Assembly: GCA_002366545.1 (NCBI GenBank)
Contig: DFBH01000074.1
Location: 1,033 to 65,032, forward strand
Source of the DNA: Candidatus Oleimmundimicrobium americanum
GTDB lineage: Bacteria; Actinomycetota; Aquicultoria; UBA3085; Oleimmundimicrobiaceae
Length of the DNA stretch: 64,000 nucleotides
Direction: 5' to 3'
Positions 1 to 64,000 of this stretch are shown here, in pieces (the stretch's first letter is position 1; every line of letters starts with the position of its first letter). Below the pieces are notes generated by a model. The model was not told the DNA's origin. It worked only from the letters and a program-made list of their open reading frames with translations, and ran no database searches. A program made the translations under genes and the position numbers.

Positions 1-1
1 T

Positions 2-454
2 TATCTCTGGATTTTTGGCAACAATATTGAGGATATTTTGGGACATGGAAGATTTTTTATCTTTTATCTTTTATGTGGATTAGGGGGAGCCGCAGGGCAC
101 ATACTTTCCAATCCAAATTCACACATTCCAAGTTTAGGCGCAAGCGGAGCTATTGCCGGAGCACTTGCCGCTTATCTAATTCTTTATCCCTTAGCCTCAA
201 TCGATGTCGCGGTCCCCATATTCATTTTCATTAAAATAATTAGGTTGCCCGCAATCATAGTCATTGGTTTCTGGTTTATCCTACAACTTGTAAGCAGCTA
301 CACGATAATTACATCACCAACCATACAGTCAAGTGGAGGAGTCGCTTGGTTTGCACATATAGGTGGGTTTATTACCGGCTTTCTTTTAATATTAATTTTT
401 CCTAAAAAACGCAAGCCCAAAAAAAGACGCAAAGCCAACAAGGGCTACTTCTAA
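2..454 (+). CDS. rhomboid family intramembrane serine protease, 5'-truncated at window edge
   Basis: The ORF is open to position 2 in the same frame. It carries the GASGAI active-site serine motif and a downstream AHIGGF histidine motif, with multiple hydrophobic TM segments. Confidence 0.55.
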   Translation, partial: YLWIFGNNIEDILGHGRFFIFYLLCGLGGAAGHILSNPNSHIPSLGASGAIAGALAAYLILYPLASIDVAVPIFIFIKIIRLPAIIVIGFWFILQLVSSYTIITSPTIQSSGGVAWFAHIGGFITGFLLILIFPKKRKPKKRRKANKGYF

Positions 455-591
455 CTTTCCATTATTTGAATCAAAACCTCTTTCTCGCCCGGCTCACCTA
501 TATCAAAAAGAACATCTGCCGCTACATGCCCAAGTAAGCTACCGCACCAGGTCAACCACTTGTTTGTAGCACCAATCACCCATATCTCTCC

Positions 592-1896
592 TTATTTGAC
601 TATAACAACAGGCACTCCGACTGAAACTCTGGGGTAAAGATCAATTACATCGCTTGGACGCATCCTTATGCACCCGTGCGAAGCGGCCCTACCTATCGAC
701 CAAACTTGAGGGGTGCCATGGATTCTTATGCCGGAAGCAGAAATATTTAAAGCCCTCGGCCCAAGAGGATTCCCCGGCCCCGGCGGTATAAATGGCGGCA
801 TATCTTCAGACCACGACTTGTTCGGATTATACCAGGTAGGCTTCATCCTTTTTGCAGTTATTTTGTAATTTCCAAGAGGCGTAGGATGTCTCGGAGACCC
901 TACCGCAACCCCGTAAATTTTTACCACCAATCCCCCTTTGTAAAGATATAACTGTCTCTCGGAAATATCTAAAATCAGCCGAGTGCTGTTAAGTTCAAAC
1001 GACCATTTTCTGCCGTCTTTATTCCCGGCAACGTCAACAATTTCCACCATTACTTCATGCTCACCATTAGCAAGGGGTGGTGGTTTACACTTAAGCATCA
1101 TGATTTTTGGGTCAAATTCATAATCCGTCTTTCCGCCATCAACCCAAACATTAATTGAAGAAATTTTATAATTTTCCTCCAAGTTAACCTGGATTATCGG
1201 AGCATGCTCTCTTACAACCGAATTCTCGTCCGGGAAAACACTCAATATTTTTGGAGGAGATGCATCAAAGATAACCGGAATTTTTTTGCTCCAAGCATTT
1301 CCGGCCTTATCAACTGTTTCTAAAACCAATTCATTTTCTTTCTCAGGCAACCTCCATATATCAAGCACAAAATTTCCGTTGGCATCAACCCCGCCAAACG
1401 GCAATTTTTCGCCATTTAAAAAAACAGCCATTTGAATATCGGGTTCGCTTTTACCTTTAAGATTAACTCTAGAGACCGGCGTAGCTACAACTCCATTAAA
1501 ATTATTGAAAGTTACTTCGGGGGCTATTGTATCAATAACAAAAGACCACTTCAATTTGATCTTTTTAGAAAATAAGCAGCGACACAAAAGATCAACCTCC
1601 GCAACGTGCTCTCCTTCAAACAACCTCTGAGAAGAAGAATAAATAAAACCATTTGGGTCTGTGCCCACAGATGGGATAACGTCCTGATCGTCTATTTCAA
1701 ACCTCACAAGTTCCAAGCTCGTGAAGGGAGCCAAAGTTTTTACAGAGATGGTCGGATTAAAATTGGAAATTACTTTCCCGTCCGAAGGACTAATGTGTAT
1801 AAAAGAACGCCCCAAGCCGTAAAGAAGCGCCCAAACCAAAACCGATAAAACAGTTATTCCGCCAAGCAAATATATTATTAACTTTTTTCTCTCCAT
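592..1896 (-). CDS. L,D-transpeptidase family protein (YkuD domain) with N-terminal signal anchor and Ig-like repeats
   Basis: The C-terminus has 'GIRIHGT...ASHGCIRM', the catalytic His/Cys signature of L,D-transpeptidases. The N-terminus has a hydrophobic TM segment. Confidence 0.7.
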   Translation of the reverse strand: MERKKLIIYLLGGITVLSVLVWALLYGLGRSFIHISPSDGKVISNFNPTISVKTLAPFTSLELVRFEIDDQDVIPSVGTDPNGFIYSSSQRLFEGEHVAEVDLLCRCLFSKKIKLKWSFVIDTIAPEVTFNNFNGVVATPVSRVNLKGKSEPDIQMAVFLNGEKLPFGGVDANGNFVLDIWRLPEKENELVLETVDKAGNAWSKKIPVIFDASPPKILSVFPDENSVVREHAPIIQVNLEENYKISSINVWVDGGKTDYEFDPKIMMLKCKPPPLANGEHEVMVEIVDVAGNKDGRKWSFELNSTRLILDISERQLYLYKGGLVVKIYGVAVGSPRHPTPLGNYKITAKRMKPTWYNPNKSWSEDMPPFIPPGPGNPLGPRALNISASGIRIHGTPQVWSIGRAASHGCIRMRPSDVIDLYPRVSVGVPVVIVK

Positions 1897-2064
1897 AATA
1901 CCTCTGCATAATTAAGATTTTAAAACATTATACCCTTTAATAACCACTTGAAAAGCTTTTATCTTCATTTAAGATTATCGTTCTATTCTGAGAGAAGGAT
2001 TGTTGACCTCAGATGTCGAAATCACAAATTTATATGCATAAATAATTCGGAGGGGGATAACTTT

Positions 2065-4146
2065 ATGGGTATTGAAAAAACAACAACGAGGAAAATTAGG
2101 AATGTCGGTATAACCGCACACGGTGGAACAGGAAAAACTTCCCTCAGTGAGGGAATGCTGTTCAATTCCAAAAACATAAGCCGTTTAGGCAAAGTGGATG
2201 ATGGCTCTACTGTATCCGATTACGACCCCGAGGAAATTAAAAGAAAGATATCAATAAATGCAGCCTTGACGCCGGTGGAATGGGAAGAAAACAAAATTAA
2301 CTTAATTGACACCCCCGGTTATGCTGATTTTATCAGCGAGGTAAAAGCATCTTTACAAATATCCGACGGAGCAATTATTTTAGTAGATGCACTTATGGGT
2401 GTCGAAACCCAAACCGAAATAGTCTGGAAAATGGCTAATGAAAGAAATCTGCCAAGATTGATATTCGTCAACAAAATGGATAAGGAAGATGCCAATTTTG
2501 AGAAAGACCTGGAAAGTTTGAAAAGCACATTAGACAACTCGGTAACAGCCGTTCAGCTTCCGCTTGGCACAGACAAAGAATTTAAAGGCGTAATTGACTT
2601 GGTTAAAATGAGAGCATTAACCTTCAATAACGGGAAAATAATCGAAGAAGCCATTCCCGAAGAACTTCAACCAACTGTAGAAAAATATCTAAAAATCCTT
2701 ACCGAGGCAATTGCGGAAACAGACGATGACCTCTTAACCAAATATTTAGAAGAGGAACCCTTAACGCCTGAGGAAATCATTTCGGGCTTAAAAAAAGCTG
2801 TAAAGAAGGGTAAAATTATTCCCGTTTTTTGCGGTTCCGCTCTTAAAAATATAGGCATACAACCTCTGCTCGACGCAGTAATTGATTATCTTCCGTCCCC
2901 CGATGAAATGCCTGAAGTAAAGGGCAAAAATCCAAAAACCAATGAAGAAGAAGTGCGAAAACCCATTGAGGATGAACCGTTTTGCGCTCTGGTATTTAAG
3001 ACAATATCAGACCCTTATATCGGCAAACTTAATTTTGTCAGGGTCTACTCGGGGACACTAAAAACCGATAGTCATATATATAACGCAACCAATAAAAACA
3101 AAGAAAAGGTTGGTCACTTATTCCAAATGCAGGGGAAAGAACAAAAAGAAATAAAAGAAGCGGGAGCAGGAGATATCGTAGCCATCCCCAAACTTTCCCA
3201 CACCCATACAGGAGATACTCTTTGCGATGAATCAAGGCCGATTGTTTTAAAGAAAATCGATTTTCCTGAGCCTATTTTCTCAATCGCAATAGATACAAAA
3301 AGAAAAGAGGATGAAGAAAAACTCGCCACTTCACTAACAAAACTAGCGGAGGAAGACCCAACGTTTACGATAAGAAGAGATCACGATGTTGGCCAGACAA
3401 TTATCTCTGGCATGGGGAATGTTCATTTAGAAGTAAAAATAAACAAACTTAAGCAAAAGTTCGGCGTGGAAACAATAAAAGAGGAGCTAAAAATAGCGTA
3501 TAAAGAGACGATTCGTAAAACATCAAAGGTACAAGGAAAATACAAAAAACAGTCGGGCGGTCACGGTCAATATGGAGATGTATGGATAGAGTTTCGACCT
3601 CTTCCCCATAGAGGAGGATTTGAATTCGAAGATAAAATCTTCGGTGGTTCAGTTCCCAGACAATACATTCCCGCCGTCGAAAAGGGGCTTAAAGAAGCCC
3701 TTAATGAAGGCATACTGGCCGGTTATCCGGTTGTCGACATAAAAACAATACTTTACGATGGCTCATACCACCCGGTTGACTCATCCGAAATGGCCTTTAA
3801 AATAGCAGCCTCGATGGCCTTTAAGAAGGGCTTGCTTGAAGCCAATCCGGTAATTTTAGAACCCATTTTAAACGTCGAGGTCATCGTGCCTGAAAGTGAT
3901 ATGGGAACTATCATGGGAGATTTAAACAGCAAGCGAGGAAAGATTCTTGGCATGGAGCCCATCGGAAACGGCTACGAAAGTGTAAGAGCCCAGGTTCCGG
4001 AAGCAGAAATGAAAAGATACGCGGCCGAGCTTCGCTCGATGGCCCATGGACGCGCCACTTTCTCCGTTAAATTCGCCAACTACGAAGAGGCCCCTCATGA
4101 CATACAGGAAAAAATAATTGCAGAGGCAAGGGCGGAAAAGAAGTAG
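2065..4146 (+). CDS. elongation factor G family GTPase (EF-G paralogue)
   Basis: 'GITAHGGTGKTSLSE' G1 motif, DTPG and NKMD G-motifs, and an EF-G domain IV/V-like C-terminus. GGAGGGGG lies 7 nt upstream of the ATG at 2065, so the ORF-track start at 1948 is probably too long. Confidence 0.8.
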   Translation: MGIEKTTTRKIRNVGITAHGGTGKTSLSEGMLFNSKNISRLGKVDDGSTVSDYDPEEIKRKISINAALTPVEWEENKINLIDTPGYADFISEVKASLQISDGAIILVDALMGVETQTEIVWKMANERNLPRLIFVNKMDKEDANFEKDLESLKSTLDNSVTAVQLPLGTDKEFKGVIDLVKMRALTFNNGKIIEEAIPEELQPTVEKYLKILTEAIAETDDDLLTKYLEEEPLTPEEIISGLKKAVKKGKIIPVFCGSALKNIGIQPLLDAVIDYLPSPDEMPEVKGKNPKTNEEEVRKPIEDEPFCALVFKTISDPYIGKLNFVRVYSGTLKTDSHIYNATNKNKEKVGHLFQMQGKEQKEIKEAGAGDIVAIPKLSHTHTGDTLCDESRPIVLKKIDFPEPIFSIAIDTKRKEDEEKLATSLTKLAEEDPTFTIRRDHDVGQTIISGMGNVHLEVKINKLKQKFGVETIKEELKIAYKETIRKTSKVQGKYKKQSGGHGQYGDVWIEFRPLPHRGGFEFEDKIFGGSVPRQYIPAVEKGLKEALNEGILAGYPVVDIKTILYDGSYHPVDSSEMAFKIAASMAFKKGLLEANPVILEPILNVEVIVPESDMGTIMGDLNSKRGKILGMEPIGNGYESVRAQVPEAEMKRYAAELRSMAHGRATFSVKFANYEEAPHDIQEKIIAEARAEKK

Positions 4147-4289
4147 GTAGTTGCCAGGAAAATAAAAGTAAAAGCTTTCATTGATTTTGGTTTTTTAAAT
4201 CCCGGGTGGGTTGTTCAAAAGCGACGTATGAGAACACTGTTTTGCTTGACCACTGCTCTTTTTAAGAGTATTTTTCTTGGTTTTTTACA

Positions 4290-4470
4290 CCTCGTGGCTC
4301 TCGCTTAGAGCGACTCTGAGCACGCCGTCAAACGAGTGAAACTCGAGTAGCAGCGGCAAATCGCGTGCCCGAAGGGTAAATAGCGATTCCGCTCTGCGAG
4401 AGTGAGCGAGTAGGCGCGCGCAAGCAGAGTCTCTGGTGAGAGCCACAAAAAAAGAAGTTCTTGGGCACGC
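4290..4470. ncRNA. candidate structured ncRNA of unknown family (GC-rich island between convergent genes)
   Basis: GC content is locally elevated in an AT-rich genome. There is nested long-range complementarity: GTGGCTCTC...GAGAGCCAC and GACTCT...AGAGTC. Internal GNRA-type hairpins are present: CGAGT-GAAA-CTCG and GCCC-GAA-GGG. The only ORFs are short overlapping ones on the opposite strand. Confidence 0.25.
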
Positions 4471-4582
4471 AAGAAAATGAAGGAGAATAAAGTTTCGCAC
4501 TGTGAGAGTCGAATGAATAGGGAAGCAAACCAGAGCCTAAGGGTAATCCACAAAAAGAAATGAGAATGGATTTTACTTAAAG

Positions 4583-4615
4583 GAGCTTAAAAACTCTTCT
4601 CGAGTTTTAAGCTCC
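4583..4615. terminator. hairpin overlapping the stop of the lysE-like gene (weak terminator candidate)
   Basis: GGAGCTTAAAAACTC / GAGTTTTAAGCTCC form a roughly 14-bp stem. No clean U-tract follows on either strand. Confidence 0.3.
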
Positions 4616-5248
4616 CAGAAAAAACCTCAATCCGGAAAAAACAAAATAAGCCGCAAGCAAGATGAGGAAAATGCCGCAGGCAAAAATCGTACCTCTGTAA
4701 ACCTTCTCGCCAAAAAATCTCTTCCCCGTTACAACCATGAGTGATACCGCACTATACCAGATTAAATCGGCGAGAATGTGAGCAGTAAAGAAAAAGATGA
4801 GGCCCAAAACACCGAACTTTAAAGCCGCCAGAACATAGGCAACCCCAATCGTGGCCCACCAGATGGTCCAATACGGATTTGAGAGACTAACAAAGATTCC
4901 CGCCGCAACCGGCCCTATTTTAGTCTTTGAAAAGGAACTTATTTCAAAAGACATGGTTTTTTTGATGGCTCCTCTTAGCATATCCGAACCCATCCACAAC
5001 AAAAAAAGTCCACCCAAAAAGCCAATTATGCCGACAAACGTGTGATTTGTAAAAATTCCTTTGAAGCCAAGAACTAAGGCTACAACCAAGGCAAGCTCTA
5101 ATATCGCATGCCCAAGAATAATGAGTGGCCCCGCCCAAAACCCCCTCTGGTGGGACTCGCTTATGGTAACCGTAAGAAGCGGACCGGGAATCATTGCTCC
5201 GGAAAAAGCAACCATTAATGATGTAATAAAAATTCCTAACAATTCCAT
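4607..5248 (-). CDS. LysE/RhtB family amino-acid exporter
   Basis: N-terminal 'PGPLLTVTISESHQRGFWAGPLIILGHAILE' matches the LysE translocator signature. The protein is about 210 aa with 6 TM segments. Confidence 0.6.
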   Translation of the reverse strand: MELLGIFITSLMVAFSGAMIPGPLLTVTISESHQRGFWAGPLIILGHAILELALVVALVLGFKGIFTNHTFVGIIGFLGGLFLLWMGSDMLRGAIKKTMSFEISSFSKTKIGPVAAGIFVSLSNPYWTIWWATIGVAYVLAALKFGVLGLIFFFTAHILADLIWYSAVSLMVVTGKRFFGEKVYRGTIFACGIFLILLAAYFVFSGLRFFLGA

Positions 5249-5496
5249 TTCAAATCACATCCACATTATATCTAATTAAAAAAATTCTTTTGCGAGTATT
5301 TGGGTCGCAATGAATCCCGAGACATCGAACGAAAGTGAGAAAAAATCTCGACAACAACATTTTGGATACCATCATCGTTTGTATTTTTTATTAAAATTTT
5401 GCTCATCTCTTGCCCACTCGAAAAATAAATGTAATAATTCGTTGTTCAAAACAAACATCTAATCTAAAATTATAATGTTTGTAAATTTAAATAAGG

Positions 5497-6831
5497 ATGA
5501 ATGCATTGATTAAAATTAAACCATTTAAAGGCATTACTTACAATATTAATAAGGTTAATCTGAGCAATGTTACAACCCCTCCCTATGACATAATTTCTCC
5601 TGAAGAAAAAGAGAATTTCTACAAAAAAAGCGAGTACAGCATAATTCGTCTTGTCCTTGGTAAAAACGAGCTGAGTGACAATAAATTGAATAATAAGTAT
5701 AGTCGCGCCGCCAACTACTTAAAAAATTGGTTAGACCGAGAGATTCTAATCCCTTCAAAAAAACCCGGAATCTACATTTACGAACAAGGGTATGAACTAA
5801 AAGGTAAGAAAAAGAAGCGCATCGGCTTCATAGCCCTCCTAAAACTCGAGGATTTTGAAAGCGGTAAAGTTTTACCCCACGAAAAAACTTTTCCCAAAGC
5901 CAAAATCGACCGCTTTAATTTATTAAGTGCGTGCAAAACTAATTTTAGTCAGGTCTTCTCGTTGTATTCTGACCCGGAAGGAAAGATAGACAGCATCTTA
6001 AGAAAATTTTCCAGTGATGAATCAACTCTTAAAGTAACCGACAGCGACAAAGTAAGCCACACCTTACACCCCATCACAGATAAAGAAACCAGCGAGGAAA
6101 TTGCAAACCTTATGAAAGATAAGACCATATTTATAGCTGACGGTCACCACCGCTACGAAACCGCCCTGAATTATCGAAACGAGATGAGGCAAAAAATTGA
6201 AAGCTTTACCGGAGAAGAAGGATTCAATTACGTGATGATGATGTTTGTAAATATGGACGATGAGGGTTTATCTGTTCTGCCGGTTCATCGAGTGATAAAA
6301 AACATCCCATCGCCAAATGAAGATGAAATTTTAAAAAAAGCTTCCAACCTCTTTAAAATCAAATCCTTTGAATTTGATAAAGACAGTAAGGAAGAGGTAA
6401 AGAACACTTTAAATAAAAAACTATCCGCGGAATTCGGCAAATCTCATACCTTTGGAATGTATCTTGGCACAAACAAATACCATCTGCTCACTTTGAAAGA
6501 CGAAGATGTAATGAATGAAATGGTTTTAACCGAGCATTCTTCCAACTGGAAAAAATTAGACATAACCATACTTCACGCTTTACTCATCGACAAGATCCTC
6601 GACGTAAAAAGCAAGAACTTAATTAAACATGGGTCAATAAAATTTACACCTGACGAAAATGTAGCTCTTGGTCTTGTCGATAAAAAAGACTATCAAATTG
6701 CATTATTAGTCAATCAAACCAAGGTCGAAGAGGTGAAGGCCATTGCAAGCAACCGCGAGAAAATGCCACAAAAATCAACTTACTTCTATCCTAAATTGCT
6801 TACGGGCATGGTTATAAACAAGCATGACTAA
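5497..6831 (+). CDS. DUF1015 family protein
   Basis: N-terminal 'PF...TPPYDIISPEE' and overall size and composition are typical of DUF1015. Confidence 0.55.
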   Translation: MNALIKIKPFKGITYNINKVNLSNVTTPPYDIISPEEKENFYKKSEYSIIRLVLGKNELSDNKLNNKYSRAANYLKNWLDREILIPSKKPGIYIYEQGYELKGKKKKRIGFIALLKLEDFESGKVLPHEKTFPKAKIDRFNLLSACKTNFSQVFSLYSDPEGKIDSILRKFSSDESTLKVTDSDKVSHTLHPITDKETSEEIANLMKDKTIFIADGHHRYETALNYRNEMRQKIESFTGEEGFNYVMMMFVNMDDEGLSVLPVHRVIKNIPSPNEDEILKKASNLFKIKSFEFDKDSKEEVKNTLNKKLSAEFGKSHTFGMYLGTNKYHLLTLKDEDVMNEMVLTEHSSNWKKLDITILHALLIDKILDVKSKNLIKHGSIKFTPDENVALGLVDKKDYQIALLVNQTKVEEVKAIASNREKMPQKSTYFYPKLLTGMVINKHD

Positions 6832-7084
6832 CAAAGTGCAGAGTATAGAATATGGAGTATGGATTATAGAAAAAACCAATAAACTACCGCTTGCCCGCAG
6901 GCGCGGTAATTAAAAATTAAGAAAGCTTTTATTCAGAGGATAATTCTTTGAATTGAAAGCAACTTAGAATTTTATCTTTTAGGGTTTGGTTTTAAATTTT
7001 AAATTTTAAATTTTTCTATATAGTTTTTCTTTTTTATATCTTAGTTCTTCATTTTGACTTACTACCGACTGTAAGGAGGATATT

Positions 7085-7276
7085 ATGGAGTGCACATTTG
7101 AAGAAAATAAAAAAAGTTGCCCTTGCACATACGAGCCCTGCAGCAGAAAGGGTAAGTGCTGCGAGTGCGTGGCTTATCATAGAAATAGAGGAGAGCTTCC
7201 CGGTTGCTTTTTCCCACCCGAGATTGAGTGCATCTATGATAGATCGATAGAGAGATTTGTTTCGCTCTATAAGTAA
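7085..7276 (+). CDS. small cysteine-rich protein (8 Cys in 63 aa), function unknown
   Basis: Strong SD: AAGGAGG 7 nt upstream of the ATG. Cys pattern is CxC-x4-C-x6-CCxC...C...C. Confidence 0.5.
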
Positions 7277-7365
7277 ACTGGCTGATAGCTTATAGCATAT
7301 GGCTGATGCCTGCCCGCCTCTGGCGGGGCTTATGACGTATGACAAATGGCTGGTAGTTAAGAATG

Positions 7366-7460
7366 AAGGGTAACGGGTAGAAAGGAAAGAGAGCTGGCGA
7401 CATAATAACATAGCGGCTTAGAAACCAAGTAGCCACGTAGCCAAGAAACTAAGGAATCAA
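7366..7460 (+). repeat. dispersed ~100-nt intergenic repeat element, copy 1 (sense relative to the upstream gene)
   Basis: GGGTAACGGGTAGAAAGGAAAGAGAGCTGGCGACATAATAACATAGCGGCTTAGAAACCAAGTAGCCACGTAGCCAAGAAACTAAGGAATC. Near-identical copies lie at 28764-28863, 53721-53813 and 61291-61395 on the opposite strand. Confidence 0.7.
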
Positions 7461-7687
7461 AGTAGAGACATGGTTAAAAATTGGGAGCACGGAGCTTGGA
7501 GTATGAAAAAACAAATCAACCAACTAGCGAACTACCGACTGGCAGACAGGTACAATAGACACGGAAATTTAAAATGTCTTTAAGAATTTTAAACTTTTTC
7601 ATTTTTATATATCGTTTTTAACTTTTATTTTTTAATTTTTAATTCGAACTTGCTCCCGACTGTCAACTAACAAACTACCGACTAATA

Positions 7688-9589
7688 TTAGCCGGCACCT
7701 CCGCCGCTACCACCGCCACCTCCACCACCGCCGGAGAACCCGCCTCCGCCGCCACTTGCTGAGCTCATGGTGCTTGAGGCAACAGCCGAAACCGAGGCAA
7801 AGCTGTTGCTGAGCGACTCCAAACCGCTCAATCCCCCAACACCGCGACTTGATTCAAACCAAGCAGGTCCGGCGTATGTTGCCGCGACCCCCTCGCCCAT
7901 CGTGGGGATAACGATTTTTAACTGTTCGATTGCCTCTTTTGCCACACCCAAACCAACGGCGTAAACAAGATAGTGCTCCCAAATTACCATGGAGCTCGGA
8001 AGCGCCTCTTTTATCTGCGAGAAATGTAATAGAAATTTCCGGAAAGCGGCCCACTGACGAAATTGTAATGCAGCTTTATATGAACGTCTTCTCAGCAGAA
8101 ACGAAAGGGTGGCTTGCAAAACACCAGAGATAATCGCTATAAAGCCCCACAGAATCTCCCATTTCACTAAGATTAATATGCCAAACACAATTACCGTCAC
8201 CGAAACAAAAACATTTAATCCAATTGTAGACCCCTTCCTCTCCAAAAACTTCTGTTTTTTAGCATCTGAAACAACCTCCTTTTTCCAGCTGTTAAATGAA
8301 CTTTGAAAAGAAGAGGGGTGTTTTTTTGCATACTCTTTAATCTCTTCCATGCCAACCTTTTGCCCATCTCCTATCTTATTAAAAAGGAGACTTAAAAGAG
8401 TTTTCTCAAATTTTTTCAAGCCCTCCGGAGACTTATCCATCTTCTCAATCGTATAATCATAATCTTCTTTCTTTCTAAAAAGCCCTTTTCTTATAACCAT
8501 CTCTTCCTTTATTTTCATATAACCGCGTCTGGCTAAATCCATCATGGTTGAAACCATATCCTCTGTATTTACGCTTCCAAAGTGCCATAAATAACCCATT
8601 ACCGCGGGAGGATAGTCCGCCGGTAACTCGCGATAGTATTCTCCCTCGAAATTAGTCTCGTACTCTTTACCGTACATGAGCCACATAAACAAAAAGAAGA
8701 TGAGACCCACGAGCGCAACTATAATGGAGGCCACCATACCCATTTGACTTAACTTCTCTCTCCTTTGCAGTTCCCCCTTCGCTTTTTCCCTCGCCTCGTT
8801 CGCTTCTTTTGCCCACTTCGCCTCTTCTACCAAAGCATCTTCGAGTATCGGCTCATCAAAATCAATTTCCCCTTGGGGAATCAGTAGGGTAGGAAAAAGT
8901 ATTCGGCCCTCCACAAAAGTTTCGGGCGGTAAGTTTGCAACCTCATACTTAACCGTCTGACTATCTAAAATGGTCACTTCACCGTACAAGGGACCGTGTC
9001 CCCAAGCCCTAATCTCCTCTTTGGATACCCCTTCGGGCAGGTTCACCGTTGCCGCAAAGTTACCAATTCCCTTCTCCCAGCCGGTCCCTATAAACTCCCA
9101 GTAAAACTGGGCCAAATCGGAATAAACGTCGATACCGTTACCAACCCTGTACTTTATTGTAAAAGTCCTCTGCTCATCGCTTGCGGAAAAGAACCATTTG
9201 GCCGAAATTCCCTCGCCGCTTCTCATAATTTGAGCCGTCCCCGGCTCCGAGGAAGCAGACTCCTCATAAATAACATCTCCCTCCGAAACCAGAAAACTCG
9301 TAACATCGTAAAACTTCTCCCTCTCTTTATTATAGAAAGGTAGGTTATATGCGGCCCAACTAAAATCGCCGTCAAAGTCGAAAATTCTGTTCTCAACAAC
9401 ATCGAAAGAACCGTCCGGATTTACCGTCACATCAATATTAACGCTCGGAAAATAATAATCCTTGGCCGAAGCTCCAATCGGAAGGATAAATATAAAGATA
9501 AGAATAGAAATTAAAAAATAAATCCTTCTTCCAAAAAACCTTGAAGATACTGACACAAAAATCACCTCATTAACTTCTTCTACATCCAT
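7688..9589 (-). CDS. DUF2207-like membrane protein with Gly-rich C-terminal tail
   Basis: N-terminal signal/TM segment, an extracytoplasmic domain, central TM helices, and a 'SGGGGGFSGGGGGGGGSGGG' tail typical of DUF2207 proteins. Confidence 0.5.
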   Translation of the reverse strand: MDVEEVNEVIFVSVSSRFFGRRIYFLISILIFIFILPIGASAKDYYFPSVNIDVTVNPDGSFDVVENRIFDFDGDFSWAAYNLPFYNKEREKFYDVTSFLVSEGDVIYEESASSEPGTAQIMRSGEGISAKWFFSASDEQRTFTIKYRVGNGIDVYSDLAQFYWEFIGTGWEKGIGNFAATVNLPEGVSKEEIRAWGHGPLYGEVTILDSQTVKYEVANLPPETFVEGRILFPTLLIPQGEIDFDEPILEDALVEEAKWAKEANEAREKAKGELQRREKLSQMGMVASIIVALVGLIFFLFMWLMYGKEYETNFEGEYYRELPADYPPAVMGYLWHFGSVNTEDMVSTMMDLARRGYMKIKEEMVIRKGLFRKKEDYDYTIEKMDKSPEGLKKFEKTLLSLLFNKIGDGQKVGMEEIKEYAKKHPSSFQSSFNSWKKEVVSDAKKQKFLERKGSTIGLNVFVSVTVIVFGILILVKWEILWGFIAIISGVLQATLSFLLRRRSYKAALQFRQWAAFRKFLLHFSQIKEALPSSMVIWEHYLVYAVGLGVAKEAIEQLKIVIPTMGEGVAATYAGPAWFESSRGVGGLSGLESLSNSFASVSAVASSTMSSASGGGGGFSGGGGGGGGSGGGAG

Positions 9590-9681
9590 CCAATTTTCCC
9601 TACAATTTCGCTGTTCTAAACAAAGGAGGACTTTTTATCCCCTTTATTGAATCCATTTGACAGTTATTTCATTTTAAAGGA

Positions 9682-10596
9682 ATGCAAATGAAGTTTAAAA
9701 GAGCAAAAATTATTGTAAACCCGGCTTCAAACCACGGTGAAACCAAAAAGGTCTTCGGTAGAGTTAACGATTTTTTCAAGGGGAAGCTCGACTTCGACTT
9801 GGAGTTAACCGAAAAACCTAAACAGGCCATAGAGATGGCCAAAAAACTTCCCGACTACGATCTCGTCATAGCAGTGGGTGGCGACGGAACAATCTTTGAA
9901 ATAGTTAACGGTTTGGCATTAAGCAATAATCGAGAGACCGCTTTGGGGATTATCCCCACAGGCTCAGGTAACGATTTGGCAAGAATTTTAGGAACGCCAA
10001 AAGACATTACAAGAGCGTGCAATGAAATTTTGAACGGCCACACAAAAATGATCGACCTGGGGCTGGTAAATGGCGTATATTACGCAAATTCTCTCGGCAT
10101 TGGCTTCGACGCTCAAGTGGCTCACACGGCAAATAAGATAAAGGATGAGGTCAAGCGCTCAGGACTTCCTCTCTATTTGACGGCTTTGTTCAAGATACTT
10201 TTTAAAAATTATCACCCTTTTAAAATCTCAATAAAAATTGAGGAGGAGGATTTCTTCACGAAAAAGATCGTCCTGATTGTGGCGAATAATGGGATAAGTT
10301 ATGGTGGGGGCTTTAAAATCACGCCAAAAGCCAGAAACGATGACGGCCTGCTAAATGTTTGTTTGATTGATGAACTTCCGGCCTGGAAAGTCGTCCCCCG
10401 ATTACCCTTCGTGATAATCGGAAAACATGAGTGGATGAAATGCGCTCATACCTACCGAGCAAAAAAAATTATTGTGAGAGCTGAGGAGGAGGTCCTCCCC
10501 GCTCAACTGGATGGGGAATTGATAACGGACAATAACTTTTTAATTGAAATCGTGCCAAGAGCGCTTAAGGTCATCGTATCCAAGGAGGATGGATAA
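9682..10596 (+). CDS. YegS/BmrU-family lipid kinase (diacylglycerol kinase catalytic domain)
   Basis: 'AVGGDGTIFEIVNGL' and 'PTGSGNDLAR' DAGK_cat motifs. The stop overlaps the plsY start (TAATG). Confidence 0.75.
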   Translation: MQMKFKRAKIIVNPASNHGETKKVFGRVNDFFKGKLDFDLELTEKPKQAIEMAKKLPDYDLVIAVGGDGTIFEIVNGLALSNNRETALGIIPTGSGNDLARILGTPKDITRACNEILNGHTKMIDLGLVNGVYYANSLGIGFDAQVAHTANKIKDEVKRSGLPLYLTALFKILFKNYHPFKISIKIEEEDFFTKKIVLIVANNGISYGGGFKITPKARNDDGLLNVCLIDELPAWKVVPRLPFVIIGKHEWMKCAHTYRAKKIIVRAEEEVLPAQLDGELITDNNFLIEIVPRALKVIVSKEDG

Positions 10597-11240
10597 TGAT
10601 GCCAAAATATCTAATCTTTGCTATGGCAAGTTATTTAATCGGGTCCATCCCATTCGCTTACATTTTGGTAAAAAAAATAACCGGGGAGGATATAACGAAG
10701 CATGGTACAGGAAACATAGGAGCAATGAATGTAAAAAGAACGACCGGCTCCTGGGGATGGTTCGCGCTCGATGTTCTCCTGGATGGCCACAAGGGAATTA
10801 TTCCTGTCGTGCTGGCAAAATTTTTCGCGCCAATCGTGGGATTGGACGTCAATTTAACATGTTACGTGGCAATCTTCTTTGCAATTCTGGGGCACAATTA
10901 TTCAATTTATATGTTACCGATTAAAGGCAGGATAGTGGGAGGGAAAGGGCTAGCCACAGCGGGTGGTGCTATTCTGGCTTATAACTGGACATTCCTCGCT
11001 ATTGCTCTTTTCATCGCCCTTTTAGTTATATTTGCAACAAAATATCTTCTCGCAGGACAAATTGCGGTAACAATAGCCATGCCGATATATGTATGGTTTA
11101 TCTCTCCCAAAGATTTCTGGTTCATAGCCCTAATTTGTTTAATTATTTTCGTCAAACACGAACCTAGACTTCCCGGATTGCTTTCAGGTAAGGAACCTAA
11201 ATGGAATATCAAGGACCATCATCAGGTGAAAGAAGATTAA
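10596..11240 (+). CDS. plsY: glycerol-3-phosphate acyltransferase PlsY
   Basis: 'LIGSIPFAYILVK...HGTGNIGAMNVKRT' is the PlsY signature. The protein is about 210 aa and polytopic. Confidence 0.8.
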   Translation: MMPKYLIFAMASYLIGSIPFAYILVKKITGEDITKHGTGNIGAMNVKRTTGSWGWFALDVLLDGHKGIIPVVLAKFFAPIVGLDVNLTCYVAIFFAILGHNYSIYMLPIKGRIVGGKGLATAGGAILAYNWTFLAIALFIALLVIFATKYLLAGQIAVTIAMPIYVWFISPKDFWFIALICLIIFVKHEPRLPGLLSGKEPKWNIKDHHQVKED

Positions 11241-11360
11241 AAATATATCGAGAACACAAAAGTTAAAGGCGAGGATTATGCCATTTTCCTATCCTTAATA
11301 GATTGAATCCTACTCTTACTTCTAAAACCGGAGCCCAAACTATTCAGCTTGCAAGATCGA

Positions 11361-11768
11361 CTATTTACCGCCGCACTTTTTAGCCATCTCTTTAATTATA
11401 TCACTAGCTGCTAAAACACCTACAGGTCTATGCAAAGGGGGCTCGCTCATAATGACCAGGTGATGGATGTGTTTCTCCTGCATAATGGCAACAGCTTCAG
11501 AAACAAGCGCGTCGGGATTAACAATAATGGCACTGCCTCCCAGCACGTCTTCAGCAGTCACCTTATCGACATTTTTTCCATAAGCCTTCAATAAACCCAG
11601 GTCTGAGATGACACCACAAGCCTCACCGACTTCATCTACCACAACGACGCAGTGAACATCGTTTTCAGCCATCGTTTGAGCTATCTCGGAAACAAGTGCT
11701 TCAACATCGCAAGTAACAACGCCCCTATGCATGAGATCCCTCGCTAATAAACTTTCCATTTTTCCCAT
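11361..11768 (-). CDS. CBS domain pair protein
   Basis: Two CBS-like repeats in a 135-aa protein. Confidence 0.55.
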   Translation of the reverse strand: MGKMESLLARDLMHRGVVTCDVEALVSEIAQTMAENDVHCVVVVDEVGEACGVISDLGLLKAYGKNVDKVTAEDVLGGSAIIVNPDALVSEAVAIMQEKHIHHLVIMSEPPLHRPVGVLAASDIIKEMAKKCGGK

Positions 11769-12161
11769 CCCCTTTAAAAAATATCAGGTTTATATGATTA
11801 TTCTATCTTTAAAAAAATAAAATGTCATTAACATAACGGCGCCATAACATACCAAATTTCTGAGAATCAAAATAATATTATCTTAATAACTCTTAGAGAC
11901 GGCCACTTTGTGAAGCTTTTCCCCATTTCCACAGTTTTATCCACAACATATTGAGGATAAAATCTAAAAATCACTATATATCGTACGTTGCTCGTAAGTG
12001 ACTTTCTAGTAAATAAATGCACAAAAGTAATATTATTAGCAATGGACCCGGAATATAAATACAAAGCATATAACTTCCTAATAGATAATTCCAAGACCTA
12101 CCGGTTCTTAAATATCAGTAGCCGAAATATAGGACCAAGAACGACCGGCAACCGCTCCCGG

Positions 12162-14858
12162 CTATTTACTCCCAACCTTATCTATTCTCACTGCACATAC
12201 CTTAAACTCGGGAATCTTTGATACCGGATCGAGTGCGGGGTTGGTGAGCATATTTATTGGAGATTCCTTGAAGTGGAAGGGCACAAATATGGTCCCCTTG
12301 GGTATGTGTGAAGTTATACGTGCTTTAACTTTTACTTTTCCTCGGCGCGAGGAAAGTTCGACCCAATCATTATCTTTTATTTTAAGTTTTTTAGCATCTA
12401 CAAAATTTATCTCAACTCTGGCTTCCTTGCAAACCTCATTAAGACCCATGGAACGCCTGGTCATCGTGCCGGTGTGAAAGTGATACAGAAGTCTTCCTGT
12501 GATTAGGATAAACGGATAATCTTTATCGGGCTGCTCAGCAGGTGCTTTGTATTCAACGGCATGAAACTTGCCCAGTCCCCGCGTAAATTTCGCTGTATGA
12601 AGAATCGGTGTCCCCTGATGCGTTGCATCCGGACACGGCCACTGAACACTTTCCTCGCTTACCCTTTCAAATATTATTCCACCATAGGTTGGGGTAATAC
12701 TTGCAATCTCATTGGTAATCTCACCAACCGCAGCGTAATTCATATCATAACCCATGGCCTTCGCCAAATTGGAGATTATCAGCCAATCCGGTCGGGAGTT
12801 GCCAACCGGGGCAATGGCCCTTCTTACTCTCTGAACTCTTCTTTCGGTATTTGTAAACGTTCCATCCTTCTCAGCAAAAGTAACTCCCGGCAACACAACG
12901 TCGGCAAATTCAGCCGTCTCAGTTAAAAACACATCCTGAACAACCAAAAAATCCAACTTCTTAAAAGCCTCTTTCACGTGGTTTAAATCGGGGTCCGAAA
13001 GCATCGGGTTTTCGCCCATAACATACATCGCTTTAACTTCGCCACGCAAAACAGCATCCATCATCTCGGTGGCAACTAACCCGGGCTTTTCTGGAAGCTT
13101 TACTCCCCAAACATCTTTACATTTCTTAATAATCCCCAAATCACAGATGTTTTGATATCCGCTCACACAACCGGGAAGTGCCCCCATATCACAAGCACCC
13201 TGAACGTTGTTTTGTCCGCGAAGCGGATTTACCCCCGTTCCCGGCCTCCCAATATTTCCGGTAAGCATCGCCAAATTGGCAACGGAGAGAACATTGTCTG
13301 TACCCGTAGTATGCTGAGTGATGCCCATGGAATAAAAGATTGCTCCTTTTTCGGCCGAAGCGAATAATCTTGCTGCCTCCCTTAAAGAATCAGCGGGAAT
13401 ACCTGAAATATTCTCAACTTCCTCGGGCGTATATTTTGAAACCGTCTTCTTTAACTCTTTATAATCTTCCGTTCGTTTATCGATAAAATCCTTATCTTCC
13501 AAGCCCTCTTCGATTATCACGTTCATAAGCCCGTTTAAGACGGCAACATCGGTTCCCGGTTTTTGTGAAAGCCACATATCAGCATACTCCGTCAGTCGAA
13601 TCTCTCTGGGATCAATTACGATAAGCTTTACCTCAAAATCGGAGACCGCCCTCTTCATCTCAAGAGCAACTATGGGATGATTTTCGGTGGTATTTGAGCC
13701 AATAACAAGAATCACATTGGCCTCGTGTATATCGGCGATAGAATTCGTCATCGCTCCGCTTCCAAATGCTTTGACCAGACCGGCCACGGTTGGAGCGTGT
13801 CACAAGCGAGCACAGTGGTCGATATTGTTTGTGCCAATCACCGCCCTCATAAATTTCTGCATCAGATAATTTTCTTCGTTGGTACACTTTGCTGAGGAAA
13901 GACCGGCAATCGCGTCAGCGCCGTGTTTTTTCTTTATCTTTGAAAACTTGTCTGCAACAGTTTTAATCGCCTCATCCCAAGAAACTTCAACAAGTTTCCC
14001 GTCCTTTCGAACCAACGGAGAAGTAAGCCTGTCGGGATGGTTCACAAAGTCATAACCAAAACGGCCTTTTACACAAGTATTCCCCTTATTCACACCGCTC
14101 TCGACATCGGCTGAAACACAAATAATCTCTCCGTTTTTGATTTGGAGTTCCAACTCACACCCACAACCACAATAAGGACAGACTGTCTTAACTTTCTCTG
14201 TCTCCCAAACTCGCCCCTTGTATCTGCTCATCTTCTCGGTTAAAGCACCGGTGGGGCAGGTTGATATACACTGTCCGCAAAGTTCACATTTTGTTTCAAT
14301 AAGTGACTTGTCATAAGGAGTTGTTACTACCGAATCAAAACCTCGATTTGCGAAAGTATACACTTTATTCTGTTGAATCTCTTCACAAATGCGAACGCAG
14401 CGACCGCAAAGGATGCACTTGTTTGGGTCTCTTTCAATCAAGGGATTATAGTCTTCTATGGTGTAGATATGTTTTTCACCTTTAAACCGATTCTCTTCTA
14501 TTCCCAATTCGTAAGCTAAATCTTGAAGTTGACATTGGCCGGCGCTCTCACAAGTCAAGCAACTTAACTCATGATCGGAAAGTAAAAGCTCAACTATCGT
14601 TCTCCGTATTTTATAGAGAGGAATGGTATTTGTCCTAACAGCCATTCCATCGCCAACCTTGGTTGCGCAGGCAGGCAAAAAATTCCTCGCCCCCTCAACT
14701 TCGACGAGACAAACTCTGCAGGCTCCATAAGACTTGAGCCGCGGATCGTGGCAGAGCGTTGGGATTTTTATTCCATTTTCTTTAGCAACCTCAAGTATGG
14801 TTTGACCTGGTTCAGCTTCAATTTTTTCTCCATTTATTGTCAAATTAATTTTAGACAT
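12162..14858 (-). CDS. fdhA: formate dehydrogenase alpha subunit, selenocysteine-containing (in-frame UGA at 13800-13802)
   Basis: The N-terminal ORF (13800..14858) ends '...[11 protein letters not shown]' at a TGA. The same frame continues '[21 protein letters not shown]...', which matches the FdhF-type 'CARV-U-HGPSVAGL' Sec active-site motif. The N-terminus has a NuoG-type 2Fe-2S plus 4Fe-4S region. The C-terminus has a molybdopterin oxidoreductase domain. Confidence 0.85.
13750..13799 (-). promoter_or_regulatory. putative bacterial SECIS element immediately 3' of the UGA-Sec codon
   Basis: The mRNA after UGA reads CACGCUCCAACCGUGGCCGGUCUGGUCAAAGCAUUUGGAAGCGGAGCG. It has CGCUCC/GGAGCG complementarity and a GGUCUG core resembling the fdhF SECIS apical region (from memory). 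The fold has not been computed. Confidence 0.4.
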
Positions 14859-14873
14859 ACATGTTTCCCCCGT

Positions 14874-15302
14874 TTATTTTTCCTTCTTCTTTGCAACTCT
14901 CGCCCCAACCTCAATTAAGACACAGTCAATAAAGTCTTTAATAAAATTGGCTATGTCAGATGTAGAGACAATTCCTACAACTTTTCCATCGACCGTAACC
15001 GGCAAATATCTTATTTCAAGCTCCTCAAGCAAATGAGCAGCTTTTGTTGCCTCCATCTCAGGAGAAACAGAAACCATGCTCTCATACATAAAATCATTTA
15101 CTTTGGTCTTTTCAACATTTAAACCGGCACCAACAACCTCAACGCCTATCATCCTATCGGTAATTATTCCAAGAAGTTTTTCGTTGTCGACAACCAAGAG
15201 CGAGCCAACCTTTCTTTCTCTCATCATGGTCGCCGCTTCCTTCACCGTAGCGCCGGGGGAAATCGATACAGCGCCCCTGGTCATTATGTCTTTAACTAAC
15301 AT
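14874..15302 (-). CDS. CBS domain pair protein
   Basis: Two CBS repeats in a 142-aa protein. Confidence 0.55.
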   Translation of the reverse strand: MLVKDIMTRGAVSISPGATVKEAATMMRERKVGSLLVVDNEKLLGIITDRMIGVEVVGAGLNVEKTKVNDFMYESMVSVSPEMEATKAAHLLEELEIRYLPVTVDGKVVGIVSTSDIANFIKDFIDCVLIEVGARVAKKKEK

Positions 15303-15324
15303 AGGAAACTCCTTTCATTAAAAC

Positions 15325-17142
15325 CTACTTAGCAATATATATAGCATCGAACGGACAGTGCTGCATACAAATGCCACATTTTACACATTTGGTCACATCT
15401 ATTTCGTGTGGCTGTTTCTTTTCCCCGGTAATCGCTCCCATTGGACAATGTTTCTTACAAACTCCACATCCTCTGCACACATTCTCTTTAATTACATAGG
15501 CAATGAGCTCAGAACATACCCCCGCGCGACATCTTCCCTCTTTAACATGCTCCTCAAACTCTTCTTGAAAATACTCAAGCATCGTAAGAATTGGGTTGGG
15601 AGCAGTTTGCCCTAAACCACAAAGCGATGCGACCTTAACATCTCGAGCTAATTCTTCTAAAAGAACCAATTCCTTTTCGTCGCTCTCCCCCTTGGTCATC
15701 CTTTCAAGCATCTCGAGCATCCGTTTGGTTCCAACCCGACAAGGAACACATTTCCCACAGGATTCCTTCTGGGTAAAAGTCAAAAAGTATTTTGCTAAAT
15801 CAACTACACAGGAGCTTTCATCCATAACAACCATTCCGCCTGAGCCCACAATGGCTCCCGTTTGAGTCAAGGACTCATAGTCTATTGGCGTATCAAGAAA
15901 CTCAGTCGGGAGACACCCGCCGGATGGCCCGCCTATTTGAACCGCTTTGAACTTTTTATCGTCCTTTATCCCACCACAAATATCAAATATCACTTTTCTA
16001 AGAGTGGTACCCATGGGCACCTCGACCAATCCGCCGTTTTTGACCTTTCCTGTAACCGCAAAAATTTTGGTACCCTTGCTTTTCTCCGTCCCAATGGCAG
16101 CAAACTTGTCAGCACCGTTCGTTATTATCCAGGCAATATTTGCAAGCGTTTCAACGTTGTTAATGTTGGTGGGCTTACCCCAAAGCCCGGACTGTGCCGG
16201 GAAAGGCGGACGAATCCGAGGCATGCCTCTTTTACCCTCAATTGAAGCCATGAGGGCCGTCTCTTCTCCACAGACGAAAGCCCCGGCTCCTTCCTTCATT
16301 TTAATTTCAAAATCAAAAGAGCTGCCAAGAATGTTTTTGCCCAAAAAGCCCTTCTTTTTAGCATGCTCAACCGCAATCTTAAGTCGCTTAACAGCCAAAG
16401 GATATTCGGCCCTAACATATATATATCCCTCGGACGCACCAATAGCGTAAGCAGCTATCATCATTCCTTCAAGCACGCTGTGAGGATCGCCCTCCAAGAC
16501 ACTCCTATCCATAAATGCTCCGGGATCTCCTTCATCAGCATTACAAATAACATACTTCACAGCCCCGGGGGCTTTTTGGGCAAAACTCCACTTAAGACCG
16601 GTGGGAAATCCTGCCCCACCGCGACCCCTTAAGCCAGAGGCTTTAACTTCTTCAACAACCTCTTCGGGGGACATCTTGTTTAAAACCTTCTCAAGCGCTT
16701 TATATCCGCCACTCTCGATATAGTCATCGATTTCTTCGGGATTAATTTGTCCGCAGTTTCTAAGAACTATCCTATTCTGTTTTTGATAAAAGTTTATATC
16801 CTTATAAAGAGAAATCTTTTTACCGGTCCGCGAATCTTCATAGAGCAAATCCTCTACAACCTCGCCGCCAATTAAATGCTCCTCGACGATTCGAGACACG
16901 TTCTCCGCGGAAACCGTAGGATAAAAAACTCCCTCGGGCTGAATAACAACGATCGGACCCTGCTGACAAAAACCGTGACACCCGGTTTGAACAATATCAA
17001 TTTCAGAAATTTTCCGCTTTTTAAACTCCTCTTTAAAAGCGGATTTCACTTTTTCAGAGCCACTTAAAACACAGCCGGTCCCCGTACAAATAAAAACCTT
17101 GTTTTGCTTTTCTTTAACTTTTACTTTGACCACAATTTTCAC
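15325..17142 (-). CDS. NuoF-like NAD(P)H-binding flavoprotein subunit with C-terminal 2x[4Fe-4S] (HydB/HndC/FdhB type)
   Basis: 'GLRGRGGAGFPTGLKW' FMN/NADH motif, 'ESCGKCVPCRVGT' N3 cluster motif, an N-terminal thioredoxin-like Cys4, and two CxxCxxCxxxCP motifs at the C-terminus. Confidence 0.8.
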   Translation of the reverse strand: MKIVVKVKVKEKQNKVFICTGTGCVLSGSEKVKSAFKEEFKKRKISEIDIVQTGCHGFCQQGPIVVIQPEGVFYPTVSAENVSRIVEEHLIGGEVVEDLLYEDSRTGKKISLYKDINFYQKQNRIVLRNCGQINPEEIDDYIESGGYKALEKVLNKMSPEEVVEEVKASGLRGRGGAGFPTGLKWSFAQKAPGAVKYVICNADEGDPGAFMDRSVLEGDPHSVLEGMMIAAYAIGASEGYIYVRAEYPLAVKRLKIAVEHAKKKGFLGKNILGSSFDFEIKMKEGAGAFVCGEETALMASIEGKRGMPRIRPPFPAQSGLWGKPTNINNVETLANIAWIITNGADKFAAIGTEKSKGTKIFAVTGKVKNGGLVEVPMGTTLRKVIFDICGGIKDDKKFKAVQIGGPSGGCLPTEFLDTPIDYESLTQTGAIVGSGGMVVMDESSCVVDLAKYFLTFTQKESCGKCVPCRVGTKRMLEMLERMTKGESDEKELVLLEELARDVKVASLCGLGQTAPNPILTMLEYFQEEFEEHVKEGRCRAGVCSELIAYVIKENVCRGCGVCKKHCPMGAITGEKKQPHEIDVTKCVKCGICMQHCPFDAIYIAK

Positions 17143-17922
17143 CTATTTTAGATAAGAATGACAATAAAGTACTTCATTTCTCAACACTCTGACGGTCTTT
17201 ACAACATCCATTAATTCTTTATCAAAAGGATTCGCGATAACGGCATCCAAACCAACGGTTGCAAGCATGGCAAGATACGTTCTATCCAGAAGCGGTTTAG
17301 TCTCAGCGGGTGCTCCATTTGAAATATTGCTTAATCCGACGACCGTCTTAAGCGGAGGGTCATTTAATTGCCTGAACATCTTTATCGCCTCAATTGCCTC
17401 CTGAGCTTGTTCTTGAGCAACGGCGATCGGAAGGATTAACGGATCGAGATAGAGATTTTCCATCGGAACCCCTTTCTCCGCCATCTTCGCCATGATATCA
17501 ACCGCTATCGCCATCCTTTCATTGGCGTCACGCGGTATCCCTGTTTCAGTCATGGTCAATCCGATGACTTTTGCATTATATTTTGCGGCTAAACCCATCA
17601 TCGTCTCAAGCCGGTTTGGTTCCCCTGAAGCAGAGTTTATAATTGGCTGTTTCTTGCAAACCTTTAACCCCGCTTCCATGGCTTCAGCATTAGTGGTATC
17701 CAAACAAAGTGTTACATCAGCCACCTCTTGAACAGCATTTACAATCCACTCCATCATCTCCGTACCATTTTTGCGAGCCGGTCCTATGTTTATGTCTAAA
17801 ACGTTCGCTCCGGCCTCAATCTGAGCAACAGCTAAATCCTGAATCGGTTTTGGATCACGATCTTTCATCGCAGAACCGATTACTTTTGAAATAACATTAA
17901 TTTTCTCACCAATAATTAACAT
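17143..17922 (-). CDS. acsE: methyltetrahydrofolate:corrinoid iron-sulfur protein methyltransferase AcsE (pterin-binding)
   Basis: 'MLIIGEKINV...RDP.PIQ...LDINIGPA...LCLDTTN...INSAS...LYLDPLILP' is near-colinear with Moorella AcsE (from memory). Length is 259 aa. Confidence 0.75.
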   Translation of the reverse strand: MLIIGEKINVISKVIGSAMKDRDPKPIQDLAVAQIEAGANVLDINIGPARKNGTEMMEWIVNAVQEVADVTLCLDTTNAEAMEAGLKVCKKQPIINSASGEPNRLETMMGLAAKYNAKVIGLTMTETGIPRDANERMAIAVDIMAKMAEKGVPMENLYLDPLILPIAVAQEQAQEAIEAIKMFRQLNDPPLKTVVGLSNISNGAPAETKPLLDRTYLAMLATVGLDAVIANPFDKELMDVVKTVRVLRNEVLYCHSYLK

Positions 17923-17937
17923 TTAAACCTCCTGTTT

Positions 17938-18453
17938 TTAATTAAGTTTTTTCTCTTTAGCTCTTGTGTTACGTATAATTTCTCGAGCTTTTTTGGGCGT
18001 CAAACGCCCATGCGTTTCGTCATTTATCCTCATAACAGGGGCAAGACTACAAGCTCCCAAACATGCAACCGACCTTAAAGTAAATTGACGATCATGAGTT
18101 GTTTCCCCTTCTTCAATGCCTAATTCATCAGCCAACGCTTCCGTTATTCTTTTTGCGCCACTTACATAACAAGCCGTCCCATGACACACAGAAATCACGT
18201 TTTTGCCGACCGGAACAAGAGAGAACTGCGAATAAAAAGTGGCTACACCGTAAAGCTGGCTTAATGGAATCCCTGTCGCCTCCGAGACGCAGTCCAAAAC
18301 ATCTTCGGAAAGATAACCGAATTTTTTCTGTATCTCCTGAAGTAGTGGAATGGTTGCTCCAGCATAATTTTTGTACTTTTCAACGATATCTAAAATTTCA
18401 GAGTTATTAAATTCTCCACCATTTAATTTTTCACACTTACATAGACACGCCAT
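17938..18453 (-). CDS. NuoE-like [2Fe-2S] thioredoxin-like subunit (HydC/HndA type) with extra N-terminal Cys cluster
   Basis: 'CHGTACYVSGA...VACLGACSLAPV' is the NuoE 2Fe-2S motif. The N-terminus carries 'MACLCKCEK'. Confidence 0.75.
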   Translation of the reverse strand: MACLCKCEKLNGGEFNNSEILDIVEKYKNYAGATIPLLQEIQKKFGYLSEDVLDCVSEATGIPLSQLYGVATFYSQFSLVPVGKNVISVCHGTACYVSGAKRITEALADELGIEEGETTHDRQFTLRSVACLGACSLAPVMRINDETHGRLTPKKAREIIRNTRAKEKKLN

Positions 18454-18480
18454 TCAATCCCTTCTTTCCTAAAATTTAAT

Positions 18481-19266
18481 TTAACTTACAGCTTTTCCAA
18501 GTTCTTCCTTAAGAGAATTAATTTTCTCTACAAATATCTTATCCAAATCATAGGACGACTTACCTTCTATGTCAGCCAAACGAACCTTTTGGCTTTCATT
18601 TATCCAGCCAATTACGGGAGCATTGGGAATTATGCTCCTTGCTTTCTCCTCCATACATCTCTTCTCGCCCTTTCGAACTTTATTTAACACTAAAAAAATC
18701 TTTTCAATGCCTATGTCCTTTGCAAGTTTATTTATGGACTTTGCTGTTTCCAAACTGCGAAGGCCGGGCTCAACCACTATGACGAAGACATCAACCGATT
18801 CAGCCGTTCCTCTTCCCAAATGCTCGATGCCCGCCTCCATGTCCATGATGACCACTTCATCGCGTTCCACAAGCAAACTCTTAATCAAACTCCGCAAGAG
18901 AGTACTTTCCGGACAGATACAACCGCTTCCACCTTTTTCTACGCCACCTAAGACCAAAAGCTTTATCCCCAAAAGTTCTATTCCCAACTTTTCGGGAAGA
19001 TCGTCCACTTTAGGATTTATGCGAAAAAAACTGCCCACGGTACCCGGCTTCGCCCCGGTGCGCTCTTCAATCAGCTTCTTCATCTGTGAAATTGGCACAA
19101 TCTCCTGCTGTATTTTGGAAACACCGGCGATGGCAGAAGCAAGATTAGCATCAGGGTCTGCATCAACCGCTAAAACTTTATAACCCTTGTCTTTATACAG
19201 TCTGGCAAGCGCTCCTGCAATGGTCGTCTTTCCGACACCGCCCTTGCCCGTAATTGCTATCTTCAT
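18481..19266 (-). CDS. cooC: CooC-type nickel-insertion accessory ATPase (second copy)
   Basis: 'MKIAITGKGGVGKTT' deviant Walker A, a MinD/ParA-like fold, and an internal Cys motif. Confidence 0.75.
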   Translation of the reverse strand: MKIAITGKGGVGKTTIAGALARLYKDKGYKVLAVDADPDANLASAIAGVSKIQQEIVPISQMKKLIEERTGAKPGTVGSFFRINPKVDDLPEKLGIELLGIKLLVLGGVEKGGSGCICPESTLLRSLIKSLLVERDEVVIMDMEAGIEHLGRGTAESVDVFVIVVEPGLRSLETAKSINKLAKDIGIEKIFLVLNKVRKGEKRCMEEKARSIIPNAPVIGWINESQKVRLADIEGKSSYDLDKIFVEKINSLKEELGKAVS

Positions 19267-19289
19267 TTAAATCCTCACATTCATTGATA

Positions 19290-19530
19290 TACAACCCGGC
19301 CTTACGGCCTTGATAGCTGATGGCCCAAACTATAGACAATCAGCAAATTAAAAAATAAAAGTGAAAAAAGAAAAACTATAGATAAAAATTTAAAATTGAA
19401 AACCCAGCCCTAAAGGGCAGCCCTTTAAACCAGCTTTCAAAATCAGCCCTTAAAGCAGCCCCTATCCGTTAGCCAAAAGCTAAAACATAAAGACCAATAA
19501 CTAATAGCCATCTGCTATATGCCATCAGCC
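19290..19530. repeat. low-complexity intergenic block with 5 tandem ~13-nt CAGCCCTTAAAG-like units
   Basis: CCCAGCCCTAAAGGG/CAGCCCTTTAAAC/CAGCTTTCAAAAT/CAGCCCTTAAAG/CAGCCCCTATCCG at about 19397-19460, flanked by GCTGATGGCC / GCCATCAGCCATTAGCC words. Confidence 0.5.
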
Positions 19531-19531
19531 A

Positions 19532-20590
19532 TTAGCCAAAATACTTCTCTCTCAAAGCCGAAGAAAGCTCTGACGTTAATCTGATGCTCTTTTCCGCCAA
19601 TTCTTCGATCATTGAGCCTGTACCACAATTTGGTGTAATTAAGCTCGCTTCAAGAAGCTTTGTTTTATTTATTCCCTTGTCGACCAGCAACTGGACTTTA
19701 TCTTCAAACTTATCGAGAATGCCCTCCAAGGTTTCATTCGCTATCGCATCGGGGCTTGGGTAGGTGGATGGGACTATCCCCCAGGCAAGAATTCCACCCC
19801 TATCTAAAAATTTATTTAGTTCCTGTGGGTAAAGGGACATGCTTTCAGTATGATCATATGCATCAAAACTTATAATGTTAACGGTAGTTTCCATTAAAAG
19901 GCTCCAGTCGGTGCGACCGCAACAATGAACGCCGCAAAGACCATCAACCGCATAAAAACACTCATTTAAATAGGAGATAACCTCTTCTTTATTTAATTTT
20001 ATATACGACGAACCGTAAGACTGAAGATAGGGTTCATCAAAAAAGATAACCGTTTTAACATCGGGAACCAATTTTTTAAATTCCCTCTCCTGCCATTTTG
20101 CCTTCATGGTAAGCGTTTTTATTATGGCGTCCCTTAAAAGGTCGTTGTAAAGAACCGCTTGTTTATTTTGGTCCGTAACGGTTAAGCCAAAACTAATCGG
20201 TCCGGTTAACTGGCCCTTGAGCATAACCAAATCACTTGGCAGATGTTTCCTCAATATATCCAACATGGTGTGAAGCCCTCGAGCATAATCAGCAGATATC
20301 GCGAAATAATCCAAATCTTCAGCCAGAAATCTATCGTAGAACTTCTCAAGCTCCCAAACCAAATTTTCTCTTGCTTCCAAATGAATTTTCTTCTTTTCTT
20401 CATCTATCCTTACCCCAGGCATGCCCTCTGAAATCTGAACACACATACTCTCCTTAAAAGAGAGGTTGGGGAGTTGAGGCCACACCGGAATCTGCGGAGT
20501 ATTTTTAAGAACCACTTCACAAGCTTTAACTGCATCGATATGTGGCATGCTACCAACGGTCATCGGAAGACAACGAGGTTTAAACTCCAT
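19532..20590 (-). CDS. MetE C-terminal-domain-like / URO-D superfamily zinc methyltransferase-like protein
   Basis: Candidate Zn ligand pattern His/Cys/Glu/Cys: 'GVHCCG', 'FFDEPYL', 'TPNCGTG'. Length is 352 aa. It lies last in the hdrC-hdrB operon. Confidence 0.45.
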   Translation of the reverse strand: MEFKPRCLPMTVGSMPHIDAVKACEVVLKNTPQIPVWPQLPNLSFKESMCVQISEGMPGVRIDEEKKKIHLEARENLVWELEKFYDRFLAEDLDYFAISADYARGLHTMLDILRKHLPSDLVMLKGQLTGPISFGLTVTDQNKQAVLYNDLLRDAIIKTLTMKAKWQEREFKKLVPDVKTVIFFDEPYLQSYGSSYIKLNKEEVISYLNECFYAVDGLCGVHCCGRTDWSLLMETTVNIISFDAYDHTESMSLYPQELNKFLDRGGILAWGIVPSTYPSPDAIANETLEGILDKFEDKVQLLVDKGINKTKLLEASLITPNCGTGSMIEELAEKSIRLTSELSSALREKYFG

Positions 20591-21463
20591 TTACAAAATC
20601 CCCCTTTTTCTCAAAGCCGGAAAGGGGCTGACCGTAAGACGTTGCAAACCAACGTCTTTGGAGCTCCCTCCCAAAGCGAGGCCCATAAGCTGACTAAAAT
20701 ACACTATGGGTACACCATATTTAGCATTATATTTCTTTTCAATCTCCTTTTGTCTCATATCAAGATTAGTCTGGCAGAGAGGGCAAGCCACAACAACCAT
20801 GTCCGCCTCAAGCTTTTTTATCTCCTCCAACAAATCATGACAGAGCTTGACGACAACATCTGTTCTGCTTAACGCAAAACTTACCCCGCAACATTCGGTT
20901 TTATAAGGCCAGTCTAAACTTTTGGCTCCTAAGGACTCCATTATGTTATCCATACTCTGTGGATCTTCAACCACGTCAAAATTAGCAACCCCGGGCGGTC
21001 TGGTTAGCATACAACCATAATAGCAAACGACCTTAAGTCGTTTTAAAAATTTATTTGTCACTTCCTCTATTTTTTTAAGACCAATTTCTTTGATAAAAAA
21101 TTCAACTATATTAAAAACTTCAATCCCGTCATCATATTTCTCACCCACAACCTCCTCGGCCCTCACCTTAAGCTCTTCATTCTCCCTCATTTCCTTGATA
21201 GCGGTTTTAAGCCGCCATGAACAAGCAATGCACGGTACCAACAATTTCTCAAAACCAGCTTTACGTGCAGAAATTAAAGTATGCAGAGGCAAGGATGTCG
21301 CTAAAAGATGTGAGGTGTTGTGAGCAGAAGATGCGCCGCAACAAATCCAGTCGTCGAGCTCTTGCAATTCAATGCCCAATTTATTGCAAACAAAATTTAT
21401 TGATTCTCCAAACTCTTTTGCGGTTCCATTATAAGAACAACCGGGATATAGACCATATCTCAT
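20591..21463 (-). CDS. hdrB: heterodisulfide reductase subunit B-like (two CCG domains)
   Basis: Two Cys-rich CCG motifs: 'CCGAS...C...C' and 'CYYGC...CCG...CPLCQ'. Confidence 0.75.
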   Translation of the reverse strand: MRYGLYPGCSYNGTAKEFGESINFVCNKLGIELQELDDWICCGASSAHNTSHLLATSLPLHTLISARKAGFEKLLVPCIACSWRLKTAIKEMRENEELKVRAEEVVGEKYDDGIEVFNIVEFFIKEIGLKKIEEVTNKFLKRLKVVCYYGCMLTRPPGVANFDVVEDPQSMDNIMESLGAKSLDWPYKTECCGVSFALSRTDVVVKLCHDLLEEIKKLEADMVVVACPLCQTNLDMRQKEIEKKYNAKYGVPIVYFSQLMGLALGGSSKDVGLQRLTVSPFPALRKRGIL

Positions 21464-22014
21464 TTTGACTCCAACTCTTTCACCTTGGCAAAGATTCGTT
21501 GTACTTCGTTTACGTTTTTAACTTTATGAGGCAGAAGACCAAACTTACCTTTAAAAAACAAAGGCAACCCCGTCACCACATCCTTCATAATTTGTTTGGT
21601 TTTCAGCTTAATTAACATCACCAAACCAATCTCATAAATTCGCCCAAACTTTTCAACTAAGAACAAAAAAGATTCGTTAAAAGCGGCTATTTCCGGTATA
21701 GGATTTTTATACTTTTCCCGGCCGCCAATTGTCCTTGCGGCATCGGCCACCTTAACAAAATCGAGGTTTTGAGGACATCGCGTCATACAGGTTTGGCAAG
21801 AAAGACAAAACCATATCGATTGATCTTTTAACACTAAATCCTTCTGCCCCAACTGAATAGTCCTAATCAACTGATGCGGCTTGTATCTCATTGCATACGC
21901 CGTAGGACAACCAAGCGAGCATTTCTTGCACTGGTAGCACAGGTAAACATCCTCACCACACTCTTCTTTTATCTGTTCCGCAAATGTTTTATTTATCTTT
22001 GCTATTTCTCTCAT
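21460..22014 (-). CDS. hdrC: heterodisulfide reductase subunit C-like (2x[4Fe-4S])
   Basis: 'CYQCKKCSLGCP' and 'CLSCQTCMTRCP' motifs. The start is most likely the ATG at 22014, with AAAGAGG 5 nt upstream. The TTG start at 22050 in the ORF track lies inside an intergenic repeat motif. Confidence 0.65.
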   Translation of the reverse strand: MREIAKINKTFAEQIKEECGEDVYLCYQCKKCSLGCPTAYAMRYKPHQLIRTIQLGQKDLVLKDQSIWFCLSCQTCMTRCPQNLDFVKVADAARTIGGREKYKNPIPEIAAFNESFLFLVEKFGRIYEIGLVMLIKLKTKQIMKDVVTGLPLFFKGKFGLLPHKVKNVNEVQRIFAKVKELESK

Positions 22015-22055
22015 AAAAACCTCTTTAGTCGGTAGTCTGTTTTTAGTCAAATTAA

Positions 22056-22300
22056 AAAATAAAAATTTATAACGATATAGAAAAATTTAAAATTTAAAAC
22101 CAAATCACAAAAGATAAACTTCTTAAAATGTTTTTAAAAACTTTTTTAATTTTTATCTATAGTTTTTCGTTTTTCATTCTCCATTTTTCACTTAACTCTA
22201 CCCCATACCCGTTTTTGCTCTCTGCTCTAACTATATTTTTCCTGGCAGCTGACAGCTGGTGGCTGTTTTTACCCTATACCCTTATACCCGTTACCTTTAT
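22056..22300. repeat. low-complexity AT-rich intergenic block upstream of hdrC with shared word modules
   Basis: TTAAAATTTAAAA words, CTCTCTGCTCTAAC, CCCTATACCCTTATACCCGTTACC (shared with other blocks), and the GTCGGTAGTC module at the hdrC 5' end. Confidence 0.45.
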
Positions 22301-23218
22301 TTAGGGTCTGGGCAAAAGGCCCGCCTTCTCAACTATCTCCGGCACAATCTCTTCCCACTCAATAGCCATAATGTGTACGCCCGCCACACCTTTTATCTCT
22401 TTAACTTGATCGATAATATCTATACAAATGTTTACGCCTTCTTCTTTAGCTTTTTCTTTTCCGGCAACAGTCATCCGCTCAACAATTTTGTCGGGAACAT
22501 CCATCCCCGGCACATTGTTCTTCATATATTTAGCCATACCTGCAGATTTCAAAGGAGCAACACCGGCAAGTATGAAAACTTTCTCGTGGAGACCAAGCTC
22601 CCGAACCATTTCCATCCACTTTGAAAACTTTTCAACGTTATAAACAACTTGCGTCTGAACAAAGTCAATACCGGCTTTGACTTTTTTTGCAAGACGTAAC
22701 ACTCTGAATTCAAAAGGCTCGGAAAAGGGATTTTCAGCCGCCCCTATAAAGAAGTGAGGCTCTACTTTTATCTCCTCGCCACATTGAAATTTCTTTTCAT
22801 CCCTCATGTCCTTAACCATCTTAATAAGCTGAATGGAATCCAAATCAAAAACATTTTTTGACTGGGGATGATTGCCAAATTTTTGATGGTCCCCCGTGAG
22901 ACAGAGAAGATTCTTTACCCCCAAAGCCGAAGCCCCTAAAAGATCACTTTGTATCGCTATCCGATTCCTGTCGCGACAGGTCATTTGAATTATGGGCTCG
23001 ATACCCCTCGATGCCAACATGCTACCGGCAGCAATTGAAGACATCCGGACAATTGCCGTCTGACAGTCGGTTATGTTAACCGCATCAGCATAGCCTTTTA
23101 AAGTTTCAGCCTTCTTATAAACAACTTCAGCACTGACACTTTTGGGGGGACCGAGCTCAGCGGTTACCGCAAAATGTCCCGCACATAAAATTTTCTCAAG
23201 ATTGCTTCCCGATTTCAC
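22301..23218 (-). CDS. metF: 5,10-methylenetetrahydrofolate reductase MetF
   Basis: TIM-barrel MTHFR family signature: 'ELGPPK...ADAVNITD...MTCRDRN...LLGA..LGVKNLLCLTGD'. Confidence 0.85.
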   Translation of the reverse strand: MKSGSNLEKILCAGHFAVTAELGPPKSVSAEVVYKKAETLKGYADAVNITDCQTAIVRMSSIAAGSMLASRGIEPIIQMTCRDRNRIAIQSDLLGASALGVKNLLCLTGDHQKFGNHPQSKNVFDLDSIQLIKMVKDMRDEKKFQCGEEIKVEPHFFIGAAENPFSEPFEFRVLRLAKKVKAGIDFVQTQVVYNVEKFSKWMEMVRELGLHEKVFILAGVAPLKSAGMAKYMKNNVPGMDVPDKIVERMTVAGKEKAKEEGVNICIDIIDQVKEIKGVAGVHIMAIEWEEIVPEIVEKAGLLPRP

Positions 23219-23883
23219 AGCTTCATATCCTCCCTTACAATCTTTCTTGGTCCACCGTCACGACCGGTTGACCAATCTTTTGGCGGTAATATCTCAGTTA
23301 AATCATCGAGTTTCCCAAGCGTTTTCAACCTATCGTAAATAAGTTGCCAAGCGCAATCTACCTCGGGGTCAACTTCACATTTTCCATCTTGGGAACCGCC
23401 ACACGGTCCGTTCAAAAGACTCTTGGAGCATCTAACAATGGGACAAATTCCACCGGTTTTATCAAGTACACAATTACCACAAGCTCCACACCGTTCAGAC
23501 CAAACCCCTTGTTCCTCAGGTAAACCTAAAAAAGTGGTATTGACAGCAGGATACACGATAACTTTCGGGAAACGTTCCACAAGAGTTTGGACGCCAATTC
23601 CACAAGCCATCGAGAGAACCGCCTCACAAGCTTCAATTTTATCCTTCAGCTCGTCGACAAATTCCCACTCACACTGACGAAGGGGAGTTTGTTCCAGTAT
23701 CTCAATTGGCTTATTTTCCTTATTTCTCGCCATCTTTATTGCTGATGAGAGGATGCTTACCTCCTTATCCCCGCCCGCCATACAGACAGCAACACAGGTG
23801 CCACATCCGGCGATGAAAATCTTCTTGTGGTCAGCAATCATATCAAGGATCTCTTGCATCGGTTTTCTTTCTCCAACAATCAT
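23215..23883 (-). CDS. metV: MetV (MTHFR C-terminal-like zinc-ribbon/FeS partner of MetF)
   Basis: 'AGCGTCVAVCMAGG' and a C-terminal Cys cluster 'CGACGNC...CPIVRC...CGGSQDGKCEV'. It is coupled to metF by a 4-nt overlap. Confidence 0.7.
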   Translation of the reverse strand: MIVGERKPMQEILDMIADHKKIFIAGCGTCVAVCMAGGDKEVSILSSAIKMARNKENKPIEILEQTPLRQCEWEFVDELKDKIEACEAVLSMACGIGVQTLVERFPKVIVYPAVNTTFLGLPEEQGVWSERCGACGNCVLDKTGGICPIVRCSKSLLNGPCGGSQDGKCEVDPEVDCAWQLIYDRLKTLGKLDDLTEILPPKDWSTGRDGGPRKIVREDMKL

Positions 23884-24299
23884 TCTTCCGCCCTCCCGGC
23901 ATTGGGTCCCAAACTTTTTAAATCTTCATAAAAAGTAGATAGTGTTCGTGTAAACTTAACCCCATTGGAAGGAGATAGGTAATACATCTGCACTCTTTCT
24001 TCTTCAATACTAATTTCTTTCAAAATATTTTTTATATAAGCTAACCTTGCTTCAGCTCTTAAGTTTCCCCTTAAAAATTGACAAGCTTCCTTGTGACAAG
24101 CATAAATTACAACACCATCGCCTTCTTCCAATGCCCTCATGATGTGAATGCTTTCAATCTTTCCTGAGCATGGAACCTTTATCATGCGCACGCTCTCCGG
24201 ATAAACAAACCCAGACTTAATTGCCATATCAGCCGATAGTAATCCAGAGTGCTCACAATAAAAAACGGTTATTTTTGGCTTAAAATCTCTCTTCGTCAA
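23880..24299 (-). CDS. mvhD: MvhD/FlpD-like hydrogenase iron-sulfur subunit
   Basis: 'ITVFYCEHSG...VPCSGKIE...VIYACHKEAC' is the MvhD family Cys pattern. Confidence 0.75.
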   Translation of the reverse strand: MTKRDFKPKITVFYCEHSGLLSADMAIKSGFVYPESVRMIKVPCSGKIESIHIMRALEEGDGVVIYACHKEACQFLRGNLRAEARLAYIKNILKEISIEEERVQMYYLSPSNGVKFTRTLSTFYEDLKSLGPNAGRAEE

Positions 24300-25927
24300 C
24301 CCGCTTCACCTACCACATCACTTAACTGCCCGATAATTTGAGCATTGGTATAAAGAGGAAGCTCTATGGCCATAACGGGGCATTCACTTGCGCATATCCC
24401 ACACGATTGGCACGCTATCGGCACCACTTTTGCCGTCCCTTCCTCCTGGTCAATAATTATCGCCCCATGAGGGCACGTTCTAACACAAGTAAGACAGAGA
24501 ATACACCTATCCGAATTTATTTTTGCGGACGTTAAATCCAGCTCAATTTCTCCTTTTGATAAAAACGAGAGAATCTCTCCCGCCGTACCCCTTGCTTCGG
24601 AAAGTGTTTCATCAATATTTTGCGGCAGCCGACATCCCCCAACAAAAAATATCCCCTTTCTGGATGATTTAGTCGGCAAAATCTTGACATTATCCTCTTG
24701 AAAAAACCCATTTAAATCAAGGTCTACTGAAAGCAATTTAGCTAACCCTTCAAAACTTTTGCCGGGCATCATCTTCTCGCCTACAACCAATAAATCACTT
24801 TCAAAAACCAATTCTTCGTGAGGATAATCTTCATTTATTAAAAGAATTTCAACGGCGTTGTTTAAAAACTTAATTTCCGGTTTTTCAGCGTACTTGAAAA
24901 ATAAAATACCCGCCTCACGAGCCCTCTTATACAACAACTCTCCCCCGTTGAAGGAAACTTTCAAATCTTTACAAAAACAAATCACATCGGAGCTAAACTT
25001 TTCTTTTATAAGCAAAGCCTGCCTTAAAAGAGCTCGCGTTGATATTTTTAAATCCTCATCGACCAAATCAGCCAAGAAACATATGCGTTGAGACAACTTC
25101 TCATCTGAAACCAATCTTTTTTCCAATTCTTTTTGTCCAATAATCAAGGATTTGGAATTTTCGCCAAGCTTCCAAACGGGAAGAACAAACTCATATCCCA
25201 CAGCAACAACAATTGCCCCAACTTCCAAGGTCAATTCCTGCGCGCCTTCAATTTTAACGGTAAACCCTCCCGCGTTTCCTCTTAAGTCAACTAAATTTGA
25301 GGAAAGAATAACCTTTATTCTTTCATTTTTTTTCAAGGTCTCAACCTTATCTCTTGTCCAATTCTTTAAATTTCCAACCTCAGCGGCCCCACCGCCTAAA
25401 TGGGACTTCTCCTCCACCAAAATTACGCTCAAGCCTCCCTCGGCCAAAGTAAGAGCTGTTTCAATTCCGGCAATACCTCCCCCGAGAACAAGAACTTCTC
25501 GTTTTAATGACACTTTTTGGATTTCAACCGGTTCTTGCGTTTCAACCCACTTTGCCGCCTTAATTATTAAAGCAACCGCCTTTTTTGTAGCCTCCGATTT
25601 ATCTCCACAGGCGACAACCGCTTCATTAAGATTTGCAAAAGTAATTAAATACGGATTTAATCCCATCTTTTTTAAAGAATCTCTAAAAACCGGTTCTTTT
25701 ATCCTTAAACCACAACCGGCAACAACCACCTTAGATAGTTTGTTCTTCTTTAAAAATTTTTCAAAATCGTTCATTTCCCCGGGGAAAAACGAGGAAGGAC
25801 ATTTAAAACAAACAAACCCCAAGGCACCGAGACTTGAGCACGCTTCATCGAGACCCAAAACTTTCCCCGGTTTACCTTCGAAACCATATATAAATATGCC
25901 CGTTTTAGAAATCTTCTTTGTCATCAA
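24296..25927 (-). CDS. hdrA: HdrA-like FAD-dependent oxidoreductase with C-terminal 2x[4Fe-4S] ferredoxin domain
   Basis: Central 'VLVLGGGIAGIETAL' FAD motif and C-terminal 'CILCLTCVRTCP...CQSCGICASECP'. The ATG follows a GAGG RBS. Confidence 0.7.
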   Translation of the reverse strand: MMTKKISKTGIFIYGFEGKPGKVLGLDEACSSLGALGFVCFKCPSSFFPGEMNDFEKFLKKNKLSKVVVAGCGLRIKEPVFRDSLKKMGLNPYLITFANLNEAVVACGDKSEATKKAVALIIKAAKWVETQEPVEIQKVSLKREVLVLGGGIAGIETALTLAEGGLSVILVEEKSHLGGGAAEVGNLKNWTRDKVETLKKNERIKVILSSNLVDLRGNAGGFTVKIEGAQELTLEVGAIVVAVGYEFVLPVWKLGENSKSLIIGQKELEKRLVSDEKLSQRICFLADLVDEDLKISTRALLRQALLIKEKFSSDVICFCKDLKVSFNGGELLYKRAREAGILFFKYAEKPEIKFLNNAVEILLINEDYPHEELVFESDLLVVGEKMMPGKSFEGLAKLLSVDLDLNGFFQEDNVKILPTKSSRKGIFFVGGCRLPQNIDETLSEARGTAGEILSFLSKGEIELDLTSAKINSDRCILCLTCVRTCPHGAIIIDQEEGTAKVVPIACQSCGICASECPVMAIELPLYTNAQIIGQLSDVVGEAG

Positions 25928-25980
25928 AACCTCATGTGTCCCTGTTTTTGATTTCCATGTTCTTCTCTGCTCGAAAAACT

Positions 25981-27054
25981 TTAACTAAAACTCGCAAACA
26001 TCTTTGTAACTTCTGCAACCGCTGCCTTTCCGTGAACCATCGATTCCCCAATATCTTTTGGCCCCTGGCAAGTCCCCGCTAAAAAAACACCGGGAACATT
26101 TGAAAGGTTTGAAAAATAATCTCGTCCCTTATAAAAACCGTACTCATCCTGATCGATTCCAAAAAGGTCAGCCAGAAATTTTGCATCATCTCGGGGAGAC
26201 ATCCCAACGGATAAAACTACGAGGTCAAACTCCCTCTGAACAACCTCGCCCGTCTCATTGTCCAAACATTTAACATGTAAAACACCAGAGTCGGAATATC
26301 CGTAAACCTTTGATGGCAAATTTCTTGCAAACTTTATCCCCATCTCCTCACAACTTTTGCGAAGACCCGAAAAATCTTTGCCGGTTGGCTGAATATCCAT
26401 ATAAAAAATCGTGATATTTGAATCGGGAATTTCAGACTTAATTAGTTTTGATAGTCTAAGCGCATAGGGGCAGCATACCTTGGAACAATAGCCCCGACCT
26501 ATACTCTCATCTCTACTCCCGACGCACTGAAAAAAAGCAATTTTCTTTGGAATTGCTCCATCAGTTAACCGTCTAATTTTCCCGTCTACCCGGAAAGCTC
26601 TCTCGAGATCAATAGCGGTAATGACATTTTTATACTTTCCGTATCCATATTCTTTTTTTTCTTCTGCGTTAAAGAACGTATAACCCGTTGCAATTACTAT
26701 CGCTCCAGCCTTTAACGTCAATTCCTCAAAAGATGATTCCTTCCCGGTAGTATGAGATATTCGCAGTTCAAAATCCCCCGGCTTGCCCGAGAAAGAAACA
26801 ACTTTAGAGCCCATCCAGACTTTTATCTTGGGGTGTTGATAAGCCTTCAAGGTATCTTCATCGGCCAAGCACACCAAACATTTATTGCACTTCTCCGTGG
26901 CTTTACACGCAAAGTTTACTGCGTGTCCCCCAAGTTGAGTCTCCCTCTCGATAACGTGAACTGCAAAACCCGCATCAGCCAGAGTTATCGCGACATTTAT
27001 GCCGGCAATTCCGCCACCGATGATGACTACTTCTTTTGAGCCCATTTTGCCCAT
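25981..27054 (-). CDS. hdrA: HdrA-like FAD-dependent oxidoreductase (short form, N-terminal Cys cluster)
   Basis: 'VVIIGGGIAGINVAI' FAD motif, 'CNKCLVC', 'CSKVCCPYA'. It ends in TAA, 53 nt upstream of the next hdrA-like gene in a different frame. Confidence 0.7.
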   Translation of the reverse strand: MGKMGSKEVVIIGGGIAGINVAITLADAGFAVHVIERETQLGGHAVNFACKATEKCNKCLVCLADEDTLKAYQHPKIKVWMGSKVVSFSGKPGDFELRISHTTGKESSFEELTLKAGAIVIATGYTFFNAEEKKEYGYGKYKNVITAIDLERAFRVDGKIRRLTDGAIPKKIAFFQCVGSRDESIGRGYCSKVCCPYALRLSKLIKSEIPDSNITIFYMDIQPTGKDFSGLRKSCEEMGIKFARNLPSKVYGYSDSGVLHVKCLDNETGEVVQREFDLVVLSVGMSPRDDAKFLADLFGIDQDEYGFYKGRDYFSNLSNVPGVFLAGTCQGPKDIGESMVHGKAAVAEVTKMFASFS

Positions 27055-27072
27055 CCTTTAAGTTTATAAGAC

Positions 27073-28422
27073 TTATGCGCTTCGACTTTTAAGATAAGCG
27101 GGGATATCTCCGGCCTCCCGTGGGCCAACTTCTATTTTCCAATCCGGGAGTTCTTCTTCCAGTTCACCGCTTATTTGAGCTACGCATCCCGGTATTATCA
27201 ATTTTCTGTGTTTAACTTTGTCGGTAATCCCACAACGCTTCATGAACGGCCCGATACTTTCGGGCACAAATTTACCGGCTCCCCAAGCAGTTAAAACCGA
27301 TAATCCTTCCACGTCCATTATGCAAATCCAAGATGGAATTTTGCTCGCCTCAACCTCACCTGAAACGGTGAAATAAGTTAAGGAGAAATTGGTGGTAAGA
27401 AGCACCGGGGAATCCTCATCCGGTTCCCCGATGGGATAGATTCCCTCTTCAACCTGCATTGGCTTCTGTGGATCGGTATAGATATTTTGCCTTAAGACAT
27501 ACAGTGGAAGTGCCTTCCAGGCTTCGAGGTCGCTTAAGACGATAATCCCTGCATATTTCATGATACCAACGCCGGCAGCCACCGCTTCCATGTAAGGATC
27601 ATCATACATCTCACAAGGAAAGGTTATTATCGGATACCCAAGGGGTTTAAATTTTTTCTTCAAAGCCGCACGCCTTATAAAAGTAGCATCTCTTAAACTG
27701 TCTTTTATATTTCTTGAACCGGGGTCCAACACTATATCTTTGATCCCCTGTGCGGTTACTTTTTCTACCAACTCGGAAAGAATGTTTAAATCTTTAGCCG
27801 CAACCGCCAAAGGACAATTCTCCTCTTTGGCAAGGGCAGCCATTTGCTCAAAGTTGCCTTCATTTGCCGCATAAATAAGAGGTTTGGTCTTAGCGCAAAC
27901 CGAAAGAGCAGCCTTCATCATCTCGGAATTGTCGGTTATTAACACCAAAGGAAACTCGGTTCCCATGGCTTTCTTAACAAGCTCGACAAATTTAGCCGAA
28001 TCATTTGAAGACGATTTAACTGCCACCAAATCAGCCCGAAGAAATTGACCTACTCTCTCAAATTGAGAACTCTTTAACTGAGCAAGTTTTTCACCGATTT
28101 CCGACTCGCTCATTCCATCATCTACAAGAACAGCAAAGCCCGGCTGATGATAAAAGGTTTTTTCGTGACGAAAAAGCACCGCCTCCTCACCAATTTTTAA
28201 GGCCTTATCGCCAACACCTATCGTAACAAGGCGGATAGGAGGAGCCGAAGCCTCGGATAGCTCGGCTTTGGTTTCTTCGGATACATAAGGACACGCATCC
28301 AATTGTGCTTTTCCCATCGCAAGTTTCATGGCAAAGGCAAGACAAGTGGGAACACCACATTCCCCGCAATTTTTTTGAGGTAATTTTTTGTAAATATCAA
28401 GTCCGGTTAACGCCATATACAT
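27073..28422 (-). CDS. acsC: corrinoid iron-sulfur protein large subunit AcsC (CdhE-like)
   Basis: N-terminal 'CGECGVPTCLAFAMKLA...CPY' [4Fe-4S] motif characteristic of AcsC. Length is 449 aa. RBS is AAAGGAGAG. Confidence 0.85.
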   Translation of the reverse strand: MYMALTGLDIYKKLPQKNCGECGVPTCLAFAMKLAMGKAQLDACPYVSEETKAELSEASAPPIRLVTIGVGDKALKIGEEAVLFRHEKTFYHQPGFAVLVDDGMSESEIGEKLAQLKSSQFERVGQFLRADLVAVKSSSNDSAKFVELVKKAMGTEFPLVLITDNSEMMKAALSVCAKTKPLIYAANEGNFEQMAALAKEENCPLAVAAKDLNILSELVEKVTAQGIKDIVLDPGSRNIKDSLRDATFIRRAALKKKFKPLGYPIITFPCEMYDDPYMEAVAAGVGIMKYAGIIVLSDLEAWKALPLYVLRQNIYTDPQKPMQVEEGIYPIGEPDEDSPVLLTTNFSLTYFTVSGEVEASKIPSWICIMDVEGLSVLTAWGAGKFVPESIGPFMKRCGITDKVKHRKLIIPGCVAQISGELEEELPDWKIEVGPREAGDIPAYLKSRSA

Positions 28423-28424
28423 CT

Positions 28425-28763
28425 CTCCTTTTAGTCAATTTTAGTTTAAAGTTAAAGGTTTAAAGCTGATAGCTCGTTCCCTTACATTCACTCGATGGCC
28501 AGTGGCCCACTCCCCGCCCATTGGCGGGTTCGCTCAATAGCTGACTCTCTACTCCATCAGTCGGTAGTCTCTTAGTGGGGAGTCGGGAGCTTGTTGGCCA
28601 GATTGCTAGTTTTGCTATACTCTATATTCCATACTCCATATTCTGCTCGCTCTCTGCTCTATGCTCCATGCTCTTTTCACTTTTAAATTTGCAATTTGCA
28701 TTTCTTTTTTACCCTTAACCCGTTACCCTATTAGTCGGGAGTCTCTTAGTTGGGAGTCGGGAG
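28425..28763. repeat. low-complexity modular intergenic block (short tandem 'word' repeats, strongly strand-asymmetric)
   Basis: Contains CAGTCGGTAGTCTCTTAGTGGGGAGTCGGGAG (twice), CCATACTCCATATTC, CTCTATGCTCCATGCTC, GCAATTTGCATTTC, CCCTTAACCCGTTACCC. The plus strand is almost G-free for more than 100 nt. Confidence 0.6.
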
Positions 28764-28863
28764 TTATCTGGTTTCTTAGCTTCTTGGCTACGTAGCTACT
28801 TGGTTTCTAAGTTTCTAAGTCGCTATGTTTCTATGTCACTATGTCGCCAGTTCCCTTTACCCT
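28764..28863 (-). repeat. dispersed intergenic repeat element, copy 2 (between acsB and acsC)
   Basis: Reverse complement of copy 1 with internal word duplications (TTTCTAAG x2, CTATGT x3). GC hairpin at 28885-28906 then abuts the acsB stop. Confidence 0.7.
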
Positions 28864-28916
28864 CTCAACTTTCTATCTGCCATTCGCCCCGCCAGAGGCG
28901 GGCAGGCATCTACTAA

Positions 28917-31118
28917 TTAGAACATCGGTGGCATCTCTAAAGCCGGATGACCCACTTTCTGCAGATAAGCTATAACTTCTTCCTCTGTACTTGCTACAGT
29001 TTCATCCGCTATTTTGTCAAAAAAGTCCGGCATGCCTTCTTCTTTCGCACGTTTCTGAAGCTCAAAGCGAAGAACATCTTTTAGCTCTTTTGGCATCCAG
29101 ACAACCCTCTTTAAACCCCCATCAGCAGAAATAAACTTCTTGCTCGTTATATATTGACGACCTATCCCAATAAACCCGGGGAGCTGAACCCCACCGCCAA
29201 CAGTGCCAGCGAGGGTCGAGAACTTCATTCCGCAGGGTGTCATTCCGGGAAACTCCCTATTTACTATCATCACTCCATTTGCCATCGGAAGAACCGCCAC
29301 CACACACTCAAAACAACCACACGAAGTCATTGGTTCATCCATCATGGAGTAGGCATTAAAATGCTCGATGGCTTGGTTAGATTTTCCATACACAAATTTA
29401 TTGACGTTTTCCCACTGCCCTTTAACCGCATCTATAATCTCACCCTTTTTAACCGGTTGGTTGGGACCCGTTGGATTAATTTCATAAGCCGCCTTGCCAT
29501 CGAGCCAATTGTAAGCCCCACAAAGACCCAACCTTTCAGGGGTAATTATACACACGTGATTTGGGGCAAAGCTCTGACACAATGTGCAGGAATAAAAAGT
29601 ATCGACGCTTTCATCATTCATGCCCCGCACTCTTTCATCTCTGTGACAGTAGGTTTTTCTCGCTTCCTCCATCATCTGGTCAACCTTTTCAGGATCGGTG
29701 TAGATTGTAACTTGAACCTTATCCACAATTGCGGGGTAATCCGCGACAAGTTTTGCGATAAGTATCTTCCCAAAGTGATGAAATTTAAAACCAGCATTCT
29801 TTGCCTTTTTGCTAACTCTTGCCCATATAATGTCACGCTGGCCCATATGAAATATTCCCTCAGCACCATTAATCATGTGATGAACTTGTCTCTCCAGAAC
29901 CGATTCAAAATCCTCTTGCATCTTTCTGCCAGCAACATCTATCACTAAACCTATGGGAAGTCTTTCGCCCTCTTTGATATCATCTATATCTTTACCAACC
30001 ACCTCAACCTTGCCGTTTTCCACCTCATTCATCTCTTTCATCCTCAAGAATTCAAAGGCATGTGTCTTTGTTCCGCCAAATTCTACATAGGTATCTTCTC
30101 TCCTAATTCTCTCTCCCTCGAAAGCAGAGCCAAAAGAAACGGGAATATCAACTTTGGTAACTTGAATCTTAAGTCCCCTTACCTCAATTGCCCTTTCAAC
30201 CAGCTTATCGTGAGGAATGTTTGACACAACGTGCTCATAAGTACAGATGCCTGTTGGAAGAATCTGGGGAATATCGGTATCAGCAATAGTCGGAAAGCCA
30301 TAATTTACAGCCGCTACTGCTTGAGCATATTTTTCATCTTCGACCTCGCCTAAAGCCAGAACAAAGGCAAAAATTCTATTCTTGTTGTAAAGTAATACCT
30401 TTCTAAAGTCTCCGGGCTCAACCCCACCGAAGGAAAGCGCGGCGCGAGTTGCAAAACCCGCGGAAAAAACAGTCGCGGTAATATCCTTGCCGAAGGGAAC
30501 GAGACGGGTTTCCCAGCCCATCTGGATACCTTCCTCTTTGAGTTGCTCAGCCATGCTTTTTCCATCGGCCGAGGCCGACATGAAGACATAAATATTCTTC
30601 TCTTGAAGCTCTCGAGCAATCTTTACCGCTATTTCATTTGTGGGAGCTGCTCCAACGCATGCGGCAAAACCGGGCGCTGAGCCATCAACAAATTCGACAC
30701 CTCTTTCTCTCATTATCACGTCATCAGCCGCACCCAACCAAAGATTATCATCAGTTGGTTCCGATGACATTGTATAAGGAGGCGATTCTACATACTTAAT
30801 TGCTTCAATAATTTCATCCATAAAAAGCGTCGCCATACCGGCATCCAAAGCGGGAGCCAGATACGGTAGCCAGACTTTCTCTGACGGAACAGGAGGAAGT
30901 AAACTCTTGGAATATGCCAAAACCTTCTCCATGTCTCCAAGGGTGGAAACCGCCATCCCGGTAATTGCATAAATCACGGGCAGATAGTACCCTGTGTTTG
31001 GAAACTCCACCTTTTTGTCGGGTCCATATTTCTCTAAAGCTTCTTTAAGATTTTTTTCCGCCCTCATGGCTATCTTGTGGGCGCCCCTTATGGCAGCCGA
31101 AGCAATAATCTTAGACAA
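28917..31118 (-). CDS. acsB: acetyl-CoA synthase AcsB (CODH/ACS beta subunit, CdhC)
   Basis: 'DTFYSCTLCQSFAPNHVCIITPERLGLCGA' and 'MTSCGCFE...' A-cluster ligand motifs. Length is 733 aa. Confidence 0.9.
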   Translation of the reverse strand: MSKIIASAAIRGAHKIAMRAEKNLKEALEKYGPDKKVEFPNTGYYLPVIYAITGMAVSTLGDMEKVLAYSKSLLPPVPSEKVWLPYLAPALDAGMATLFMDEIIEAIKYVESPPYTMSSEPTDDNLWLGAADDVIMRERGVEFVDGSAPGFAACVGAAPTNEIAVKIARELQEKNIYVFMSASADGKSMAEQLKEEGIQMGWETRLVPFGKDITATVFSAGFATRAALSFGGVEPGDFRKVLLYNKNRIFAFVLALGEVEDEKYAQAVAAVNYGFPTIADTDIPQILPTGICTYEHVVSNIPHDKLVERAIEVRGLKIQVTKVDIPVSFGSAFEGERIRREDTYVEFGGTKTHAFEFLRMKEMNEVENGKVEVVGKDIDDIKEGERLPIGLVIDVAGRKMQEDFESVLERQVHHMINGAEGIFHMGQRDIIWARVSKKAKNAGFKFHHFGKILIAKLVADYPAIVDKVQVTIYTDPEKVDQMMEEARKTYCHRDERVRGMNDESVDTFYSCTLCQSFAPNHVCIITPERLGLCGAYNWLDGKAAYEINPTGPNQPVKKGEIIDAVKGQWENVNKFVYGKSNQAIEHFNAYSMMDEPMTSCGCFECVVAVLPMANGVMIVNREFPGMTPCGMKFSTLAGTVGGGVQLPGFIGIGRQYITSKKFISADGGLKRVVWMPKELKDVLRFELQKRAKEEGMPDFFDKIADETVASTEEEVIAYLQKVGHPALEMPPMF

Positions 31119-33072
31119 TTTCCAGATCCCTCCTCATCTCCATGTCGTAAAGCACCCTCTCTTTCTCACGATCTATCCCTAAAGCTTTTCTTTTTGCATC
31201 AATGTGTTTAATTATTGTCTTGGCCATCTTAAAGGGATCGGGTTCATAAAACCACTTGCCACCCGTCATCTCCTTAATATCTTTAAAAAGATAATCCGAC
31301 ACCACCTCACTATTGGCCGTCGGGAAAGAGACACCGAAACCGGTCGGAACTCCGCTGGAAACAAAATATTGACCAATGACTACAGCCTTCTCACTCATCC
31401 ACTCGGGAGCACAACCCGCAGCCGGCACTTCATTTAAATCCTCGCCAAGACCACCTTCTTTAACTATCTCCGAGGCAGCAATAAGAATCCGGCTGTTATC
31501 CACGCACGAACCGCAATGAAGCACGGGAGGAATACCCACTGCCTCGCAGACCTCACGCAAACCGGCACCCGCAAGCTCAGCGGCTTCAGGAATAAGCAAT
31601 CTTTCTTTTGCGCAGCTTATCGCGGCGCACCCGGTCACCAAAACAAGCACATTGTTTGCGATAAGTTCTTTAACTAAAGTAGTGTGAACATAATCATGTT
31701 TAACCCGAGGGTTGTTGCATCCCACAACACCGACAACCCCCTTTATCCTGCCATTGATTATATTATCGTTTAACGGCTTGTAAGAGGCACGGAACCGTCC
31801 ACCAAGCAAATACTTTATGGTCTCGTGAGAAAAACCCGCGATTAGGTCAATTTCTTCCTTAGGAATATCGACCCTCCCTCTTTTGGGATAATTTTTAATT
31901 GCCCGCCTGACGATATCTTTTGCAATTTTAAGAGCGTCGTGATGATTAAACTCTATATGTGTAGCACCCAAAATCTTACCCTTCGCTGAGGTGGTAATTA
32001 CCTCAGTGTGATAACATTTAGCCACAGTGGGCAGAGATTGCATGATACATTGAACATCGACAACCATGACATCAACCGCACCTGTGGCAATAGCCAGTTC
32101 CTGCTGTAAGAAGTTACCGGCTACCGGAACACCTTTGCGCATCAAAAGCTCGTTTGCCGTACAACATATGCCGGCAATATTTATACCCTTAGCGCCCACC
32201 TTTTTAGCCTCTTCGATCAGCTCGGAGTCACTTGCAGCAGCAACTATCATCTCCGAAAGCAACGGCTCATGACCGTGAACTATTACGTTAACTTGATTCT
32301 CTTTAAGAACTCCTAAATTCACCTTTGACCTGACTGGAGCGGGAACACCAAAGAGGATATCCTGTAATTCGGTTGCCATCATAGAGCCACCCCAACCATC
32401 GGCCAAAGAGGTTCGGCAACCATGAAGCAAGATGTTTTTATAGTCCTGGTCAACTCCCATGTGAGTTCGATGCATCGTTTCCACTATTTCGCGATCTACC
32501 CCTCGGGGAGATATGCCTTCTTTTCTCCAACGCTCTTGTCTTTTCTCCGGAGCCTGTTTTACAAAAATTATCTCACCTTGTTGCTTCCCCATCTCAGCAA
32601 GAGCTTTCTCGCCCAACTCCAGAGCTATCTGGTTTTTATCCTTACCCTCCATATTAATATCAAAAATTTTGGCCAACGCATGCAACTTTTCTTCATTCTT
32701 AATTTCATAACCAGGTGCCTCACCCTTCGCGGCAGCAATAAAAGTAAATATGACCTCTCTAGCGTGATCAGAGTGTGCGGCCGCGCCGGCGGCTATCATT
32801 CGAGCAAAATTTCTGGCCGCCACCGTAGAGGCAGTGGCACCACAAACTCCCGTCCTCGTCTCAGTTACCCTGCAAGGACCCATTGAGCACACTCTGCAAC
32901 AAGTCCCACCGGCGCCAAATGAACATGGCTTAAGGGAAGCAACCCTTTCAAAGACGGTCTCTGCCCCATCCTTTCTGGCCTTATCTATCATTTTGGCGCT
33001 TGCCGTGCAGCTGGTTTGCGTGCTTGCCGCAGGGTAAAATTTACTTTCTCCTTTTTTGCTTTGCTTTTTCAT
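31111..33072 (-). CDS. acsA: Ni-dependent carbon monoxide dehydrogenase catalytic subunit AcsA/CooS
   Basis: 'CSFGAGGTCCRVCSMGPCRV' B/D-cluster motif and overall CooS family architecture. Length is 653 aa. It overlaps acsB by 8 nt. Confidence 0.9.
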   Translation of the reverse strand: MKKQSKKGESKFYPAASTQTSCTASAKMIDKARKDGAETVFERVASLKPCSFGAGGTCCRVCSMGPCRVTETRTGVCGATASTVAARNFARMIAAGAAAHSDHAREVIFTFIAAAKGEAPGYEIKNEEKLHALAKIFDINMEGKDKNQIALELGEKALAEMGKQQGEIIFVKQAPEKRQERWRKEGISPRGVDREIVETMHRTHMGVDQDYKNILLHGCRTSLADGWGGSMMATELQDILFGVPAPVRSKVNLGVLKENQVNVIVHGHEPLLSEMIVAAASDSELIEEAKKVGAKGINIAGICCTANELLMRKGVPVAGNFLQQELAIATGAVDVMVVDVQCIMQSLPTVAKCYHTEVITTSAKGKILGATHIEFNHHDALKIAKDIVRRAIKNYPKRGRVDIPKEEIDLIAGFSHETIKYLLGGRFRASYKPLNDNIINGRIKGVVGVVGCNNPRVKHDYVHTTLVKELIANNVLVLVTGCAAISCAKERLLIPEAAELAGAGLREVCEAVGIPPVLHCGSCVDNSRILIAASEIVKEGGLGEDLNEVPAAGCAPEWMSEKAVVIGQYFVSSGVPTGFGVSFPTANSEVVSDYLFKDIKEMTGGKWFYEPDPFKMAKTIIKHIDAKRKALGIDREKERVLYDMEMRRDLEIV

Positions 33073-35618
33073 TTGGCGACTCCTTCTTTTGAAACACTCA
33101 CAGCAATTAACCGATCTTGCGGGCTCTTTAATTTTAAATCTATGCCATCGCTCGATAGAACACCTTGTTTATTGTGGCAACTGGGCATAAAAAACATCCC
33201 CTTGGGCAAGAAATCAAGTATCTTCGCCGAGGTTATAACCTTGCCCCGTCTCGATTTAACCGTGACTTTGCAGCCATCCTCAAGCCCCAAAGACGCAGCA
33301 TCATCTGAATTAAAAACAACATAATCTCCCATGTTTGGTTCAAGCTCAGATAGTTTGGAATTTTTTGTTCTAACTCCATCATAGAACCCAAACGTTGTTT
33401 CTCCAACAATTAAAGTATAAGGATATTTTTTATCAGGCTCTTCACCGGAAATCTTGGGCTCCACTAAGGTGAACTTATATGTATTTTTTTCGATTTTCTT
33501 TGGGATAGAAACCAGAGACTTTATTTCCTTGGCAATCTCCTTTTCAGAAGAGTAGTCCATGGTGTAATTTACTTTTTTGGACAAGGCGACTACCGTTTCC
33601 CAATCAGCTTGGACCAAAGGTTCAATGGCTGTCCTAACTTCTTTTGTCCGATATTCCATATTAACAATGGTCCCATTGCTTTCAGCTAAAGTTACGCCCG
33701 GCAACACAACATCGGCCAATTTTGCAGTTTCCGTCAAAAAGGTATCTTGAACCACCAGGAAATCTAAGGATGAAAACGACTTAGCCACGCTGGAAGAGTT
33801 GGGAAGTTGAGCAACCGGATCTGCCCCAATTATATACATTCCAAGAATGGATGAACCCATTCCGTCCAGCATCTCCTTAATAGAAAGTCCGGCTTCTTTG
33901 GAAAGCTTTACTCCCCAGGCCTTTTCAAAATCGCTCCCGGCTTCATCCGCTTTTCTTACACCCGGATAAAATTCAGCCAACGCTCCCATGTAAACCGTGC
34001 CCCACAGATTAGAAGAGAGAAGGCACGGAAGAACGCTCGCTTTGGTTTTACCTGTTAAAAGAGAGATGTCGGCAATCAATTCCATGGTTTGAGGGCTTAC
34101 CGTCTCGGCCCCAAAGATTATAACCGTCTTCTTCCCTTCGCCATAGAGCTTTGCGGCTTCCTTTAAAACATCTTTAGAAATTCCCGACTCTCTTTCCACC
34201 GTTTCCATCTTCAATTTGCCAAGAGATTTCTTTAAGTCCTCAAATTTACCGCATTTCTTGGCAAATTCTTCATCATAAACCTTACCGTCAAGTAACTCTT
34301 TCAAAAGCCCGCTTAAAACAAACTCATTGGAGCCGGCCATTGACTGAATGTGTATATCAGCTTTCTCAGAAATTTTTGTCCTTCCGGCATCTACAACTAC
34401 CAGCTTTGCCCCGTTTGAAAGCGCTCTTTTTACTGCTACACCCACGCGAGGATAGGCCACTGTAACATCCGCGTTTACGAGCAAGAGAGCATCGGCTTCT
34501 TCAATGTTTTCCATTGAAACAACGGCTCCATCTCCCAGCGCTTCGTATAAATCAACCAAAGCGGGAAAACCGAGAAGTCTGGCGGAACTATCAATGTTAT
34601 TCGTCCCAATCCCGGCCCTTAAAAACTTTTGGAATAAGTAAGCAACCTCGTTTGTGTTCCCCGCACCAATAAAACCACCAATCCTATTTGCCCCATGGGC
34701 TTTTCTTATATCAAGAAGACGCTCTGCCGCAAACTCAAAGGCCTCTTCGTAGGTGCTCTCAGTTAAAACCCCGTTCTTTTTAATTAAAGGCTTGGTAATT
34801 CGCTTGGAGCTTTCCACAAAATCCCATCCAAATCTGCCCTTTGCGCAAAGAAAATCTCCGAGGCTCTCGCCGGTTGCTCTCATAATCTGCCCATCTACGG
34901 TACCAAATACGAGGTCACAGCCACAACCGCAATAAGAGCAGACCGTTTTAGTCTCTTCCATCTCCCATTCTCGCCCACGAAAACGCCTATCAACTTCAAG
35001 CAGCGCACCAACGGGACAAACCGCAAGACAACTGCCGCAGAAATCACAGCCCGATTCCTGCAGGGGCTTATCCATTGGTGTCGCCACTTTGGTAACCATA
35101 CCCCGCTTTACAAAATCGATAACATCTGCCCCCTGTGTTTTGCAAATTCCCACACATCGTCCGCACAAAATACAGAGATTGTAATTCCTCTCTATAAAAG
35201 GATTGCTTCTGTCAATCTCGTAACCGGGATCCTTCATTGAAAAAGCGGTTTTCTCAATCCCAAGCTCATAAGCATACTTCTGAAGCTCACAAGCCCCGTT
35301 TTTATCACAACTCATACAATCACCGGGATGATTTGAAAGTATCAGCTCCAGAACAAAACGTCTGGCTTCCCGAACTTTCTCGGTATCAGTATCAATCACC
35401 ATTCCATCCTTAACTTTCCGAGCGCATGAGGCCACGAGCCCTTTGGCCCCCTCAATCTCGACCAAACAAACTCTACACGACCCCGTACTGGGCAAGCATT
35501 CACAATAACAGAGATGGGGGATGTCTATCCCCGCCATCTTGGCCGCCTGAATGATGAGTATCCCTTCAGGAACCTTTGCTTCTTTTCCATTTATCATTAC
35601 GGTGATTTGCTCACTCAA
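33069..35618 (-). CDS. NuoG/FdhA-like molybdopterin-oxidoreductase-family subunit lacking the catalytic Sec/Cys (Leu at that position)
   Basis: The N-terminus has 2Fe-2S plus 4Fe-4S motifs like fdhA. The central motif is 'GTNNIDSSARL-L-GFPALVDL', where fdhA has 'CARL-U-HAPTVAGL'. It overlaps acsA by 4 nt (ATGA). Confidence 0.7.
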   Translation of the reverse strand: MSEQITVMINGKEAKVPEGILIIQAAKMAGIDIPHLCYCECLPSTGSCRVCLVEIEGAKGLVASCARKVKDGMVIDTDTEKVREARRFVLELILSNHPGDCMSCDKNGACELQKYAYELGIEKTAFSMKDPGYEIDRSNPFIERNYNLCILCGRCVGICKTQGADVIDFVKRGMVTKVATPMDKPLQESGCDFCGSCLAVCPVGALLEVDRRFRGREWEMEETKTVCSYCGCGCDLVFGTVDGQIMRATGESLGDFLCAKGRFGWDFVESSKRITKPLIKKNGVLTESTYEEAFEFAAERLLDIRKAHGANRIGGFIGAGNTNEVAYLFQKFLRAGIGTNNIDSSARLLGFPALVDLYEALGDGAVVSMENIEEADALLLVNADVTVAYPRVGVAVKRALSNGAKLVVVDAGRTKISEKADIHIQSMAGSNEFVLSGLLKELLDGKVYDEEFAKKCGKFEDLKKSLGKLKMETVERESGISKDVLKEAAKLYGEGKKTVIIFGAETVSPQTMELIADISLLTGKTKASVLPCLLSSNLWGTVYMGALAEFYPGVRKADEAGSDFEKAWGVKLSKEAGLSIKEMLDGMGSSILGMYIIGADPVAQLPNSSSVAKSFSSLDFLVVQDTFLTETAKLADVVLPGVTLAESNGTIVNMEYRTKEVRTAIEPLVQADWETVVALSKKVNYTMDYSSEKEIAKEIKSLVSIPKKIEKNTYKFTLVEPKISGEEPDKKYPYTLIVGETTFGFYDGVRTKNSKLSELEPNMGDYVVFNSDDAASLGLEDGCKVTVKSRRGKVITSAKILDFLPKGMFFMPSCHNKQGVLSSDGIDLKLKSPQDRLIAVSVSKEGVAK

Positions 35619-35635
35619 CTCTTCTCCTCCTTTAG

Positions 35636-36157
35636 TTAAACGATTTCTATGGCATCGGCTTCACATACGGCCAAACACTCGCCACATTTGGTGCACTTTT
35701 TATTCTTAATGTAGTAGGGTTTATTGTCCGAAAGATACGAAACCATCTTCTCTCCCACAATTGCATCCTCAGGACAAACCTCTTTACAAGCTCCGCAAAT
35801 CGTACATTTCTCGGAATTTATCTGGTAACTCACAATAGTTTCACAAGATTTTTGAGCGCAATACTTGTCCTTTATGTGTTCTTCGTATTCATTTTTAGAT
35901 GAGGACAATGAGTCCTTTACAAAAGTAGCCGCGTCCTTACCCAGTTTGCATCGAGCAGTATCCACGATATAAGAAGATATTTCATCGAGCAAAACAATGT
36001 CTTCTTCTTCTCCTTTTCCATTTGTAATTCTCTCTAAAACATCGATCATTCGCACCGTTCCAAGCATACAGGGCAGGCACTTACCGCACATCTTATCCTT
36101 GGCAAATCCCTTTAAGAATTCAAGTACTATCAAGACCGGGCAACCATCGCTGCTCAT
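35636..36157 (-). CDS. stand-alone NuoF C-terminal-like FeS protein (N3-type 'CGKCLPC' motif + 2x[4Fe-4S] ferredoxin)
   Basis: 'MCGKCLPCMLGT' plus 'CTICGACKEVCP' and 'CTKCGECLAVCE'. It is colinear with the C-terminal 170 aa of the adjacent NuoF-like protein. Confidence 0.6.
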   Translation of the reverse strand: MSSDGCPVLIVLEFLKGFAKDKMCGKCLPCMLGTVRMIDVLERITNGKGEEEDIVLLDEISSYIVDTARCKLGKDAATFVKDSLSSSKNEYEEHIKDKYCAQKSCETIVSYQINSEKCTICGACKEVCPEDAIVGEKMVSYLSDNKPYYIKNKKCTKCGECLAVCEADAIEIV

Positions 36158-38052
36158 GTAGCCACCTCCTGCTTACCGGTAGGAGTAGATTTTCGTTCAA
36201 ACTGCCTCACAACACAACCGGTCGGGCATACTCCTATACAAGCCCCGCACTTTTCACAATATGATAAATCGATATAGAATCTGTCTCGCTCTTCCACAAT
36301 CGCGTCAAAAGCACACGCCTCCTTGCAAAGGCCGCAAAGAAGACAATCCTCCTCGTTTATCCGGTAATGGCCAAGTGCCGCACATTGCCCAGCCGGACAA
36401 TATTTATCCCTTATGTGAGCTTCATACTCATCTCTAAAATATTTAATGGTTGAAAGCACGGGATTGGGTGCACTCTTACCTAAACCACATAGAGCAGTTT
36501 CTTGAATATGTTTGCCGATGCTTTCCAAACGCTCAATATCTCCTTCTTCACCCTTGCCTTCGACAATTCTACTTAAAATCTCAAGCATCTCATGTGTCCC
36601 AATCCTGCAAGGCGGACATTTCCCGCAGGATTCCACCTGCGTGAAAGAGAGAAAATATCTTGCTAATTCAACCATGCAGTCGGACTCATCCATCACGACA
36701 AGTCCACCGGAGCCCATCATAGCCCCAGCTTCTGTTAATGAATCAAAGTCAACGAATAAATCCAAATATTCTTTTGGAAGACAACCGCCGCTAGGCCCTC
36801 CTGTCTGAACAGCTTTAAACTCTTTATCTCCCAAGATGCCACCGCCTATATCATAGACAATTTCCCGAATGGTTATTCCCATGGGAACCTCAATAAGACC
36901 AGTGTTCTTCACTTTTCCGGTAAGAGCAAATATTTTGGTTCCCGGAGAACCCTTCGTGCCTATGGAAGTGTACCAATCCGCTCCCTTAATTATTATTGGG
37001 GGAACATTAGCAAAGGTTTCAACATTATTTAACACGGTGGGTTTATCCCATAGCCCTCTCTCCACAGAACGAGGAGGAGTGGTTCGAGGCATTCCCCTTT
37101 TGCCCTCGATAGAAAACATGAGTGCCGTCGATTCTCCACAAATGAAAGCTCCCGCCCCACGTTTTATTTCCAAATCGAAATCAAAACCACTCCCAAGGAT
37201 ATTTTCACCCAAAAGACCAATCTCTCTCGCTTGGTTAATGGCTATTGTTAGATTATCAACCGCCAAGGGATATTCTTGTCTTACATATATAAATCCCTCT
37301 TTGCAATTGCCCAGAGCATAGGCTCCTATTATCATGCCTTCGATGACAGAATGAGGATCACCCTCCAAAACACTTCTATCCATAAAGGCCCCCGGGTCAC
37401 CTTCGTCACCGTTGCAAACAATATACTTTACGTCACCTTTTGTTCTTCGACCGCCTTCCCACTTTCTTCCCGCAGGAAAACCTGCCCCACCTCGACCTCT
37501 TAAATTAGATTTTTTAACCTCTTTTATCACTTCTTCCGGGGTCATATCATTTAAAACTTTTGCCAACGCTTCATAGCCACTGGCCACTATGTAATCTTCT
37601 ATATTGATAGGATCAACATGGCCACAATTCCTTAAAACTATCCTATGCTGTTTACCATAAAAGGAAATTTCCTCTTCTTTAACAGCAAGTTCGCCGATGA
37701 CAGGATCAACCACTTGCAACCGATCAACGACCTTGCCGCGATTTATTGTAAGGTCAACTATTTTCGCCGCATCAAATGGATCAACCTTTTGATAAAAAAC
37801 ATCTAAGGGCTCCACAATTACAACAGGACCTTTTTCGCACAATCCCTGGCAACCCGTGGGTCTTATCTCAAAATCGATGCCTTGTTTGACGGCTTCCGCT
37901 TTGAAGGCCTCAACAACCTTTTGTGCACCGGAAGCGCGGCATCCTGTCCCGCTGCAGACCCGAACTATCGTCTTTTTCTGCTTCGCTCTTTCGCTACATA
38001 TTTTTTTTCTCAAGACACTTAGTTCATTAGGGCTTTTAAACTTACTCATCAT
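36154..38052 (-). CDS. NuoF-like NAD(P)H-binding flavoprotein subunit with C-terminal 2x[4Fe-4S]
   Basis: 'NLRGRGGAGFPAGRKW', 'ESCGKCPPCRIGT', two C-terminal ferredoxin motifs. The probable start is ATG 38052 (RBS AAGGAAG, 8-nt overlap with the upstream nuoE-like stop) rather than 38082. Confidence 0.8.
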   Translation of the reverse strand: MMSKFKSPNELSVLRKKICSERAKQKKTIVRVCSGTGCRASGAQKVVEAFKAEAVKQGIDFEIRPTGCQGLCEKGPVVIVEPLDVFYQKVDPFDAAKIVDLTINRGKVVDRLQVVDPVIGELAVKEEEISFYGKQHRIVLRNCGHVDPINIEDYIVASGYEALAKVLNDMTPEEVIKEVKKSNLRGRGGAGFPAGRKWEGGRRTKGDVKYIVCNGDEGDPGAFMDRSVLEGDPHSVIEGMIIGAYALGNCKEGFIYVRQEYPLAVDNLTIAINQAREIGLLGENILGSGFDFDLEIKRGAGAFICGESTALMFSIEGKRGMPRTTPPRSVERGLWDKPTVLNNVETFANVPPIIIKGADWYTSIGTKGSPGTKIFALTGKVKNTGLIEVPMGITIREIVYDIGGGILGDKEFKAVQTGGPSGGCLPKEYLDLFVDFDSLTEAGAMMGSGGLVVMDESDCMVELARYFLSFTQVESCGKCPPCRIGTHEMLEILSRIVEGKGEEGDIERLESIGKHIQETALCGLGKSAPNPVLSTIKYFRDEYEAHIRDKYCPAGQCAALGHYRINEEDCLLCGLCKEACAFDAIVEERDRFYIDLSYCEKCGACIGVCPTGCVVRQFERKSTPTGKQEVAT

Positions 38053-38557
38053 TCTCTTCCTTTTTATTTTTAAGAATTGCAATTATCTTCTTCGGATTTT
38101 TCTCTCTTGAAACTTCTTCGTTTACCACCACAACAGGGGCAAGGGCACAACACCCCACACAACTTACCGTTTCAAGCGTGAACTCAAAGTCGTCGGTCGT
38201 CTCGCCGGCTTTTATGCCAAGCTCTTCTTCTAGTCCTTCAAGAATTATCTTTGAACCGCGAACGTGACAAGCCGTGCCCGTGCAAACTTTAATTATATTT
38301 TTGCCTCGCGGAGTGAAATAAAAATGCGCGTAAAACGAGGCCACTCCATAAACGTGAGCCAGAGATAAATCAAATTCATCAGCGATGACTCCAATCGCTT
38401 CTCCGGGCAAAAAACCAAATTCTTTCTGAACATCTTGAAGAGCGTGTACAAGCACCCCTCTTCTGCCTTTATATTTTTTTAAAAGCTCACAAACGCGACC
38501 CGTATCTACTTGAACTTTTACATCTTCCTTCTTGGTATTGCATGCGCAACCGCACAT
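38042..38557 (-). CDS. NuoE-like [2Fe-2S] subunit with N-terminal 'MCGCAC' Cys cluster
   Basis: 'CTGTACHVRGS...VSCVGCCALAPV' is the NuoE motif. Confidence 0.75.
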   Translation of the reverse strand: MCGCACNTKKEDVKVQVDTGRVCELLKKYKGRRGVLVHALQDVQKEFGFLPGEAIGVIADEFDLSLAHVYGVASFYAHFYFTPRGKNIIKVCTGTACHVRGSKIILEGLEEELGIKAGETTDDFEFTLETVSCVGCCALAPVVVVNEEVSREKNPKKIIAILKNKKEENDE

Positions 38558-38572
38558 CGCTATCCCTCCAAA

Positions 38573-39511
38573 TTAGCCCATGAGCTCGTCTATGAGTTTT
38601 TTTGTTAGTTTAACTGCTTCCGGATGTCTCATTACCAGGATATCGCCTCCAGCGATTAACATGCTGGCAGCGGTCATAAACTCCCAGAGAATTCCCCTCT
38701 TTTCAGGATCCCCCCAGCTTGGTTCATCTTCGGTCTTTGCTTCTTTAGCCTTCCAAACTTCTCTGCCAAAATCGCAAAACATCGGCATTTGAGTCATCTC
38801 ATCATTTTGCTGAAGAGCTGCAAGCCTTAACCTTTCCATGATTGAATAGACATACTCCAACCCATAGCCCAGGGCTGCACCGCTGGGATCCATTACCAAA
38901 TGATCGGCATCCAATCCCAACTGCGTCATTAAAATGTTCAACTGTTTGGCCATGTTTACATCTATTGGAGAAAGCCCTGAAACATTGTGTTTATAACCAA
39001 TGGCCGCAGCCGTAATTTGTTTATAGTTATCTTCCTGAGAGGGGCCCAATATAACCTTGTGCCCTTCCGCAACCTCGGCAACTTTTTTCAAAAGTTCCCC
39101 GTCTTTCTCAATGTTTCCACTACCATAAATACATATGGGAATGGAAACAGCCTCGATGACCGCCTTGACGGTTTCAGCAGCTTTTGCCGAATCTCTGTTT
39201 TCACCGTTTGGATCGGTGCTTATAAGCCGCAAAGAAATCATCTCTGCCCCATATTCATCCTGGCATTTTTTGGCCCAAGCAACGGGGTCGTTTAACACAT
39301 CCTTAAATGGCTCAAGAACAACGCTCGACCAATTATCCGGAGCTACATCATAAACTTCCATAGCAATAATCGGCTTTTTGGGCATCTCGCCTTCGAAAAA
39401 ATGAAATGGGAGCGTGGTTTCCCCACCAACCGCAACTTGATTGCCTTCCTTGCCCACAACAACCTCACGAATTTTTCCTTGATATGTATCTACTGGTGCC
39501 TGAAATGCCAT
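38573..39511 (-). CDS. acsD: corrinoid iron-sulfur protein small subunit AcsD (CdhD-like)
   Basis: TIM-barrel CFeSP delta signature. The start is the ATG at 39511, preceded by AAAGGAGATAGAA. The ORF-track start at 39553 is an unsupported extension. Confidence 0.8.
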   Translation of the reverse strand: MAFQAPVDTYQGKIREVVVGKEGNQVAVGGETTLPFHFFEGEMPKKPIIAMEVYDVAPDNWSSVVLEPFKDVLNDPVAWAKKCQDEYGAEMISLRLISTDPNGENRDSAKAAETVKAVIEAVSIPICIYGSGNIEKDGELLKKVAEVAEGHKVILGPSQEDNYKQITAAAIGYKHNVSGLSPIDVNMAKQLNILMTQLGLDADHLVMDPSGAALGYGLEYVYSIMERLRLAALQQNDEMTQMPMFCDFGREVWKAKEAKTEDEPSWGDPEKRGILWEFMTAASMLIAGGDILVMRHPEAVKLTKKLIDELMG

Positions 39512-39555
39512 TTCTATCTCCTTTCGAAACCAAATTTTTATATCTTTCCGCAACT

Positions 39556-40404
39556 TTATGCCTGCATTCTAGCCGCTTTAATTGTATTCTTTAAAAGCAT
39601 TGTTATCGTCATCGGCCCAACACCACCCGGAACGGGCGTTATGGCAAACGCTTTCTTGCTCGCACTTTCAAACTCTACATCACCCGCAAGCTTTCCGTTT
39701 TCAAGACGGTTTACGCCAACATCAATGACAACAGCTCCCTCTTTGAGCATATCTCCCTTTATCATCTCCGGTCTTCCCACAGCCGCAATAACGACATCGG
39801 CCCTTCTTGTATGAAAGCTCAAGTCCTTCGTCTTCGAATGGCAAATGGTAACCGTCGCGCTCTTAGATAACAACATCAGCGATATCGGTTTGCCAACAAT
39901 ATTGCTCCTGCCGACCACCACCGCCTCTTTCCCCTTCAAATCTATTCCTGAATGCTCAAGCAAAACCATTATTCCGTGCGGAGTGCAGGGAAGAAACGTA
40001 TCTTCTCCTATAACCAGCTTCCCAATATTTTCTGGATGGAAACCATCCACATCCTTGGCGGAGTCTATGGCATAAAGAACTTTTTTCTCATCAATTTGTT
40101 TGGGCAATGGAAGTTGCACCAGTATTCCATTTATTTTGTCATCTTTATTTAGCCTCGCCATTAAATTTAGCAATTCTTCCTCGGAGGTGTCTTCCGGCAA
40201 ATCATATTTCTCCGAATAAATACCAACTTGAGCACATCCTTTTTCTTTTTGACCAACGTAAACTTTGGAGGCAGGATCTTTCCCAACAATAACAACCGCC
40301 AAACCGGGCACAATGCCTTCTTTTTTCAATTGTGCTACCTCATCTACCATCTTTTGTCGTATCGAGGCAGCAATGGCCTTCCCATCGATAATCTTTGCCG
40401 ACAT
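39556..40404 (-). CDS. folD: bifunctional methylene-THF dehydrogenase / methenyl-THF cyclohydrolase FolD
   Basis: 'IIDGKAIA...GLAVVIVG.DPAS.VYV..K...C...GI...LP' is a classic FolD N-terminus. Confidence 0.9.
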   Translation of the reverse strand: MSAKIIDGKAIAASIRQKMVDEVAQLKKEGIVPGLAVVIVGKDPASKVYVGQKEKGCAQVGIYSEKYDLPEDTSEEELLNLMARLNKDDKINGILVQLPLPKQIDEKKVLYAIDSAKDVDGFHPENIGKLVIGEDTFLPCTPHGIMVLLEHSGIDLKGKEAVVVGRSNIVGKPISLMLLSKSATVTICHSKTKDLSFHTRRADVVIAAVGRPEMIKGDMLKEGAVVIDVGVNRLENGKLAGDVEFESASKKAFAITPVPGGVGPMTITMLLKNTIKAARMQA

Positions 40405-40425
40405 TTCGTTGCTCCTTTCAAATTT

Positions 40426-41184
40426 TTAAAGCTTAAGCTCACCCATTAAATTCGAGATTGCTCGAAAAGCGCCGGAGTCATCGGGCAATTCAAAAATCGG
40501 CCCTTTTTCCAAATCTATCTCCAAAATCCGCTCGTCCAGAGGCACAATCCCCAGAAGCTCAAGGTTTAATCTCTCAATTTCATGTTTTAAAACCGGATTC
40601 AGCTCAATATCAGGAACACGATTTATTATTAAATGTGTTTTTTTGACTTTAAGCTCAAGTTCTCTGGCCAAATCCTTAATTTTAGCAGCCGCCCGAATTG
40701 CTCGTGGACTCGTATCCGAAACCAGCAAAAGGTGATCAACTTCATAGGTCGTTCGTCTGCTTAAGTGCTCCATTCCCGCCTCGTTATCCATAATCACGTA
40801 GCGGTAATTTTTCGCCAATATATCCATATACTTTCTTAAAATATTGTTTACGTAGCAATAACAACCGGGCCCTTCTGGCCGGCCCATAACCAATAAATCA
40901 AAACCATTCGCCTCAACCAAAATTTCTTGAACTTTAAGCTCTAAATAAGCATCCTTGGGCATCCCCGGTGGAATTGAGCCAACATTTTTGGTTATATCTT
41001 CTCTCACGCCCCCGATTGAATTTTCCACTTCTACACCGAGAACCTCATTTAAATTGGAATTCGCATCCGCATCCACAGCCAAAATTGGAGTCATCTTTTT
41101 CTCCAGCAAATACTTAATTATCAAGCCGCTTACGGTTGTTTTCCCGGTGCCACCTTTACCCGCAACCGCTATAGTAGAAGTCAT
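40426..41184 (-). CDS. cooC: CooC/AcsF-type nickel-insertion ATPase
   Basis: 'IAVAGKGGTGKTT' deviant Walker A. Length is 252 aa. Confidence 0.8.
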   Translation of the reverse strand: MTSTIAVAGKGGTGKTTVSGLIIKYLLEKKMTPILAVDADANSNLNEVLGVEVENSIGGVREDITKNVGSIPPGMPKDAYLELKVQEILVEANGFDLLVMGRPEGPGCYCYVNNILRKYMDILAKNYRYVIMDNEAGMEHLSRRTTYEVDHLLLVSDTSPRAIRAAAKIKDLARELELKVKKTHLIINRVPDIELNPVLKHEIERLNLELLGIVPLDERILEIDLEKGPIFELPDDSGAFRAISNLMGELKL

Positions 41185-41198
41185 AAATTCACCACTTA

Positions 41199-43118
41199 TT
41201 ATTTATTTTCTAACTTTTTCATCACCATTGGGAACAATTCAATATTCGTGTGGGGTAAGAACAAAGCTGAGATATATTTATCCATAAAGTTTACGTCGGC
41301 ACTTAATTCCAGATAGGTCATCTTCTCCGCCACCTTTTTTGCTTCATTTAAAATCTCTTTCGATAAGGAGCCAATGCTTGCTCCGGCAAGAGAACCGTTA
41401 CCCACAAACTTTACCTTCTCAAATGAATATTCGGGCAAAAGACCTATCATTTGAACCCGCTCAATTTCCAGATAATTGCCAAAGGCCCCAGCGATGAAAA
41501 TTTCCTCAACATTTGACATATCTACATTAACACTCTCAAGTAAGATACTTATCCCGGCAAAAATAGCTGCTTTGGCTCTTATTAAATTATCAATATCCAC
41601 TTCAGCAACAACTATGTCCTGACCGTTGACTGCCTCGCCGGCCCACGCTAAAACGTACTCGAGACCGTGCTCGCCTTCCCTTATCCGTGGACTATCTATT
41701 CCTGGATTTATCTTTCCCCTTTGGTCAACTATCCGGCTTAAAAACATCTCGGCTAAAGCATCGATAAGCCCTGAGCCACAGATACCGGCTGGTTTTGACT
41801 GACCAATGGTTAAAATCATTGGCTCGTAATTGTTTCGATCGATACGAATCTGCTCAATCGCACCCTTGGTTGCCCTCATACCATGTTTAACTCCTCCACC
41901 TTCAAAGGCGGGGCCAGCTGAGCAAGAACAGGCAACTAACCAATCAGCATTTCCAAGAACAATCTCCCCGTTGGTTCCAATATCTATATACAACGTTAGT
42001 TTATCGGAACGAGACATTCCTGAAGCAAGAACACCCGCTACAATGTCCCCGCCAACATAGCTGGCAACACAAGGAAAACAGTGCGCGTAAGTATCTTCTA
42101 AAACATCTATCCCAAATTCTTTCGCCTTAATCCAAGAAAAATTGGTCGTCGTGGGAACATAGGGTGCTTCTCTTATATGTTTGGGAGTCAATCCCAGAAG
42201 CAAGTGAGTCATGATGGTATTCCCCGCAAGAACCAAGCAAGAAATATCGGAAAATTCAACCCCTGACCGGCTCACCAACTTCGCTATAAGCTCATTTATT
42301 GTACCGACAACCAACGACTGTAATTTAACAAGCCCGTCCTTCTTATTGGAAAATACCATTCTTGAAATTACATCTTCGCCACAGCTAACTTGAGCATTGT
42401 AATCAGACTCCTGAGACAAAACCACACACTCATTTAAGTCTATTAAGCGAGCTCCTATGGTAGTGGTCCCAACATCAATGGCCACGGCGTAATTCTTTTT
42501 GGCGGTATCGCCCGGTTCAATCTTGACAATCTTCGCCCTCAAATCTGATTCAAGCAAAGTCACCGTAACTCGCCAATCTGCTTCCCTAAGAATCCGGGCC
42601 ATGTACTTTAAAACTGAAAGGTCAGCATCTACCGCCGCTCTCAAACCATGATCTTTACTTAAAGTGCGTCTTATTCTTCGCAGGTCATCCATGTTATCAC
42701 TTAGTACCGGCGGAACCATTTCGATATAGAACTTTCTAATCGGCGGATGTCTTTGCCAACTTGAAAGGTACTCTTTCCAACCACGCGCGGATAATATATG
42801 TGACTCAGGAAGCTTCTCCCTCTCAACAAACTTTCCCGGACGAGACTCGGGAGGAATCCTTACCTCTAAATCGCTCTTAATTTCAGAGAGACAAGCCAAA
42901 ACATAACCCTGCTCGATTTCTTTAGTTGTCAATCTGCTTGTTGGTTTTTGCTCAACAACGCCTTTTTCGATAATTACCCGGCATTTTCCGCAAGTTCCAT
43001 CTCCACCGCAAGAGGCGCTGATGCTAACTTCGGCGGCCATAGCAGCACGTAAAAGATTTTCTCCTTCTTCCACTTCAACCTGTTTATTATCCGGATAGAA
43101 AACCACCTTGTGTTTCAT
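41199..43118 (-). CDS. acsV: corrinoid activation/regeneration protein (RACo/AcsV-like; 2Fe-2S ferredoxin + ASKHA ATPase)
   Basis: N-terminal plant-type ferredoxin 'CGGDGTCGKCRV' and a large ASKHA/DUF4445 domain. Length is 639 aa. Confidence 0.7.
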   Translation of the reverse strand: MKHKVVFYPDNKQVEVEEGENLLRAAMAAEVSISASCGGDGTCGKCRVIIEKGVVEQKPTSRLTTKEIEQGYVLACLSEIKSDLEVRIPPESRPGKFVEREKLPESHILSARGWKEYLSSWQRHPPIRKFYIEMVPPVLSDNMDDLRRIRRTLSKDHGLRAAVDADLSVLKYMARILREADWRVTVTLLESDLRAKIVKIEPGDTAKKNYAVAIDVGTTTIGARLIDLNECVVLSQESDYNAQVSCGEDVISRMVFSNKKDGLVKLQSLVVGTINELIAKLVSRSGVEFSDISCLVLAGNTIMTHLLLGLTPKHIREAPYVPTTTNFSWIKAKEFGIDVLEDTYAHCFPCVASYVGGDIVAGVLASGMSRSDKLTLYIDIGTNGEIVLGNADWLVACSCSAGPAFEGGGVKHGMRATKGAIEQIRIDRNNYEPMILTIGQSKPAGICGSGLIDALAEMFLSRIVDQRGKINPGIDSPRIREGEHGLEYVLAWAGEAVNGQDIVVAEVDIDNLIRAKAAIFAGISILLESVNVDMSNVEEIFIAGAFGNYLEIERVQMIGLLPEYSFEKVKFVGNGSLAGASIGSLSKEILNEAKKVAEKMTYLELSADVNFMDKYISALFLPHTNIELFPMVMKKLENK

Positions 43119-43136
43119 TTAAATACTCTTTTCTTT

Positions 43137-44831
43137 TTAAAATAAGCCAACTATCTTCCCGTTTTCATCTATGTCAATCTTTGTGCCGGCGGGCACAGAG
43201 GGAAGCCCAGGCATTGTCCTCATATCACCACACAGCGGGTACAAGAAACCAGCACCAATCGATGGACGAATATCCCGGACGGGTAAACGAAAGTTGCGCG
43301 GCCTTCCTTTCAATTTAGGATCGTGAGAAATTGAGAGGTGAGTCTTGGCCATACAAATCGGAAGTTTGTCCCATCCATACTCGGTATATAGCTTGATTTT
43401 CTTCTCAGCCGTAGGAGAAAAATCGACGCCATCCGCGCCATATATTTTGGTTGCAATGGCCTCAATCTTTTCTTTAACTGGAGCATCATCAGGATAGAGA
43501 AATTTAAAGTTAGACGGCTTATCGCATGCTTTGACAACCGCTTCCGCAAGCTCTTTTCCGCCCTCTCCTCCTTTGGCCCAAACTTCACTTTTAACAGCGC
43601 CTTCCGCTCCAGCGGCAAGCGCGCGCTCACGTATTAAATCTATCTCTTTGTCAGTATCAGTAGTAAACCTGTTGACCGCCACAACAACGGGCACGCCAAA
43701 GAGTTTCATGTTCTCGATGTGTTTCTCTAAATTCTCGATACCCATAGAGAGAGAATCTAAATCTTCTTGGATAAGCGCAGGGTCTAATGGTCTTCCAGCA
43801 ACCACCGTAAACCTCCCGCTATGCATCTTAAGAGCACGAACGGTTGCGACAATCACAACACAGTCCGGTTTTAAGCCGCTTACGCGACATTTTATGTTCA
43901 TAAACTTCTCAGCACCACAATCCGCACCGAAGCCGCTTTCCGTTACCACATAATCGGCAAGCTTCAATGCAATTTCATCTGCAATTATTGAATTGTTGCC
44001 ATGCGCAATGTTTGCAAAAGGCCCGGCGTGCACAAAGCAAGGTGTATTCTCTGTGGTCTGAATCAAATTTGGCTTAACCGCCTCTTTCATAAGAGCTGTC
44101 ATTGCCCCCGCACACTGTAGATCCTCAGCTGTTATGGGTTTCCCGTCATAAGTAAAAGCAACGACTATTCGCCCAAGACGTTCTCGCAAATCCTCTAAAC
44201 CGCTGGTGAGAGCAAGTATTGCCATAACTTCAGAGGCAACCGTAATATCAAAACCGGCTTCCCTTGGAATTCCGTTTGCCTTTCCGCCCAACCCAATAAC
44301 TATATTTCGAAGAGCCCTGTCGCTCACATCAAGAACTCTATTCCAGCTTATGGTGTTCGGATCAATATTTAACTTGTTTCTTTTGAGAATATGATTATCT
44401 ATAAAGGCTGCAAGCAAATTGTTGGCGAGACCCACGGCATGAACATCGCCGGTAAAGTGGAGATTGAAATCTTCCATGGGCAAAACCTGAGAATAACCAC
44501 CACCGGCCGCGCCACCCTTGATGCCAAAAACAGGGCCCAGAGAAGGTTGCCTCAAACACGTAGCCACTTTCTTCCCGATTTTATTTAAACCAAGCGAAAG
44601 CCCAATGGTAGTTACGGTCTTACCTTCTCCCAGCGGGGTTGGCGTAATAGCAGTAACATCAATGTACTTACCGTTGGGTTTACTTTTTAACTTATCTAAA
44701 ACATCGAGGTTTATCTTCGCCTTATATTTACCATACAGCTCAATTTCGTCTTTTTCCAAACCTAAACCCGCAGCAATGTTCTCAATTGGCTCAAGTTTTG
44801 CTTCCTGGGCAATTTCTAAATCGGTCTTCAC
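43137..44831 (-). CDS. fhs: formate--tetrahydrofolate ligase
   Basis: 'TPTPLGEGKTVTTIGL' P-loop and overall FTHFS family colinearity. Length is 564 aa. Confidence 0.9.
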   Translation of the reverse strand: MKTDLEIAQEAKLEPIENIAAGLGLEKDEIELYGKYKAKINLDVLDKLKSKPNGKYIDVTAITPTPLGEGKTVTTIGLSLGLNKIGKKVATCLRQPSLGPVFGIKGGAAGGGYSQVLPMEDFNLHFTGDVHAVGLANNLLAAFIDNHILKRNKLNIDPNTISWNRVLDVSDRALRNIVIGLGGKANGIPREAGFDITVASEVMAILALTSGLEDLRERLGRIVVAFTYDGKPITAEDLQCAGAMTALMKEAVKPNLIQTTENTPCFVHAGPFANIAHGNNSIIADEIALKLADYVVTESGFGADCGAEKFMNIKCRVSGLKPDCVVIVATVRALKMHSGRFTVVAGRPLDPALIQEDLDSLSMGIENLEKHIENMKLFGVPVVVAVNRFTTDTDKEIDLIRERALAAGAEGAVKSEVWAKGGEGGKELAEAVVKACDKPSNFKFLYPDDAPVKEKIEAIATKIYGADGVDFSPTAEKKIKLYTEYGWDKLPICMAKTHLSISHDPKLKGRPRNFRLPVRDIRPSIGAGFLYPLCGDMRTMPGLPSVPAGTKIDIDENGKIVGLF

Positions 44832-44944
44832 AATAAAACCCCTCCCCCGGTTGTTGAGATAAACGTGAACATGAATAAATTTATTTTAGTTTGACTACTC
44901 AAGAATAACAACAATTTTGCCTTCAACGATAATAATTTAAAGGT

Positions 44945-44976
44945 AACTGGCAAAAATAGCTAAATAACTGGCAAAA
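44945..44976. promoter_or_regulatory. direct repeat AACTGGCAAAA x2 with 21-bp periodicity upstream of fhs; candidate LytTR-regulator binding site
   Basis: Two exact 11-mers sit 21 nt start-to-start, between lytR and the fhs promoter region. LytTR proteins typically bind 9-10-bp direct repeats with about 12-bp spacers. Confidence 0.3.
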
Positions 44977-44984
44977 TTTGAGGA

Positions 44985-45725
44985 TTACATACCCAAGAGC
45001 AATTTTAGTTCGGAAGCCTTTCTTCGACTTACCGGAACCTCGATTTCCCCGGAAAGACGAAGGATAAAGCTTCCATGAAACATTGGCACAACTTCTTTTG
45101 CTTTGTGAATATTAACTAAGTAGCTGCGGTGAGTTCTAAAAAAACCCTTATTTACGAGACGTGATTCCAAATCTTTTAAATTAAACGAAGCGTAATATAC
45201 TCCACCAACCGCATGAACAAAAACCCGTTCATTTTGCGCATGGATATAGGCTATCTTATCAATTGGTAACAATATGGTCTTCCCCTTCTCTTGCACCGGC
45301 AAAAGATCTATGCCGGTCTCTTCTCCTCTGATTTTCCTACGCTCAAGTTTTTTAAATTTCGCTTTGCGTCGAGAGATTTTATCTATAGTTTGAGCTAAGC
45401 GCCCCTCCTCAAATGGCTTAACCAGATAGTCTACGGCGTCAAGCTCAAATGCTTTTACTGCATGCTCCCCGTAAGCAGTAACGAAAACAACCATCGGTGA
45501 CGATGGAAGCTCTTTAACAATCTCAGCCACTTGAAGTCCGCTTAATCCCTGCATCTGTATATCCATAAAAACCACATCATAATTTAAGGCTTTTATGAGT
45601 TTGATGGCCTCGTTTGCGTTCGTCGCCTCACCAACAACTTCAACATCTCTTATCTCTTGCAACATATACCTAAGTTCCGAGCGAGCAGGTGCTTCATCAT
45701 CAACTATCAAGGCTCTAAGCTTCAT
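44985..45725 (-). CDS. LytR/AlgR-family response regulator (REC + LytTR DNA-binding domain)
   Basis: 'ALIVDDE...DVVFMDIQM' receiver domain and a C-terminal LytTR domain: 'FRTHRSYLVNI'. Confidence 0.8.
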   Translation of the reverse strand: MKLRALIVDDEAPARSELRYMLQEIRDVEVVGEATNANEAIKLIKALNYDVVFMDIQMQGLSGLQVAEIVKELPSSPMVVFVTAYGEHAVKAFELDAVDYLVKPFEEGRLAQTIDKISRRKAKFKKLERRKIRGEETGIDLLPVQEKGKTILLPIDKIAYIHAQNERVFVHAVGGVYYASFNLKDLESRLVNKGFFRTHRSYLVNIHKAKEVVPMFHGSFILRLSGEIEVPVSRRKASELKLLLGM

Positions 45726-47037
45726 CTTCTTCTCCTATCGGGATTCGCATTGTAATCTTCGTACCTTCATCTCTTACACTTAAAATATCCAATGCATGTT
45801 CTTTACCATAAAGGCTCTTTAGTCTTTCGTTCACATTACTTAAACCTATCCCCATCCCCTTGCCGAAACCCGGGGACAAGACCCTCTTCATATCTTCTGA
45901 TTTGATACCTTTCCCGTTATCACACACTTGAATTACCATTTCAGAATCATAAATTTTTGTTGCTATTCTTATTTTGACGTGTCCCTCCGGTGTTCCTCCA
46001 TGCTTAACCGCGTTTTCAACCAAAGGCTGAACAATCAAAGCAGGTATTTTTACTCCAAAAGTTTTTTCATCTATCTCTTTGAGCACTTGAAGATTTTTTC
46101 CAAAACGCGCTTTTTCAAGTAAGAGATACAAGCTAATGTAGTCGATTTCCTCTTCCACGGTTACTAAGTCTGATTCCCGCTCAAGCGACCGCCTGAAAAA
46201 ATCAGCAAACTGGATTGTGAGCCTCCTGGCTTTTTTTGGTTCAGTTCGACACAAGCTGGCAATAGTATTTAGAATATTGAAGAGAAAGTGTGGGTTTATC
46301 TGGGCTTGTAATGCTTTGAGCTCAGCTTCGCAAGCAAGCCCCTCTTGCCTGTCAATCTCCGAGAGCTCAAGTTGAGTACTCAACAATTTAGCCAGCCCTT
46401 CGGCCAACATTATTCTACTCTCAGTCAATTTTTCTTTATTAGGATAGTAAAACTTTAAAGTACCGGCGACTTTACCCCTGAGCTCTAAAGGAACTACTAT
46501 GGCCGCCCTTAAAGGACAGCTCGCAATGGGACAGCCAATTTCTTCTTTACTTTCCAAAATTCTAAACTCATTGTGACTTAAAGCCTCTTTGGTCGCCTCC
46601 GTTAAAATCGGCGATCCCGTTTTGTGGTGATCCTCCCCCACACCGGAAAAAGCCAACACTGTCGTCAGACTCGTGAGCGCCACAGCCATCGCATCGGTAC
46701 TTTTTATTAATATTTTTGCAACCTCGTTGGCCGATTTTTCGTTGAGACCCATTCGAAGGTGAGGCAACGTAGCATTTGCTATCTCGAAAACCCAATGGGA
46801 ATATTCGGCTTTGAGATGTTCGGGCTCACTTTTTATTGCAAAGAGTTTTAGAACCATAAATATCGCAAATGATACGAACAACCCCATCAAGATTAAGCCC
46901 CATCCTTTGGAAATTGTTCCAAAGAAGGACAAAATCCACCCAAAAATTACAGTAGCAAGCCCCGCAACCACACCCAATACTATTTTTTGGTGTTTAAATC
47001 TATTTGTATCAAAATATTTCCCGTGCTTAACAACCAT
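45715..47037 (-). CDS. LytS/YehU-family sensor histidine kinase (TM + GAF-like + His_kinase/HATPase)
   Basis: 'INPHFLFNILNTIASL' is the PF06580 signature, with a C-terminal HATPase_c. It overlaps the response regulator by 11 nt. Confidence 0.75.
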   Translation of the reverse strand: MVVKHGKYFDTNRFKHQKIVLGVVAGLATVIFGWILSFFGTISKGWGLILMGLFVSFAIFMVLKLFAIKSEPEHLKAEYSHWVFEIANATLPHLRMGLNEKSANEVAKILIKSTDAMAVALTSLTTVLAFSGVGEDHHKTGSPILTEATKEALSHNEFRILESKEEIGCPIASCPLRAAIVVPLELRGKVAGTLKFYYPNKEKLTESRIMLAEGLAKLLSTQLELSEIDRQEGLACEAELKALQAQINPHFLFNILNTIASLCRTEPKKARRLTIQFADFFRRSLERESDLVTVEEEIDYISLYLLLEKARFGKNLQVLKEIDEKTFGVKIPALIVQPLVENAVKHGGTPEGHVKIRIATKIYDSEMVIQVCDNGKGIKSEDMKRVLSPGFGKGMGIGLSNVNERLKSLYGKEHALDILSVRDEGTKITMRIPIGEEDEA

Positions 47038-47105
47038 GCTTTATCCTCGAATTATAAATAGTATTATTATACAATATTTCATATCTATCTGCTCGGAGGT
47101 AAATC

Positions 47106-47666
47106 TTGGGTATTGGGCTAAAAAATATTTTCAAATCATTTTTCAAAATCGGTTTCGGCGCTTTTGGCGGAATGATTGCCATTGCACACATTGAAGAAAC
47201 GCTGGTAAAAAAGAAAAAAATAATATCGAGAAACCAATTTAATGAGGGTCTCGCTTTAGCACAAATTATGCCCGGGTCAACGAGTACATCTTTGGTCGTC
47301 TATATAGGATACAACTTAGGGGGATTGGCCGGGGCAATTATTGCTATATCGGCTTTCATCTTGCCGGCCTTCACTCTTATGATATTCCTCGCGATAGGAT
47401 ACCTTCACTTCCAAGAAGTTTCCTTCATAAGCTCAATTTTAAAGGGGCTGAACGCTGTAGTTGTAGCCCTAATCATAGATGCCTTGATAAATTTATCAAA
47501 ATCCACAATAAAAAGAAAAAGGGAAGCGGTTATCGCCTTGTTCACCTTCTTTGCCCTTTATTTTCTAAAAACCGATTTGTTTTTGCTTATATTCCTGGCG
47601 GGAATGCTGGGTTTGATATTTTACGTGTTGGAGGAGAAGCCATGTCCACCGGCAAACAAAAGTTGA
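47106..47666 (+). CDS. chromate transporter ChrA family, N-terminal-half homologue (short-chain CHR)
   Basis: 'FFKIGFGAFGGMIAIAHIEE...LALAQIMPGSTS' is the ChrA signature. Confidence 0.65.
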   Translation: MGIGLKNIFKSFFKIGFGAFGGMIAIAHIEETLVKKKKIISRNQFNEGLALAQIMPGSTSTSLVVYIGYNLGGLAGAIIAISAFILPAFTLMIFLAIGYLHFQEVSFISSILKGLNAVVVALIIDALINLSKSTIKRKREAVIALFTFFALYFLKTDLFLLIFLAGMLGLIFYVLEEKPCPPANKS

Positions 47667-48247
47667 GAAAAAAGTTAAAAATTATAACGGCTGTTATCAG
47701 CTTGGTTCTTATCATTTTAGGATTCTCTACACCCTTACTGGCTAAATTAAATTTTACGTTCCTAAAGATTGGGGCCATAGTTTTTGGAAACGGCTACACC
47801 GTCATACCATTCATACAAAAAGAAGTGGTTGAGGGATGCAATTGGCTCACCCCGGCACAATTTGCAGCGGCCATCGTTTTTGCACAGGTAACTCCGGGTC
47901 CGGTGATAATCTTGGCCACTTTTGTGGGATTTCTGGTTGCGGGAATTCCGGGGGCGTTTTTTGCAACTATCTCAATGCTTTTGCCATCCGCTTTTTTAAT
48001 AATCATCCTCGCCAAACAACACCAGCGAGTAAAAAATTTAAAACCTCTGCAAGCTTTTTTTGGAGGCGTAGTCGCATCAGTGATTGGAATGCTGGCTGCA
48101 ATTGCCTTGAATTTTAGCAAAACAAACTTGGTTGATATTAAAACGGGGAGCATCTTTGGCGGTTCGCTTATAGCTTTGACTTGTTTCGACGTAGAACCCA
48201 TCTATGTTGTTCTCCTAAGCTGCATAATCTCGTTATTTCTCTTTTGA
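47642..48247 (+). CDS. chromate transporter ChrA family, C-terminal-half homologue (short-chain CHR)
   Basis: 'FLKIGAIVFGNGYTVIPFIQ...FAQVTPGP' is the second ChrA repeat. It overlaps the previous gene by 25 nt. Confidence 0.65.
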   Translation: MSTGKQKLRKKLKIITAVISLVLIILGFSTPLLAKLNFTFLKIGAIVFGNGYTVIPFIQKEVVEGCNWLTPAQFAAAIVFAQVTPGPVIILATFVGFLVAGIPGAFFATISMLLPSAFLIIILAKQHQRVKNLKPLQAFFGGVVASVIGMLAAIALNFSKTNLVDIKTGSIFGGSLIALTCFDVEPIYVVLLSCIISLFLF

Positions 48248-48439
48248 TATACTAAAAAAATGTGTGGCTTGCCCACAAGAAAAATTATTTTAACATTCCC
48301 TTTTTTTAGTTAAAATAATCTCGGCCTTTTTGATTACCTCAATTTCGAGTCTAACTCGCTTCTCGTCCCTCATTTCGCTAACTTGAGGGAAACAAAAGAA
48401 TTACCTTGCACCAAGGAAATTTAAACGACCTTTATCTTG

Positions 48440-48607
48440 GAAGGATGTAAATTACAGAACTTTGTGGGCTTGACTCTCCGTTTTCAAAAAATTCATCCTT
48501 CCAATGTTGGTTGCTCTTACTATGCTCTATACCCCATCTGCCATCTGTTATTTGCCACCTGCCATCAGCCACCTGCAATCCGCCCCGCCAGCGGCGGGCA
48601 GGCATCA
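48440..48607. repeat. low-complexity intergenic block ending in a GC hairpin, 3' of the HydS-GGDEF gene
   Basis: CCCCATCTGCCATCTG, TTGCCACCTGCCATCAGCCACCTGC, then CCGCCCCGCCAGCGGCGGGCAGGCATC abutting the stop codon. Confidence 0.5.
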
Positions 48608-50386
48608 TCAAACACCCTTCGCTATGCATGTTTTGTTACGGCCACCCTTCTTGGCTTGATACATTGCTTGATCCGCTCTATCAAATAAAAGCGGAGAATC
48701 CTTTATCCCCAAGGAAAAAGAGGCAATCCCCAAACTCAAAGTTATCGGAATGCGTTTTCCTTCAAAAATAAAATCAAATTCTTCCGTCTTGCTGCGTAAC
48801 TTTTCCGCAACCGCAAAAGCTTCCGTTTTTGTAATTTGAGGTAAAATTATCGCAAATTCGTCCCCTCCTTGACGAGCGGGCATGTCGGCCTCGCGCAAAT
48901 TCTTGAGCAATATTTTGGCAACCATTTTTAAAACCTCATCACCTCTTAGATGCCCATACGTATCGTTTATTAACTTAAATCGGTCGACATCGAAAACTAT
49001 AACGGAGAGCGCTGAGCCATAGCGTTTAGCTCTATTTACTTCCCTCTCAAGGGAGTAGGTAAAACCATAATGGTTTAACAATCCAGTAAGTGTATCTCTC
49101 ATGGACATTTTTTTTGCATCTTCTTTTATTCGGCTCATAAGCTTTTTTTGATAGGGAAAACATGTGCTCCAATCCGTCATTCCTTTGTAGATTGCAAGCG
49201 CATTTTCGCTACAGGTTTTATGACCACAAGCACCGCAATTGAGCTCGTCTTCTGGAGAAGAAATTTCTGCCTTTACCATCAATTCCCTTAACTCCTCTTT
49301 TGTCGGAGAAACCGTATCAACCGCTTTATTTGCAAAAGTTCTCCTCAGCCCAATTTCAGGCAAATTGGGAACTATCTCAGAAAAATCAGACCATTTAATT
49401 TTTCTTCTTTCTTTACTGTAATTTTGTTGTATTTGTTTTTTCAAAGCATACAAACTTCGTCCTCCGGCAAGCCCATTTCTCATAATAGGTCCATCAATAC
49501 AGCCGTTACAGCCCAAAGCGTCCACAAAGCATGCTCGGACTTCGTTTGTATTTAAGGCTTCCGCTAGAGCCTGAACACTATCTGCTCCTCTAGCCACCTT
49601 AAAATTACGACTAATTGTATTTATTTTTTTCATAAACTGCTTAGGCAGTCCCCCCGGCAAAGAATTTACACGGGGAACTCGTTCAACCGGCTCCAGTTTT
49701 GCTCCCGTCAACGACCGAAGATCTATTTCCGAGTCTTCAAACATCTTTTTTAGTTCGGAAAAGGTTATAACTACATCAATAGCACCCTTAGCAGATTCAT
49801 CCATCGCTTCGGCTCTTTGAGCAACACAAGAGGTTATATACATAGTGTGAGCTTCTTCATACAACGCCTTACAGAGACGCCCCTGCGCAATCATAGGAGA
49901 TACAATCGGCGCCAGGATAGAGACGAGATCGGGAAAATACTTTTCTATAAAACTCACAACAACAGGACAGGTGGAACGAATTATCGGGAAATCCTCGTCT
50001 TGGCTCAAAATCCTCATATACTCGGCGGCTACAAGCTCTTCCCCCAAGATTGTTCCCTCAACAACATCGAAGCCAAGTTTGATAAGACCGGCAGCAATTT
50101 CGGTTGAGCCAAACGGCTGAAAAGCAACGAGATATTCAGGGGCCAAAATTGCAATAGCTTTACCTCTTTTTTTAGCAAGACGATATGCTCTTTTTGTGTT
50201 GTCTTTAAGTTTCAATGCCCCCCGAGAACAAGCTAAAACACACTCACCACAATATATACACGTTTCGTGCATAACCTCAACGTGTCCATCATTTACCTTT
50301 ATGCTCTTAACAGGACAAGCACGAACACAACTATAGCACTCTTTGCATTTATCAAAACTACCTTCTACAACTTCTATGAGCTCCAT
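48608..50386 (-). CDS. sensory-type [FeFe]-hydrogenase-like domain (HydS-like) fused to a C-terminal GGDEF diguanylate cyclase domain
   Basis: N-terminal 2x[4Fe-4S] ferredoxin. Degenerate H-cluster motifs: L1 'RSTCPVV' (single Cys), L2 'TSCVAQRAE', L3 'DALGCNGCIDGP'. An exact Cx2Cx4Cx16C accessory motif ('CGACGHKTC...16...C'). A C-terminal GGDEF domain: 'RQGGDEFAI', 'RYGG', 'DRFK'. Confidence 0.7.
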   Translation of the reverse strand: MELIEVVEGSFDKCKECYSCVRACPVKSIKVNDGHVEVMHETCIYCGECVLACSRGALKLKDNTKRAYRLAKKRGKAIAILAPEYLVAFQPFGSTEIAAGLIKLGFDVVEGTILGEELVAAEYMRILSQDEDFPIIRSTCPVVVSFIEKYFPDLVSILAPIVSPMIAQGRLCKALYEEAHTMYITSCVAQRAEAMDESAKGAIDVVITFSELKKMFEDSEIDLRSLTGAKLEPVERVPRVNSLPGGLPKQFMKKINTISRNFKVARGADSVQALAEALNTNEVRACFVDALGCNGCIDGPIMRNGLAGGRSLYALKKQIQQNYSKERRKIKWSDFSEIVPNLPEIGLRRTFANKAVDTVSPTKEELRELMVKAEISSPEDELNCGACGHKTCSENALAIYKGMTDWSTCFPYQKKLMSRIKEDAKKMSMRDTLTGLLNHYGFTYSLEREVNRAKRYGSALSVIVFDVDRFKLINDTYGHLRGDEVLKMVAKILLKNLREADMPARQGGDEFAIILPQITKTEAFAVAEKLRSKTEEFDFIFEGKRIPITLSLGIASFSLGIKDSPLLFDRADQAMYQAKKGGRNKTCIAKGV

Positions 50387-50480
50387 AATACTTCTTTCGG
50401 CAAATTTTAATTATTTATTAATGTTTGCTGGTAACCAAAGATGCGTAAAAAATATCGTACCCCTCCCAGATTTCTGAAAC

Positions 50481-50948
50481 CTAATCTCCGGTTAAATCAA
50501 AACCTTGAGCACAAACTGCCTTTTCTAAATCCAAGGTTCTTATTTTAAGAACGACGTTGAACTCACCCGCACTAGTATAAACAACATTTTGCGTCCTTAA
50601 ATTTGCATCCATAACAGTGCAAAGCGAAACCTTGTGAGCAAGGGGAGGCGTTGCACCAAGCATGTACCCCGTAAAATCCACCACTTCTTCACGAGTTGCC
50701 AGTCTCAAATTTGATATCTTAAGAGCCTTTCTCAATTTTTTGTAACAAACCCTTTTATCCCCGGATAGAATAATTAACATGGGTTTACCGTCAGCAATGA
50801 AAAGAATTGATTTAATAACTTCGGAGAGAGAAAGGTTTAGAGCCGCTGCCATCTCTCGGGTAGATGTTACCGCACGGGAAAGAGGAACAACTTCATGAGG
50901 AATATTTTTCTCACTAAGGACATTATGAACATCTACGCTTGTCTTCAT
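50481..50948 (-). CDS. YbaK/ProX-family aminoacyl-tRNA deacylase-like protein
   Basis: Size and composition fit the YbaK/EbsC fold, including a conserved Lys/Gly region. Confidence 0.5.
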   Translation of the reverse strand: MKTSVDVHNVLSEKNIPHEVVPLSRAVTSTREMAAALNLSLSEVIKSILFIADGKPMLIILSGDKRVCYKKLRKALKISNLRLATREEVVDFTGYMLGATPPLAHKVSLCTVMDANLRTQNVVYTSAGEFNVVLKIRTLDLEKAVCAQGFDLTGD

Positions 50949-51047
50949 GCACTTCCCTCCCGACTACAAATAAAGGAGCGGCAAAACAAAACCGATTTTA
51001 TTATACCACGAGAAAAACTTGAAAATAATAAGAGGGGCAATCCTTCT

Positions 51048-51512
51048 TTAACGAATGGAATGCAAGGCTCTCTCGACAGCCTCAGCGGGATTTTTAGCTA
51101 AGATAATTGTTTCGACTAATTTTCCTTTCTTGCTAAACTCCCAGGTATCTATCCCCACAATGAGCTTGCCCGTTTTTAGAGCGAGCCCAATCTCCGAAAG
51201 AGTGCCAAACGCTCCTCCGATGGCTATAATCACATCCGAAGCACCAACCACAAGGGCGTTGCGCGCCTCAGCCATTCCCGTGGGAATGGCCACGTCCACA
51301 AAAGGATTTGCATATTTTCTCGTCTTAGAGGGCAAAATGCCAACCGTTAAACCTCCGGCATCCTTGGCGCCCTTGCAAGCAGCCTCCATAACACCACCCA
51401 ACCCTCCGCAAATGAGAATGGCACCTTTCTGAGCTACATTTTTCCCAACTTTATAAGCAATCTCGGCCATTTCGCTGTCACATTGCCCTGAGCCTATTAC
51501 ACCAATATACAT
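51048..51512 (-). CDS. TIGR00725/LOG-like Rossmann-fold protein
   Basis: 'IGVIGSG...ILICGGLGGVMEAA..GA..AGG.TVGILP' is the SLOG/LOG family signature. Confidence 0.5.
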   Translation of the reverse strand: MYIGVIGSGQCDSEMAEIAYKVGKNVAQKGAILICGGLGGVMEAACKGAKDAGGLTVGILPSKTRKYANPFVDVAIPTGMAEARNALVVGASDVIIAIGGAFGTLSEIGLALKTGKLIVGIDTWEFSKKGKLVETIILAKNPAEAVERALHSIR

Positions 51513-51548
51513 TTAAGTTCCTCATACCTCCCTTATCCCAAAAAACAG

Positions 51549-52457
51549 TCAATCCGTCGTGCCCGGGTGACCATGTGGATGATGTTCTACATGCGGATTA
51601 ACATGTACCAGAACATCGGCAACATCGTCCATGTTTTCAATTATTTTTCTTTTTACCCTCCCTGCTATATCGTGTCCTTCGGCCACGGTAATTTCGGGAT
51701 CGGTCTCAATCTTTATATCTATAAGCAAAAACTGACCTGCATAGCGTGCCCTGACCTCATGAACATGCTCAACGCCCCCAACTTTTTCGGCAATCAAAGT
51801 AATCCCTCTTAAGGTGGACTCTTCCGGTAAGGTATCCATAAGCTGACGACAAGCATTCGATGTAGTGTGATAGCCAATTCTTACTATAAAAAAAGAGACG
51901 ACACAAGCAGCGATGGGATCGAATACAGGATATCCCACCATAGCAGCGGATACACCTATTAAAACCGCTGATGAAGCGAAAACATCGGAACGATGATCGC
52001 ACGCTTTGGCTATAATGGCCGGACTGTTTATTTTTTTGCCCACAATATGCACATAACGAAACATTCCCTCTTTAACCAAGATGGTTAAAAACGCAGCGAG
52101 CAATGCAATTAATTCGGGCTTTACGTAGGAACGGATAATAACCGAGTGAATTGCAGAGAAAAAAACAAAAATGCCCGTCCCGATGATAAATACGCCAACA
52201 AGGAGCGCGGAAATCGACTCCGCTTTCCCGTGGCCATAAGGATGCTCAATATCAACCGGCTTCTTTGCAACCTTTAAGCTGGAAATGGTCACAAGGTCGG
52301 TAAAAACATCTGCAAACGAATTTACGGCATCAGCTATAATTGCCTGGCTTCTGCCTGCAATTCCAGCAAACAACTTTATTAAAGCAAGCCCCACATTGCC
52401 CCATATCCCCAAACGTGCAGCTCGTTCAGCTATAAGAAATCTTTCTTTGCGTTGCAT
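51549..52457 (-). CDS. cation diffusion facilitator (CDF) family metal efflux transporter
   Basis: 6 TM segments, 'HRSDVFAS' and 'DH' motifs, and a His-rich C-terminus 'HVNPHVEHHPHGHPG'. Confidence 0.8.
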   Translation of the reverse strand: MQRKERFLIAERAARLGIWGNVGLALIKLFAGIAGRSQAIIADAVNSFADVFTDLVTISSLKVAKKPVDIEHPYGHGKAESISALLVGVFIIGTGIFVFFSAIHSVIIRSYVKPELIALLAAFLTILVKEGMFRYVHIVGKKINSPAIIAKACDHRSDVFASSAVLIGVSAAMVGYPVFDPIAACVVSFFIVRIGYHTTSNACRQLMDTLPEESTLRGITLIAEKVGGVEHVHEVRARYAGQFLLIDIKIETDPEITVAEGHDIAGRVKRKIIENMDDVADVLVHVNPHVEHHPHGHPGTTD

Positions 52458-52480
52458 GCTAATCAGACCTTAAAGAAAAA

Positions 52481-53497
52481 TCAGAGAAGATTGCGTTCCA
52501 ATAAAAGCTCCGCAATTTGAACAGCATTTAAAGCAGCTCCTTTGCGCAGGTTATCCGAAACAACCCAGAGATTAAGTCCATTTTCAACCGATTTGTCCTC
52601 ACGGATACGCCCAACATAGCAGGCATCCGTACCCGCTGCAAAGACGGGCATGGGATAAACACACTTTTCCGGATCATCAATTACTTTAACTCCGGGAGCA
52701 TTTCCCAAAATCTTTCTGACCTCAGAGAGGGTTATCTTCTTCTCGGTTTCAATATTCACCGCTTCAGAATGCGACACTAAGATGGGAACTCGAACACAGG
52801 TTGCCGATATTCCAATTTCCGAATCTCCCATAATCTTTCGAGTTTCATTTACCATCTTCATCTCTTCTTTGGTGTAACCATTCTCAATAAAAACATCTAT
52901 TTGAGGAAGAAGATTGAAGGCTATCTGATAAGGATAGACATTTGCCTCCACTTTTCTTTCTCCAGAAAGCACCCGCCCGGACTGGCTCAAAAGTTCTTCG
53001 ACAGCATCTTTGCCGGTACCGGAAACAGCTTGATAAGTTGAGACAACTATCCTCTTAATCCTCGACTTATCATAAAGAGGCTTAAGAACGACAACCATCT
53101 GTATGGTGGAGCAGTTCGGATTGGCAATGATTCCACTATGAGAGTTTATGTCGTTCGGATTCACTTCAGGAACTACCAAGGGGACGTTCTCATCCATCCG
53201 AAAAGCACTGCTGTTATCTATAACTATCGCGCCCGCTTTTACGGCATGGGGAGCAAACTCTTTACTTACAGAAGCCCCGGCAGAAAACAAAGCGATGTCA
53301 ACCCCTCGAAAGGAGTCTTTAGTTAACTTTTCAACCGTCACACCCGTTCTTTTGAAAGTTAGGCGACGGCCGGCAGACTTGGCTGAGGCAAGTAATTTAA
53401 GTTTATTTATAGGGAAATCCCTCTGCTCAAGCACCTTGCGCATCTCTTTGCCCACCACACCGGTAGCCCCCACTATCGCGACGTTATATTCTTTCAC
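52481..53497 (-). CDS. asd: aspartate-semialdehyde dehydrogenase
   Basis: 'VAIVGATGVVGKEM' NAD motif and a catalytic Cys region. GTG start with GGGGGT RBS. Confidence 0.9.
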   Translation of the reverse strand: MKEYNVAIVGATGVVGKEMRKVLEQRDFPINKLKLLASAKSAGRRLTFKRTGVTVEKLTKDSFRGVDIALFSAGASVSKEFAPHAVKAGAIVIDNSSAFRMDENVPLVVPEVNPNDINSHSGIIANPNCSTIQMVVVLKPLYDKSRIKRIVVSTYQAVSGTGKDAVEELLSQSGRVLSGERKVEANVYPYQIAFNLLPQIDVFIENGYTKEEMKMVNETRKIMGDSEIGISATCVRVPILVSHSEAVNIETEKKITLSEVRKILGNAPGVKVIDDPEKCVYPMPVFAAGTDACYVGRIREDKSVENGLNLWVVSDNLRKGAALNAVQIAELLLERNLL

Positions 53498-53720
53498 TTT
53501 TACTTACCCCCGATTTAGTTATTGGCCCTTCTCAAATTATCATTCTCCATTTTTCATTTAACTATACCCTTTATCCATTACCCTTATTTTGCCATCTGCC
53601 ATAAGCTGCTTTGCAGCTAATTGTAAAATGCAAATTGCAAATATTAAATTGCAAAATTGTTTTCCTTTTTGGTTTTAAAACTTTAAAATCTCCAATTTCC
53701 CTGCCTGCCGGCAGTCGGAA

Positions 53721-53813
53721 GTTATCTGGTTCCTTAGTTTCTTGGCTACGTGGCTACTTGGTTTCTAAGTCGCTATGTCACTATGTTGCCAGCTTCTCGT
53801 TACCCTATACTCA
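53721..53813 (-). repeat. dispersed intergenic repeat element, copy 3 (between lysC and asd)
   Basis: TTATCTGGTTCCTTAGTTTCTTGGCTACGTGGCTACTTGGTTTCTAAGTCGCTATGTCACTATGTTGCCAG plus a GGGTAA-type flank. About 90% identical to the other copies. Confidence 0.7.
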
Positions 53814-55052
53814 TTACCCTCTATTACTGCCCAGGCCAAACTTATCGTGCAATGCTCTCACGGCCACACCAACATCTTTTTCATCGATAACACACGATAT
53901 TTTTATCGAAGATGTGCTTATCATCTCAATGTTTATATTGTTTCCAGCCAAAGCTGAGAACATATCGGCAGCAACCCCGGGGTGGGTTATCATACCCGCC
54001 CCAATCAAGGAAATTTTTGCGATATTTTCATCACACAGAGAGCCCCTGGCTCCAAGCTCAACAACTATCTTGTCAACCACATCTTTGGCTTTAATCAAAT
54101 CATCTTTCGTCACGGTAAAGGATATATCCGTAAAACCCTTTTCGCTAACGTTTTGGATAATCATATCGACATTTGCATTGGCATCAGATAGAGCTCTAAA
54201 AACCCTCGCTGCGATACCCGGTTTATCCGGCACACCTAAAATTGTAATCTTAGCTTCATCGATGTCGTGTGTAACTCCTCTTATTACAGCTTTTTCCATT
54301 ACTTTATCAGCCTCCTTAATCAGCGTCCCCGGCTCTTCCGAAAAACTCGATCTAACATGGATGTAAACACCATAATTTTGACCAAATTCCACGGATCTTA
54401 CTTGCAAAACCTTGGCACCGGTCGCTGCCATCTCCAACATTTCATCGAAAGATATCTCGTCAATTTTCTTGGCATCGGAAACCATACGAGGATCAGCGGT
54501 GTAGACCCCGTCAACATCGGTATAAATTTCACAGACATCCGCCTTTAGTTTTGCGGCAAGAGCAACAGCTGTAGTATCAGAACCGCCCCTGCCCAAAGTG
54601 GTTATATCGTTGTCTATGGTAACCCCCTGGAAGCCAGCGACAATGACTACTTTGTCTTTTTTAATCTCTTCCATAATACGTTTGGAACGAACGTCTAAAA
54701 TCTTTGCTTTAGTGTGAACTGCGTCGGTCACGATACCAACCTGTTGGCCGGTAAAGGATATAGCTTCGTATCCCAAAGAATAAATGGCCATACCGAGAAG
54801 CGCAACCGATACTTGCTCTCCCGTTGCCAAAAGCATATCCAGTTCTCTTTCGGGAGGTGAGGGGGTTATCTCGTGAGCCATCTTTAAAAGATTATCAGTG
54901 GTATCACCCAAAGCAGAAACGACAACAATCACGGAGTTTCCCTGATTCTTGGTTTTAACTATGCGCTTAGCCACATTTTTTATCCGTTCGGCGTTGGCAA
55001 TGGAGCTTCCACCGTACTTTTGAACAATTATACCCAAAAAAACATCCCTCAT
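53814..55052 (-). CDS. lysC: aspartate kinase (with C-terminal ACT domains)
   Basis: 'VQKYGGSS' and 'VVVSA' kinase motifs, with tandem ACT domains. Confidence 0.9.
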   Translation of the reverse strand: MRDVFLGIIVQKYGGSSIANAERIKNVAKRIVKTKNQGNSVIVVVSALGDTTDNLLKMAHEITPSPPERELDMLLATGEQVSVALLGMAIYSLGYEAISFTGQQVGIVTDAVHTKAKILDVRSKRIMEEIKKDKVVIVAGFQGVTIDNDITTLGRGGSDTTAVALAAKLKADVCEIYTDVDGVYTADPRMVSDAKKIDEISFDEMLEMAATGAKVLQVRSVEFGQNYGVYIHVRSSFSEEPGTLIKEADKVMEKAVIRGVTHDIDEAKITILGVPDKPGIAARVFRALSDANANVDMIIQNVSEKGFTDISFTVTKDDLIKAKDVVDKIVVELGARGSLCDENIAKISLIGAGMITHPGVAADMFSALAGNNINIEMISTSSIKISCVIDEKDVGVAVRALHDKFGLGSNRG

Positions 55053-55095
55053 TTAGACTTACCCTATTTTAACAGCCAAATATTTAGGGAGCAAG

Positions 55096-57381
55096 CTAAC
55101 TTTCACCTGACAGACAATCAAAAGAATGGTGGTTTGCAACAAGTTTGAGCCTATCGCTTAGGTTACCGAGACTAACCGATAGAAAATTGCTTAAAAGATG
55201 CTCGCCGGTCATCTGTTTGATTAGAGAAGTTAAGGCCGAAAGAAATTTCTTATAAACTTTTATCTCTTCATCAAAAGACACGTGGTCATCTTCTGCAATT
55301 TCAACTCTGCCATTATTAATTTTCAAATTGAGCTCTTCTCTTAATACAAGCTTTTTAATTTCAATGTCTAGATTTCGCATCATCTTCTGTCCGCCTATCT
55401 TGGCATATTGTTCCAATAAAGAATTAGCAATGTTTAAAAAAGTTTCCCTTACCGCTCGCTTTTCGGCCTCTTTGCCCGCCAACAAGTCTTTATATAAATC
55501 ATCATTAGAAAAAATTTTAATTTTGCCTTTCTCAAAAACCGAAAGAAAAGCCTTCGCTACATCCGGGCTAAACTGAGAACCCGACCCACTTTTTACCTCC
55601 TCCATAGCCTCAACAGCCATTTTGGCTTTATGATAAGGCCTATCTGATACCATTGCTTCAAAGCTATCGGCCACCGTAAGAATTCGAGCACCCAATGGTA
55701 TTTCATCACCTGCTAATCCGCCAGGGTAGCCCAAGCCATCATAACGTTCGTGGTGATGACGCACAAGGGATACAATGTCCCAAGGAAATTCAATCGGAGA
55801 TAGTATATTAGCTCCGATTAAAGAATGTGTTTGCATAATTATCATCTCATCAAAAGTAAACTTGCCCGGCTTAAGAAGTATCTTCTCGCTGATGCCAATT
55901 TTCCCGATATCATGTAACGTCGCCGCCACCCGGATTCTTTCCTTTTCAAAATCACTCAATCTCATCTCTTCAGCAACCACAACTGCGTAATCTGTAACCC
56001 TTTCCGAATGACCTCGAGTGTACATATCCTTAGCATCCACCGCCTCAGCCAGAGCGCTTATAACGCCAAAGAAATTGTTTTTAATTCCTTGGTAAAACCT
56101 TGAATTTTCGAGAGCCATCGCTGCTTCGTTTGCCATTGCTACAAGGAGTTCAAGGTCATCTTGGTCAAAAGTTTCACTGCCAATTTTGTTTGTCACATTA
56201 AGCACGCCGATTATCTTGCCCTTTACTTTTAAGGGGGCAACAATTGCATCTTTTACCTCTTCCTTTGCATAAATTGGTTTAAAACGAGGATCATTTATCC
56301 CATCGATAAGAAGAAGTGGCTCACCTCTTTTGGCCACCCAACCGGCGATTCCATCTCCCAATTTAAGCTTCGTACTTTTTATAACCTCCTCGCTTAAATC
56401 ATGTGCCGCTTTGACAACCAACTCGCCCTTTTTCTCATCAAGCATCATCAAGGAGGCCCTCTCGGCTCCCATAATGCTAGTAGCCGCATCCAAAATTGTT
56501 TTCGAAAGTTTCCTTTCGTTAAGGGAAGAGCCAAGCGCTCTTCCCACACTTGTAACGCAGGCTTTTGCTTGACGCTGGGAAGCGTCAAGCTGACTTATTA
56601 ATGAAGAAAGTTTCTCGGTCATCATATTGCACGTTTCAAACAACTCGCCGAACTCATCCTTGGATAAAATTTTTGCCCTCTTTTTGAAGTCGCCTTTTGC
56701 CACCTGTTGAGCGGTACCCCTTAGAATATCAATTGGACGATATACAAACTTTGATAAAGCTACCCAGTACAAAAGAAAACTCACTAAAGTAGCTACAAAT
56801 GCCAGCAATAAATTTCGCAAATAAACTGCATCTATGGCTTTAGCTAACTCGCTGAGGTTAGAATATATGTGAATAGCTCCCAGCAATTTTCCTTCGCCAA
56901 AAAGTGGCATCACAATCTCTTGAGCCCTGGGCCTTCTGTCGAAAAAACTAAAGGACTCAACTATTTCGCCTTCTTCTTCCCCTTTAGTTCTAAAAGCCCA
57001 AACATGTTCGATAACTTTTCTATCTTTTATAGCGTAAACTAAGCATTCATCTTCATCTTGCTTACCTGTCTCTTCGGAATCAAGAGAGGTAAGTATTTTC
57101 CCATCCCGGCCGACCACCCGAAAAAAAACAAAATCTTGATTAAAAGAATCAATGAAATTAATTAAGTGTCTCTTCTCGGAAGAGGAAAGCTCCTCATCTT
57201 TGAGAAAATCCTCAGTATGATGCTTAATAGAATTTGCGATAATAAGATTTTTCTCTTTTACATCTTTCAGCCAGCTATTTTTTTGCCATTGTATTGAAAA
57301 ATAAGTTAGGGTAGCAGTAAGCATAAAAATTAATCCCGCCATCACCAAACCGAGCTTCCAGCGCAGCTTTAATTTAAGCAT
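55096..57381 (-). CDS. membrane signalling protein with HAMP, GAF and HD-GYP (c-di-GMP phosphodiesterase) domains
   Basis: N-terminal TM plus a periplasmic domain and a second TM/HAMP. A GAF domain. 'LHDIGK' plus 'HHERYDGLGYPGGL' give the HD-GYP signature. Confidence 0.75.
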   Translation of the reverse strand: MLKLKLRWKLGLVMAGLIFMLTATLTYFSIQWQKNSWLKDVKEKNLIIANSIKHHTEDFLKDEELSSSEKRHLINFIDSFNQDFVFFRVVGRDGKILTSLDSEETGKQDEDECLVYAIKDRKVIEHVWAFRTKGEEEGEIVESFSFFDRRPRAQEIVMPLFGEGKLLGAIHIYSNLSELAKAIDAVYLRNLLLAFVATLVSFLLYWVALSKFVYRPIDILRGTAQQVAKGDFKKRAKILSKDEFGELFETCNMMTEKLSSLISQLDASQRQAKACVTSVGRALGSSLNERKLSKTILDAATSIMGAERASLMMLDEKKGELVVKAAHDLSEEVIKSTKLKLGDGIAGWVAKRGEPLLLIDGINDPRFKPIYAKEEVKDAIVAPLKVKGKIIGVLNVTNKIGSETFDQDDLELLVAMANEAAMALENSRFYQGIKNNFFGVISALAEAVDAKDMYTRGHSERVTDYAVVVAEEMRLSDFEKERIRVAATLHDIGKIGISEKILLKPGKFTFDEMIIMQTHSLIGANILSPIEFPWDIVSLVRHHHERYDGLGYPGGLAGDEIPLGARILTVADSFEAMVSDRPYHKAKMAVEAMEEVKSGSGSQFSPDVAKAFLSVFEKGKIKIFSNDDLYKDLLAGKEAEKRAVRETFLNIANSLLEQYAKIGGQKMMRNLDIEIKKLVLREELNLKINNGRVEIAEDDHVSFDEEIKVYKKFLSALTSLIKQMTGEHLLSNFLSVSLGNLSDRLKLVANHHSFDCLSGES

Positions 57382-57460
57382 ATTTACCTCTAATGTATTT
57401 ACACCATAGTTTATTTATCGGCAATTTCTCAAAAAAAATAAGCTGTGCAGGGGATTTCTT

Positions 57461-57498
57461 TTTTATAAAACAAAACCCCCGACATTTAGTACGGGGGT
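57461..57498 (-). terminator. rho-independent terminator after porB (bidirectional-looking)
   Basis: CCCCCG-N10-CGGGGG stem. On the minus strand it is followed by TTTTGTTTT. A T-run also follows on the plus strand. Confidence 0.5.
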
Positions 57499-57532
57499 TT
57501 TGTTAATGTTTTTATTAATTTATACGTGTAAC

Positions 57533-58453
57533 TTATACTTCCCCGCAAAGCTTAAGAAGCCGTTCCCAATCTTTGTCCACTTTTTCCTGAAGTTCCTCAA
57601 GAAGATGCTCGTTTTCAGGTTTAAAGAGATGTTTAAATCTCCCTTGAGTCTTAAACCATTCAACCAAGGGCTTTTTCTCTTTAGGTTTATAGGTTAGCTT
57701 CCACTCACCATTTTCAACCTCGTATAGAGGCCAAAAACAAGTCTCCACGGCAAGCTTTGCAATTCGAAGAGTTTGGTCGGAAGGATGACGCCATCCGCGC
57801 GGGCAAGGGGCAATCACATTTAAAAATGCCGGACCATCAGCTTCAAAAGCCTTTGTTGATTTCCTTACTAAATCCTTCCAAAAAGCGGGAGATGCCTGAG
57901 CTACATAAGGAATATCGTGCGCAGCAATACAAGCGGTCAAATTTTTGCGATTTTGCTTCTTGCCCGGTTGAACCTTTCCTACCTCAGAAGTAGTGGTCCA
58001 TGCCCCCCTTGGGGTTGCACTTGAACGTTGAATACCCGTGTTCATGTAAGCACCGTTGTCATAGCATACATAAACTATATTGTGACCGCGCTCTATCACC
58101 CCCGAAAGGGATTGAAAACCGATATCGTAAGTCCCTCCGTCGCCGCCAAAGGCGATAAACTTTATCTCTTTATCCAGTTTTCCCCGACGTTTTAGCGACC
58201 GATAAGCGGCCTCTACGCCACCAATTGTCGCACCTGCATTTTCAAAAGCAGAGTGAATATATGGTGCATCCCATGCAGTTGAAGGATATATTGTGGTTGA
58301 CACTTCAAGACACCCGGTGGCGCAAGCAACGACTACCGGTTCATCTGTTCCCATAAGAATTTGCCTTGCCACAATTGGCGCCCCACAACCCGCACAGAGC
58401 CTATGCCCGCAAGTGAGTTTTTCTTTCTTTGCCGCCAAGTCTTTTATCTTCAT
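57533..58453 (-). CDS. porB: 2-oxoacid:ferredoxin oxidoreductase beta subunit (TPP-binding)
   Basis: 'GCGAPIVARQ' and 'GDGG..DIG' TPP-binding motifs. Confidence 0.85.
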   Translation of the reverse strand: MKIKDLAAKKEKLTCGHRLCAGCGAPIVARQILMGTDEPVVVACATGCLEVSTTIYPSTAWDAPYIHSAFENAGATIGGVEAAYRSLKRRGKLDKEIKFIAFGGDGGTYDIGFQSLSGVIERGHNIVYVCYDNGAYMNTGIQRSSATPRGAWTTTSEVGKVQPGKKQNRKNLTACIAAHDIPYVAQASPAFWKDLVRKSTKAFEADGPAFLNVIAPCPRGWRHPSDQTLRIAKLAVETCFWPLYEVENGEWKLTYKPKEKKPLVEWFKTQGRFKHLFKPENEHLLEELQEKVDKDWERLLKLCGEV

Positions 58454-59661
58454 GTTAATACCTCCACTTCTTTAAGCCCAAGGTAATCAAAAGTCTTCTT
58501 AACTTTTCCGGTCTTTGCAACATCCATTAATACATCAAATGCTCTCTTTGCATCCTGTAACGTATACTCCCTACCTCCAAGACCGTATATAAAATTAATC
58601 ACCTTTGGTCTAACCTCTAAATCAAAAAGAGTGGCTTTAACTTCACTAAAGAGTGGCCCGACTGACCCAAAAGATAGTGCTCTATCCAGAACAGCCACCG
58701 CTTTTAAGTGTTTTAGAGCGTTGACAAGCTCTTCTGCCGGGAAAGGTCTGAAAACTCTGAGCTTAAGTAATCCCACCGGAACCCCTTTGGCTCGAAGCTC
58801 GTCTACCACGTGTCTCGTGGTGCCAGCCGAGGAATTCAACGTAACGATGGCAACCTCCGCATCATCTAACATATACTCCTCGAAGAATCCATATTTTCTG
58901 CCGGAAATTTTGGCAAATTCATCGGCCACCTCTAAAATAACGCTCTTTGCTCTTTCCATTGCATCGGCCTGATTTTTTTTGTGCTCCATAAAAAAACCTC
59001 CGAGACCGTCAAACGGCCCGTAGGTTACAGGGTTATCAATATCTAAGAGAGGCATAAATGGTTCGCGCTCTCCAACAAAATTCTTAACCTTCTCATCTTC
59101 GATAAACTCGGCCTTCTGAATCCCGTGGCTTATAATAAAGCCATCCATATTTACCATCACAGGAAGCAAAACCTTCCTGTTTTCAGCGATACGTATCGCT
59201 TGGATAGTATTATCATACGCCTCTTGAGCATCCTCGGAATAAAGCTGTATCCAGCTCGTGTCTCTTGCTCCCATGCTATCGCTGTGGTCACAGTGAATGT
59301 TAATTGGAGCACTCAAAGCCCTGTTGACGTTAAACATCGCAATTGGAAGCCTCATCCCGGATGCAATATAGAGCATCTCATGCATCAAGGCTAACCCCTG
59401 AGAAGAAGTCGCCGTCATGACGCGAGCCCCCGCAGCAGAAGCGCCTATACAGTTGCTCATGGATGAATGTTCGCTTTCCACGGTCACACACTCCGTATCA
59501 ACCAAACCATTGGCGGCAAACTTTGAAAAACCCTCAACGATGGCAGTTTGGGGAGTTATGGGATAAATACTAAGGATATCTGGATTTATTTGCCTCATCG
59601 CTTCAGCTACAGCTCCATTGCCCGTCGTGGCCACAATTCTTTTTTTGCTCATAATCTTCAC
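58450..59661 (-). CDS. porA: 2-oxoacid:ferredoxin oxidoreductase alpha subunit
   Basis: PFOR alpha domain I/II architecture with a 4-nt overlap with porB. Confidence 0.85.
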   Translation of the reverse strand: MKIMSKKRIVATTGNGAVAEAMRQINPDILSIYPITPQTAIVEGFSKFAANGLVDTECVTVESEHSSMSNCIGASAAGARVMTATSSQGLALMHEMLYIASGMRLPIAMFNVNRALSAPINIHCDHSDSMGARDTSWIQLYSEDAQEAYDNTIQAIRIAENRKVLLPVMVNMDGFIISHGIQKAEFIEDEKVKNFVGEREPFMPLLDIDNPVTYGPFDGLGGFFMEHKKNQADAMERAKSVILEVADEFAKISGRKYGFFEEYMLDDAEVAIVTLNSSAGTTRHVVDELRAKGVPVGLLKLRVFRPFPAEELVNALKHLKAVAVLDRALSFGSVGPLFSEVKATLFDLEVRPKVINFIYGLGGREYTLQDAKRAFDVLMDVAKTGKVKKTFDYLGLKEVEVLT

Positions 59662-59937
59662 CTACCCTTCCACCATTTTAATCACGTCGAAAGGGCACTC
59701 CGTGGCGCAAATTCCGCACCCTTTGCAATAATCCATATCAATCCCTCTCACCTTACCGTCTTTTACTAAAATCGCGCCTTCAGGACAAGATATCCAACAA
59801 ATTAAACACTGCTTGCATTTTTCTTCATTCCACTTAGGAGCTTTCGAGCGCCAGCCACCTGTTTTATACTCCCTCGCTGTACCGCTTTTAGGAATAATTG
59901 CACCTGGCATAAGTTTGTTTGCCTGCCAATCTTTCAT
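59662..59937 (-). CDS. porD: 2-oxoacid:ferredoxin oxidoreductase delta subunit (2x[4Fe-4S] ferredoxin)
   Basis: 'CKQCLICWISCP' and 'CKGCGICATECP'. Confidence 0.85.
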   Translation of the reverse strand: MKDWQANKLMPGAIIPKSGTAREYKTGGWRSKAPKWNEEKCKQCLICWISCPEGAILVKDGKVRGIDMDYCKGCGICATECPFDVIKMVEG

Positions 59938-60506
59938 TCGCCCCTCACCCTCTCATAGGCTCGCCTAATCGCTTCTATATTCCCTTCGAGAATCTTTTGA
60001 TTAAACTTTTTGCCAAAAGTCTTAGCAAAATGACTGGTCACATCCTCAAGAGGAGCCATACCTGTAATTTTTATAAGCGCACCGATCATTGGAGTATTGG
60101 GGATTGGTCTGCCCAATGTATCTATTGCAATTGAAGTTGCATTGATGGCGTAGACCTTTCCTTTTTTTATGCCCAGTCTTTTTCTTACATCTGTAGGATC
60201 ATCATCAGTATTTACCAAAATTACGCCATCATCCGATAGCCCTTTAGCAACCTTAACAACATCCAACAAGGTTTCATCTAAAACCACAACTATATCGGGA
60301 TTTTTGACTCCACAGTAAATACTGATTGGAGCGGATGATATTCTTGTAAAGGCCTTAATGGGGGCTCCCATTCTTTCTGGGCCATATTCTGGAAAAGCCT
60401 GGATGTCTTTCCCGCTGGCAAGTGCCACTTCTGCCAAAAACTTAGCGGCCGTAACCGCACCTTGGCCTCCACGCGCATGCCACCGAATTTCGGTACATTT
60501 CTCCAC
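59934..60506 (-). CDS. porG: 2-oxoacid:ferredoxin oxidoreductase gamma subunit
   Basis: 'IRWHARGGQG' is the gamma signature. The probable GTG start at 60506 is preceded by AAAGGGG. The TTG start at 60584 in the ORF track would read through the recR terminator. Confidence 0.7.
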   Translation of the reverse strand: MEKCTEIRWHARGGQGAVTAAKFLAEVALASGKDIQAFPEYGPERMGAPIKAFTRISSAPISIYCGVKNPDIVVVLDETLLDVVKVAKGLSDDGVILVNTDDDPTDVRKRLGIKKGKVYAINATSIAIDTLGRPIPNTPMIGALIKITGMAPLEDVTSHFAKTFGKKFNQKILEGNIEAIRRAYERVRGE

Positions 60507-60562
60507 TTCTGCACCCCTTTCTCTCTTTTTAAGACAACAAAAAAAATATACTCCAAACAAAA

Positions 60563-60614
60563 GAAAAAAACCGTTGATTTTCAATAAGTGGTCAGTTTAC
60601 GGCAATCAACGGTT
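60563..60614 (-). terminator. rho-independent terminator after recR
   Basis: Perfect 11-bp inverted repeat AACCGTTGATT...AATCAACGGTT, followed on the minus strand by TTTTTTTC. Confidence 0.55.
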
Positions 60615-60634
60615 AATTTTTCAACCCGTTTGGT

Positions 60635-61258
60635 TTACATTTCCCTTCTTCCTTCTAACGCCTTGCCGAGAGTAACCTCATCCGCATATTCTAAATCTCC
60701 CCCAACCGGCAAGCCACTCGCTATTCTGGTAACCATAATTCCAAGCGGCTTAACCAGTCTAGCAATATACATCGCTGTAGCTTCGCCTTCAATGTTGGGA
60801 TTTGTCGCAAGGATTATTTCTCTAACCTTATCATCTTTAAGACGATCTAAAAGTTCCTTTATTCTCAAATCGCCGGGGCCAATCCCATCAATAGGGGAAA
60901 CAACACCTTCCAGAACGTGATAGCGTCCCCTATAGTTACCCGCCCTCTCCAGAGCAATAATGTCACGCGGTTCCCCAACCACACAGAGCAACGAATCATC
61001 TCTGTTGGTGTCGCGGCACAATTCACACACATCCCCTTCGGTAATATTGAAACAAATCTTGCAAAACTTTATCTTGTTTTTAACATCAACAATAGCATCA
61101 GATAATTTTTTGGCCTCCTCCGGAGAAACTTTTAAAAGATGAAAAGCCAATCTTTGAGCAGATTTAGGACCAATGCTCGGAAGTTTTGTTAGCTCCTCAA
61201 TTAAAACCGCAACAGGTGCTGCGTAATACACAAAATCACTCCTTTGGCTGTTGGCCAT
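60635..61258 (-). CDS. recR: recombination protein RecR
   Basis: C4 zinc finger '[16 protein letters not shown]', a Toprim domain, and an HhH N-terminus. Confidence 0.9.
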
Positions 61259-61290
61259 TAGTCATTTAGTCGGTAGTCTCTTAGTGGGGA

Positions 61291-61395
61291 GTTATCTGGT
61301 TCTTTAGTTTCTTGGCTACGTGGCTACGTGGTTTCTAAGTCGCTATGTTGCTATGTCGCCAGCTCTCTTCCCCTTTTACCCATCACCCTTATTTG
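61291..61395 (-). repeat. dispersed intergenic repeat element, copy 4 (between ybaB and recR)
   Basis: TTATCTGGTTCTTTAGTTTCTTGGCTACGTGGCTACGTGGTTTCTAAGTCGCTATGTTGCTATGTCGCCAG plus a flank, preceded by the TAGTCGGTAGTCTCTTAGTGGGGAG module. Confidence 0.7.
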
Positions 61396-61414
61396 CTATT
61401 CGCTGTCCGCAATA

Positions 61415-61723
61415 CTACATCAGGCCGGGTATCCCCATGCCACCAGTAACACTATTAAGTCTTTGTGCAGCCAAATCCCTGCTCTGCTGAAGAGCCTCAT
61501 TGGCAGCGGCAAGGACTAAATCTTGAAGCATGCCTACATCATCGGAGTCCACAACCTCGGAGTCGATCTTTACCTCAAGCAATTCTTGCTTTCCGTTCGC
61601 AACAACTTTAACAGCGCCACCTCCTGCACTTGCTTCAATCCGTTCACCGGCCAACTCTTCTTGAATTTTAGCCATTTCTTGCTGCATCTTTTTAGCCTGC
61701 TTCATCAACTTACCAACATCCAT
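61415..61723 (-). CDS. ybaB: YbaB/EbfC nucleoid-associated protein
   Basis: 'KLMKQAKKMQQEM...GGGAVKV...G.QE...I' signature in a 102-aa protein. It lies in the classic dnaX-ybaB-recR arrangement. Confidence 0.9.
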   Translation of the reverse strand: MDVGKLMKQAKKMQQEMAKIQEELAGERIEASAGGGAVKVVANGKQELLEVKIDSEVVDSDDVGMLQDLVLAAANEALQQSRDLAAQRLNSVTGGMGIPGLM

Positions 61724-61775
61724 AAATACATCTCTCCTTCGTTAAATTGGGATATTCTAAAAAATTGCTAACTTC

Positions 61776-63581
61776 TTAATGCTCGCCCGGACTATTTTCT
61801 TCAGTTATCTCCGCATCAAAATCTCGCTGTAACAAATCAACGATTTTCTCTCTATCCAATATTTCGTCGTCATCTTTTTTCTCTTCTTTTTGAATCGACG
61901 GACCGGGCGTACCGCCTTCCTCCAAAACACACTTTATTTTAGCCTTAAACCCCAAGACTTCTTCTAAAGACTTCCTTACAAACTCAAGGTTCTGAGATTT
62001 TTCAATCTCACCCTTGTGAAACCCCGCTCTCCGATTAAACTTAAGCACCAAGTTCGACTCCTCAACCTCAGCAGATTTACACTCGAGCAACAAGGCGTAA
62101 GTGGATATTTTCTTTTCCTTAACTTTGTTTAATATAACCGGCCAAGCACGCTTAACTTTGTCTGTGTTTATCAAGCTGCCATTCCCGCTTGGGCTTGGGC
62201 TTGGGCTTTTAACTTCCCCGTCCTCCATCTTTTTTTTCTCGCTTTTCGGTTTCGTGCCATCGCCCCTCGGTTTTTCACCTTGTTTTTTCTCTTCGTGCTT
62301 CAACTTTTCAGGTTTTTCTTTAGCATTGGAAGTAACTTTCGGGGTTCTCGTCTTCTCCTCCATTATAATTCGGTCAGTAACTTGTCCGCCTTTTAGATTC
62401 CCCGTTTCTTTTTTAATTGTCTTTGATTTCCGATCCACAATTATCCTCTCAAGCTCTTCAACCCGGCAAAGCAATCCTTCTAAAGATGAATCCATTTCAG
62501 GCCTTGTGAGTTTCATTAAAGTCATCTCCAACGCCAACCTTGCATCAGGGTCCCAGCGCATCTGACTGTGGGCAACACTTAAAACATCCAAAAACCGCAT
62601 TAACCCAGATTCTTGGAAACAAGCTGCCTGAGCTCCCATTTTCGCAAAAACTTCAGGTGTTACGTTAACTATCTCGTTTGCCTCATTGGCGTTCTTTATA
62701 ATAAAAAGAGCGCGAACGTATTCAATTAAATCTTTAGTAAACTGCCTTGGGTCCCTACCGTTTTCAACTAACCTCTCGACAAATTCAAAGATAGCGGTGG
62801 CGTCCCTCTTGAGCAAAATTTCTACGGTCTCAAAAAGGAGTTCTGCGTGACTCATACCCAATAAAGAAACTACATCGTCGACTTTTATCTCTTTACCTGT
62901 AAAAGAAGATAGCTGGTCCATCATTCCCAGAGCATCACGCAAACTACCCTGAGCATGTCTGGCAATCAGCGGTAAAGCCCTTTCTTCAACATTAATACCT
63001 TCGGTTTTAGCCACCTGCAACAACCTTACTACCATATCAGATGTATGGATTATCTTGAAGTCAAAACGCTGACAGCGAGAAAGAATCGTAGGCAAAACTT
63101 TGTGCGGCTCGGTTGTAGCTAAAACAAAAATCACGTGGGGAGGAGGTTCTTCCAGCGTTTTAAGAAGCGCGTTGAAGGCTTCACGAGTAAGCATGTGCAC
63201 TTCGTCAATTATATAAACCTTTACCCTGCCATCTGCGGGCAAAAAATGGATCTTTTCTCTTAGATTGCGAATTTCATCAATTCCCCGATTGGAAGCGGCG
63301 TCTATCTCAAAAACATCGACAAAACTTCCACTATTAATTTGAAGGCAAGCGTTGCACTTGTTACAGGGAATTGGCGTGGGGCCCTTTTCACAATTAAGCG
63401 CCTTAGCTAAAATTTTAGCGACGCTTGTCTTTCCTGTTCCCCTCGGACCGCAAAAAAGGTAGGCATGAGATATCATATTTCGCTTCAACGCATTAGATAA
63501 CGTGTGCGTGATATGGTCCTGACCAACCACTTCTTCAAAAGTCTGAGGACGATATTTTCTATAAAGAGAAACGTAAGACAC
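61776..63581 (-). CDS. dnaX: DNA polymerase III subunit gamma/tau
   Basis: 'YRKYRPQTF..VVGQ', 'GPRGTGKTS' Walker A, 'CNKCNAC' Zn module, and 'SRCQRFDF' sensor 2. Confidence 0.9.
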   Translation of the reverse strand: MSYVSLYRKYRPQTFEEVVGQDHITHTLSNALKRNMISHAYLFCGPRGTGKTSVAKILAKALNCEKGPTPIPCNKCNACLQINSGSFVDVFEIDAASNRGIDEIRNLREKIHFLPADGRVKVYIIDEVHMLTREAFNALLKTLEEPPPHVIFVLATTEPHKVLPTILSRCQRFDFKIIHTSDMVVRLLQVAKTEGINVEERALPLIARHAQGSLRDALGMMDQLSSFTGKEIKVDDVVSLLGMSHAELLFETVEILLKRDATAIFEFVERLVENGRDPRQFTKDLIEYVRALFIIKNANEANEIVNVTPEVFAKMGAQAACFQESGLMRFLDVLSVAHSQMRWDPDARLALEMTLMKLTRPEMDSSLEGLLCRVEELERIIVDRKSKTIKKETGNLKGGQVTDRIIMEEKTRTPKVTSNAKEKPEKLKHEEKKQGEKPRGDGTKPKSEKKKMEDGEVKSPSPSPSGNGSLINTDKVKRAWPVILNKVKEKKISTYALLLECKSAEVEESNLVLKFNRRAGFHKGEIEKSQNLEFVRKSLEEVLGFKAKIKCVLEEGGTPGPSIQKEEKKDDDEILDREKIVDLLQRDFDAEITEENSPGEH

Positions 63582-63664
63582 TAAATCTTACACCACCTGA
63601 AAGAGGATATTTTATCAAAAGATAGCACAAATAAAACAAAATTTCACCAATCACATAAAGCAAA

Positions 63665-64000
63665 CTACTCGAGTGGCATGAAAAAGATAAATAGGAGTGC
63701 TGCAAGCAATGCCGTTAACCCACCATAAACAAAAGGCGCCGATGGCCCCACGTATGTCCAGAGCAACCCGGCAATTAAACTAGCCGCAAGTGTTACCAAC
63801 CCCACCGCTGTATGATAAAGGCCGAGCGCCATACCCCTGTTCTCCGGCTCTGCCATATCAGTTACCAAAGCCCGGCTCACACCCTCTGTGGCTGCAATAT
63901 ACACACCGTATATGGCAAAAAGCGGCCAAATGTAAACGGATTTAGATACAAGAGCGAGGGCAAAATAGACCATCGAAAAGATAAGAAACCCGCCAACCAT
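63665..64000 (-). CDS. MFS transporter, C-terminal fragment (N-terminus beyond window)
   Basis: Hydrophobic TM helices with an MFS-like loop 'TDMAEPENRGMALGLY'. The ORF is open to the window edge. Confidence 0.45.
   Translation of the reverse strand: MVGGFLIFSMVYFALALVSKSVYIWPLFAIYGVYIAATEGVSRALVTDMAEPENRGMALGLYHTAVGLVTLAASLIAGLLWTYVGPSAPFVYGGLTALLAALLFIFFMPLE

Follow-up and report, generated by a model that had tools for sequence, protein, structure and literature searches.

The question raised by this locus is what the short, purine-rich sequence is that recurs in four intergenic spacers of the analysed stretch of DNA (the window, 64 kb in length and part of the 74,379-nt contig ENA ERZ27237536 k141_599161 from an uncultured acetogenic actinobacterium), and why each of its copies points in the same direction as the gene upstream of it. 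The original prediction, made from the letters of the sequence, regarded it as a lineage-specific, dispersed element of REP/MITE-like or regulatory RNA type. The element is non-coding and 80-130 nt long, with a core of 8-10 degenerate octamers, and its four copies in the window are arranged as follows:

7366..7460, + strand: copy 1 (profile core 7394-7459, E 2.6e-18); leader GGGTAAC-GGGTA, then the octamer array; located 90 nt 3′ of the DUF6485 gene (7085-7276, +), in a spacer flanked by convergent genes
28731..28863, - strand: copy 2 (profile core 28755-28850, E 1.2e-21); GGGTAAAGGG leader, 10-unit octamer array, then CCCGACT-type heptamer words ACTCCCGACTCCCAACTAAGAGACTCCCGACTAA; located in the 494-nt acsB→acsC spacer
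53713..53820, - strand: copy 3 (profile core 53713-53792, E 1.3e-25); GGGTAAT...GGGTAAC leader, then 8-unit octamer array; located in the 316-nt lysC→asd spacer
61266..61395, - strand: copy 4 (profile core 61283-61362, E 1e-23); GGGTGATGGGTAAAAGGGG leader, 8-unit octamer array, then ACTCCCCACTAAGAGACTACCGACTAA; located between ybaB and recR

The positions and strands originally proposed for these four copies were recovered by sequence reading, by a core pattern and by a profile HMM. The 24-nt core GTAGCCACGTAGCCAAGAAACTAA, with up to three mismatches, was matched only four times in the window, at 7429 (+), 28776 (-), 53734 (-) and 61304 (-), and in none of 100 dinucleotide-preserving shuffles, so the claim that the similarity is not random low complexity stands. 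The profile HMM built from the full-length copies recovered the same four (E 1e-18 to 1e-25) and found no further copy in the 64-kb window. The window copies are 89-97% identical to one another. The 3′ end of copy 1 is diverged or truncated, lacking both CCAG and the CCCGACT words; copy 2 presents two additional 8-nt units compared with the other copies; and copy 4 occupies most of the gap from the ybaB stop to the ribosome-binding site and GTG start of recR, whose product is 198 aa as called. The copies form sub-families that differ in their left arms, copies 1 and 4 having 94 nt in common, and copy 2 and a fifth copy having AAAGTTGAGAGGGTAAAGG in common. This fifth copy was found on the same contig, about 1.1 kb past the left end of the window, between genes for LemA and an M48 peptidase with which it is co-directional, and it ends 14 nt 5′ of a start codon. 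Five external copies, two in the MAG JAUWKI01 and three in the metagenome Ga0209121, brought the total to ten. About 300 kb of the clade was surveyed in this way, and any genome-wide copy number or orientation is an extrapolation from it. The contig with the copies was independently assembled in ENA, JGI and Logan data, and the proposal of a lineage-specific dispersed repeat is supported.

Contigs of other assemblies terminate inside a copy or at most 170 nt from one (L015 8774-8804; L003 168-247). Contig ends at repeat copies are the usual sign of a multi-copy repeat that breaks short-read assemblies. Another repeat, GTCATTGCGAG(N)AAGC(N)GCAATCTC in form, borders copies of the element or cuts them short in related genomes (L002 ~1765-1800; L004 ~2440-2400, -), and just the 3′ half of the octamer core is left beside this repeat in the L004 copy.

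The internal organization of the element was resolved by cutting the core in register after CTG, which gave the series GCGACATA GTGACATA GCGACTTA GAAACCAA GTAGCCAC GTAGCCAA GAAACTAA GGAACCAG ATAACTCC... The 73 units of nine copies follow the consensus GNRRCNWA, preserving G1 in 71/73, R3, R4 and W7 in 73/73 each, C5 in 72/73 and A8 in 53/73. The original description of duplicated 6-8-nt words was correct as to the repetition and is refined here to a degenerate octamer array: the autocorrelation at lag 8 was 0.57-0.64 per copy, a value reached by 0/5000 shuffles for each, against about 0.1-0.38 (~0.25) at other lags, with lags 16 and 24 high as well. TRF detected in the element just short sub-arrays of 2-5 copies with a 77-100% match. 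The first three octamer units differ among copies, and the last five, which make up the 3′ 40 nt (GAAACCAAGTAGCCACGTAGCCAAGAAACTAAGGAACCAG), are nearly invariant. Since the units are unlike each other and their order is fixed across copies, the element is probably an ancient array that now acts as a dispersed element. On the 5′ side of the array there are usually one to three words of the GGGTAAN type and then a short A/G linker that ends in CTGG; on the 3′ side, it is followed by CCAG and often by CCCGACT-type heptamers.

The four intervals originally claimed contain 42.5% A, 25.7% G, 18.1% C and 13.7% T. They are purine-rich as predicted (66-71%), and the accompanying description as C-depleted holds only in part, T being the most depleted base (13.7% vs 18.1% for C). 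The predicted lack of terminal inverted repeats (TIRs) was also verified, as the longest exact one measured 4-6 nt, the same as the average over shuffles (4.5-4.8). A short complementarity, GGGAG-CTGG...CCAG-ATAA-CTCCC, brackets the array and is 81.5% paired compared with 26-53% in slid controls; its value was reached by 57/500 shuffles and its covariation was not significant, and these 4+5 bp are too short and too weakly supported to be a TIR. Fixed ends were not found either, both the left and the right end varying among copies.

The two strands of the element behave very differently. The sense strand carries 7-10 stop codons per copy, spread over all three frames (P 0.005-0.011 vs composition-matched shuffles), together with 0-1 start codons and a longest open run of 12-17 codons, and the predicted absence of coding capacity was thereby confirmed for this strand. 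The antisense strand presents 2-4 stops, 5-7 starts and one frame open across the whole element. A search of 5.8 billion predicted proteins with the peptide of this open antisense frame returned no candidate copy. The open frame attracts false gene calls. In one public annotation, a 120-aa ORF was falsely called antisense over copy 1 (7049-7411, -; L012 4486-4848), and the real DUF6485 gene (7085-7276, +) was left out of that same annotation.

Folding analyses revealed a similar asymmetry. The sense RNA of seven copies folded at chance (z -1.77 to +1.13), and in three of the four window copies it reached -15 to -18 kcal/mol versus -24 to -32 kcal/mol for the antisense RNA. The z values of the latter were -4.2, -2.5, -1.5 and -0.65 in the four window copies, with a contribution of G-U pairs, and its consensus hairpin was weak (-16.5 kcal/mol, covariation term +0.36). 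As single-stranded DNA, both strands folded no better than shuffles (z -0.8 to +1.3, -2.6 to -7.3 kcal/mol). The original prediction of a regulatory RNA element found no positive evidence. Among the analyses that it had proposed, the comparison of covariation across copies was not significant, the observed values being reached by 57/500 and 88/500 shuffles, and Rfam gave no family match at the copies at gathering thresholds; at E<=1 it yielded four weak hits in total, none overlapping a copy.

The orientation of the element was examined in its gene context. All ten copies are co-oriented with the upstream gene, which has a probability of 2^-10 under random orientation, and 9/10 lie between co-directional genes. 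The five copies on the 74,379-nt contig are oriented -,+,-,-,-, each in the direction of the gene immediately upstream; the -/+ switch falls within 8.5 kb, amid interleaved gene directions, and the whole -,+,- succession within about 30 kb. The five external copies in JAUWKI01 and Ga0209121 are likewise co-oriented with their flanking genes. The lock to the upstream gene that had been predicted thus holds in every copy, including those on either side of the switch. Because the orientation follows local gene direction along one contig, it is tied to transcription and not to replication, and for a replication-linked orientation both an origin and a terminus would have to lie in some 30 kb. The search for a dif-like site yielded none, the best matches having 9-11 mismatches.

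The neighbouring genes were confirmed by NCBIfam as originally named, namely acsB (28917-31118)→acsC, lysC (53814-55052)→asd and ybaB (61415-61723)→recR, with dnaX upstream of ybaB, and the Cys-protein gene upstream of copy 1 corresponds to a 63-aa Cys-rich ORF (7085-7276), which a public annotation of this contig assigns to Pfam DUF6485. The true start of AcsC is two codons 3′ of that of the longest ORF. Among the copies, the distance to the downstream start codon ranges from 14 to ~330 nt, some copies ending 14-35 nt 5′ of a start, and copy 1 has no downstream gene. Scans for promoters and terminators around the four copies gave counts at or near shuffle expectation, with nothing common to the copies. 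Because the copies bear no such signals beyond chance, the element would most simply be co-transcribed with the upstream gene, as judged from sequence. A Rho-utilisation site was ruled out, since C does not outnumber G in the element and its copies lie inside operons.

One copy has become part of the end of a gene. A 1-nt deletion at the end of lysC (53814-53830, -, compared with the closest relative, L016 11205-11218) destroyed the ancestral TAG stop. The reading frame now continues for two more codons, up to the TAA (53816-53814) of the first GGGTAA word in the leader of copy 3, so that LysC has 407 aa in the window vs 405 aa in the closest relative. This shift is an anecdote consistent with the idea of the element as a stop-codon backstop.

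Syntenic loci from five relatives were compared to follow the element through the clade. The nearest named relative is Candidatus Oleimmundimicrobium sp. (88% identity in AcsC, 83% in LysC), and the homologues of these two proteins place the window in Actinomycetota. The closest relative is represented by a Ga0311295 contig with 86-91% nucleotide identity to the window. No copy was found in its 42.5 kb of syntenic DNA, which match window DNA with three copies, and all three orthologous spacers are empty. Its acsB-acsC spacer aligns well with that of the window, apart from a GC hairpin module of 33 nt and a stretch of some 140 nt that contains the element. Nor was the element found in the orthologous acsB-acsC spacer of any of the five relatives, and in the six genomes this spacer measures 494, 292, 104, 249, 106 and 93 nt; among relatives, the spacers of lysC-asd and ybaB-recR are just as mosaic and as unlike one another. 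Given the empty orthologous spacers in the closest relative, the element is an insertion/deletion polymorphism on a short evolutionary scale, gained or lost quickly. At the two filled sites, acsB-acsC and lysC-asd, GGGTAA-type arrays flank the inserted block on both sides, and comparison with the empty sites revealed no target-site duplication, the boundaries being ragged and flanked by word arrays. No transposase was found near the copies.

In JAUWKI01, by comparison, 18.5 kb of conserved Wood-Ljungdahl genes are about 81% identical to the window (range 76-85%), and the orthologous spacers cannot be aligned with those of the window. Its copies of the element, at other, non-orthologous sites, are nevertheless 88-98% identical to the window copies, and thus have diverged from them no further than the window copies have from one another (89-97%). 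An identity of this order, set against that of the conserved genes, suggests either that the sequence of the element is constrained or that it has recently spread between lineages. Nothing similar turned up when plasmid and phage collections were searched by BLAST with copy 3, or when viral contigs were scanned for the pattern, and literature searches found no description of the element.

The element does not stand alone in these spacers. A second dispersed family is a GC hairpin module, GCCTGCCCGCC-TCT-GGCGGGGC, found in the window at the following positions:

7305..7334, + strand: 28 nt 3′ of the DUF6485 stop, upstream of copy 1
28881..28910, - strand: 6 nt 3′ of the acsB stop, upstream of copy 2
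48573-48606, - strand: a further occurrence, with more at L016 ~5340 and L017 ~5600

Every occurrence of this module begins 0-28 nt 3′ of a stop codon, has the same direction as the upstream gene and lacks a T tract; the module could be a U-tract-less terminator or a 3′-end stabiliser. Comparison with the closest relative indicated that, at acsB-acsC, it was inserted separately from the octamer element. Mosaics of heptamer words occupy the spacers at 6832-7687, 19267-19531, 22051-22300, 28423-28916, 48510-48607 and 53498-53813, the spacer words being GGCAGAT, GGGTAAN, GGAGTAT/AGAGTAT, AGAGCAG, CCCGACT, TTTGCAA and TTTTAAA, and an AT-rich module of 50-70 nt is present at 6978-7054, 7588-7645, 19345-19414 and 22049-22193. 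Several of the spacer modules are common to different genomes at 80-97% identity. Relative to the upstream gene, 45 module words in the window are in sense and 2 in antisense; antisense CCCGACT words exist upstream of two operon starts outside the window. The element is one module in a wider set of word arrays, made of heptamers and octamers and locked in orientation, with which the spacers of this clade are filled.

The likeness to known families of small repeats was evaluated next to these features. REP and BIME sequences are imperfect palindromes of 21-65 nt that form a G+C-rich stem-loop, and with MITEs they share with the element a small size, many copies, an intergenic location and a non-autonomous nature. 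However, the element has no palindrome, its single-stranded DNA folding at z -0.8 to +1.3 and its sense RNA at z -1.8 to +1.1; unlike a MITE, it has no TIR beyond the 4+5-bp interrupted complementarity and lacks a target-site duplication; nor was a RAYT or transposase partner seen for it. The REP/MITE-like assignment was consequently abandoned, as neither palindrome or DNA hairpin, nor TIRs beyond chance, nor target-site duplication, nor fixed ends were present. The BOX elements of Streptococcus pneumoniae, composed of boxA, a variable number of boxB and boxC, are intergenic and non-autonomous, form stable stem-loops and occur in both orientations. The element resembles them as a dispersed, intergenic, non-autonomous and modular mosaic with a variable internal unit number, but it is unstructured in sense and strictly oriented. 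The IS200/IS605-derived PATEs carry sub-terminal hairpins in single-stranded DNA and have an orientation tied to the replication strand, whereas the element lacks such a hairpin and follows the genes through the -,+,- switch. It also differs from KOPS- and Chi-type motifs, as its orientation is not skewed with replication (judged from the switch at contig level) and no dif-like site accompanies it. CRISPR, retron, group II intron and DGR repeats were ruled out by size, by the lack of structure and by the non-coding context.

The nearest functional analogue, by comparison of features, is the MIRU. According to the summary of Supply et al. (1997) given in PMC3184786, MIRUs are actinobacterial repeats of 40-100 bp placed in operon spacers, within polycistronic mRNA, and known from filled and empty orthologous sites; the same summary attributes to them small ORFs that overlap the flanking genes, G+C-rich internal inverted repeats, imperfect TIRs and tetranucleotide direct repeats at filled sites. 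The element is likewise actinobacterial, intercistronic and found in a single orientation relative to transcription (9/10 copies between co-directional genes, 10/10 co-oriented), with filled and empty sites and a variable unit number. In contrast to MIRUs, it is stop-rich and devoid of a sense ORF (7-10 stops, 0-1 starts), it has neither a DNA hairpin nor a direct-repeat footprint, and it is A-rich (42% A), whereas MIRUs, known here by their description in PMC3184786, are G+C-rich. A second comparison concerns arrays of a single word, such as the cyanobacterial STRR and the TAACTGA heptamers of Beggiatoaceae, Cyanobacteria and Bacteroidetes (MacGregor, PMC4679880), and the long simple sequence repeats with 5-11-nt units of Mrazek (2007), as cited in PMC4679880. 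Such arrays share with the element units of 7-8 nt, an intergenic position often just 5′ of starts, forward stop codons, no predicted RNA structure and a patchy phylogenetic distribution. Nevertheless, they consist of one repeated word that arises or varies in place, whereas in the element different octamers stand in a fixed order over about 80 nt, and the whole is copied to many loci as one unit and conserved between species. The match to a known repeat family by which the original prediction had hoped to settle the matter was given neither by Rfam nor by the plasmid, phage and viral collections. The element is a genuine dispersed repeat, specific to this lineage, oriented with transcription and built around an octamer array. 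It represents a new family among small bacterial repeats of a kind already familiar, and its unusual points are its strict orientation and a conservation above coding level.

As to origin and function, the favoured reading, in which our confidence falls somewhat short of even, is that of a non-autonomous, co-transcribed and inert spacer module that is spread by recombination and filtered for orientation. The element would be copied among spacers by non-reciprocal recombination or template switching at common word arrays, without a transposase. This is probably how it spreads, judging from two filled/empty comparisons with ambiguous junctions, because neither fixed ends nor a target-site duplication nor a transposase close by was found, because the copies form sub-families with different left arms, and because GGGTAA-type arrays flank the inserted block at both informative filled sites. 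The sense RNA, being purine-loaded, U-poor and unstructured, would form an inert intercistronic or 3′-UTR/5′-UTR spacer that neither terminates transcription nor starts translation, and which may halt stray ribosomes and keep the downstream ribosome-binding site unpaired. In the antisense orientation, an insertion would place a G-U-stabilised hairpin, 5-7 starts and an open frame inside an operon and would be purged, and we infer that this selective filter underlies the strict orientation lock. The inert-spacer picture is consistent with Szybalski's rule, which describes the purine-loading of the mRNA-synonymous strand. Against it stands the conservation of the element across species, at 88-98% identity vs ~81% in conserved genes and with an almost invariant 3′ 40 nt. 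A purely inert filler should drift, and this conservation argues for a sequence-specific constraint, set by a binding partner or by mobilisation machinery, or for a very recent horizontal spread. The conservation of the 3′ 40 nt is the main weakness of the inert-spacer reading, and a protein-binding platform stays a serious rival.

In such a platform, the sense array, and especially its invariant 3′ 40 nt, would be a periodic site in the mRNA for an RNA-binding protein with several subunits or domains (S1-, Csp-, KH-, HutP- or TRAP-like) that tunes the translation or stability of neighbouring genes. This reading, which we hold to be rather unlikely, draws on the cross-genome identity at non-orthologous sites, well above that of conserved coding DNA, on the nearly invariant 3′ half, kept alone in L004, on the invariance of octamer positions G1, C5, R3, R4 and W7, and on the strict sense orientation; the sense RNA is unstructured and thus accessible, and some copies end 14-35 nt 5′ of a start codon. 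A precedent exists in the TAACTGA heptamers upstream of starts, to which S1, Csp and CsrA have been suggested to bind (PMC4679880). However, the distance to the downstream start varies from 14 to ~330 nt and copy 1 has no downstream gene at all; the flanking genes (acsB/C, lysC/asd, ybaB/recR, LemA/M48) are functionally unrelated, the closest relative lacks the element at all three orthologous sites, and no candidate binding protein was identified. The octamer pattern, moreover, derives from three or four unit types and may merely reflect common descent. A broader version, to which we accord a small probability, would make the array a sequence-specific, periodic RNA or transcription-coupled recognition element, either a platform for an oligomeric RNA-binding protein that governs intercistronic translation or decay across many unrelated operons, or the cis-sequence of an RNA-mediated (retro-type) copying system whose insertions are confined to transcribed spacers and to the sense orientation; either form would explain the 88-98% identity despite genes at ~81% and unshared insertion sites.

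The remaining alternatives look for the function elsewhere than in the sense RNA. A structure on the opposite strand, whether an antisense small RNA or a REP/PATE-type single-stranded DNA hairpin recognized by a RAYT or an IS200/IS605-type transposase, is highly unlikely. Insertions of IS200/IS605 and REP elements follow the replication strand, whereas this element follows local gene direction through the -,+,- switch. The antisense RNA does fold better by means of G-U pairs (z -4.2, -2.5, -1.5, -0.65), most pairs of its -16.5 kcal/mol consensus hairpin are kept via one-sided changes, and its closing stem, CTGG/CCAG plus GGGAG/CTCCC, is 81.5% paired vs 26-53% when slid; but as single-stranded DNA neither strand folds beyond chance (z -0.8 to +1.3), covariation does not reach significance (57/500, 88/500 shuffles; covariation term +0.36), no antisense promoter is predicted and no transposase lies nearby. 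The element could also be seen as a carrier of polar DNA motifs with a replication-dependent orientation, such as FtsK/SpoIIIE-orienting words (KOPS/SRS-like GGGNAGGG), Chi-like GCTGGYG motifs or tandem protein sites. The G-rich GGGTAAAGGG words and the GCTGGCG/GCTGGTG motif, which we take to resemble the KOPS and Chi of E. coli, as well as the location of most copies on the strand with most genes, speak for this explanation; its probability is nonetheless very low, as the -,+,- switch within ~30 kb follows individual genes and so not the replication direction, no dif-like site was found, the 8-bp period mismatches the DNA helical repeat and the element is confined to transcribed spacers. Finally, simple words abound in these spacers and repeats can cause misjoins in MAG assemblies, but a chance low-complexity similarity or an assembly artefact has a practically negligible probability when an ordered 80-nt series of distinct octamers recurs at 88-98% identity, its core appears in 0/100 shuffles and the same copies are present in the independent ENA, JGI and Logan assemblies.

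If the conservative reading as an inert spacer module holds, a well-delimited family would be added to the small dispersed repeats of bacteria, in an uncultured, Wood-Ljungdahl-bearing branch of Actinomycetota. In practical terms, the element breaks assemblies, contigs ending in or beside its copies, and draws false gene calls. In this clade, the spacers are composed, mosaic-like, of word arrays locked in orientation, which turn over far faster than genes and yet are common to different species. They offer a tractable case for studying how intercistronic sequence is built, why the mRNA strand is purine-loaded and stop-rich, and whether the cell makes use of such modules or they are neutral or selfish. 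If instead the element is bound by a protein or copied through RNA, it would indicate a post-transcriptional or mobility system that is so far uncharacterised.

Additional observations were made in other parts of the window. The 393-nt spacer at 11769-12161 is devoid of the word modules and contains a perfect DnaA-box, TGTGGATAA, and a near-match; an origin at this place is unsupported, as gene orientation and GC skew do not fit. In the adjacent gene, an in-frame TGA (13800-13802) joins the ORFs 13800..14858 and 12162..13787 into an 898-aa molybdopterin oxidoreductase (12162-14858, -). Its context, NIDHCARL-U-HAPTVAGL, is typical of selenocysteine formate dehydrogenases, and an Rfam SECIS_3 match was obtained at 13747-13805 (42.4 bits, E 2.7e-6), under the gathering score of 63. 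Aligned along its full length, the 898-aa read-through product shares 42% identity with an 849-aa paralogue (33069-35618), in which a Leu is placed opposite U. Two paralogous clusters of formate-dehydrogenase-like and NADH-dehydrogenase-like genes lie about 20.8 kb apart, and the following coding segments in them are 73-75% identical:

12843-12956 and 33654-33767: first pair of paralogous cluster segments
16439-16560 and 37310-37431: second pair of paralogous cluster segments

Follow-up and report, generated by a model that had tools for sequence, protein, structure and literature searches.

The DNA at positions 12162-14858 of the minus strand of the window, the whole 64,000-nucleotide stretch analysed here, is in our judgement one gene, fdhA, whose UGA at codon 353 is decoded as selenocysteine (Sec) under the direction of a bacterial SECIS, a reading to which we attach a probability of roughly 0.9. 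The gene, the codon and the hairpin that follows it, together with the two covariance-model matches that overlap the hairpin, are placed as follows:

12162..14858, minus strand: fdhA, a single 898-codon gene for the catalytic subunit of formate dehydrogenase, with a TAG stop at 12162-12164
13800..13802, minus strand: in-frame UGA, codon 353 of fdhA, the proposed selenocysteine codon
13772..13786, minus strand: apical hairpin of the putative SECIS, nt 17-31 counted from the U of the UGA, present in both the MFE and the centroid fold
13758-13802, minus strand: match to covariance model R1, 59.8 bits, E 3.6e-15
13747..13805, minus strand: match to SECIS_3 (RF01989) covering the whole model, sub-threshold at 42.4 bits (gathering score 63), with a local E of 6e-9 in a relaxed local search

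Reading frame, active site and conservation of fdhA

Two same-frame open reading frames, 13800..14858 and 12162..13787, are parted only by the TGA at 13800-13802, as the original prediction had stated and as coordinates and translation bear out: read continuously on the minus strand, 12162-14858 yields 898 codons with one internal stop. The portion upstream of the TGA (14858..13803) opens with an ATG preceded, a few bases 5', by a Shine-Dalgarno-like GGGGGA run, and the GTG at 13787, listed as the start of the downstream frame, is the codon for Val358 in the continuous one. This is the sole TGA-split pair of long same-frame reading frames (at least 80 codons) on the gene-bearing strand of the 64 kb, and a search of the window for a second selenoprotein gene found none, nor any other gene with a TGA-bounded extension suggesting one. 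A reassigned genetic code, with UGA read as glycine or tryptophan, was considered and ruled out, TGA being the stop codon of 13 of the 51 window genes.

Scanned with Cys in place of residue 353, the read-through protein scores 919.6 bits against TIGR01591 (equivalog cut-off 666.25) and carries the Pfam domains Fer2_4, NADH-G_4Fe-4S_3, Fer4_Nqo3, Molybdop_Fe4S4, Molybdopterin and Molydop_binding, an architecture in which a NuoG-like N-terminal Fe-S domain precedes a Mo/W-bis-PGD domain; it also aligns end to end with solved formate dehydrogenase alpha subunits in the PDB, FdsA (6tg9_A) among them. When it is set against E. coli FdhH (RefSeq locus NP_418503.1), UGA353, H354 and R547 align with Sec140, His141 and Arg333, so that the catalytic triad is present, and C227, C230, C234, C262 and K264 align with C8, C11, C15, C42 and K44, that is, with the [4Fe-4S] ligands and Lys44. 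The UGA thus occupies the homologous active-site codon of E. coli FdhF, within the common motif CAR[LV]-U-H-x-P-[ST]-V-A-G-L, as the original prediction had it, and the same column contains the catalytic Cys in 119 of the best 120 homologues. Each of these 119 is a single polypeptide of 774-952 aa; the remaining one, P0039, is an outlier of 1405 aa in which the column is not readable. The product would be a cytoplasmic Mo- or W-bis-pyranopterin formate dehydrogenase or CO2 reductase, with Sec353 as the predicted metal-ligating active-site residue, His354 adjacent to it and Arg547 completing the site.

The TGA is retained in L004, a syntenic Actinomycetota MAG whose fdhA is 85% identical to that of the window and which shows 72-88% amino acid identity to it across eight syntenic genes. 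Between the two, dN/dS is 0.04 upstream of the TGA and 0.06 downstream (codons 354-898), at a dS of 1.3-1.7 (1.3 for the downstream part); coding constraint continues in frame past the UGA, and both halves of the gene are under purifying selection. More widely, 24 distinct related loci belonging to several phyla carry a TGA in the same column; they come from Chloroflexota, Thermodesulfobacteriota, Deltaproteobacteria, Clostridium carboxidivorans and C. muellerianum. Relatives that are 85% identical retain both the UGA and the SECIS, whereas those at 67-71% have Cys and no SECIS; L105 and L106, the two closest Cys homologues, lack the hairpin.

The hairpin downstream of the UGA

The hairpin starts 14 nt after the UGA, inside the coding sequence, and has a 5-bp stem (U17-A31, G18-C30, G19-U29, C20-G28 and C21-G27, four of these pairs being conserved) and a loop, G22 G23 U24 C25 U26, at 13777-13781, with the GGUCU(G) motif spanning nt 22-27. 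Counted from the A of the UGA, G23 comes 20 nt later, in register with E. coli fdhF; in bacterial SECIS the loop G is found about 20 nt after the UGA and stems of 6-8 bp are typical (PMC4605307). The stem reaches 8 bp in some lineages, and the predicted hairpin energy is -5.5 kcal/mol in the window and -5.7 in E. coli fdhF. The two elements are alike in lying within the coding sequence and in spacing G22 G23 U24 C25 U26 identically relative to the UGA, but they differ in helix register: in E. coli, A21-U26 closes a GGUC tetraloop and U17 is bulged, whereas the window has a 5-nt loop closed by C21-G27 and a predicted U17-A31 pair. U17 is unpaired, and unable to pair with nt 31, at 12 of the 24 UGA loci.

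Comparison across loci supports this structure. RNAalifold predicts the helix 18-21/27-30 de novo; 100% of cells in this core helix are paired, against 6-58% in slid controls, and three of its four pairs show compensatory changes (G-C to A-U at 18/30, G-C or G-U to U-G at 19/29, and C-G to A-U at 21/27). The hairpin with its GGU loop occurs in 24 of 24 UGA loci and in 1 of 23 Cys loci (Fisher p = 1.6e-12, a value that overstates independence, as both sets contain many related sequences); when only loci encoding the same VAGL peptide are compared, the counts are 22/22 with UGA and 1/7 with Cys. R1, a held-out clade model built without the window or L004, finds its next-best match in the window at 7.5 bits; its match at the hairpin is unique there. 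At Rfam gathering thresholds the whole window returns nothing, and none of the UGA-bearing relatives reaches the gathering score of any Rfam SECIS model; E. coli fdhF alone passes SECIS_2 (RF01988), for which the window has no match, and it scores only 14.9 bits with R1. These Rfam SECIS models appear to be clade-specific. The sub-threshold SECIS_3 match takes in the UGA and agrees with that model in helix register (nt 18-22 with 26-30) and in an unpaired U at nt 17, but the model's lower-stem pairs are non-canonical in the window sequence.

The original prediction had proposed an fdhF-like SECIS folding over some 50 nt, and the comparison divides that proposal: the apical hairpin with the GGUCU loop is conserved and covarying, whereas the long lower stem, in which CGCUCC would pair with GGAGCG, lacks conservation and was rejected as a conserved feature. 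RNAalifold instead places at nt 34-50 a second, weak hairpin, none of whose pairs shows a compensatory change. In folding of the post-UGA stretch, suggested at the same time as a check, the apical hairpin is recovered in both folds but the 68-nt stretch is not unusually stable in comparison with shuffles (z = -0.93). By analogy with known systems, SelB-GTP carrying Sec-tRNA(Sec) would bind the hairpin and deliver Sec before release factor 2 terminates translation.

Decoding machinery and alternative readings of the UGA

SelB and tRNA-Sec are the signature genes of the Sec-decoding trait (PMC1273633). Pfam and NCBIfam scans, combined with annotations precomputed for the contigs, took in essentially every gene of the window and some 10 kb past its ends and showed no SelA, SelB or SelD domains. 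Neither selA, selB or selD nor a gene for tRNA-Sec turned up in the 64 kb or in the contig flanking it, roughly 2.9 kb at one end and 8 kb at the other; ARAGORN detected no tRNA in the window, and hence no selC, and the downstream flank of L004 held no sel genes either. An AIRS/AIRS_C gene of L105 was considered as SelD and rejected, since it lies beside hypC and hypD and is accordingly HypE. Database look-ups of the window proteins at 53814-55052 and 60635-61258 returned nothing on record. With no sel genes seen in the window or flanks, the insertion of Sec at residue 353 is an inference; the UGA almost certainly encodes it.

The same result is one of two that could favour a UGA decoded otherwise than as Sec, by near-cognate read-through with Cys or Trp, either constantly, the sel machinery having been lost, or under selenium limitation; the other is that the closest full-length homologues function with Cys. 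We consider this very improbable. A GGU-loop hairpin held at a fixed distance, with compensatory changes among UGA genes and present in only one of 23 Cys genes, makes sense only under SelB-type recoding and so counts against it. Had the machinery been lost from a lineage, one would expect TGA to return to TGY, which takes one transversion, whereas the TGA has persisted at dS >1. That the TGA lies one substitution from the Cys codons of the nearest full-length homologues would also suit a pseudogene, in which a nonsense mutation from TGY to TGA had inactivated fdhA, but such an origin seems to us slightly less probable still: the stop would have had to fall exactly on the catalytic Cys/Sec codon, one of 898, and then be shared with a relative saturated at synonymous sites and recur in the 24 loci, cultured Clostridium species among them, while the 545 codons downstream, at their dN/dS of 0.06, acquired no further stops or frameshifts.

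There is a slimmer chance again that the gene is genuinely split, with translation stopping at the UGA, a second polypeptide starting from the GTG at 13787 or from the ATG of GAMTNS, and the two chains assembling. Gene callers do annotate two genes on all public contigs (352 aa and 517-529 aa), and a GGAG-like run lies 5' of the ATG at codon 370. The break, however, would fall at the active site, within the Molybdopterin domain; both possible starts lie among the internal codons for the peptide VAGL...GSGAM, equally conserved in unsplit Cys homologues; a product beginning at Val358 or Met370 would be deprived of Sec353 and His354; and the best homologues, in 119 of 120 cases, are single chains of comparable length. 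As for a TGA created by sequencing or assembly error, which the original prediction had named as a possible undoing, we regard it as scarcely credible, and nothing was found in its favour: the 2,697-nt sequence including the TGA is identical in contigs from ENA ERZ27237536, JGI 3300001749 and Logan SRR1313318, assembled by different pipelines from samples that may in part be shared, and the TGA is conserved in relatives. What had been proposed, one Sec-containing fdhA of about 898 aa rather than two genes, is supported by the TIGR01591 assignment, by the alignment with Sec140, and by a UGA, frame and hairpin conserved under purifying selection.

Genomic neighbourhood and related systems

Wood-Ljungdahl genes surround the fdhA locus, and the genes immediately upstream are these:

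14874..15302, minus strand: CBS-pair protein (two Pfam CBS domains), immediately upstream of fdhA
15325..17142, minus strand: NuoF-like flavoprotein of the BfuB/HydB type, from Pfam and PDB matches
17143..17922, minus strand: acsE, methyl-THF:corrinoid Fe-S protein methyltransferase (NF005719, 285 bits; Pfam Pterin_bind)
17938..18453, minus strand: NuoE-like 2Fe-2S protein of the BfuC/HydC type (Pfam 2Fe-2S_thioredx; best PDB matches NfnC, HydC and related chains)

The position of the CBS gene is conserved in L004, L105 and L106, and its product may be a regulatory partner. The NuoF-like protein combines, by Pfam, an N-terminal thioredoxin-like 2Fe-2S domain, an FMN/NAD(P)H site and a C-terminal 2x[4Fe-4S] domain, and its full-length PDB matches, at 750-880 bits, are the B subunits of bifurcating HydABC, NiFe-HydABCSL, NfnABC and Stn. 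The acsE gene sits between the two diaphorase genes. We infer that the adjacent NuoE-like and NuoF-like subunits are partners of FdhA. Subunit homology suggests an electron-bifurcating assembly of the Bfu type, and the match of both genes to Bfu-type subunits suggests that the enzyme reduces CO2 for the Wood-Ljungdahl pathway.

Known enzymes resemble this predicted assembly in different respects. E. coli FdhH has no counterpart of the 220-aa NuoG-like N-terminal Fe-S domain and partners hydrogenase 3 rather than NuoE/F-like subunits. The best matches among solved structures, at 788-795 bits and full length for the alpha subunit including its NuoG-like domain, are Rhodobacter capsulatus FdsGBA and related NAD-dependent formate dehydrogenases (6tg9/6tga, 9wxb and 7vw6), which we take to be Cys enzymes at the active site. 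These enzymes follow the same three-subunit logic of alpha, NuoF-like and NuoE-like chains, but the window's NuoF-like protein matches FdsB much more weakly, at 399 bits, versus the 750-880 for bifurcating HydB/BfuB, and has extra N- and C-terminal Fe-S domains. The Bfu family (HydABC, NiFe-HydABCSL, NfnABC, Stn, and HylCBA-FdhF2 of Gottschalkia acidurici) is matched over the full length of both the B and C subunits, and FdhA carries the HydA/NuoG-like N-terminal cluster domain; the difference is that in the window this domain is fused to FdhA, and a separate HylA is lacking. The pairing of HylCBA with a Sec-containing FdhA has been described, as has the Sec-containing NADP-dependent FdhAB of Moorella thermoacetica, which serves the Wood-Ljungdahl pathway; close relatives differ in having Sec or Cys, and a Moorella FdhB differs in domain composition from HylB-type subunits (PMC5736913). 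Set beside the described Moorella W/Se FdhAB (MOTH_2312-2314), the window differs in having separate NuoE-like and HydB-type NuoF-like subunits, with acsE and CBS genes interleaved.

With 822 organisms reported to have it, FdhA is the bacterial selenoprotein of widest distribution (PMC5029168), and the fdhA described here is an ordinary, textbook case of a well-known kind of gene, of low novelty, through which no open question becomes newly testable. A broader claim would be that this is the first noted use of Sec in Wood-Ljungdahl Actinomycetota (Aquicultoria / UBA1414-like), with the Sec-containing FdhA as catalytic head of a three-subunit Bfu-type bifurcating CO2 reductase and with Sec and Cys forms interconverting within the lineage; we hold it only tentatively, and think it rather more likely to fail than to stand. 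A paper on actinobacterial Wood-Ljungdahl genomes makes no mention of selenium, with 0 occurrences of 'seleno' (PMC7325909). The main value of the finding lies in annotation: since every public copy is called as two genes, automated metabolic reconstructions of this acetogen-like member of the Actinomycetota would see a broken formate dehydrogenase or miss the need for selenium. The organism itself is probably uncultured and deep-branching within Actinomycetota, of an Aquicultoria-like lineage. The gene as read here predicts a requirement for selenium and for Mo or W, which is relevant to attempts at cultivation.

The window also encodes a paralogue of FdhA:

33069..35618, minus strand: 849-aa FdhA/NuoG-like protein in the acs operon, 39% identical to FdhA

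It scores 443.9 bits against TIGR01591, under the cut-off of 666. The original prediction had noted Leu at the position of Sec and had concluded that the protein is non-catalytic for formate, a view that the three-way alignment with FdhA and E. coli FdhH strengthens: all three catalytic residues are replaced, with Leu349, Gly350 and Leu533 in place of Sec, His and Arg, and the paralogue is thus probably non-catalytic.

A continuous fdhA frame across an internal UGA

The proposed selenocysteine (Sec) codon of fdhA and its surroundings comprise the following features, with SECIS nucleotides numbered so that the U of UGA is nt 1:

14858..13803, minus strand: upstream ORF, with an ATG start, running up to the TGA at 13802-13800
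13802-13800, minus strand: in-frame TGA, beyond which the frame is open to the TAG at 12164-12162
13772-13786, minus strand: SECIS hairpin (RNAfold), nt 17-31

Translation of 12162-14858(-) yields 898 codons with a single internal stop, at codon 353, and the GTG at 13787, listed as the "start" of a second ORF, is the Val358 codon of the continuous frame. The ORF listing and this translation bear out the original prediction that two same-frame ORFs are parted only by the TGA at 13800-13802. No other pair of long ORFs sharing a frame is split by a TGA on the gene-bearing strand of the window, and none of the other window genes has a TGA-bounded extension hinting at another selenoprotein. Since TGA is the stop codon of 13 of the 51 window genes, the genetic code is standard. 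Three public contigs (ENA ERZ27237536, JGI 3300001749 and Logan SRR1313318) carry the 2,697-nt gene without a single difference, the TGA included, and on all of them gene callers call two genes at the locus.

With residue 353 filled in, the read-through product carries the Pfam domains Fer2_4, NADH-G_4Fe-4S_3, Fer4_Nqo3, Molybdop_Fe4S4, Molybdopterin and Molydop_binding, scores 919.6 bits against NCBIfam TIGR01591, "formate dehydrogenase subunit alpha" (cut-off 666.25), and aligns end to end with the solved NAD-dependent FDH alpha subunits 9wxb_B, 6tg9_A and 7vw6_A, while HDCR FdhF, F420-dependent FDH and E. coli FdhH align with its catalytic part. Among its 120 best database homologues, 119 are single chains of 774-952 aa, all with CARL-C-H at the UGA-equivalent site, the exception being a 1405-aa protein (P0039). 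Alignment to E. coli FdhH, with the sequence of the annotated locus in MG1655, places the UGA on Sec140, as expected from the claim that it lies in the FdhF Sec active-site motif, with H354 on His141 and R547 on Arg333; the four [4Fe-4S] cysteines and Lys44 of FdhH are all kept.

Maintenance of the UGA and its predicted SECIS hairpin

Scanning species-representative genomes together with metagenomes gave 95 related loci, and the distinct sequences covering the site have TGA in 24 cases and TGC or TGT in 23. The closest relative, Actinomycetota bacterium SpSt-1170 (L004; 85% identity), bears TGA and is syntenic with the window over a 352-aa ORF, cooC, the nuoE-like gene, acsE, the nuoF-like gene, a CBS gene and fdhA; further bearers belong to Dehalococcoidia/Chloroflexota, Thermodesulfobacteriota and Deltaproteobacteria, or are Clostridium carboxidivorans P7 and C. 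muellerianum. Comparing the window with L004 shows almost saturated synonymous sites (dS 1.3-1.7), yet dN/dS values of 0.04 before the UGA (codons 1-352) and 0.06 beyond it (codons 354-898), which means that both lineages go on translating the same frame past the UGA. These substitution patterns exclude a pseudogene and make a split gene, the arrangement called on the public contigs, very unlikely.

From the UGA on, the window sequence begins UGACACGCUCCAACCGUGGCCGGUCUGGUCAAAGC. RNAfold predicts, in both MFE and centroid structures, a hairpin with pairs U17-A31, G18-C30, G19-U29, C20-G28 and C21-G27 and the loop G22 G23 U24 C25 U26, a loop found at exactly the same positions in E. coli fdhF, whose minimal hairpin is equally stable (-5.7 kcal/mol, against -5.5 in the window). 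Loop G23 lies 20 nt beyond the UGA, a distance at which bacterial SECIS elements have a loop G (PMC4605307); the fold energy over 68 nt is unremarkable (z = -0.93). The SECIS proposed originally thus stands as regards a GGUCU-loop hairpin in the fdhF register; its longer lower stem, CGCUCC/GGAGCG, is not kept in relatives and was rejected as a conserved feature.

The pairs 18/30, 19/29, 20/28 and 21/27 with a GGU loop start occur in 24/24 UGA loci versus 1/23 Cys loci (Fisher p = 1.6e-12) and, among loci encoding the VAGL peptide, in 22/22 versus 1/7 (p = 1.5e-5), p-values that are optimistic because the sequences are related. The hairpin is absent from the nearest two Cys homologues, at 71% and 67% identity. 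Its variation is compensatory, at synonymous or near-synonymous codon positions: G18-C30 becomes A18-U30 in three lineages, C21-G27 becomes A21-U27 in two sequences, and G19-C/U29 becomes U19-G29 in one. RNAalifold on 16 sequences predicted helix 18-21/27-30 de novo, and an explicit count found 100% of cells paired, with double changes in three of the four pairs; none of 500 shuffles reached the observed covariation score, and slid controls gave 6-58% pairing.

A covariance model from which both the window and L004 were withheld (R1) gave 59.8 bits (E 3.6e-15) at the window site, 7.5 bits at the next match in the 64 kb and 8-50 bits for Cys homologues; because coding-sequence similarity dominates it, it serves only as a consistency check. 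Rfam SECIS_3 matched the site over its whole length at 42.4 bits, under its gathering score of 63. None of the UGA-bearing relatives reached the threshold of any Rfam SECIS model, and E. coli fdhF passed that of SECIS_2; these models look clade-specific.

Two Cys loci, L055 (2851-2895, TGT, GGU loop retained) and L008 (Spirochaetaceae; 5998-6042, TGC, loop GGCCU), have the hairpin intact and may hold fossil SECIS elements after recent Sec-to-Cys conversion. A UGA-bearing Dehalococcoidales locus (L026, 5998-6042) has loop GGUGC on the same stem and VAGA for VAGL, from which the loop requirement appears limited to G22, G23 and U24.

The window and the adjoining contig sequence (about 2.9 kb past one end and 8 kb past the other) yielded no tRNA, no Rfam family at threshold and no SelA, SelB or SelD domain, and the L004 flank no sel gene; because UGA and SECIS are conserved, we infer that the organism has Sec machinery. 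Its closest relatives with a name are MAGs of the Actinomycetota, SpSt-1170 and Candidatus Subteraquimicrobiales (class Candidatus Aquicultoria). They are the Wood-Ljungdahl-bearing actinobacterial lineages known from serpentinising and subsurface sites (PMC7325909, PMC9751293), the former source making no mention of selenium. Sec use in Actinobacteria is already known and no bacterial selenoprotein is commoner than FdhA (PMC5029168), while Sec/Cys switching between close FdhA relatives was noted earlier (PMC5736913). Reading fdhA as a Sec gene is almost certainly correct and of use for annotation, yet the gene is of an ordinary, well-known kind.

Gene context and the likely enzyme

Pfam annotations, as read here into gene names, show a complete Wood-Ljungdahl cluster on the minus strand of the window:

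First part, minus strand: fhs, RACo-type activase, cooC, folD, acsD, NuoE/NuoF/Fer4/FdhA-like module
Middle, minus strand: acsA (CODH), acsB (ACS), acsC, hdrA-mvhD-metVF-hdrCB
Last part, minus strand: cooC, nuoE-like gene, acsE, nuoF-like gene, CBS gene, fdhA

Farther along lie genes for 2-oxoacid:ferredoxin oxidoreductase subunits (POR gamma, alpha, beta). In the NuoF-like protein adjoining fdhA, a 2Fe-2S domain lies at the N-terminus and two 4Fe-4S clusters at the C-terminus. Over its full length this protein scores 750-880 bits against the B subunits of the electron-bifurcating enzymes HydABC, NiFe-HydABCSL, NfnABC and Stn, but only about 400 bits against FdsB; for the NuoE-like protein, the matches are to the C subunits of those bifurcating enzymes. 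Because of these matches, the enzyme is most likely, on sequence grounds, a three-subunit Bfu-type formate dehydrogenase/CO2 reductase feeding the methyl branch. Its functional analogues would be the Sec-containing NADP-dependent FdhAB of Moorella thermoacetica and HylCBA-FdhA (PMC5736913).

The acsE gene separates the nuoE-like gene of the FDH module from the nuoF-like one both in the window (17143-17922, minus strand) and in L004 (1883-2656), and is found downstream of fdhA in the Cys-type relative L106 (12802-13581). CBS-pair protein genes flank fdhA on both sides (14874-15302 and 11361-11768, both minus strand), and the upstream one directly precedes fdhA in Sec and Cys relatives alike (L004, L105, L106), a conserved position that suggests a dedicated regulatory or nucleotide-sensing FDH partner.

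The FdhA-like paralogue and neighbouring genes

The 849-aa paralogue (33069-35618, minus strand; 39% identity to FdhA) retains the Fe-S ligands, scores under the TIGR01591 cut-off and has Leu349, Gly350 and Leu533 where FDH has Sec, His and Arg. That it has Leu at the Sec position and is non-catalytic for formate had been predicted; alignment agrees, adding the replaced His and Arg, and there is good support for ruling it out as a formate dehydrogenase. It ends a second module (33069-38557, minus strand) of NuoE-like, HydB-type NuoF-like and Fer4 genes followed by this catalytically dead FdhA-like protein, immediately upstream of acsA and acsB. This module may couple Bfu-type electron bifurcation to CODH/ACS, in which case the FDH-like protein would be no more than an Fe-S scaffold.

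Between the hdrB-like gene and cooC, the 352-aa ORF (19532-20590, minus strand) has no Pfam match, and its C-terminus is 80% identical in L004; L106 has an unannotated 337-aa gene between cooC and the nuoE-like gene. A 592-aa fusion (48608-50386, minus strand) of 4Fe-4S dicluster, [FeFe]-hydrogenase large-subunit C-terminal and GGDEF diguanylate cyclase domains may be an H2/redox-sensing c-di-GMP synthase. The 251,616-bp JGI 3300033144 contig Ga0366838_1000002 (L107) encodes a YbaB identical to the window's, keeps the same gene order over the ~10 kb overlap and reaches ~174 kb past the window's high-coordinate end. In the gap between POR gamma and POR alpha, a ~90-codon ORF (59665-59933, minus strand), below the 100-aa listing threshold, corresponds to a 91-aa 4Fe-4S ferredoxin-like (PorD-type) gene called on contigs L107 and L108.

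Follow-up and report, generated by a model that had tools for sequence, protein, structure and literature searches.

The stretch of DNA analysed here (the window, 64,000 nt from the Actinomycetota genome of Candidatus Oleimmundimicrobium americanum) contains a metF-hdr region in which hdrA appears twice and a gene for a 352-aa, MetE-like protein follows hdrB. The question raised by this locus is whether the 352-aa protein is a partner of HdrBC with a chemistry of its own or an enzyme of a type already known. In our reading, the region is most probably a segment of the methyl branch, in which a split-HdrA, Hdr-type methylene-THF reductase and a MesB-type methionine synthase are encoded side by side. 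Because MesB is a known type and the hdrA pair is a split form of a known HdrA, we regard the locus as an ordinary variant and not as new chemistry.

Organization of the methyl-branch segment

The segment from acsC to the 352-aa gene is enclosed in a 33-kb Wood-Ljungdahl cluster and lies on the minus strand, where every open reading frame of the initial annotation was recovered at its reported position. The order starts with acsC (27073-28422; NF003195, E = 3.9e-193; PF03599 and PF04060), followed by two genes that match HdrA models, hdrA-short (25981-27054; 357 aa) and hdrA-long (24296-25927; 543 aa from TTG 25927). Next are mvhD for the [2Fe-2S] subunit (23880-24299; PF02662, E = 3.7e-36), metV (23215-23883; PF12225, E = 2.9e-40) and metF for the catalytic subunit of methylene-THF reductase (22301-23218; PF02219, E = 5.3e-43). 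After an AT-rich spacer of ~250 nt (22015-22300, assigned to no strand) come hdrC (21460-22014; TIGR03290, E = 1.5e-18), hdrB with two CCG domains (20591-21463; two stretches matching PF02754; TIGR03288, E = 8.7e-47) and the 352-aa gene (19532-20590), which we call mesB on the basis of the fold, residues and homologue neighbourhoods of its product. The cluster that holds acsC and mesB also contains acsD (38573-39553), and the window further encodes RACo, a cooC-type Ni-insertion ATPase (18481-19266, minus strand; PF01656) and an acsE of the normal type (17143-17922).

Most junctions in the segment are tight. Overlaps of 4 nt join hdrA-long to mvhD, where the mvhD start shares TTGA with the hdrA-long stop, mvhD to metV, and metV to metF, where the GTG start of metF overlaps the metV stop in GTGA. 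The TAA stop of hdrB directly abuts the ATG of mesB. As proposed earlier, mesB is almost certainly part of the hdrCB transcript. A terminator-like hairpin with a T-run, found in a consensus scan, is located ~100 nt 3' of the mesB stop (19409-19429, minus strand). For hdrC, the mechanical open reading frame begins at TTG 22050; the most likely start is ATG 22014, giving 184 aa, because it is preceded by an AAGAGG ribosome-binding site and the HdrC orthologue of relative L081 is also 184 aa long.

The spacer between metF and hdrC contains a hairpin 3' of metF (~22242-22259) and two copies of a ~50-nt AT-rich element, one at 22048-22099 and an inverted one at 22143-22193. Repeat comparison places a third copy 3' of mesB and upstream of cooC (19344-19395, assigned to no strand), while the number of matches expected by chance is 0. 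The repeat block noted beside hdrC-hdrB is therefore real, but the proposal that hdrC-hdrB form a separate operon found no support, since metF is followed only by a hairpin that lacks a T-tract and the spacer is missing in relative L083. Relative L081 keeps only the metF-proximal part of it.

All six protein families of the Hdr-type (type IV) methylene-THF reductase, namely MetF, MetV, MvhD, HdrA, HdrB and HdrC, are encoded inside 20591-27054, as they are clustered in Moorella thermoacetica (HdrCBA-MvhD-MetVF; Mock et al. 2014, as cited in PMC5861303) and Sporomusa ovata (Kremp et al. 2022, PMC9430772). From these sequences, hdrA-short, hdrA-long, mvhD, metV, metF, hdrC and hdrB would together encode such a reductase, with both the complex and its activity being predicted. 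The window differs from the known system in that the HdrA modules are separate genes (357 and 543 aa), the Moorella-type GltD/NAD(P)H domain is absent, and the order is hdrA-hdrA-mvhD-metV-metF-hdrC-hdrB instead of hdrCBA-mvhD-metVF. The initial annotation was right to call this order rearranged with respect to Moorella, but the arrangement is common and already published. Unrelated MAGs also have a split hdrA pair ahead of mvhD-metV-metF and place hdrC-hdrB after these genes, and the order hdrA-mvhD-metVF-hdrCB was described for Actinobacteria of the Hakuba serpentinite (Merino et al. 2020, PMC7325909), which share the phylum, gene order and Wood-Ljungdahl context of the window. In the available part of the Hakuba paper (PMC7325909), neither a split hdrA nor a methionine synthase gene after hdrB is mentioned, and a count of 'methionine synthase' in its text gives 0.

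The split hdrA pair

The two hdrA genes are separate, as had been claimed. The TAA stop of hdrA-short (25983-25981) is followed by 53 nt before TTG 25927, and the two starts are offset by 1127 nt (27054 - 25927), which equals 2 modulo 3, so the genes are in different frames. Sec readthrough does not apply because there is no in-frame TGA. The start of hdrA-long is probably ATG 25924 (542 aa), with GAGG upstream, rather than TTG 25927 (543 aa).

The two proteins differ in domain content. HdrA-short consists of a TrxR-like FAD module only, and the N-terminal domain and both ferredoxin domains, inserted and C-terminal, are absent; alignment of homologues shows a QCVGSRD...CSxxCC [4Fe-4S] motif and an additional C47-x5-C53-x2-C56-x2-C59 motif. 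In hdrA-long, the N-terminal domain of HdrA is present but has no cluster cysteines, the FAD Rossmann module has an invariant GxGxxG but no CVGSRD/CC cluster, and the C-terminus is a 2x[4Fe-4S] ferredoxin domain with eight cysteines (C474-C515). Neither protein is a methanogen-type HdrA, which in 5ODC has ~650 aa with an N-terminal [4Fe-4S] domain and inserted and C-terminal ferredoxin domains. HdrA-short, which aligns with 5odc_A residues 144-235 and 317-560, lacks all three, and in hdrA-long, which aligns with residues 53-235 and 373-647, there is no inserted domain, no CxC cysteines in the N-terminal domain and no CVGSRD/CC cluster.

In the sulfur-oxidising Hdr-like system, sHdrA is a homodimer. 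Like hdrA-short, the sHdrA of Hyphomicrobium denitrificans (PDB 6TJR) is a minimal HdrA with no more than the TrxR-like FAD module, and hdrA-short aligns with 6tjr_A over its full length (E = 5.6e-47); it differs in being paired with a longer HdrA paralogue beside metVF and in having the extra four-cysteine motif. In sulfate reducers, QmoA and QmoB are adjacent short and long HdrA paralogues that act together. No Qmo model was among the best 25 NCBIfam matches of either HdrA-like protein, while HdrC matched qmoC weakly (NCBIfam, E = 6e-16), and the context in the window is methylene-THF reduction, in contrast to APS reduction for Qmo.

In domain content, the pair resembles the two-module HdrA that has been described in the enzymes from S. 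ovata and M. thermoacetica (PMC9430772). In S. ovata, aa 1-382 form an extra TrxR-like module and aa 383-942 an HdrA with no inserted ferredoxin domain (PMC9430772), and judged by this published domain description, the window pair matches: the second TrxR-like FAD module and the absence of the inserted ferredoxin domain are both found, distributed over two polypeptides. In contrast to the Moorella and Sporomusa HdrA, hdrA-long has lost the N-terminal and the CVGSRD/CC cluster cysteines. We conclude that the hdrA pair is a split form of the two-module HdrA, which is a single polypeptide in S. ovata, Moorella and a related actinobacterium and the product of two adjacent genes here. Presumably, a heterodimer of hdrA-short and hdrA-long takes the place of the HdrA homodimer; in it, hdrA-short would carry FAD, the conserved [4Fe-4S] site and the extra four-cysteine motif, and hdrA-long would carry the FAD fold and the 2x[4Fe-4S] ferredoxin domain.

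The two reading frames might instead stem from a single hdrA that a frameshift or a faulty assembly has interrupted, and relative L083 indeed encodes both modules as one 1004-aa protein, with hdrCB fused as well. We consider such an artefact or pseudogene extremely unlikely. The split is kept in independent assemblies and lineages, both in the relatives L081, L082 and L088 and in the distant L085, L086 and L087, and each downstream gene begins at a start codon of its own, which in the window is preceded by a GAGG ribosome-binding site. Moreover, both window proteins span the FAD domain, i.e., they represent different HdrA paralogue modules and not two halves of one. The fused L083 protein is only 28-35% identical to the two window proteins and retains the cluster motifs that are missing from hdrA-long.

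Assignment of the 352-aa protein

The 352-aa protein had been described as a MetE-like zinc methyltransferase, and this description stands, although by fold and motifs and not by sequence profiles. Pfam, NCBIfam and PDB sequence searches returned no match; at E <= 10, Pfam gave nothing but a sub-threshold DUF3006, with no Meth_synt_1 and with no match to PF01717 or PF01208, the profiles suggested in the initial annotation. The AlphaFold model (pLDDT 90.3) is a MetE-like barrel whose best fold matches are the MetE catalytic barrels 1t7l, 4l6h and 3bq5 (E ~1e-8, TM 0.58-0.63), followed by the MtaA-like 4ay7 (a Methanosarcina mazei methyltransferase, E = 1.7e-7), MesD (3rpd) and UROD 3gw3. The relationship to MetE is visible only in the fold and motifs. 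The protein is not a canonical MetE (PF01717 / TIGR01371), as it has no profile match, no folate-binding Meth_synt_1 domain and half the MetE length.

Among 38 homologues, P16, D185, P187, H222, C224, D243 and C322 are invariant and S14 is nearly so. We propose from this pattern that H222, C224, D243 and C322 form the zinc site and that S14 and D185 bind homocysteine. In the His-Cys-Glu-Cys zinc site put forward earlier, the DEP motif is not a ligand: its D185 would be the homocysteine-binding aspartate, and the ligand would be D243.

These features correspond to MesB, the core methionine synthase (core-MetE) family of Wood-Ljungdahl organisms, for which the reference is Dehalococcoides mccartyi cbdbA481 / DET0516 (Deobald et al. 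2020, PMC7005905; Price et al. 2021, PMC7857596). In DET0516, zinc is bound by residues 214, 216, 235 and 311 (H-C-D-C, with Asp in place of the MetE Glu) and homocysteine by residues 15, 69 and 177 (PMC7857596). Counted from the His, the conserved positions are at -37, +2, +21 and +100 in the window protein and at -37, +2, +21 and +97 in DET0516, and S15, D177, D235 and C311 of the Dehalococcoidales homologue L074 have the DET0516 residue numbers. As in Dehalococcoides MesB (~345 aa; ~340-350 aa in the family), there is a single MetE-like (beta/alpha)8 barrel without the N-terminal folate domain, with His-x-Cys...Asp...Cys zinc ligands and the homocysteine-binding Ser and Asp, and the host encodes CoFeSP (AcsC and AcsD), with frequent Wood-Ljungdahl clustering of the homologues. 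The window protein is ~45% identical to the Dehalococcoidia members and scores 300-326 bits against nine of them, including L074, which serve as proxies for DET0516, whereas the family threshold of Price et al. is at least 173 bits against DET0516 itself (PMC7857596). Homologues carry the source annotation 'methionine synthase'. By its residues and fold, and through the proxy homologues, the protein thus fits the MesB type.

MesB is marked by methyl transfer from methylcob(III)alamin to homocysteine and by no activity on 5-methyl-THF, and the window protein is predicted to behave likewise. On this assignment, the zinc ion would activate the thiol of homocysteine bound by S14 and D185, and the thiolate would then be methylated at the expense of a methyl-corrinoid, giving methionine and Co(I). 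The likeliest such corrinoid is the CoFeSP (AcsC/AcsD) of the same cluster in its methylated form. The acsC product is the predicted methyl donor; even in Dehalococcoides, the physiological donor of MesB is a prediction. The window differs from D. mccartyi in that mesB ends an hdrC-hdrB transcript in a genome with metF and acsE, both of which are absent from D. mccartyi.

The fold search, which also finds 4ay7 (E = 1.7e-7) and UROD 3gw3, and the remark of Price et al. that other corrinoid proteins may be the partners of some MesB paralogues allow two further functions. The protein could be a methylcobamide:thiol methyltransferase of the MtaA/UroD type whose substrate is not homocysteine but another thiol, or it could be an additional CoFeSP:THF methyltransferase. 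Both together appear quite unlikely. The TM scores of these matches are lower than those of the MetE barrels (0.51-0.54 versus 0.58-0.63), PF01208 gives no match, and in place of the His-Cys-Cys zinc site of the MtaA type there is a fourth conserved ligand, an Asp that MesB shares. The H-x-C...D...C ligands with the homocysteine Ser and Asp are the MesB signature, the homologues lie among methionine, SAM or homocysteine genes, and a second CoFeSP:THF methyltransferase would stand beside the normal acsE already present in the window.

Gene neighbourhoods of mesB

We examined homologue loci from 79 genomes of other species with a reach of 6 kb. Methionine-salvage or SAM-cycle genes (MtnA, MTAP, AhcY or MetK) are found on the same strand in 33 of the 79 loci, a metK/ahcY linkage also known for cbdbA481, and CODH/ACS or methyl-branch genes (CooC, CooS, AcsBCD, MetF or similar) in a further 25. 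CooC, near mesB homologues in ~21 of 80 loci, is the commonest neighbour in other phyla. HdrB or HdrC within 6 kb was found in 0/79. Inside the immediate clade (63-83% identity), each of the four relatives examined has mesB either directly against hdrB or hdrCB or overlapping it; the hdrB stop runs straight into the mesB start in the window, L081 and L088, and the two share 4 nt in L083. The hdrB-mesB link is confined to this clade. Neighbourhood analysis, proposed in the initial annotation as a check, thus retained the adjacency within the clade and revealed no conserved linkage to hdrBC beyond it.

The tight hdrB-mesB junctions of the clade could be taken to mean that the zinc enzyme is a partner of HdrBC, namely a methyl- or thiol-transferase that makes or uses up a thiol or disulfide on which the non-cubane clusters of HdrB act, and so lends the MetFV-Hdr complex a new acceptor chemistry, the more so as no HdrB substrate is established for bacterial MetFV-Hdr complexes. 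We find this very improbable. Apart from the missing HdrB and HdrC neighbours in the 79 loci, the nearest relatives outside the clade are in homocysteine/methionine operons, and the order HcyBio, NIL-ferredoxin, mesB is seen in L084, L089, L090 and L091 (51-55% identity). The metF-mesB adjacency persists in other Actinomycetota that have no hdr genes (L009, L042 and L079; metV-metF-(cooC)-mesB). In Desulfobacterota-like loci, the hdr-metVF unit is the same but hdrB is its last gene and mesB is absent. In addition, the zinc- and homocysteine-binding residues of methionine synthase are intact. The earlier suggestion that HdrBC is coupled here to a different methyl acceptor or to thiol chemistry is unsupported, because the protein fits MesB and its homologues outside the clade are never beside hdrBC. 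This outcome is in essence the one that the initial annotation had named as refuting its idea, with the adjacency inside the clade as a reservation. The position of mesB after hdrB indicates membership in a methyl-branch operon and not partnership with HdrBC.

Since the mesB and hdrB or hdrCB coding sequences abut or overlap within the clade, an arrangement described as translational coupling, MesB might dock there on a MetFV-Hdr-MvhD/CoFeSP assembly and channel methyl groups to methionine, or HdrB might service a homocysteine-derived disulfide. We give such clade-specific roles only a slight chance; if true, either would give a bacterial Hdr module a new accessory role.

A probable MesB-type methionine synthase in the Wood-Ljungdahl cluster

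The region is part of a single long Wood-Ljungdahl cluster (44831 down to 12162) whose genes share one orientation, in the order fhs, RACo, cooC, folD, acsD, nuoE/F-like genes, a molybdopterin protein gene, cooS, acsB and acsC (CoFeSP large subunit, 27073-28422). It continues with two hdrA-like genes of 357 aa (hdrA-short, 25981-27054) and 543 aa (hdrA-long, 24296-25927), mvhD (23880-24299), metV (23215-23883), metF (22301-23218), an AT-rich spacer of ~250 nt (about 22051-22300), hdrC (21460-22050), hdrB with two CCG domains (20591-21463) and a gene for a 352-aa protein (19532-20590); cooC, nuoE, acsE, nuoF, a CBS protein gene and fdhA follow. All genes from acsC to the 352-aa gene are on the minus strand, where the initial annotation had placed them, and those from acsC to hdrB were identified with Pfam/NCBIfam, while the 352-aa gene is without a family match.

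The 352-aa protein gave no significant match in Pfam (E ≤ 10), NCBIfam or a PDB sequence search, and neither PF01717 nor PF01208, the models suggested in the initial annotation, matches it. A profile of 38 homologues retrieved only the MesD synthase 3rpd from the PDB, at an insignificant E-value of 0.7. The AlphaFold model of the protein is confident (pLDDT 90.3, pTM 0.90). In a structural comparison it is closest to catalytic barrels from cobalamin-independent methionine synthases (E about 1e-8, TM 0.58-0.63, 12-14% identity), ahead of an MtaA-like methyltransferase, 3rpd (the short synthase MesD) and UROD. These matches bear out the MetE-like fold guessed from the sequence. The family comprises 4126 proteins in a word-indexed search and at least 592 stretches in GTDB species genomes, and the closest relatives are from Actinomycetota, including Candidatus Oleimmundimicrobium at 82% identity. 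Across the 38-member alignment, D185-x-P187, H222, C224, D243 and C322 are invariant and S14 is nearly so.

These residues point to a characterised family. The 'core-MetE' of Dehalococcoides mccartyi (cbdbA481, 343 aa) methylates homocysteine with methylcob(III)alamin, not methyl-THF, as the donor, has H215, C217, D236 and C312 as zinc ligands and shares an operon with metK and ahcY (Deobald et al. 2020, PMC7005905). Price et al. 2021 (PMC7857596) named the family MesB, assigned residues 214, 216, 235 and 311 of D. mccartyi DET0516 to zinc and 15, 69 and 177 to homocysteine binding, and noted that MesB occurs in organisms having AcsC and AcsD, with CoFeSP as the predicted methyl donor. The same residues recur in the window protein, spaced almost as in DET0516: the Ser is residue 14, the Asp precedes the His by 37 positions, and Cys, Asp and the last Cys follow the His at +2, +21 and +100, the last compared with +97 in DET0516. 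It also has the MesB-distinguishing Asp where MetE has Glu. A search seeded with a Dehalococcoidaceae MesB had no named D. mccartyi protein among its best 120 matches; a Dehalococcoidales homologue carries S15, D177, D235 and C311, which is the published DET0516 numbering, and nine Dehalococcoidia homologues match the window protein at 300-326 bits. Several homologues bear the NCBI or JGI name 'methionine synthase'. Judged by residues, fold and these proxy homologues, the 352-aa gene is recognisable as a MesB core methionine synthase (mesB). The DEP motif, which the initial annotation had counted towards a His-Cys-Glu-Cys zinc site, would therefore hold the substrate-binding aspartate (D185), with D243 as the fourth zinc ligand.

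Since the gene has no Pfam/NCBIfam name, an automatic pipeline would label its product a hypothetical protein, and methionine synthesis might go unnoticed; the MesB assignment fills this gap in the annotation of the organism. Among the scanned window ORFs of at least 150 aa, we found neither an HcyBio gene nor a further methionine synthase. The window also contains aspartate kinase and aspartate-semialdehyde dehydrogenase genes (52481-55052, minus strand), which make the precursor for the HcyBio-type homocysteine route. In L085, cooC-cooC-DUF3786 is followed by the gene for a 354-aa protein without a Pfam match (3623-4687), which lies 3 kb upstream of the split hdrA-metVF unit. Because it is only 30% identical to the window MesB (168 bits), it is best classed as a distant MesB-like paralogue.

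A two-module HdrA encoded by two genes

The hdrA-short gene ends with TAA, which is followed by 53 nt to a TTG at 25927, while an ATG at 25924 has a GAGG ribosome-binding site; hdrA-short and hdrA-long are in different reading frames. The hdrA-short product aligns to the HdrA of M. thermolithotrophicus (5ODC) only at residues 144-235 and 317-560, in the thioredoxin-reductase-like FAD module, whereas its alignment with the minimal sHdrA structure 6TJR is full-length; it retains the QCVGSRD...CSxxCC cluster motif. The hdrA-long product aligns to 5ODC residues 53-235 and 373-647, a span that takes in the N-terminal domain as well as the FAD module and C-terminal ferredoxin domain; both the CVGSRD/CC motif and the CxC cysteines at the N-terminus have been lost. 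The inserted ferredoxin domain is absent from both. The two are paralogous modules, not halves of one gene.

This domain architecture is known from characterised Hdr-type reductases. The 942-aa HdrA of S. ovata has an extra TrxR-like module (aa 1-382) before an HdrA without the inserted ferredoxin domain, and the 1487-aa Moorella HdrA has the same layout plus a GltD domain (both as given in Kremp et al. 2022, PMC9430772); Moorella HdrA contains two FAD (Buckel and Thauer). Because the domains agree with these descriptions, the 357-aa and 543-aa products are a split form of the known two-module HdrA, without the GltD domain of Moorella. The hdrA-mvhD-metVF-hdrCB order itself had already been reported in Actinobacteria (Merino et al. 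2020, PMC7325909).

Close relatives and distant MAGs alike keep the pair. It is present in L087; L086 has the order cooS-acsB-acsC-acsE-hdrAs-hdrAl-mvhD-metV-metF-hdrC-hdrB, and in L085 hdrAs-hdrAl-mvhD-metV-metF is followed by a second MTHFR-family gene, a sensor kinase gene and hdrC-hdrB. In L083, a member of the immediate clade, both modules are in one 1004-aa protein (3537-6551) and hdrC-hdrB are fused as well (470 aa, 8592-10004). Every split hdrA-short (window, L081, L087, L085 and L086) has C47, C53, C56 and C59 in a C-x5-C-x2-C-x2-C motif, instead of which the fused L083 protein has the canonical NDCxxC and the inserted ferredoxin domain. These cysteines may ligate an additional [4Fe-4S] cluster, as a substitute for the absent inserted domain. 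Comparing the split, fused and degenerate forms among related genomes reveals the domain boundaries of the two-module HdrA, which are useful for modelling the Hdr-type methylene-THF reductase.

Genomic neighbourhood and proposed role of mesB

The initial annotation had proposed a zinc-dependent methyl- or thiol-transferase coupled to HdrBC. We fetched 80 loci of different species with homologues at 41-48% identity, labelled their ORFs from the window proteins and Pfam-checked clusters, and counted the 79 that contain a full homologue. Same-strand methionine-salvage/SAM-cycle genes (MtnA-like, MTAP-like, AhcY, MetK) lie within 6 kb in 33 loci, resembling the setting described for cbdbA481, and CODH/ACS or methyl-branch genes, typically as cooC-mesB-cooS-acsB-cooC-acsD-acsC, lie within 6 kb in 25; L067 has both and is entered in both counts. 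HdrB or HdrC was found within 6 kb of the homologue in none of the 79; one locus, L055, has hdrCB ~9 kb away. Directly upstream of four homologues with 51-55% identity, of which three carry the label Actinomycetota and one Firmicutes, is a homocysteine-synthesis pair made up of HcyBio (PF01837) and a NIL-ferredoxin gene.

Three further Actinomycetota that possess the pathway (L009, L042 and L079) have acsC-metV-metF-(cooC)-mesB-...-acsE and no hdr genes. Among the loci examined, hdrB-mesB adjacency is confined to the immediate clade, where L081 and L082 (82% identity) and L088 (83%) keep the window gene order and the fused hdrCB of L083 (63%) overlaps mesB by 4 nt. Since the hdr genes are absent from the other Actinomycetota, the simplest reading is that mesB is part of a methyl-branch operon in which they are a variable element. 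A methionine synthase whose link to hdrBC does not extend beyond this clade speaks against the HdrBC-coupled role, leaving a small residual possibility of a clade-specific MesB-Hdr association. The claimed co-transcription with hdrCB is almost certain, the hdrB stop codon directly abutting the mesB ATG.

Gene content, domain content, conserved ligands and neighbourhoods are directly observed; the following scheme is inferred. The HdrA paralogues would pair into a heterodimer that replaces the HdrA homodimer, and this, together with MvhD, HdrBC and MetFV, would reduce methylene-THF; for the electron donor, NADH-linked bifurcation has been proposed in Moorella and a membrane-linked route in S. 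ovata (Buckel and Thauer; PMC9430772). In MesB, a homocysteine thiolate on zinc would attack the methyl-Co(III) of CoFeSP, a transfer predicted for the family (PMC7857596) that would bypass both acsE and methyl-THF. The assignment lends further support to that prediction of CoFeSP as the methyl source; mesB here shares a complete Wood-Ljungdahl cluster with metF and acsE. The initial observation was accurate and its interpretation half right: the MetE-like fold and the predicted co-transcription stand, while the new chemistry read into it gives way to a recognisable MesB and a split form of a known HdrA. None of this changes the current understanding of MesB or the Hdr-type reductase.

Intergenic repeats and other features of the cluster

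The repeat block noted ahead of hdrC is real. An AT-rich element of ~50 nt recurs in intergenic spacers, both directly and inverted (19344-19395, 22048-22099 and 22143-22193; 0 expected by chance), with related matches at 7006-7029 and 7623-7646. Its sequence is not kept in the matching spacer of L081 (82% identity), and the element resembles an intergenic repeat particular to the lineage rather than a conserved site of regulation. A hairpin just 3' of metF is conserved in L081 together with the adjoining sequence, and the metF-hdrC spacer is absent in L083. Rfam at gathering thresholds gave 0 matches to a riboswitch or other known RNA across the whole window, and promoter and terminator scans gave consensus-level matches only.

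Two sets of NuoE/NuoF-like genes (15325-18453 and 35636-38557) are interleaved with the acs genes. In the first, acsE (17143-17922) lies between the nuoE-like and nuoF-like genes, upstream of the CBS gene and fdhA; the second precedes an 849-aa NuoG/molybdopterin protein adjoining cooS. They could encode modules of an NAD-linked formate dehydrogenase or of electron bifurcation. A second 352-aa ORF (13800-14858) was considered as a mesB paralogue and rejected, being the N-terminal part of FdhA: it forms one minus-strand frame with 12162-13787, broken by a TGA at 13800-13802 whose context, DHCARL-[TGA]-HAPTVAGL, is a classic selenocysteine site of formate dehydrogenase. The window FdhA (12162-14858) is probably a selenoprotein of ~898 aa. 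In a 592-aa protein (48608-50386, minus strand), Fe-S motifs and a domain resembling the [FeFe]-hydrogenase large subunit are joined to a GGDEF diguanylate cyclase domain at the C-terminus; this protein may act in signalling as a sensor of redox state or H2. Inteins were observed in two other contigs, one with a LAGLIDADG endonuclease in the acsB of the related actinobacterial L087 (4685-8467, 1260-aa product) and one in a UvrD-type helicase gene of L084 (2551-5757).
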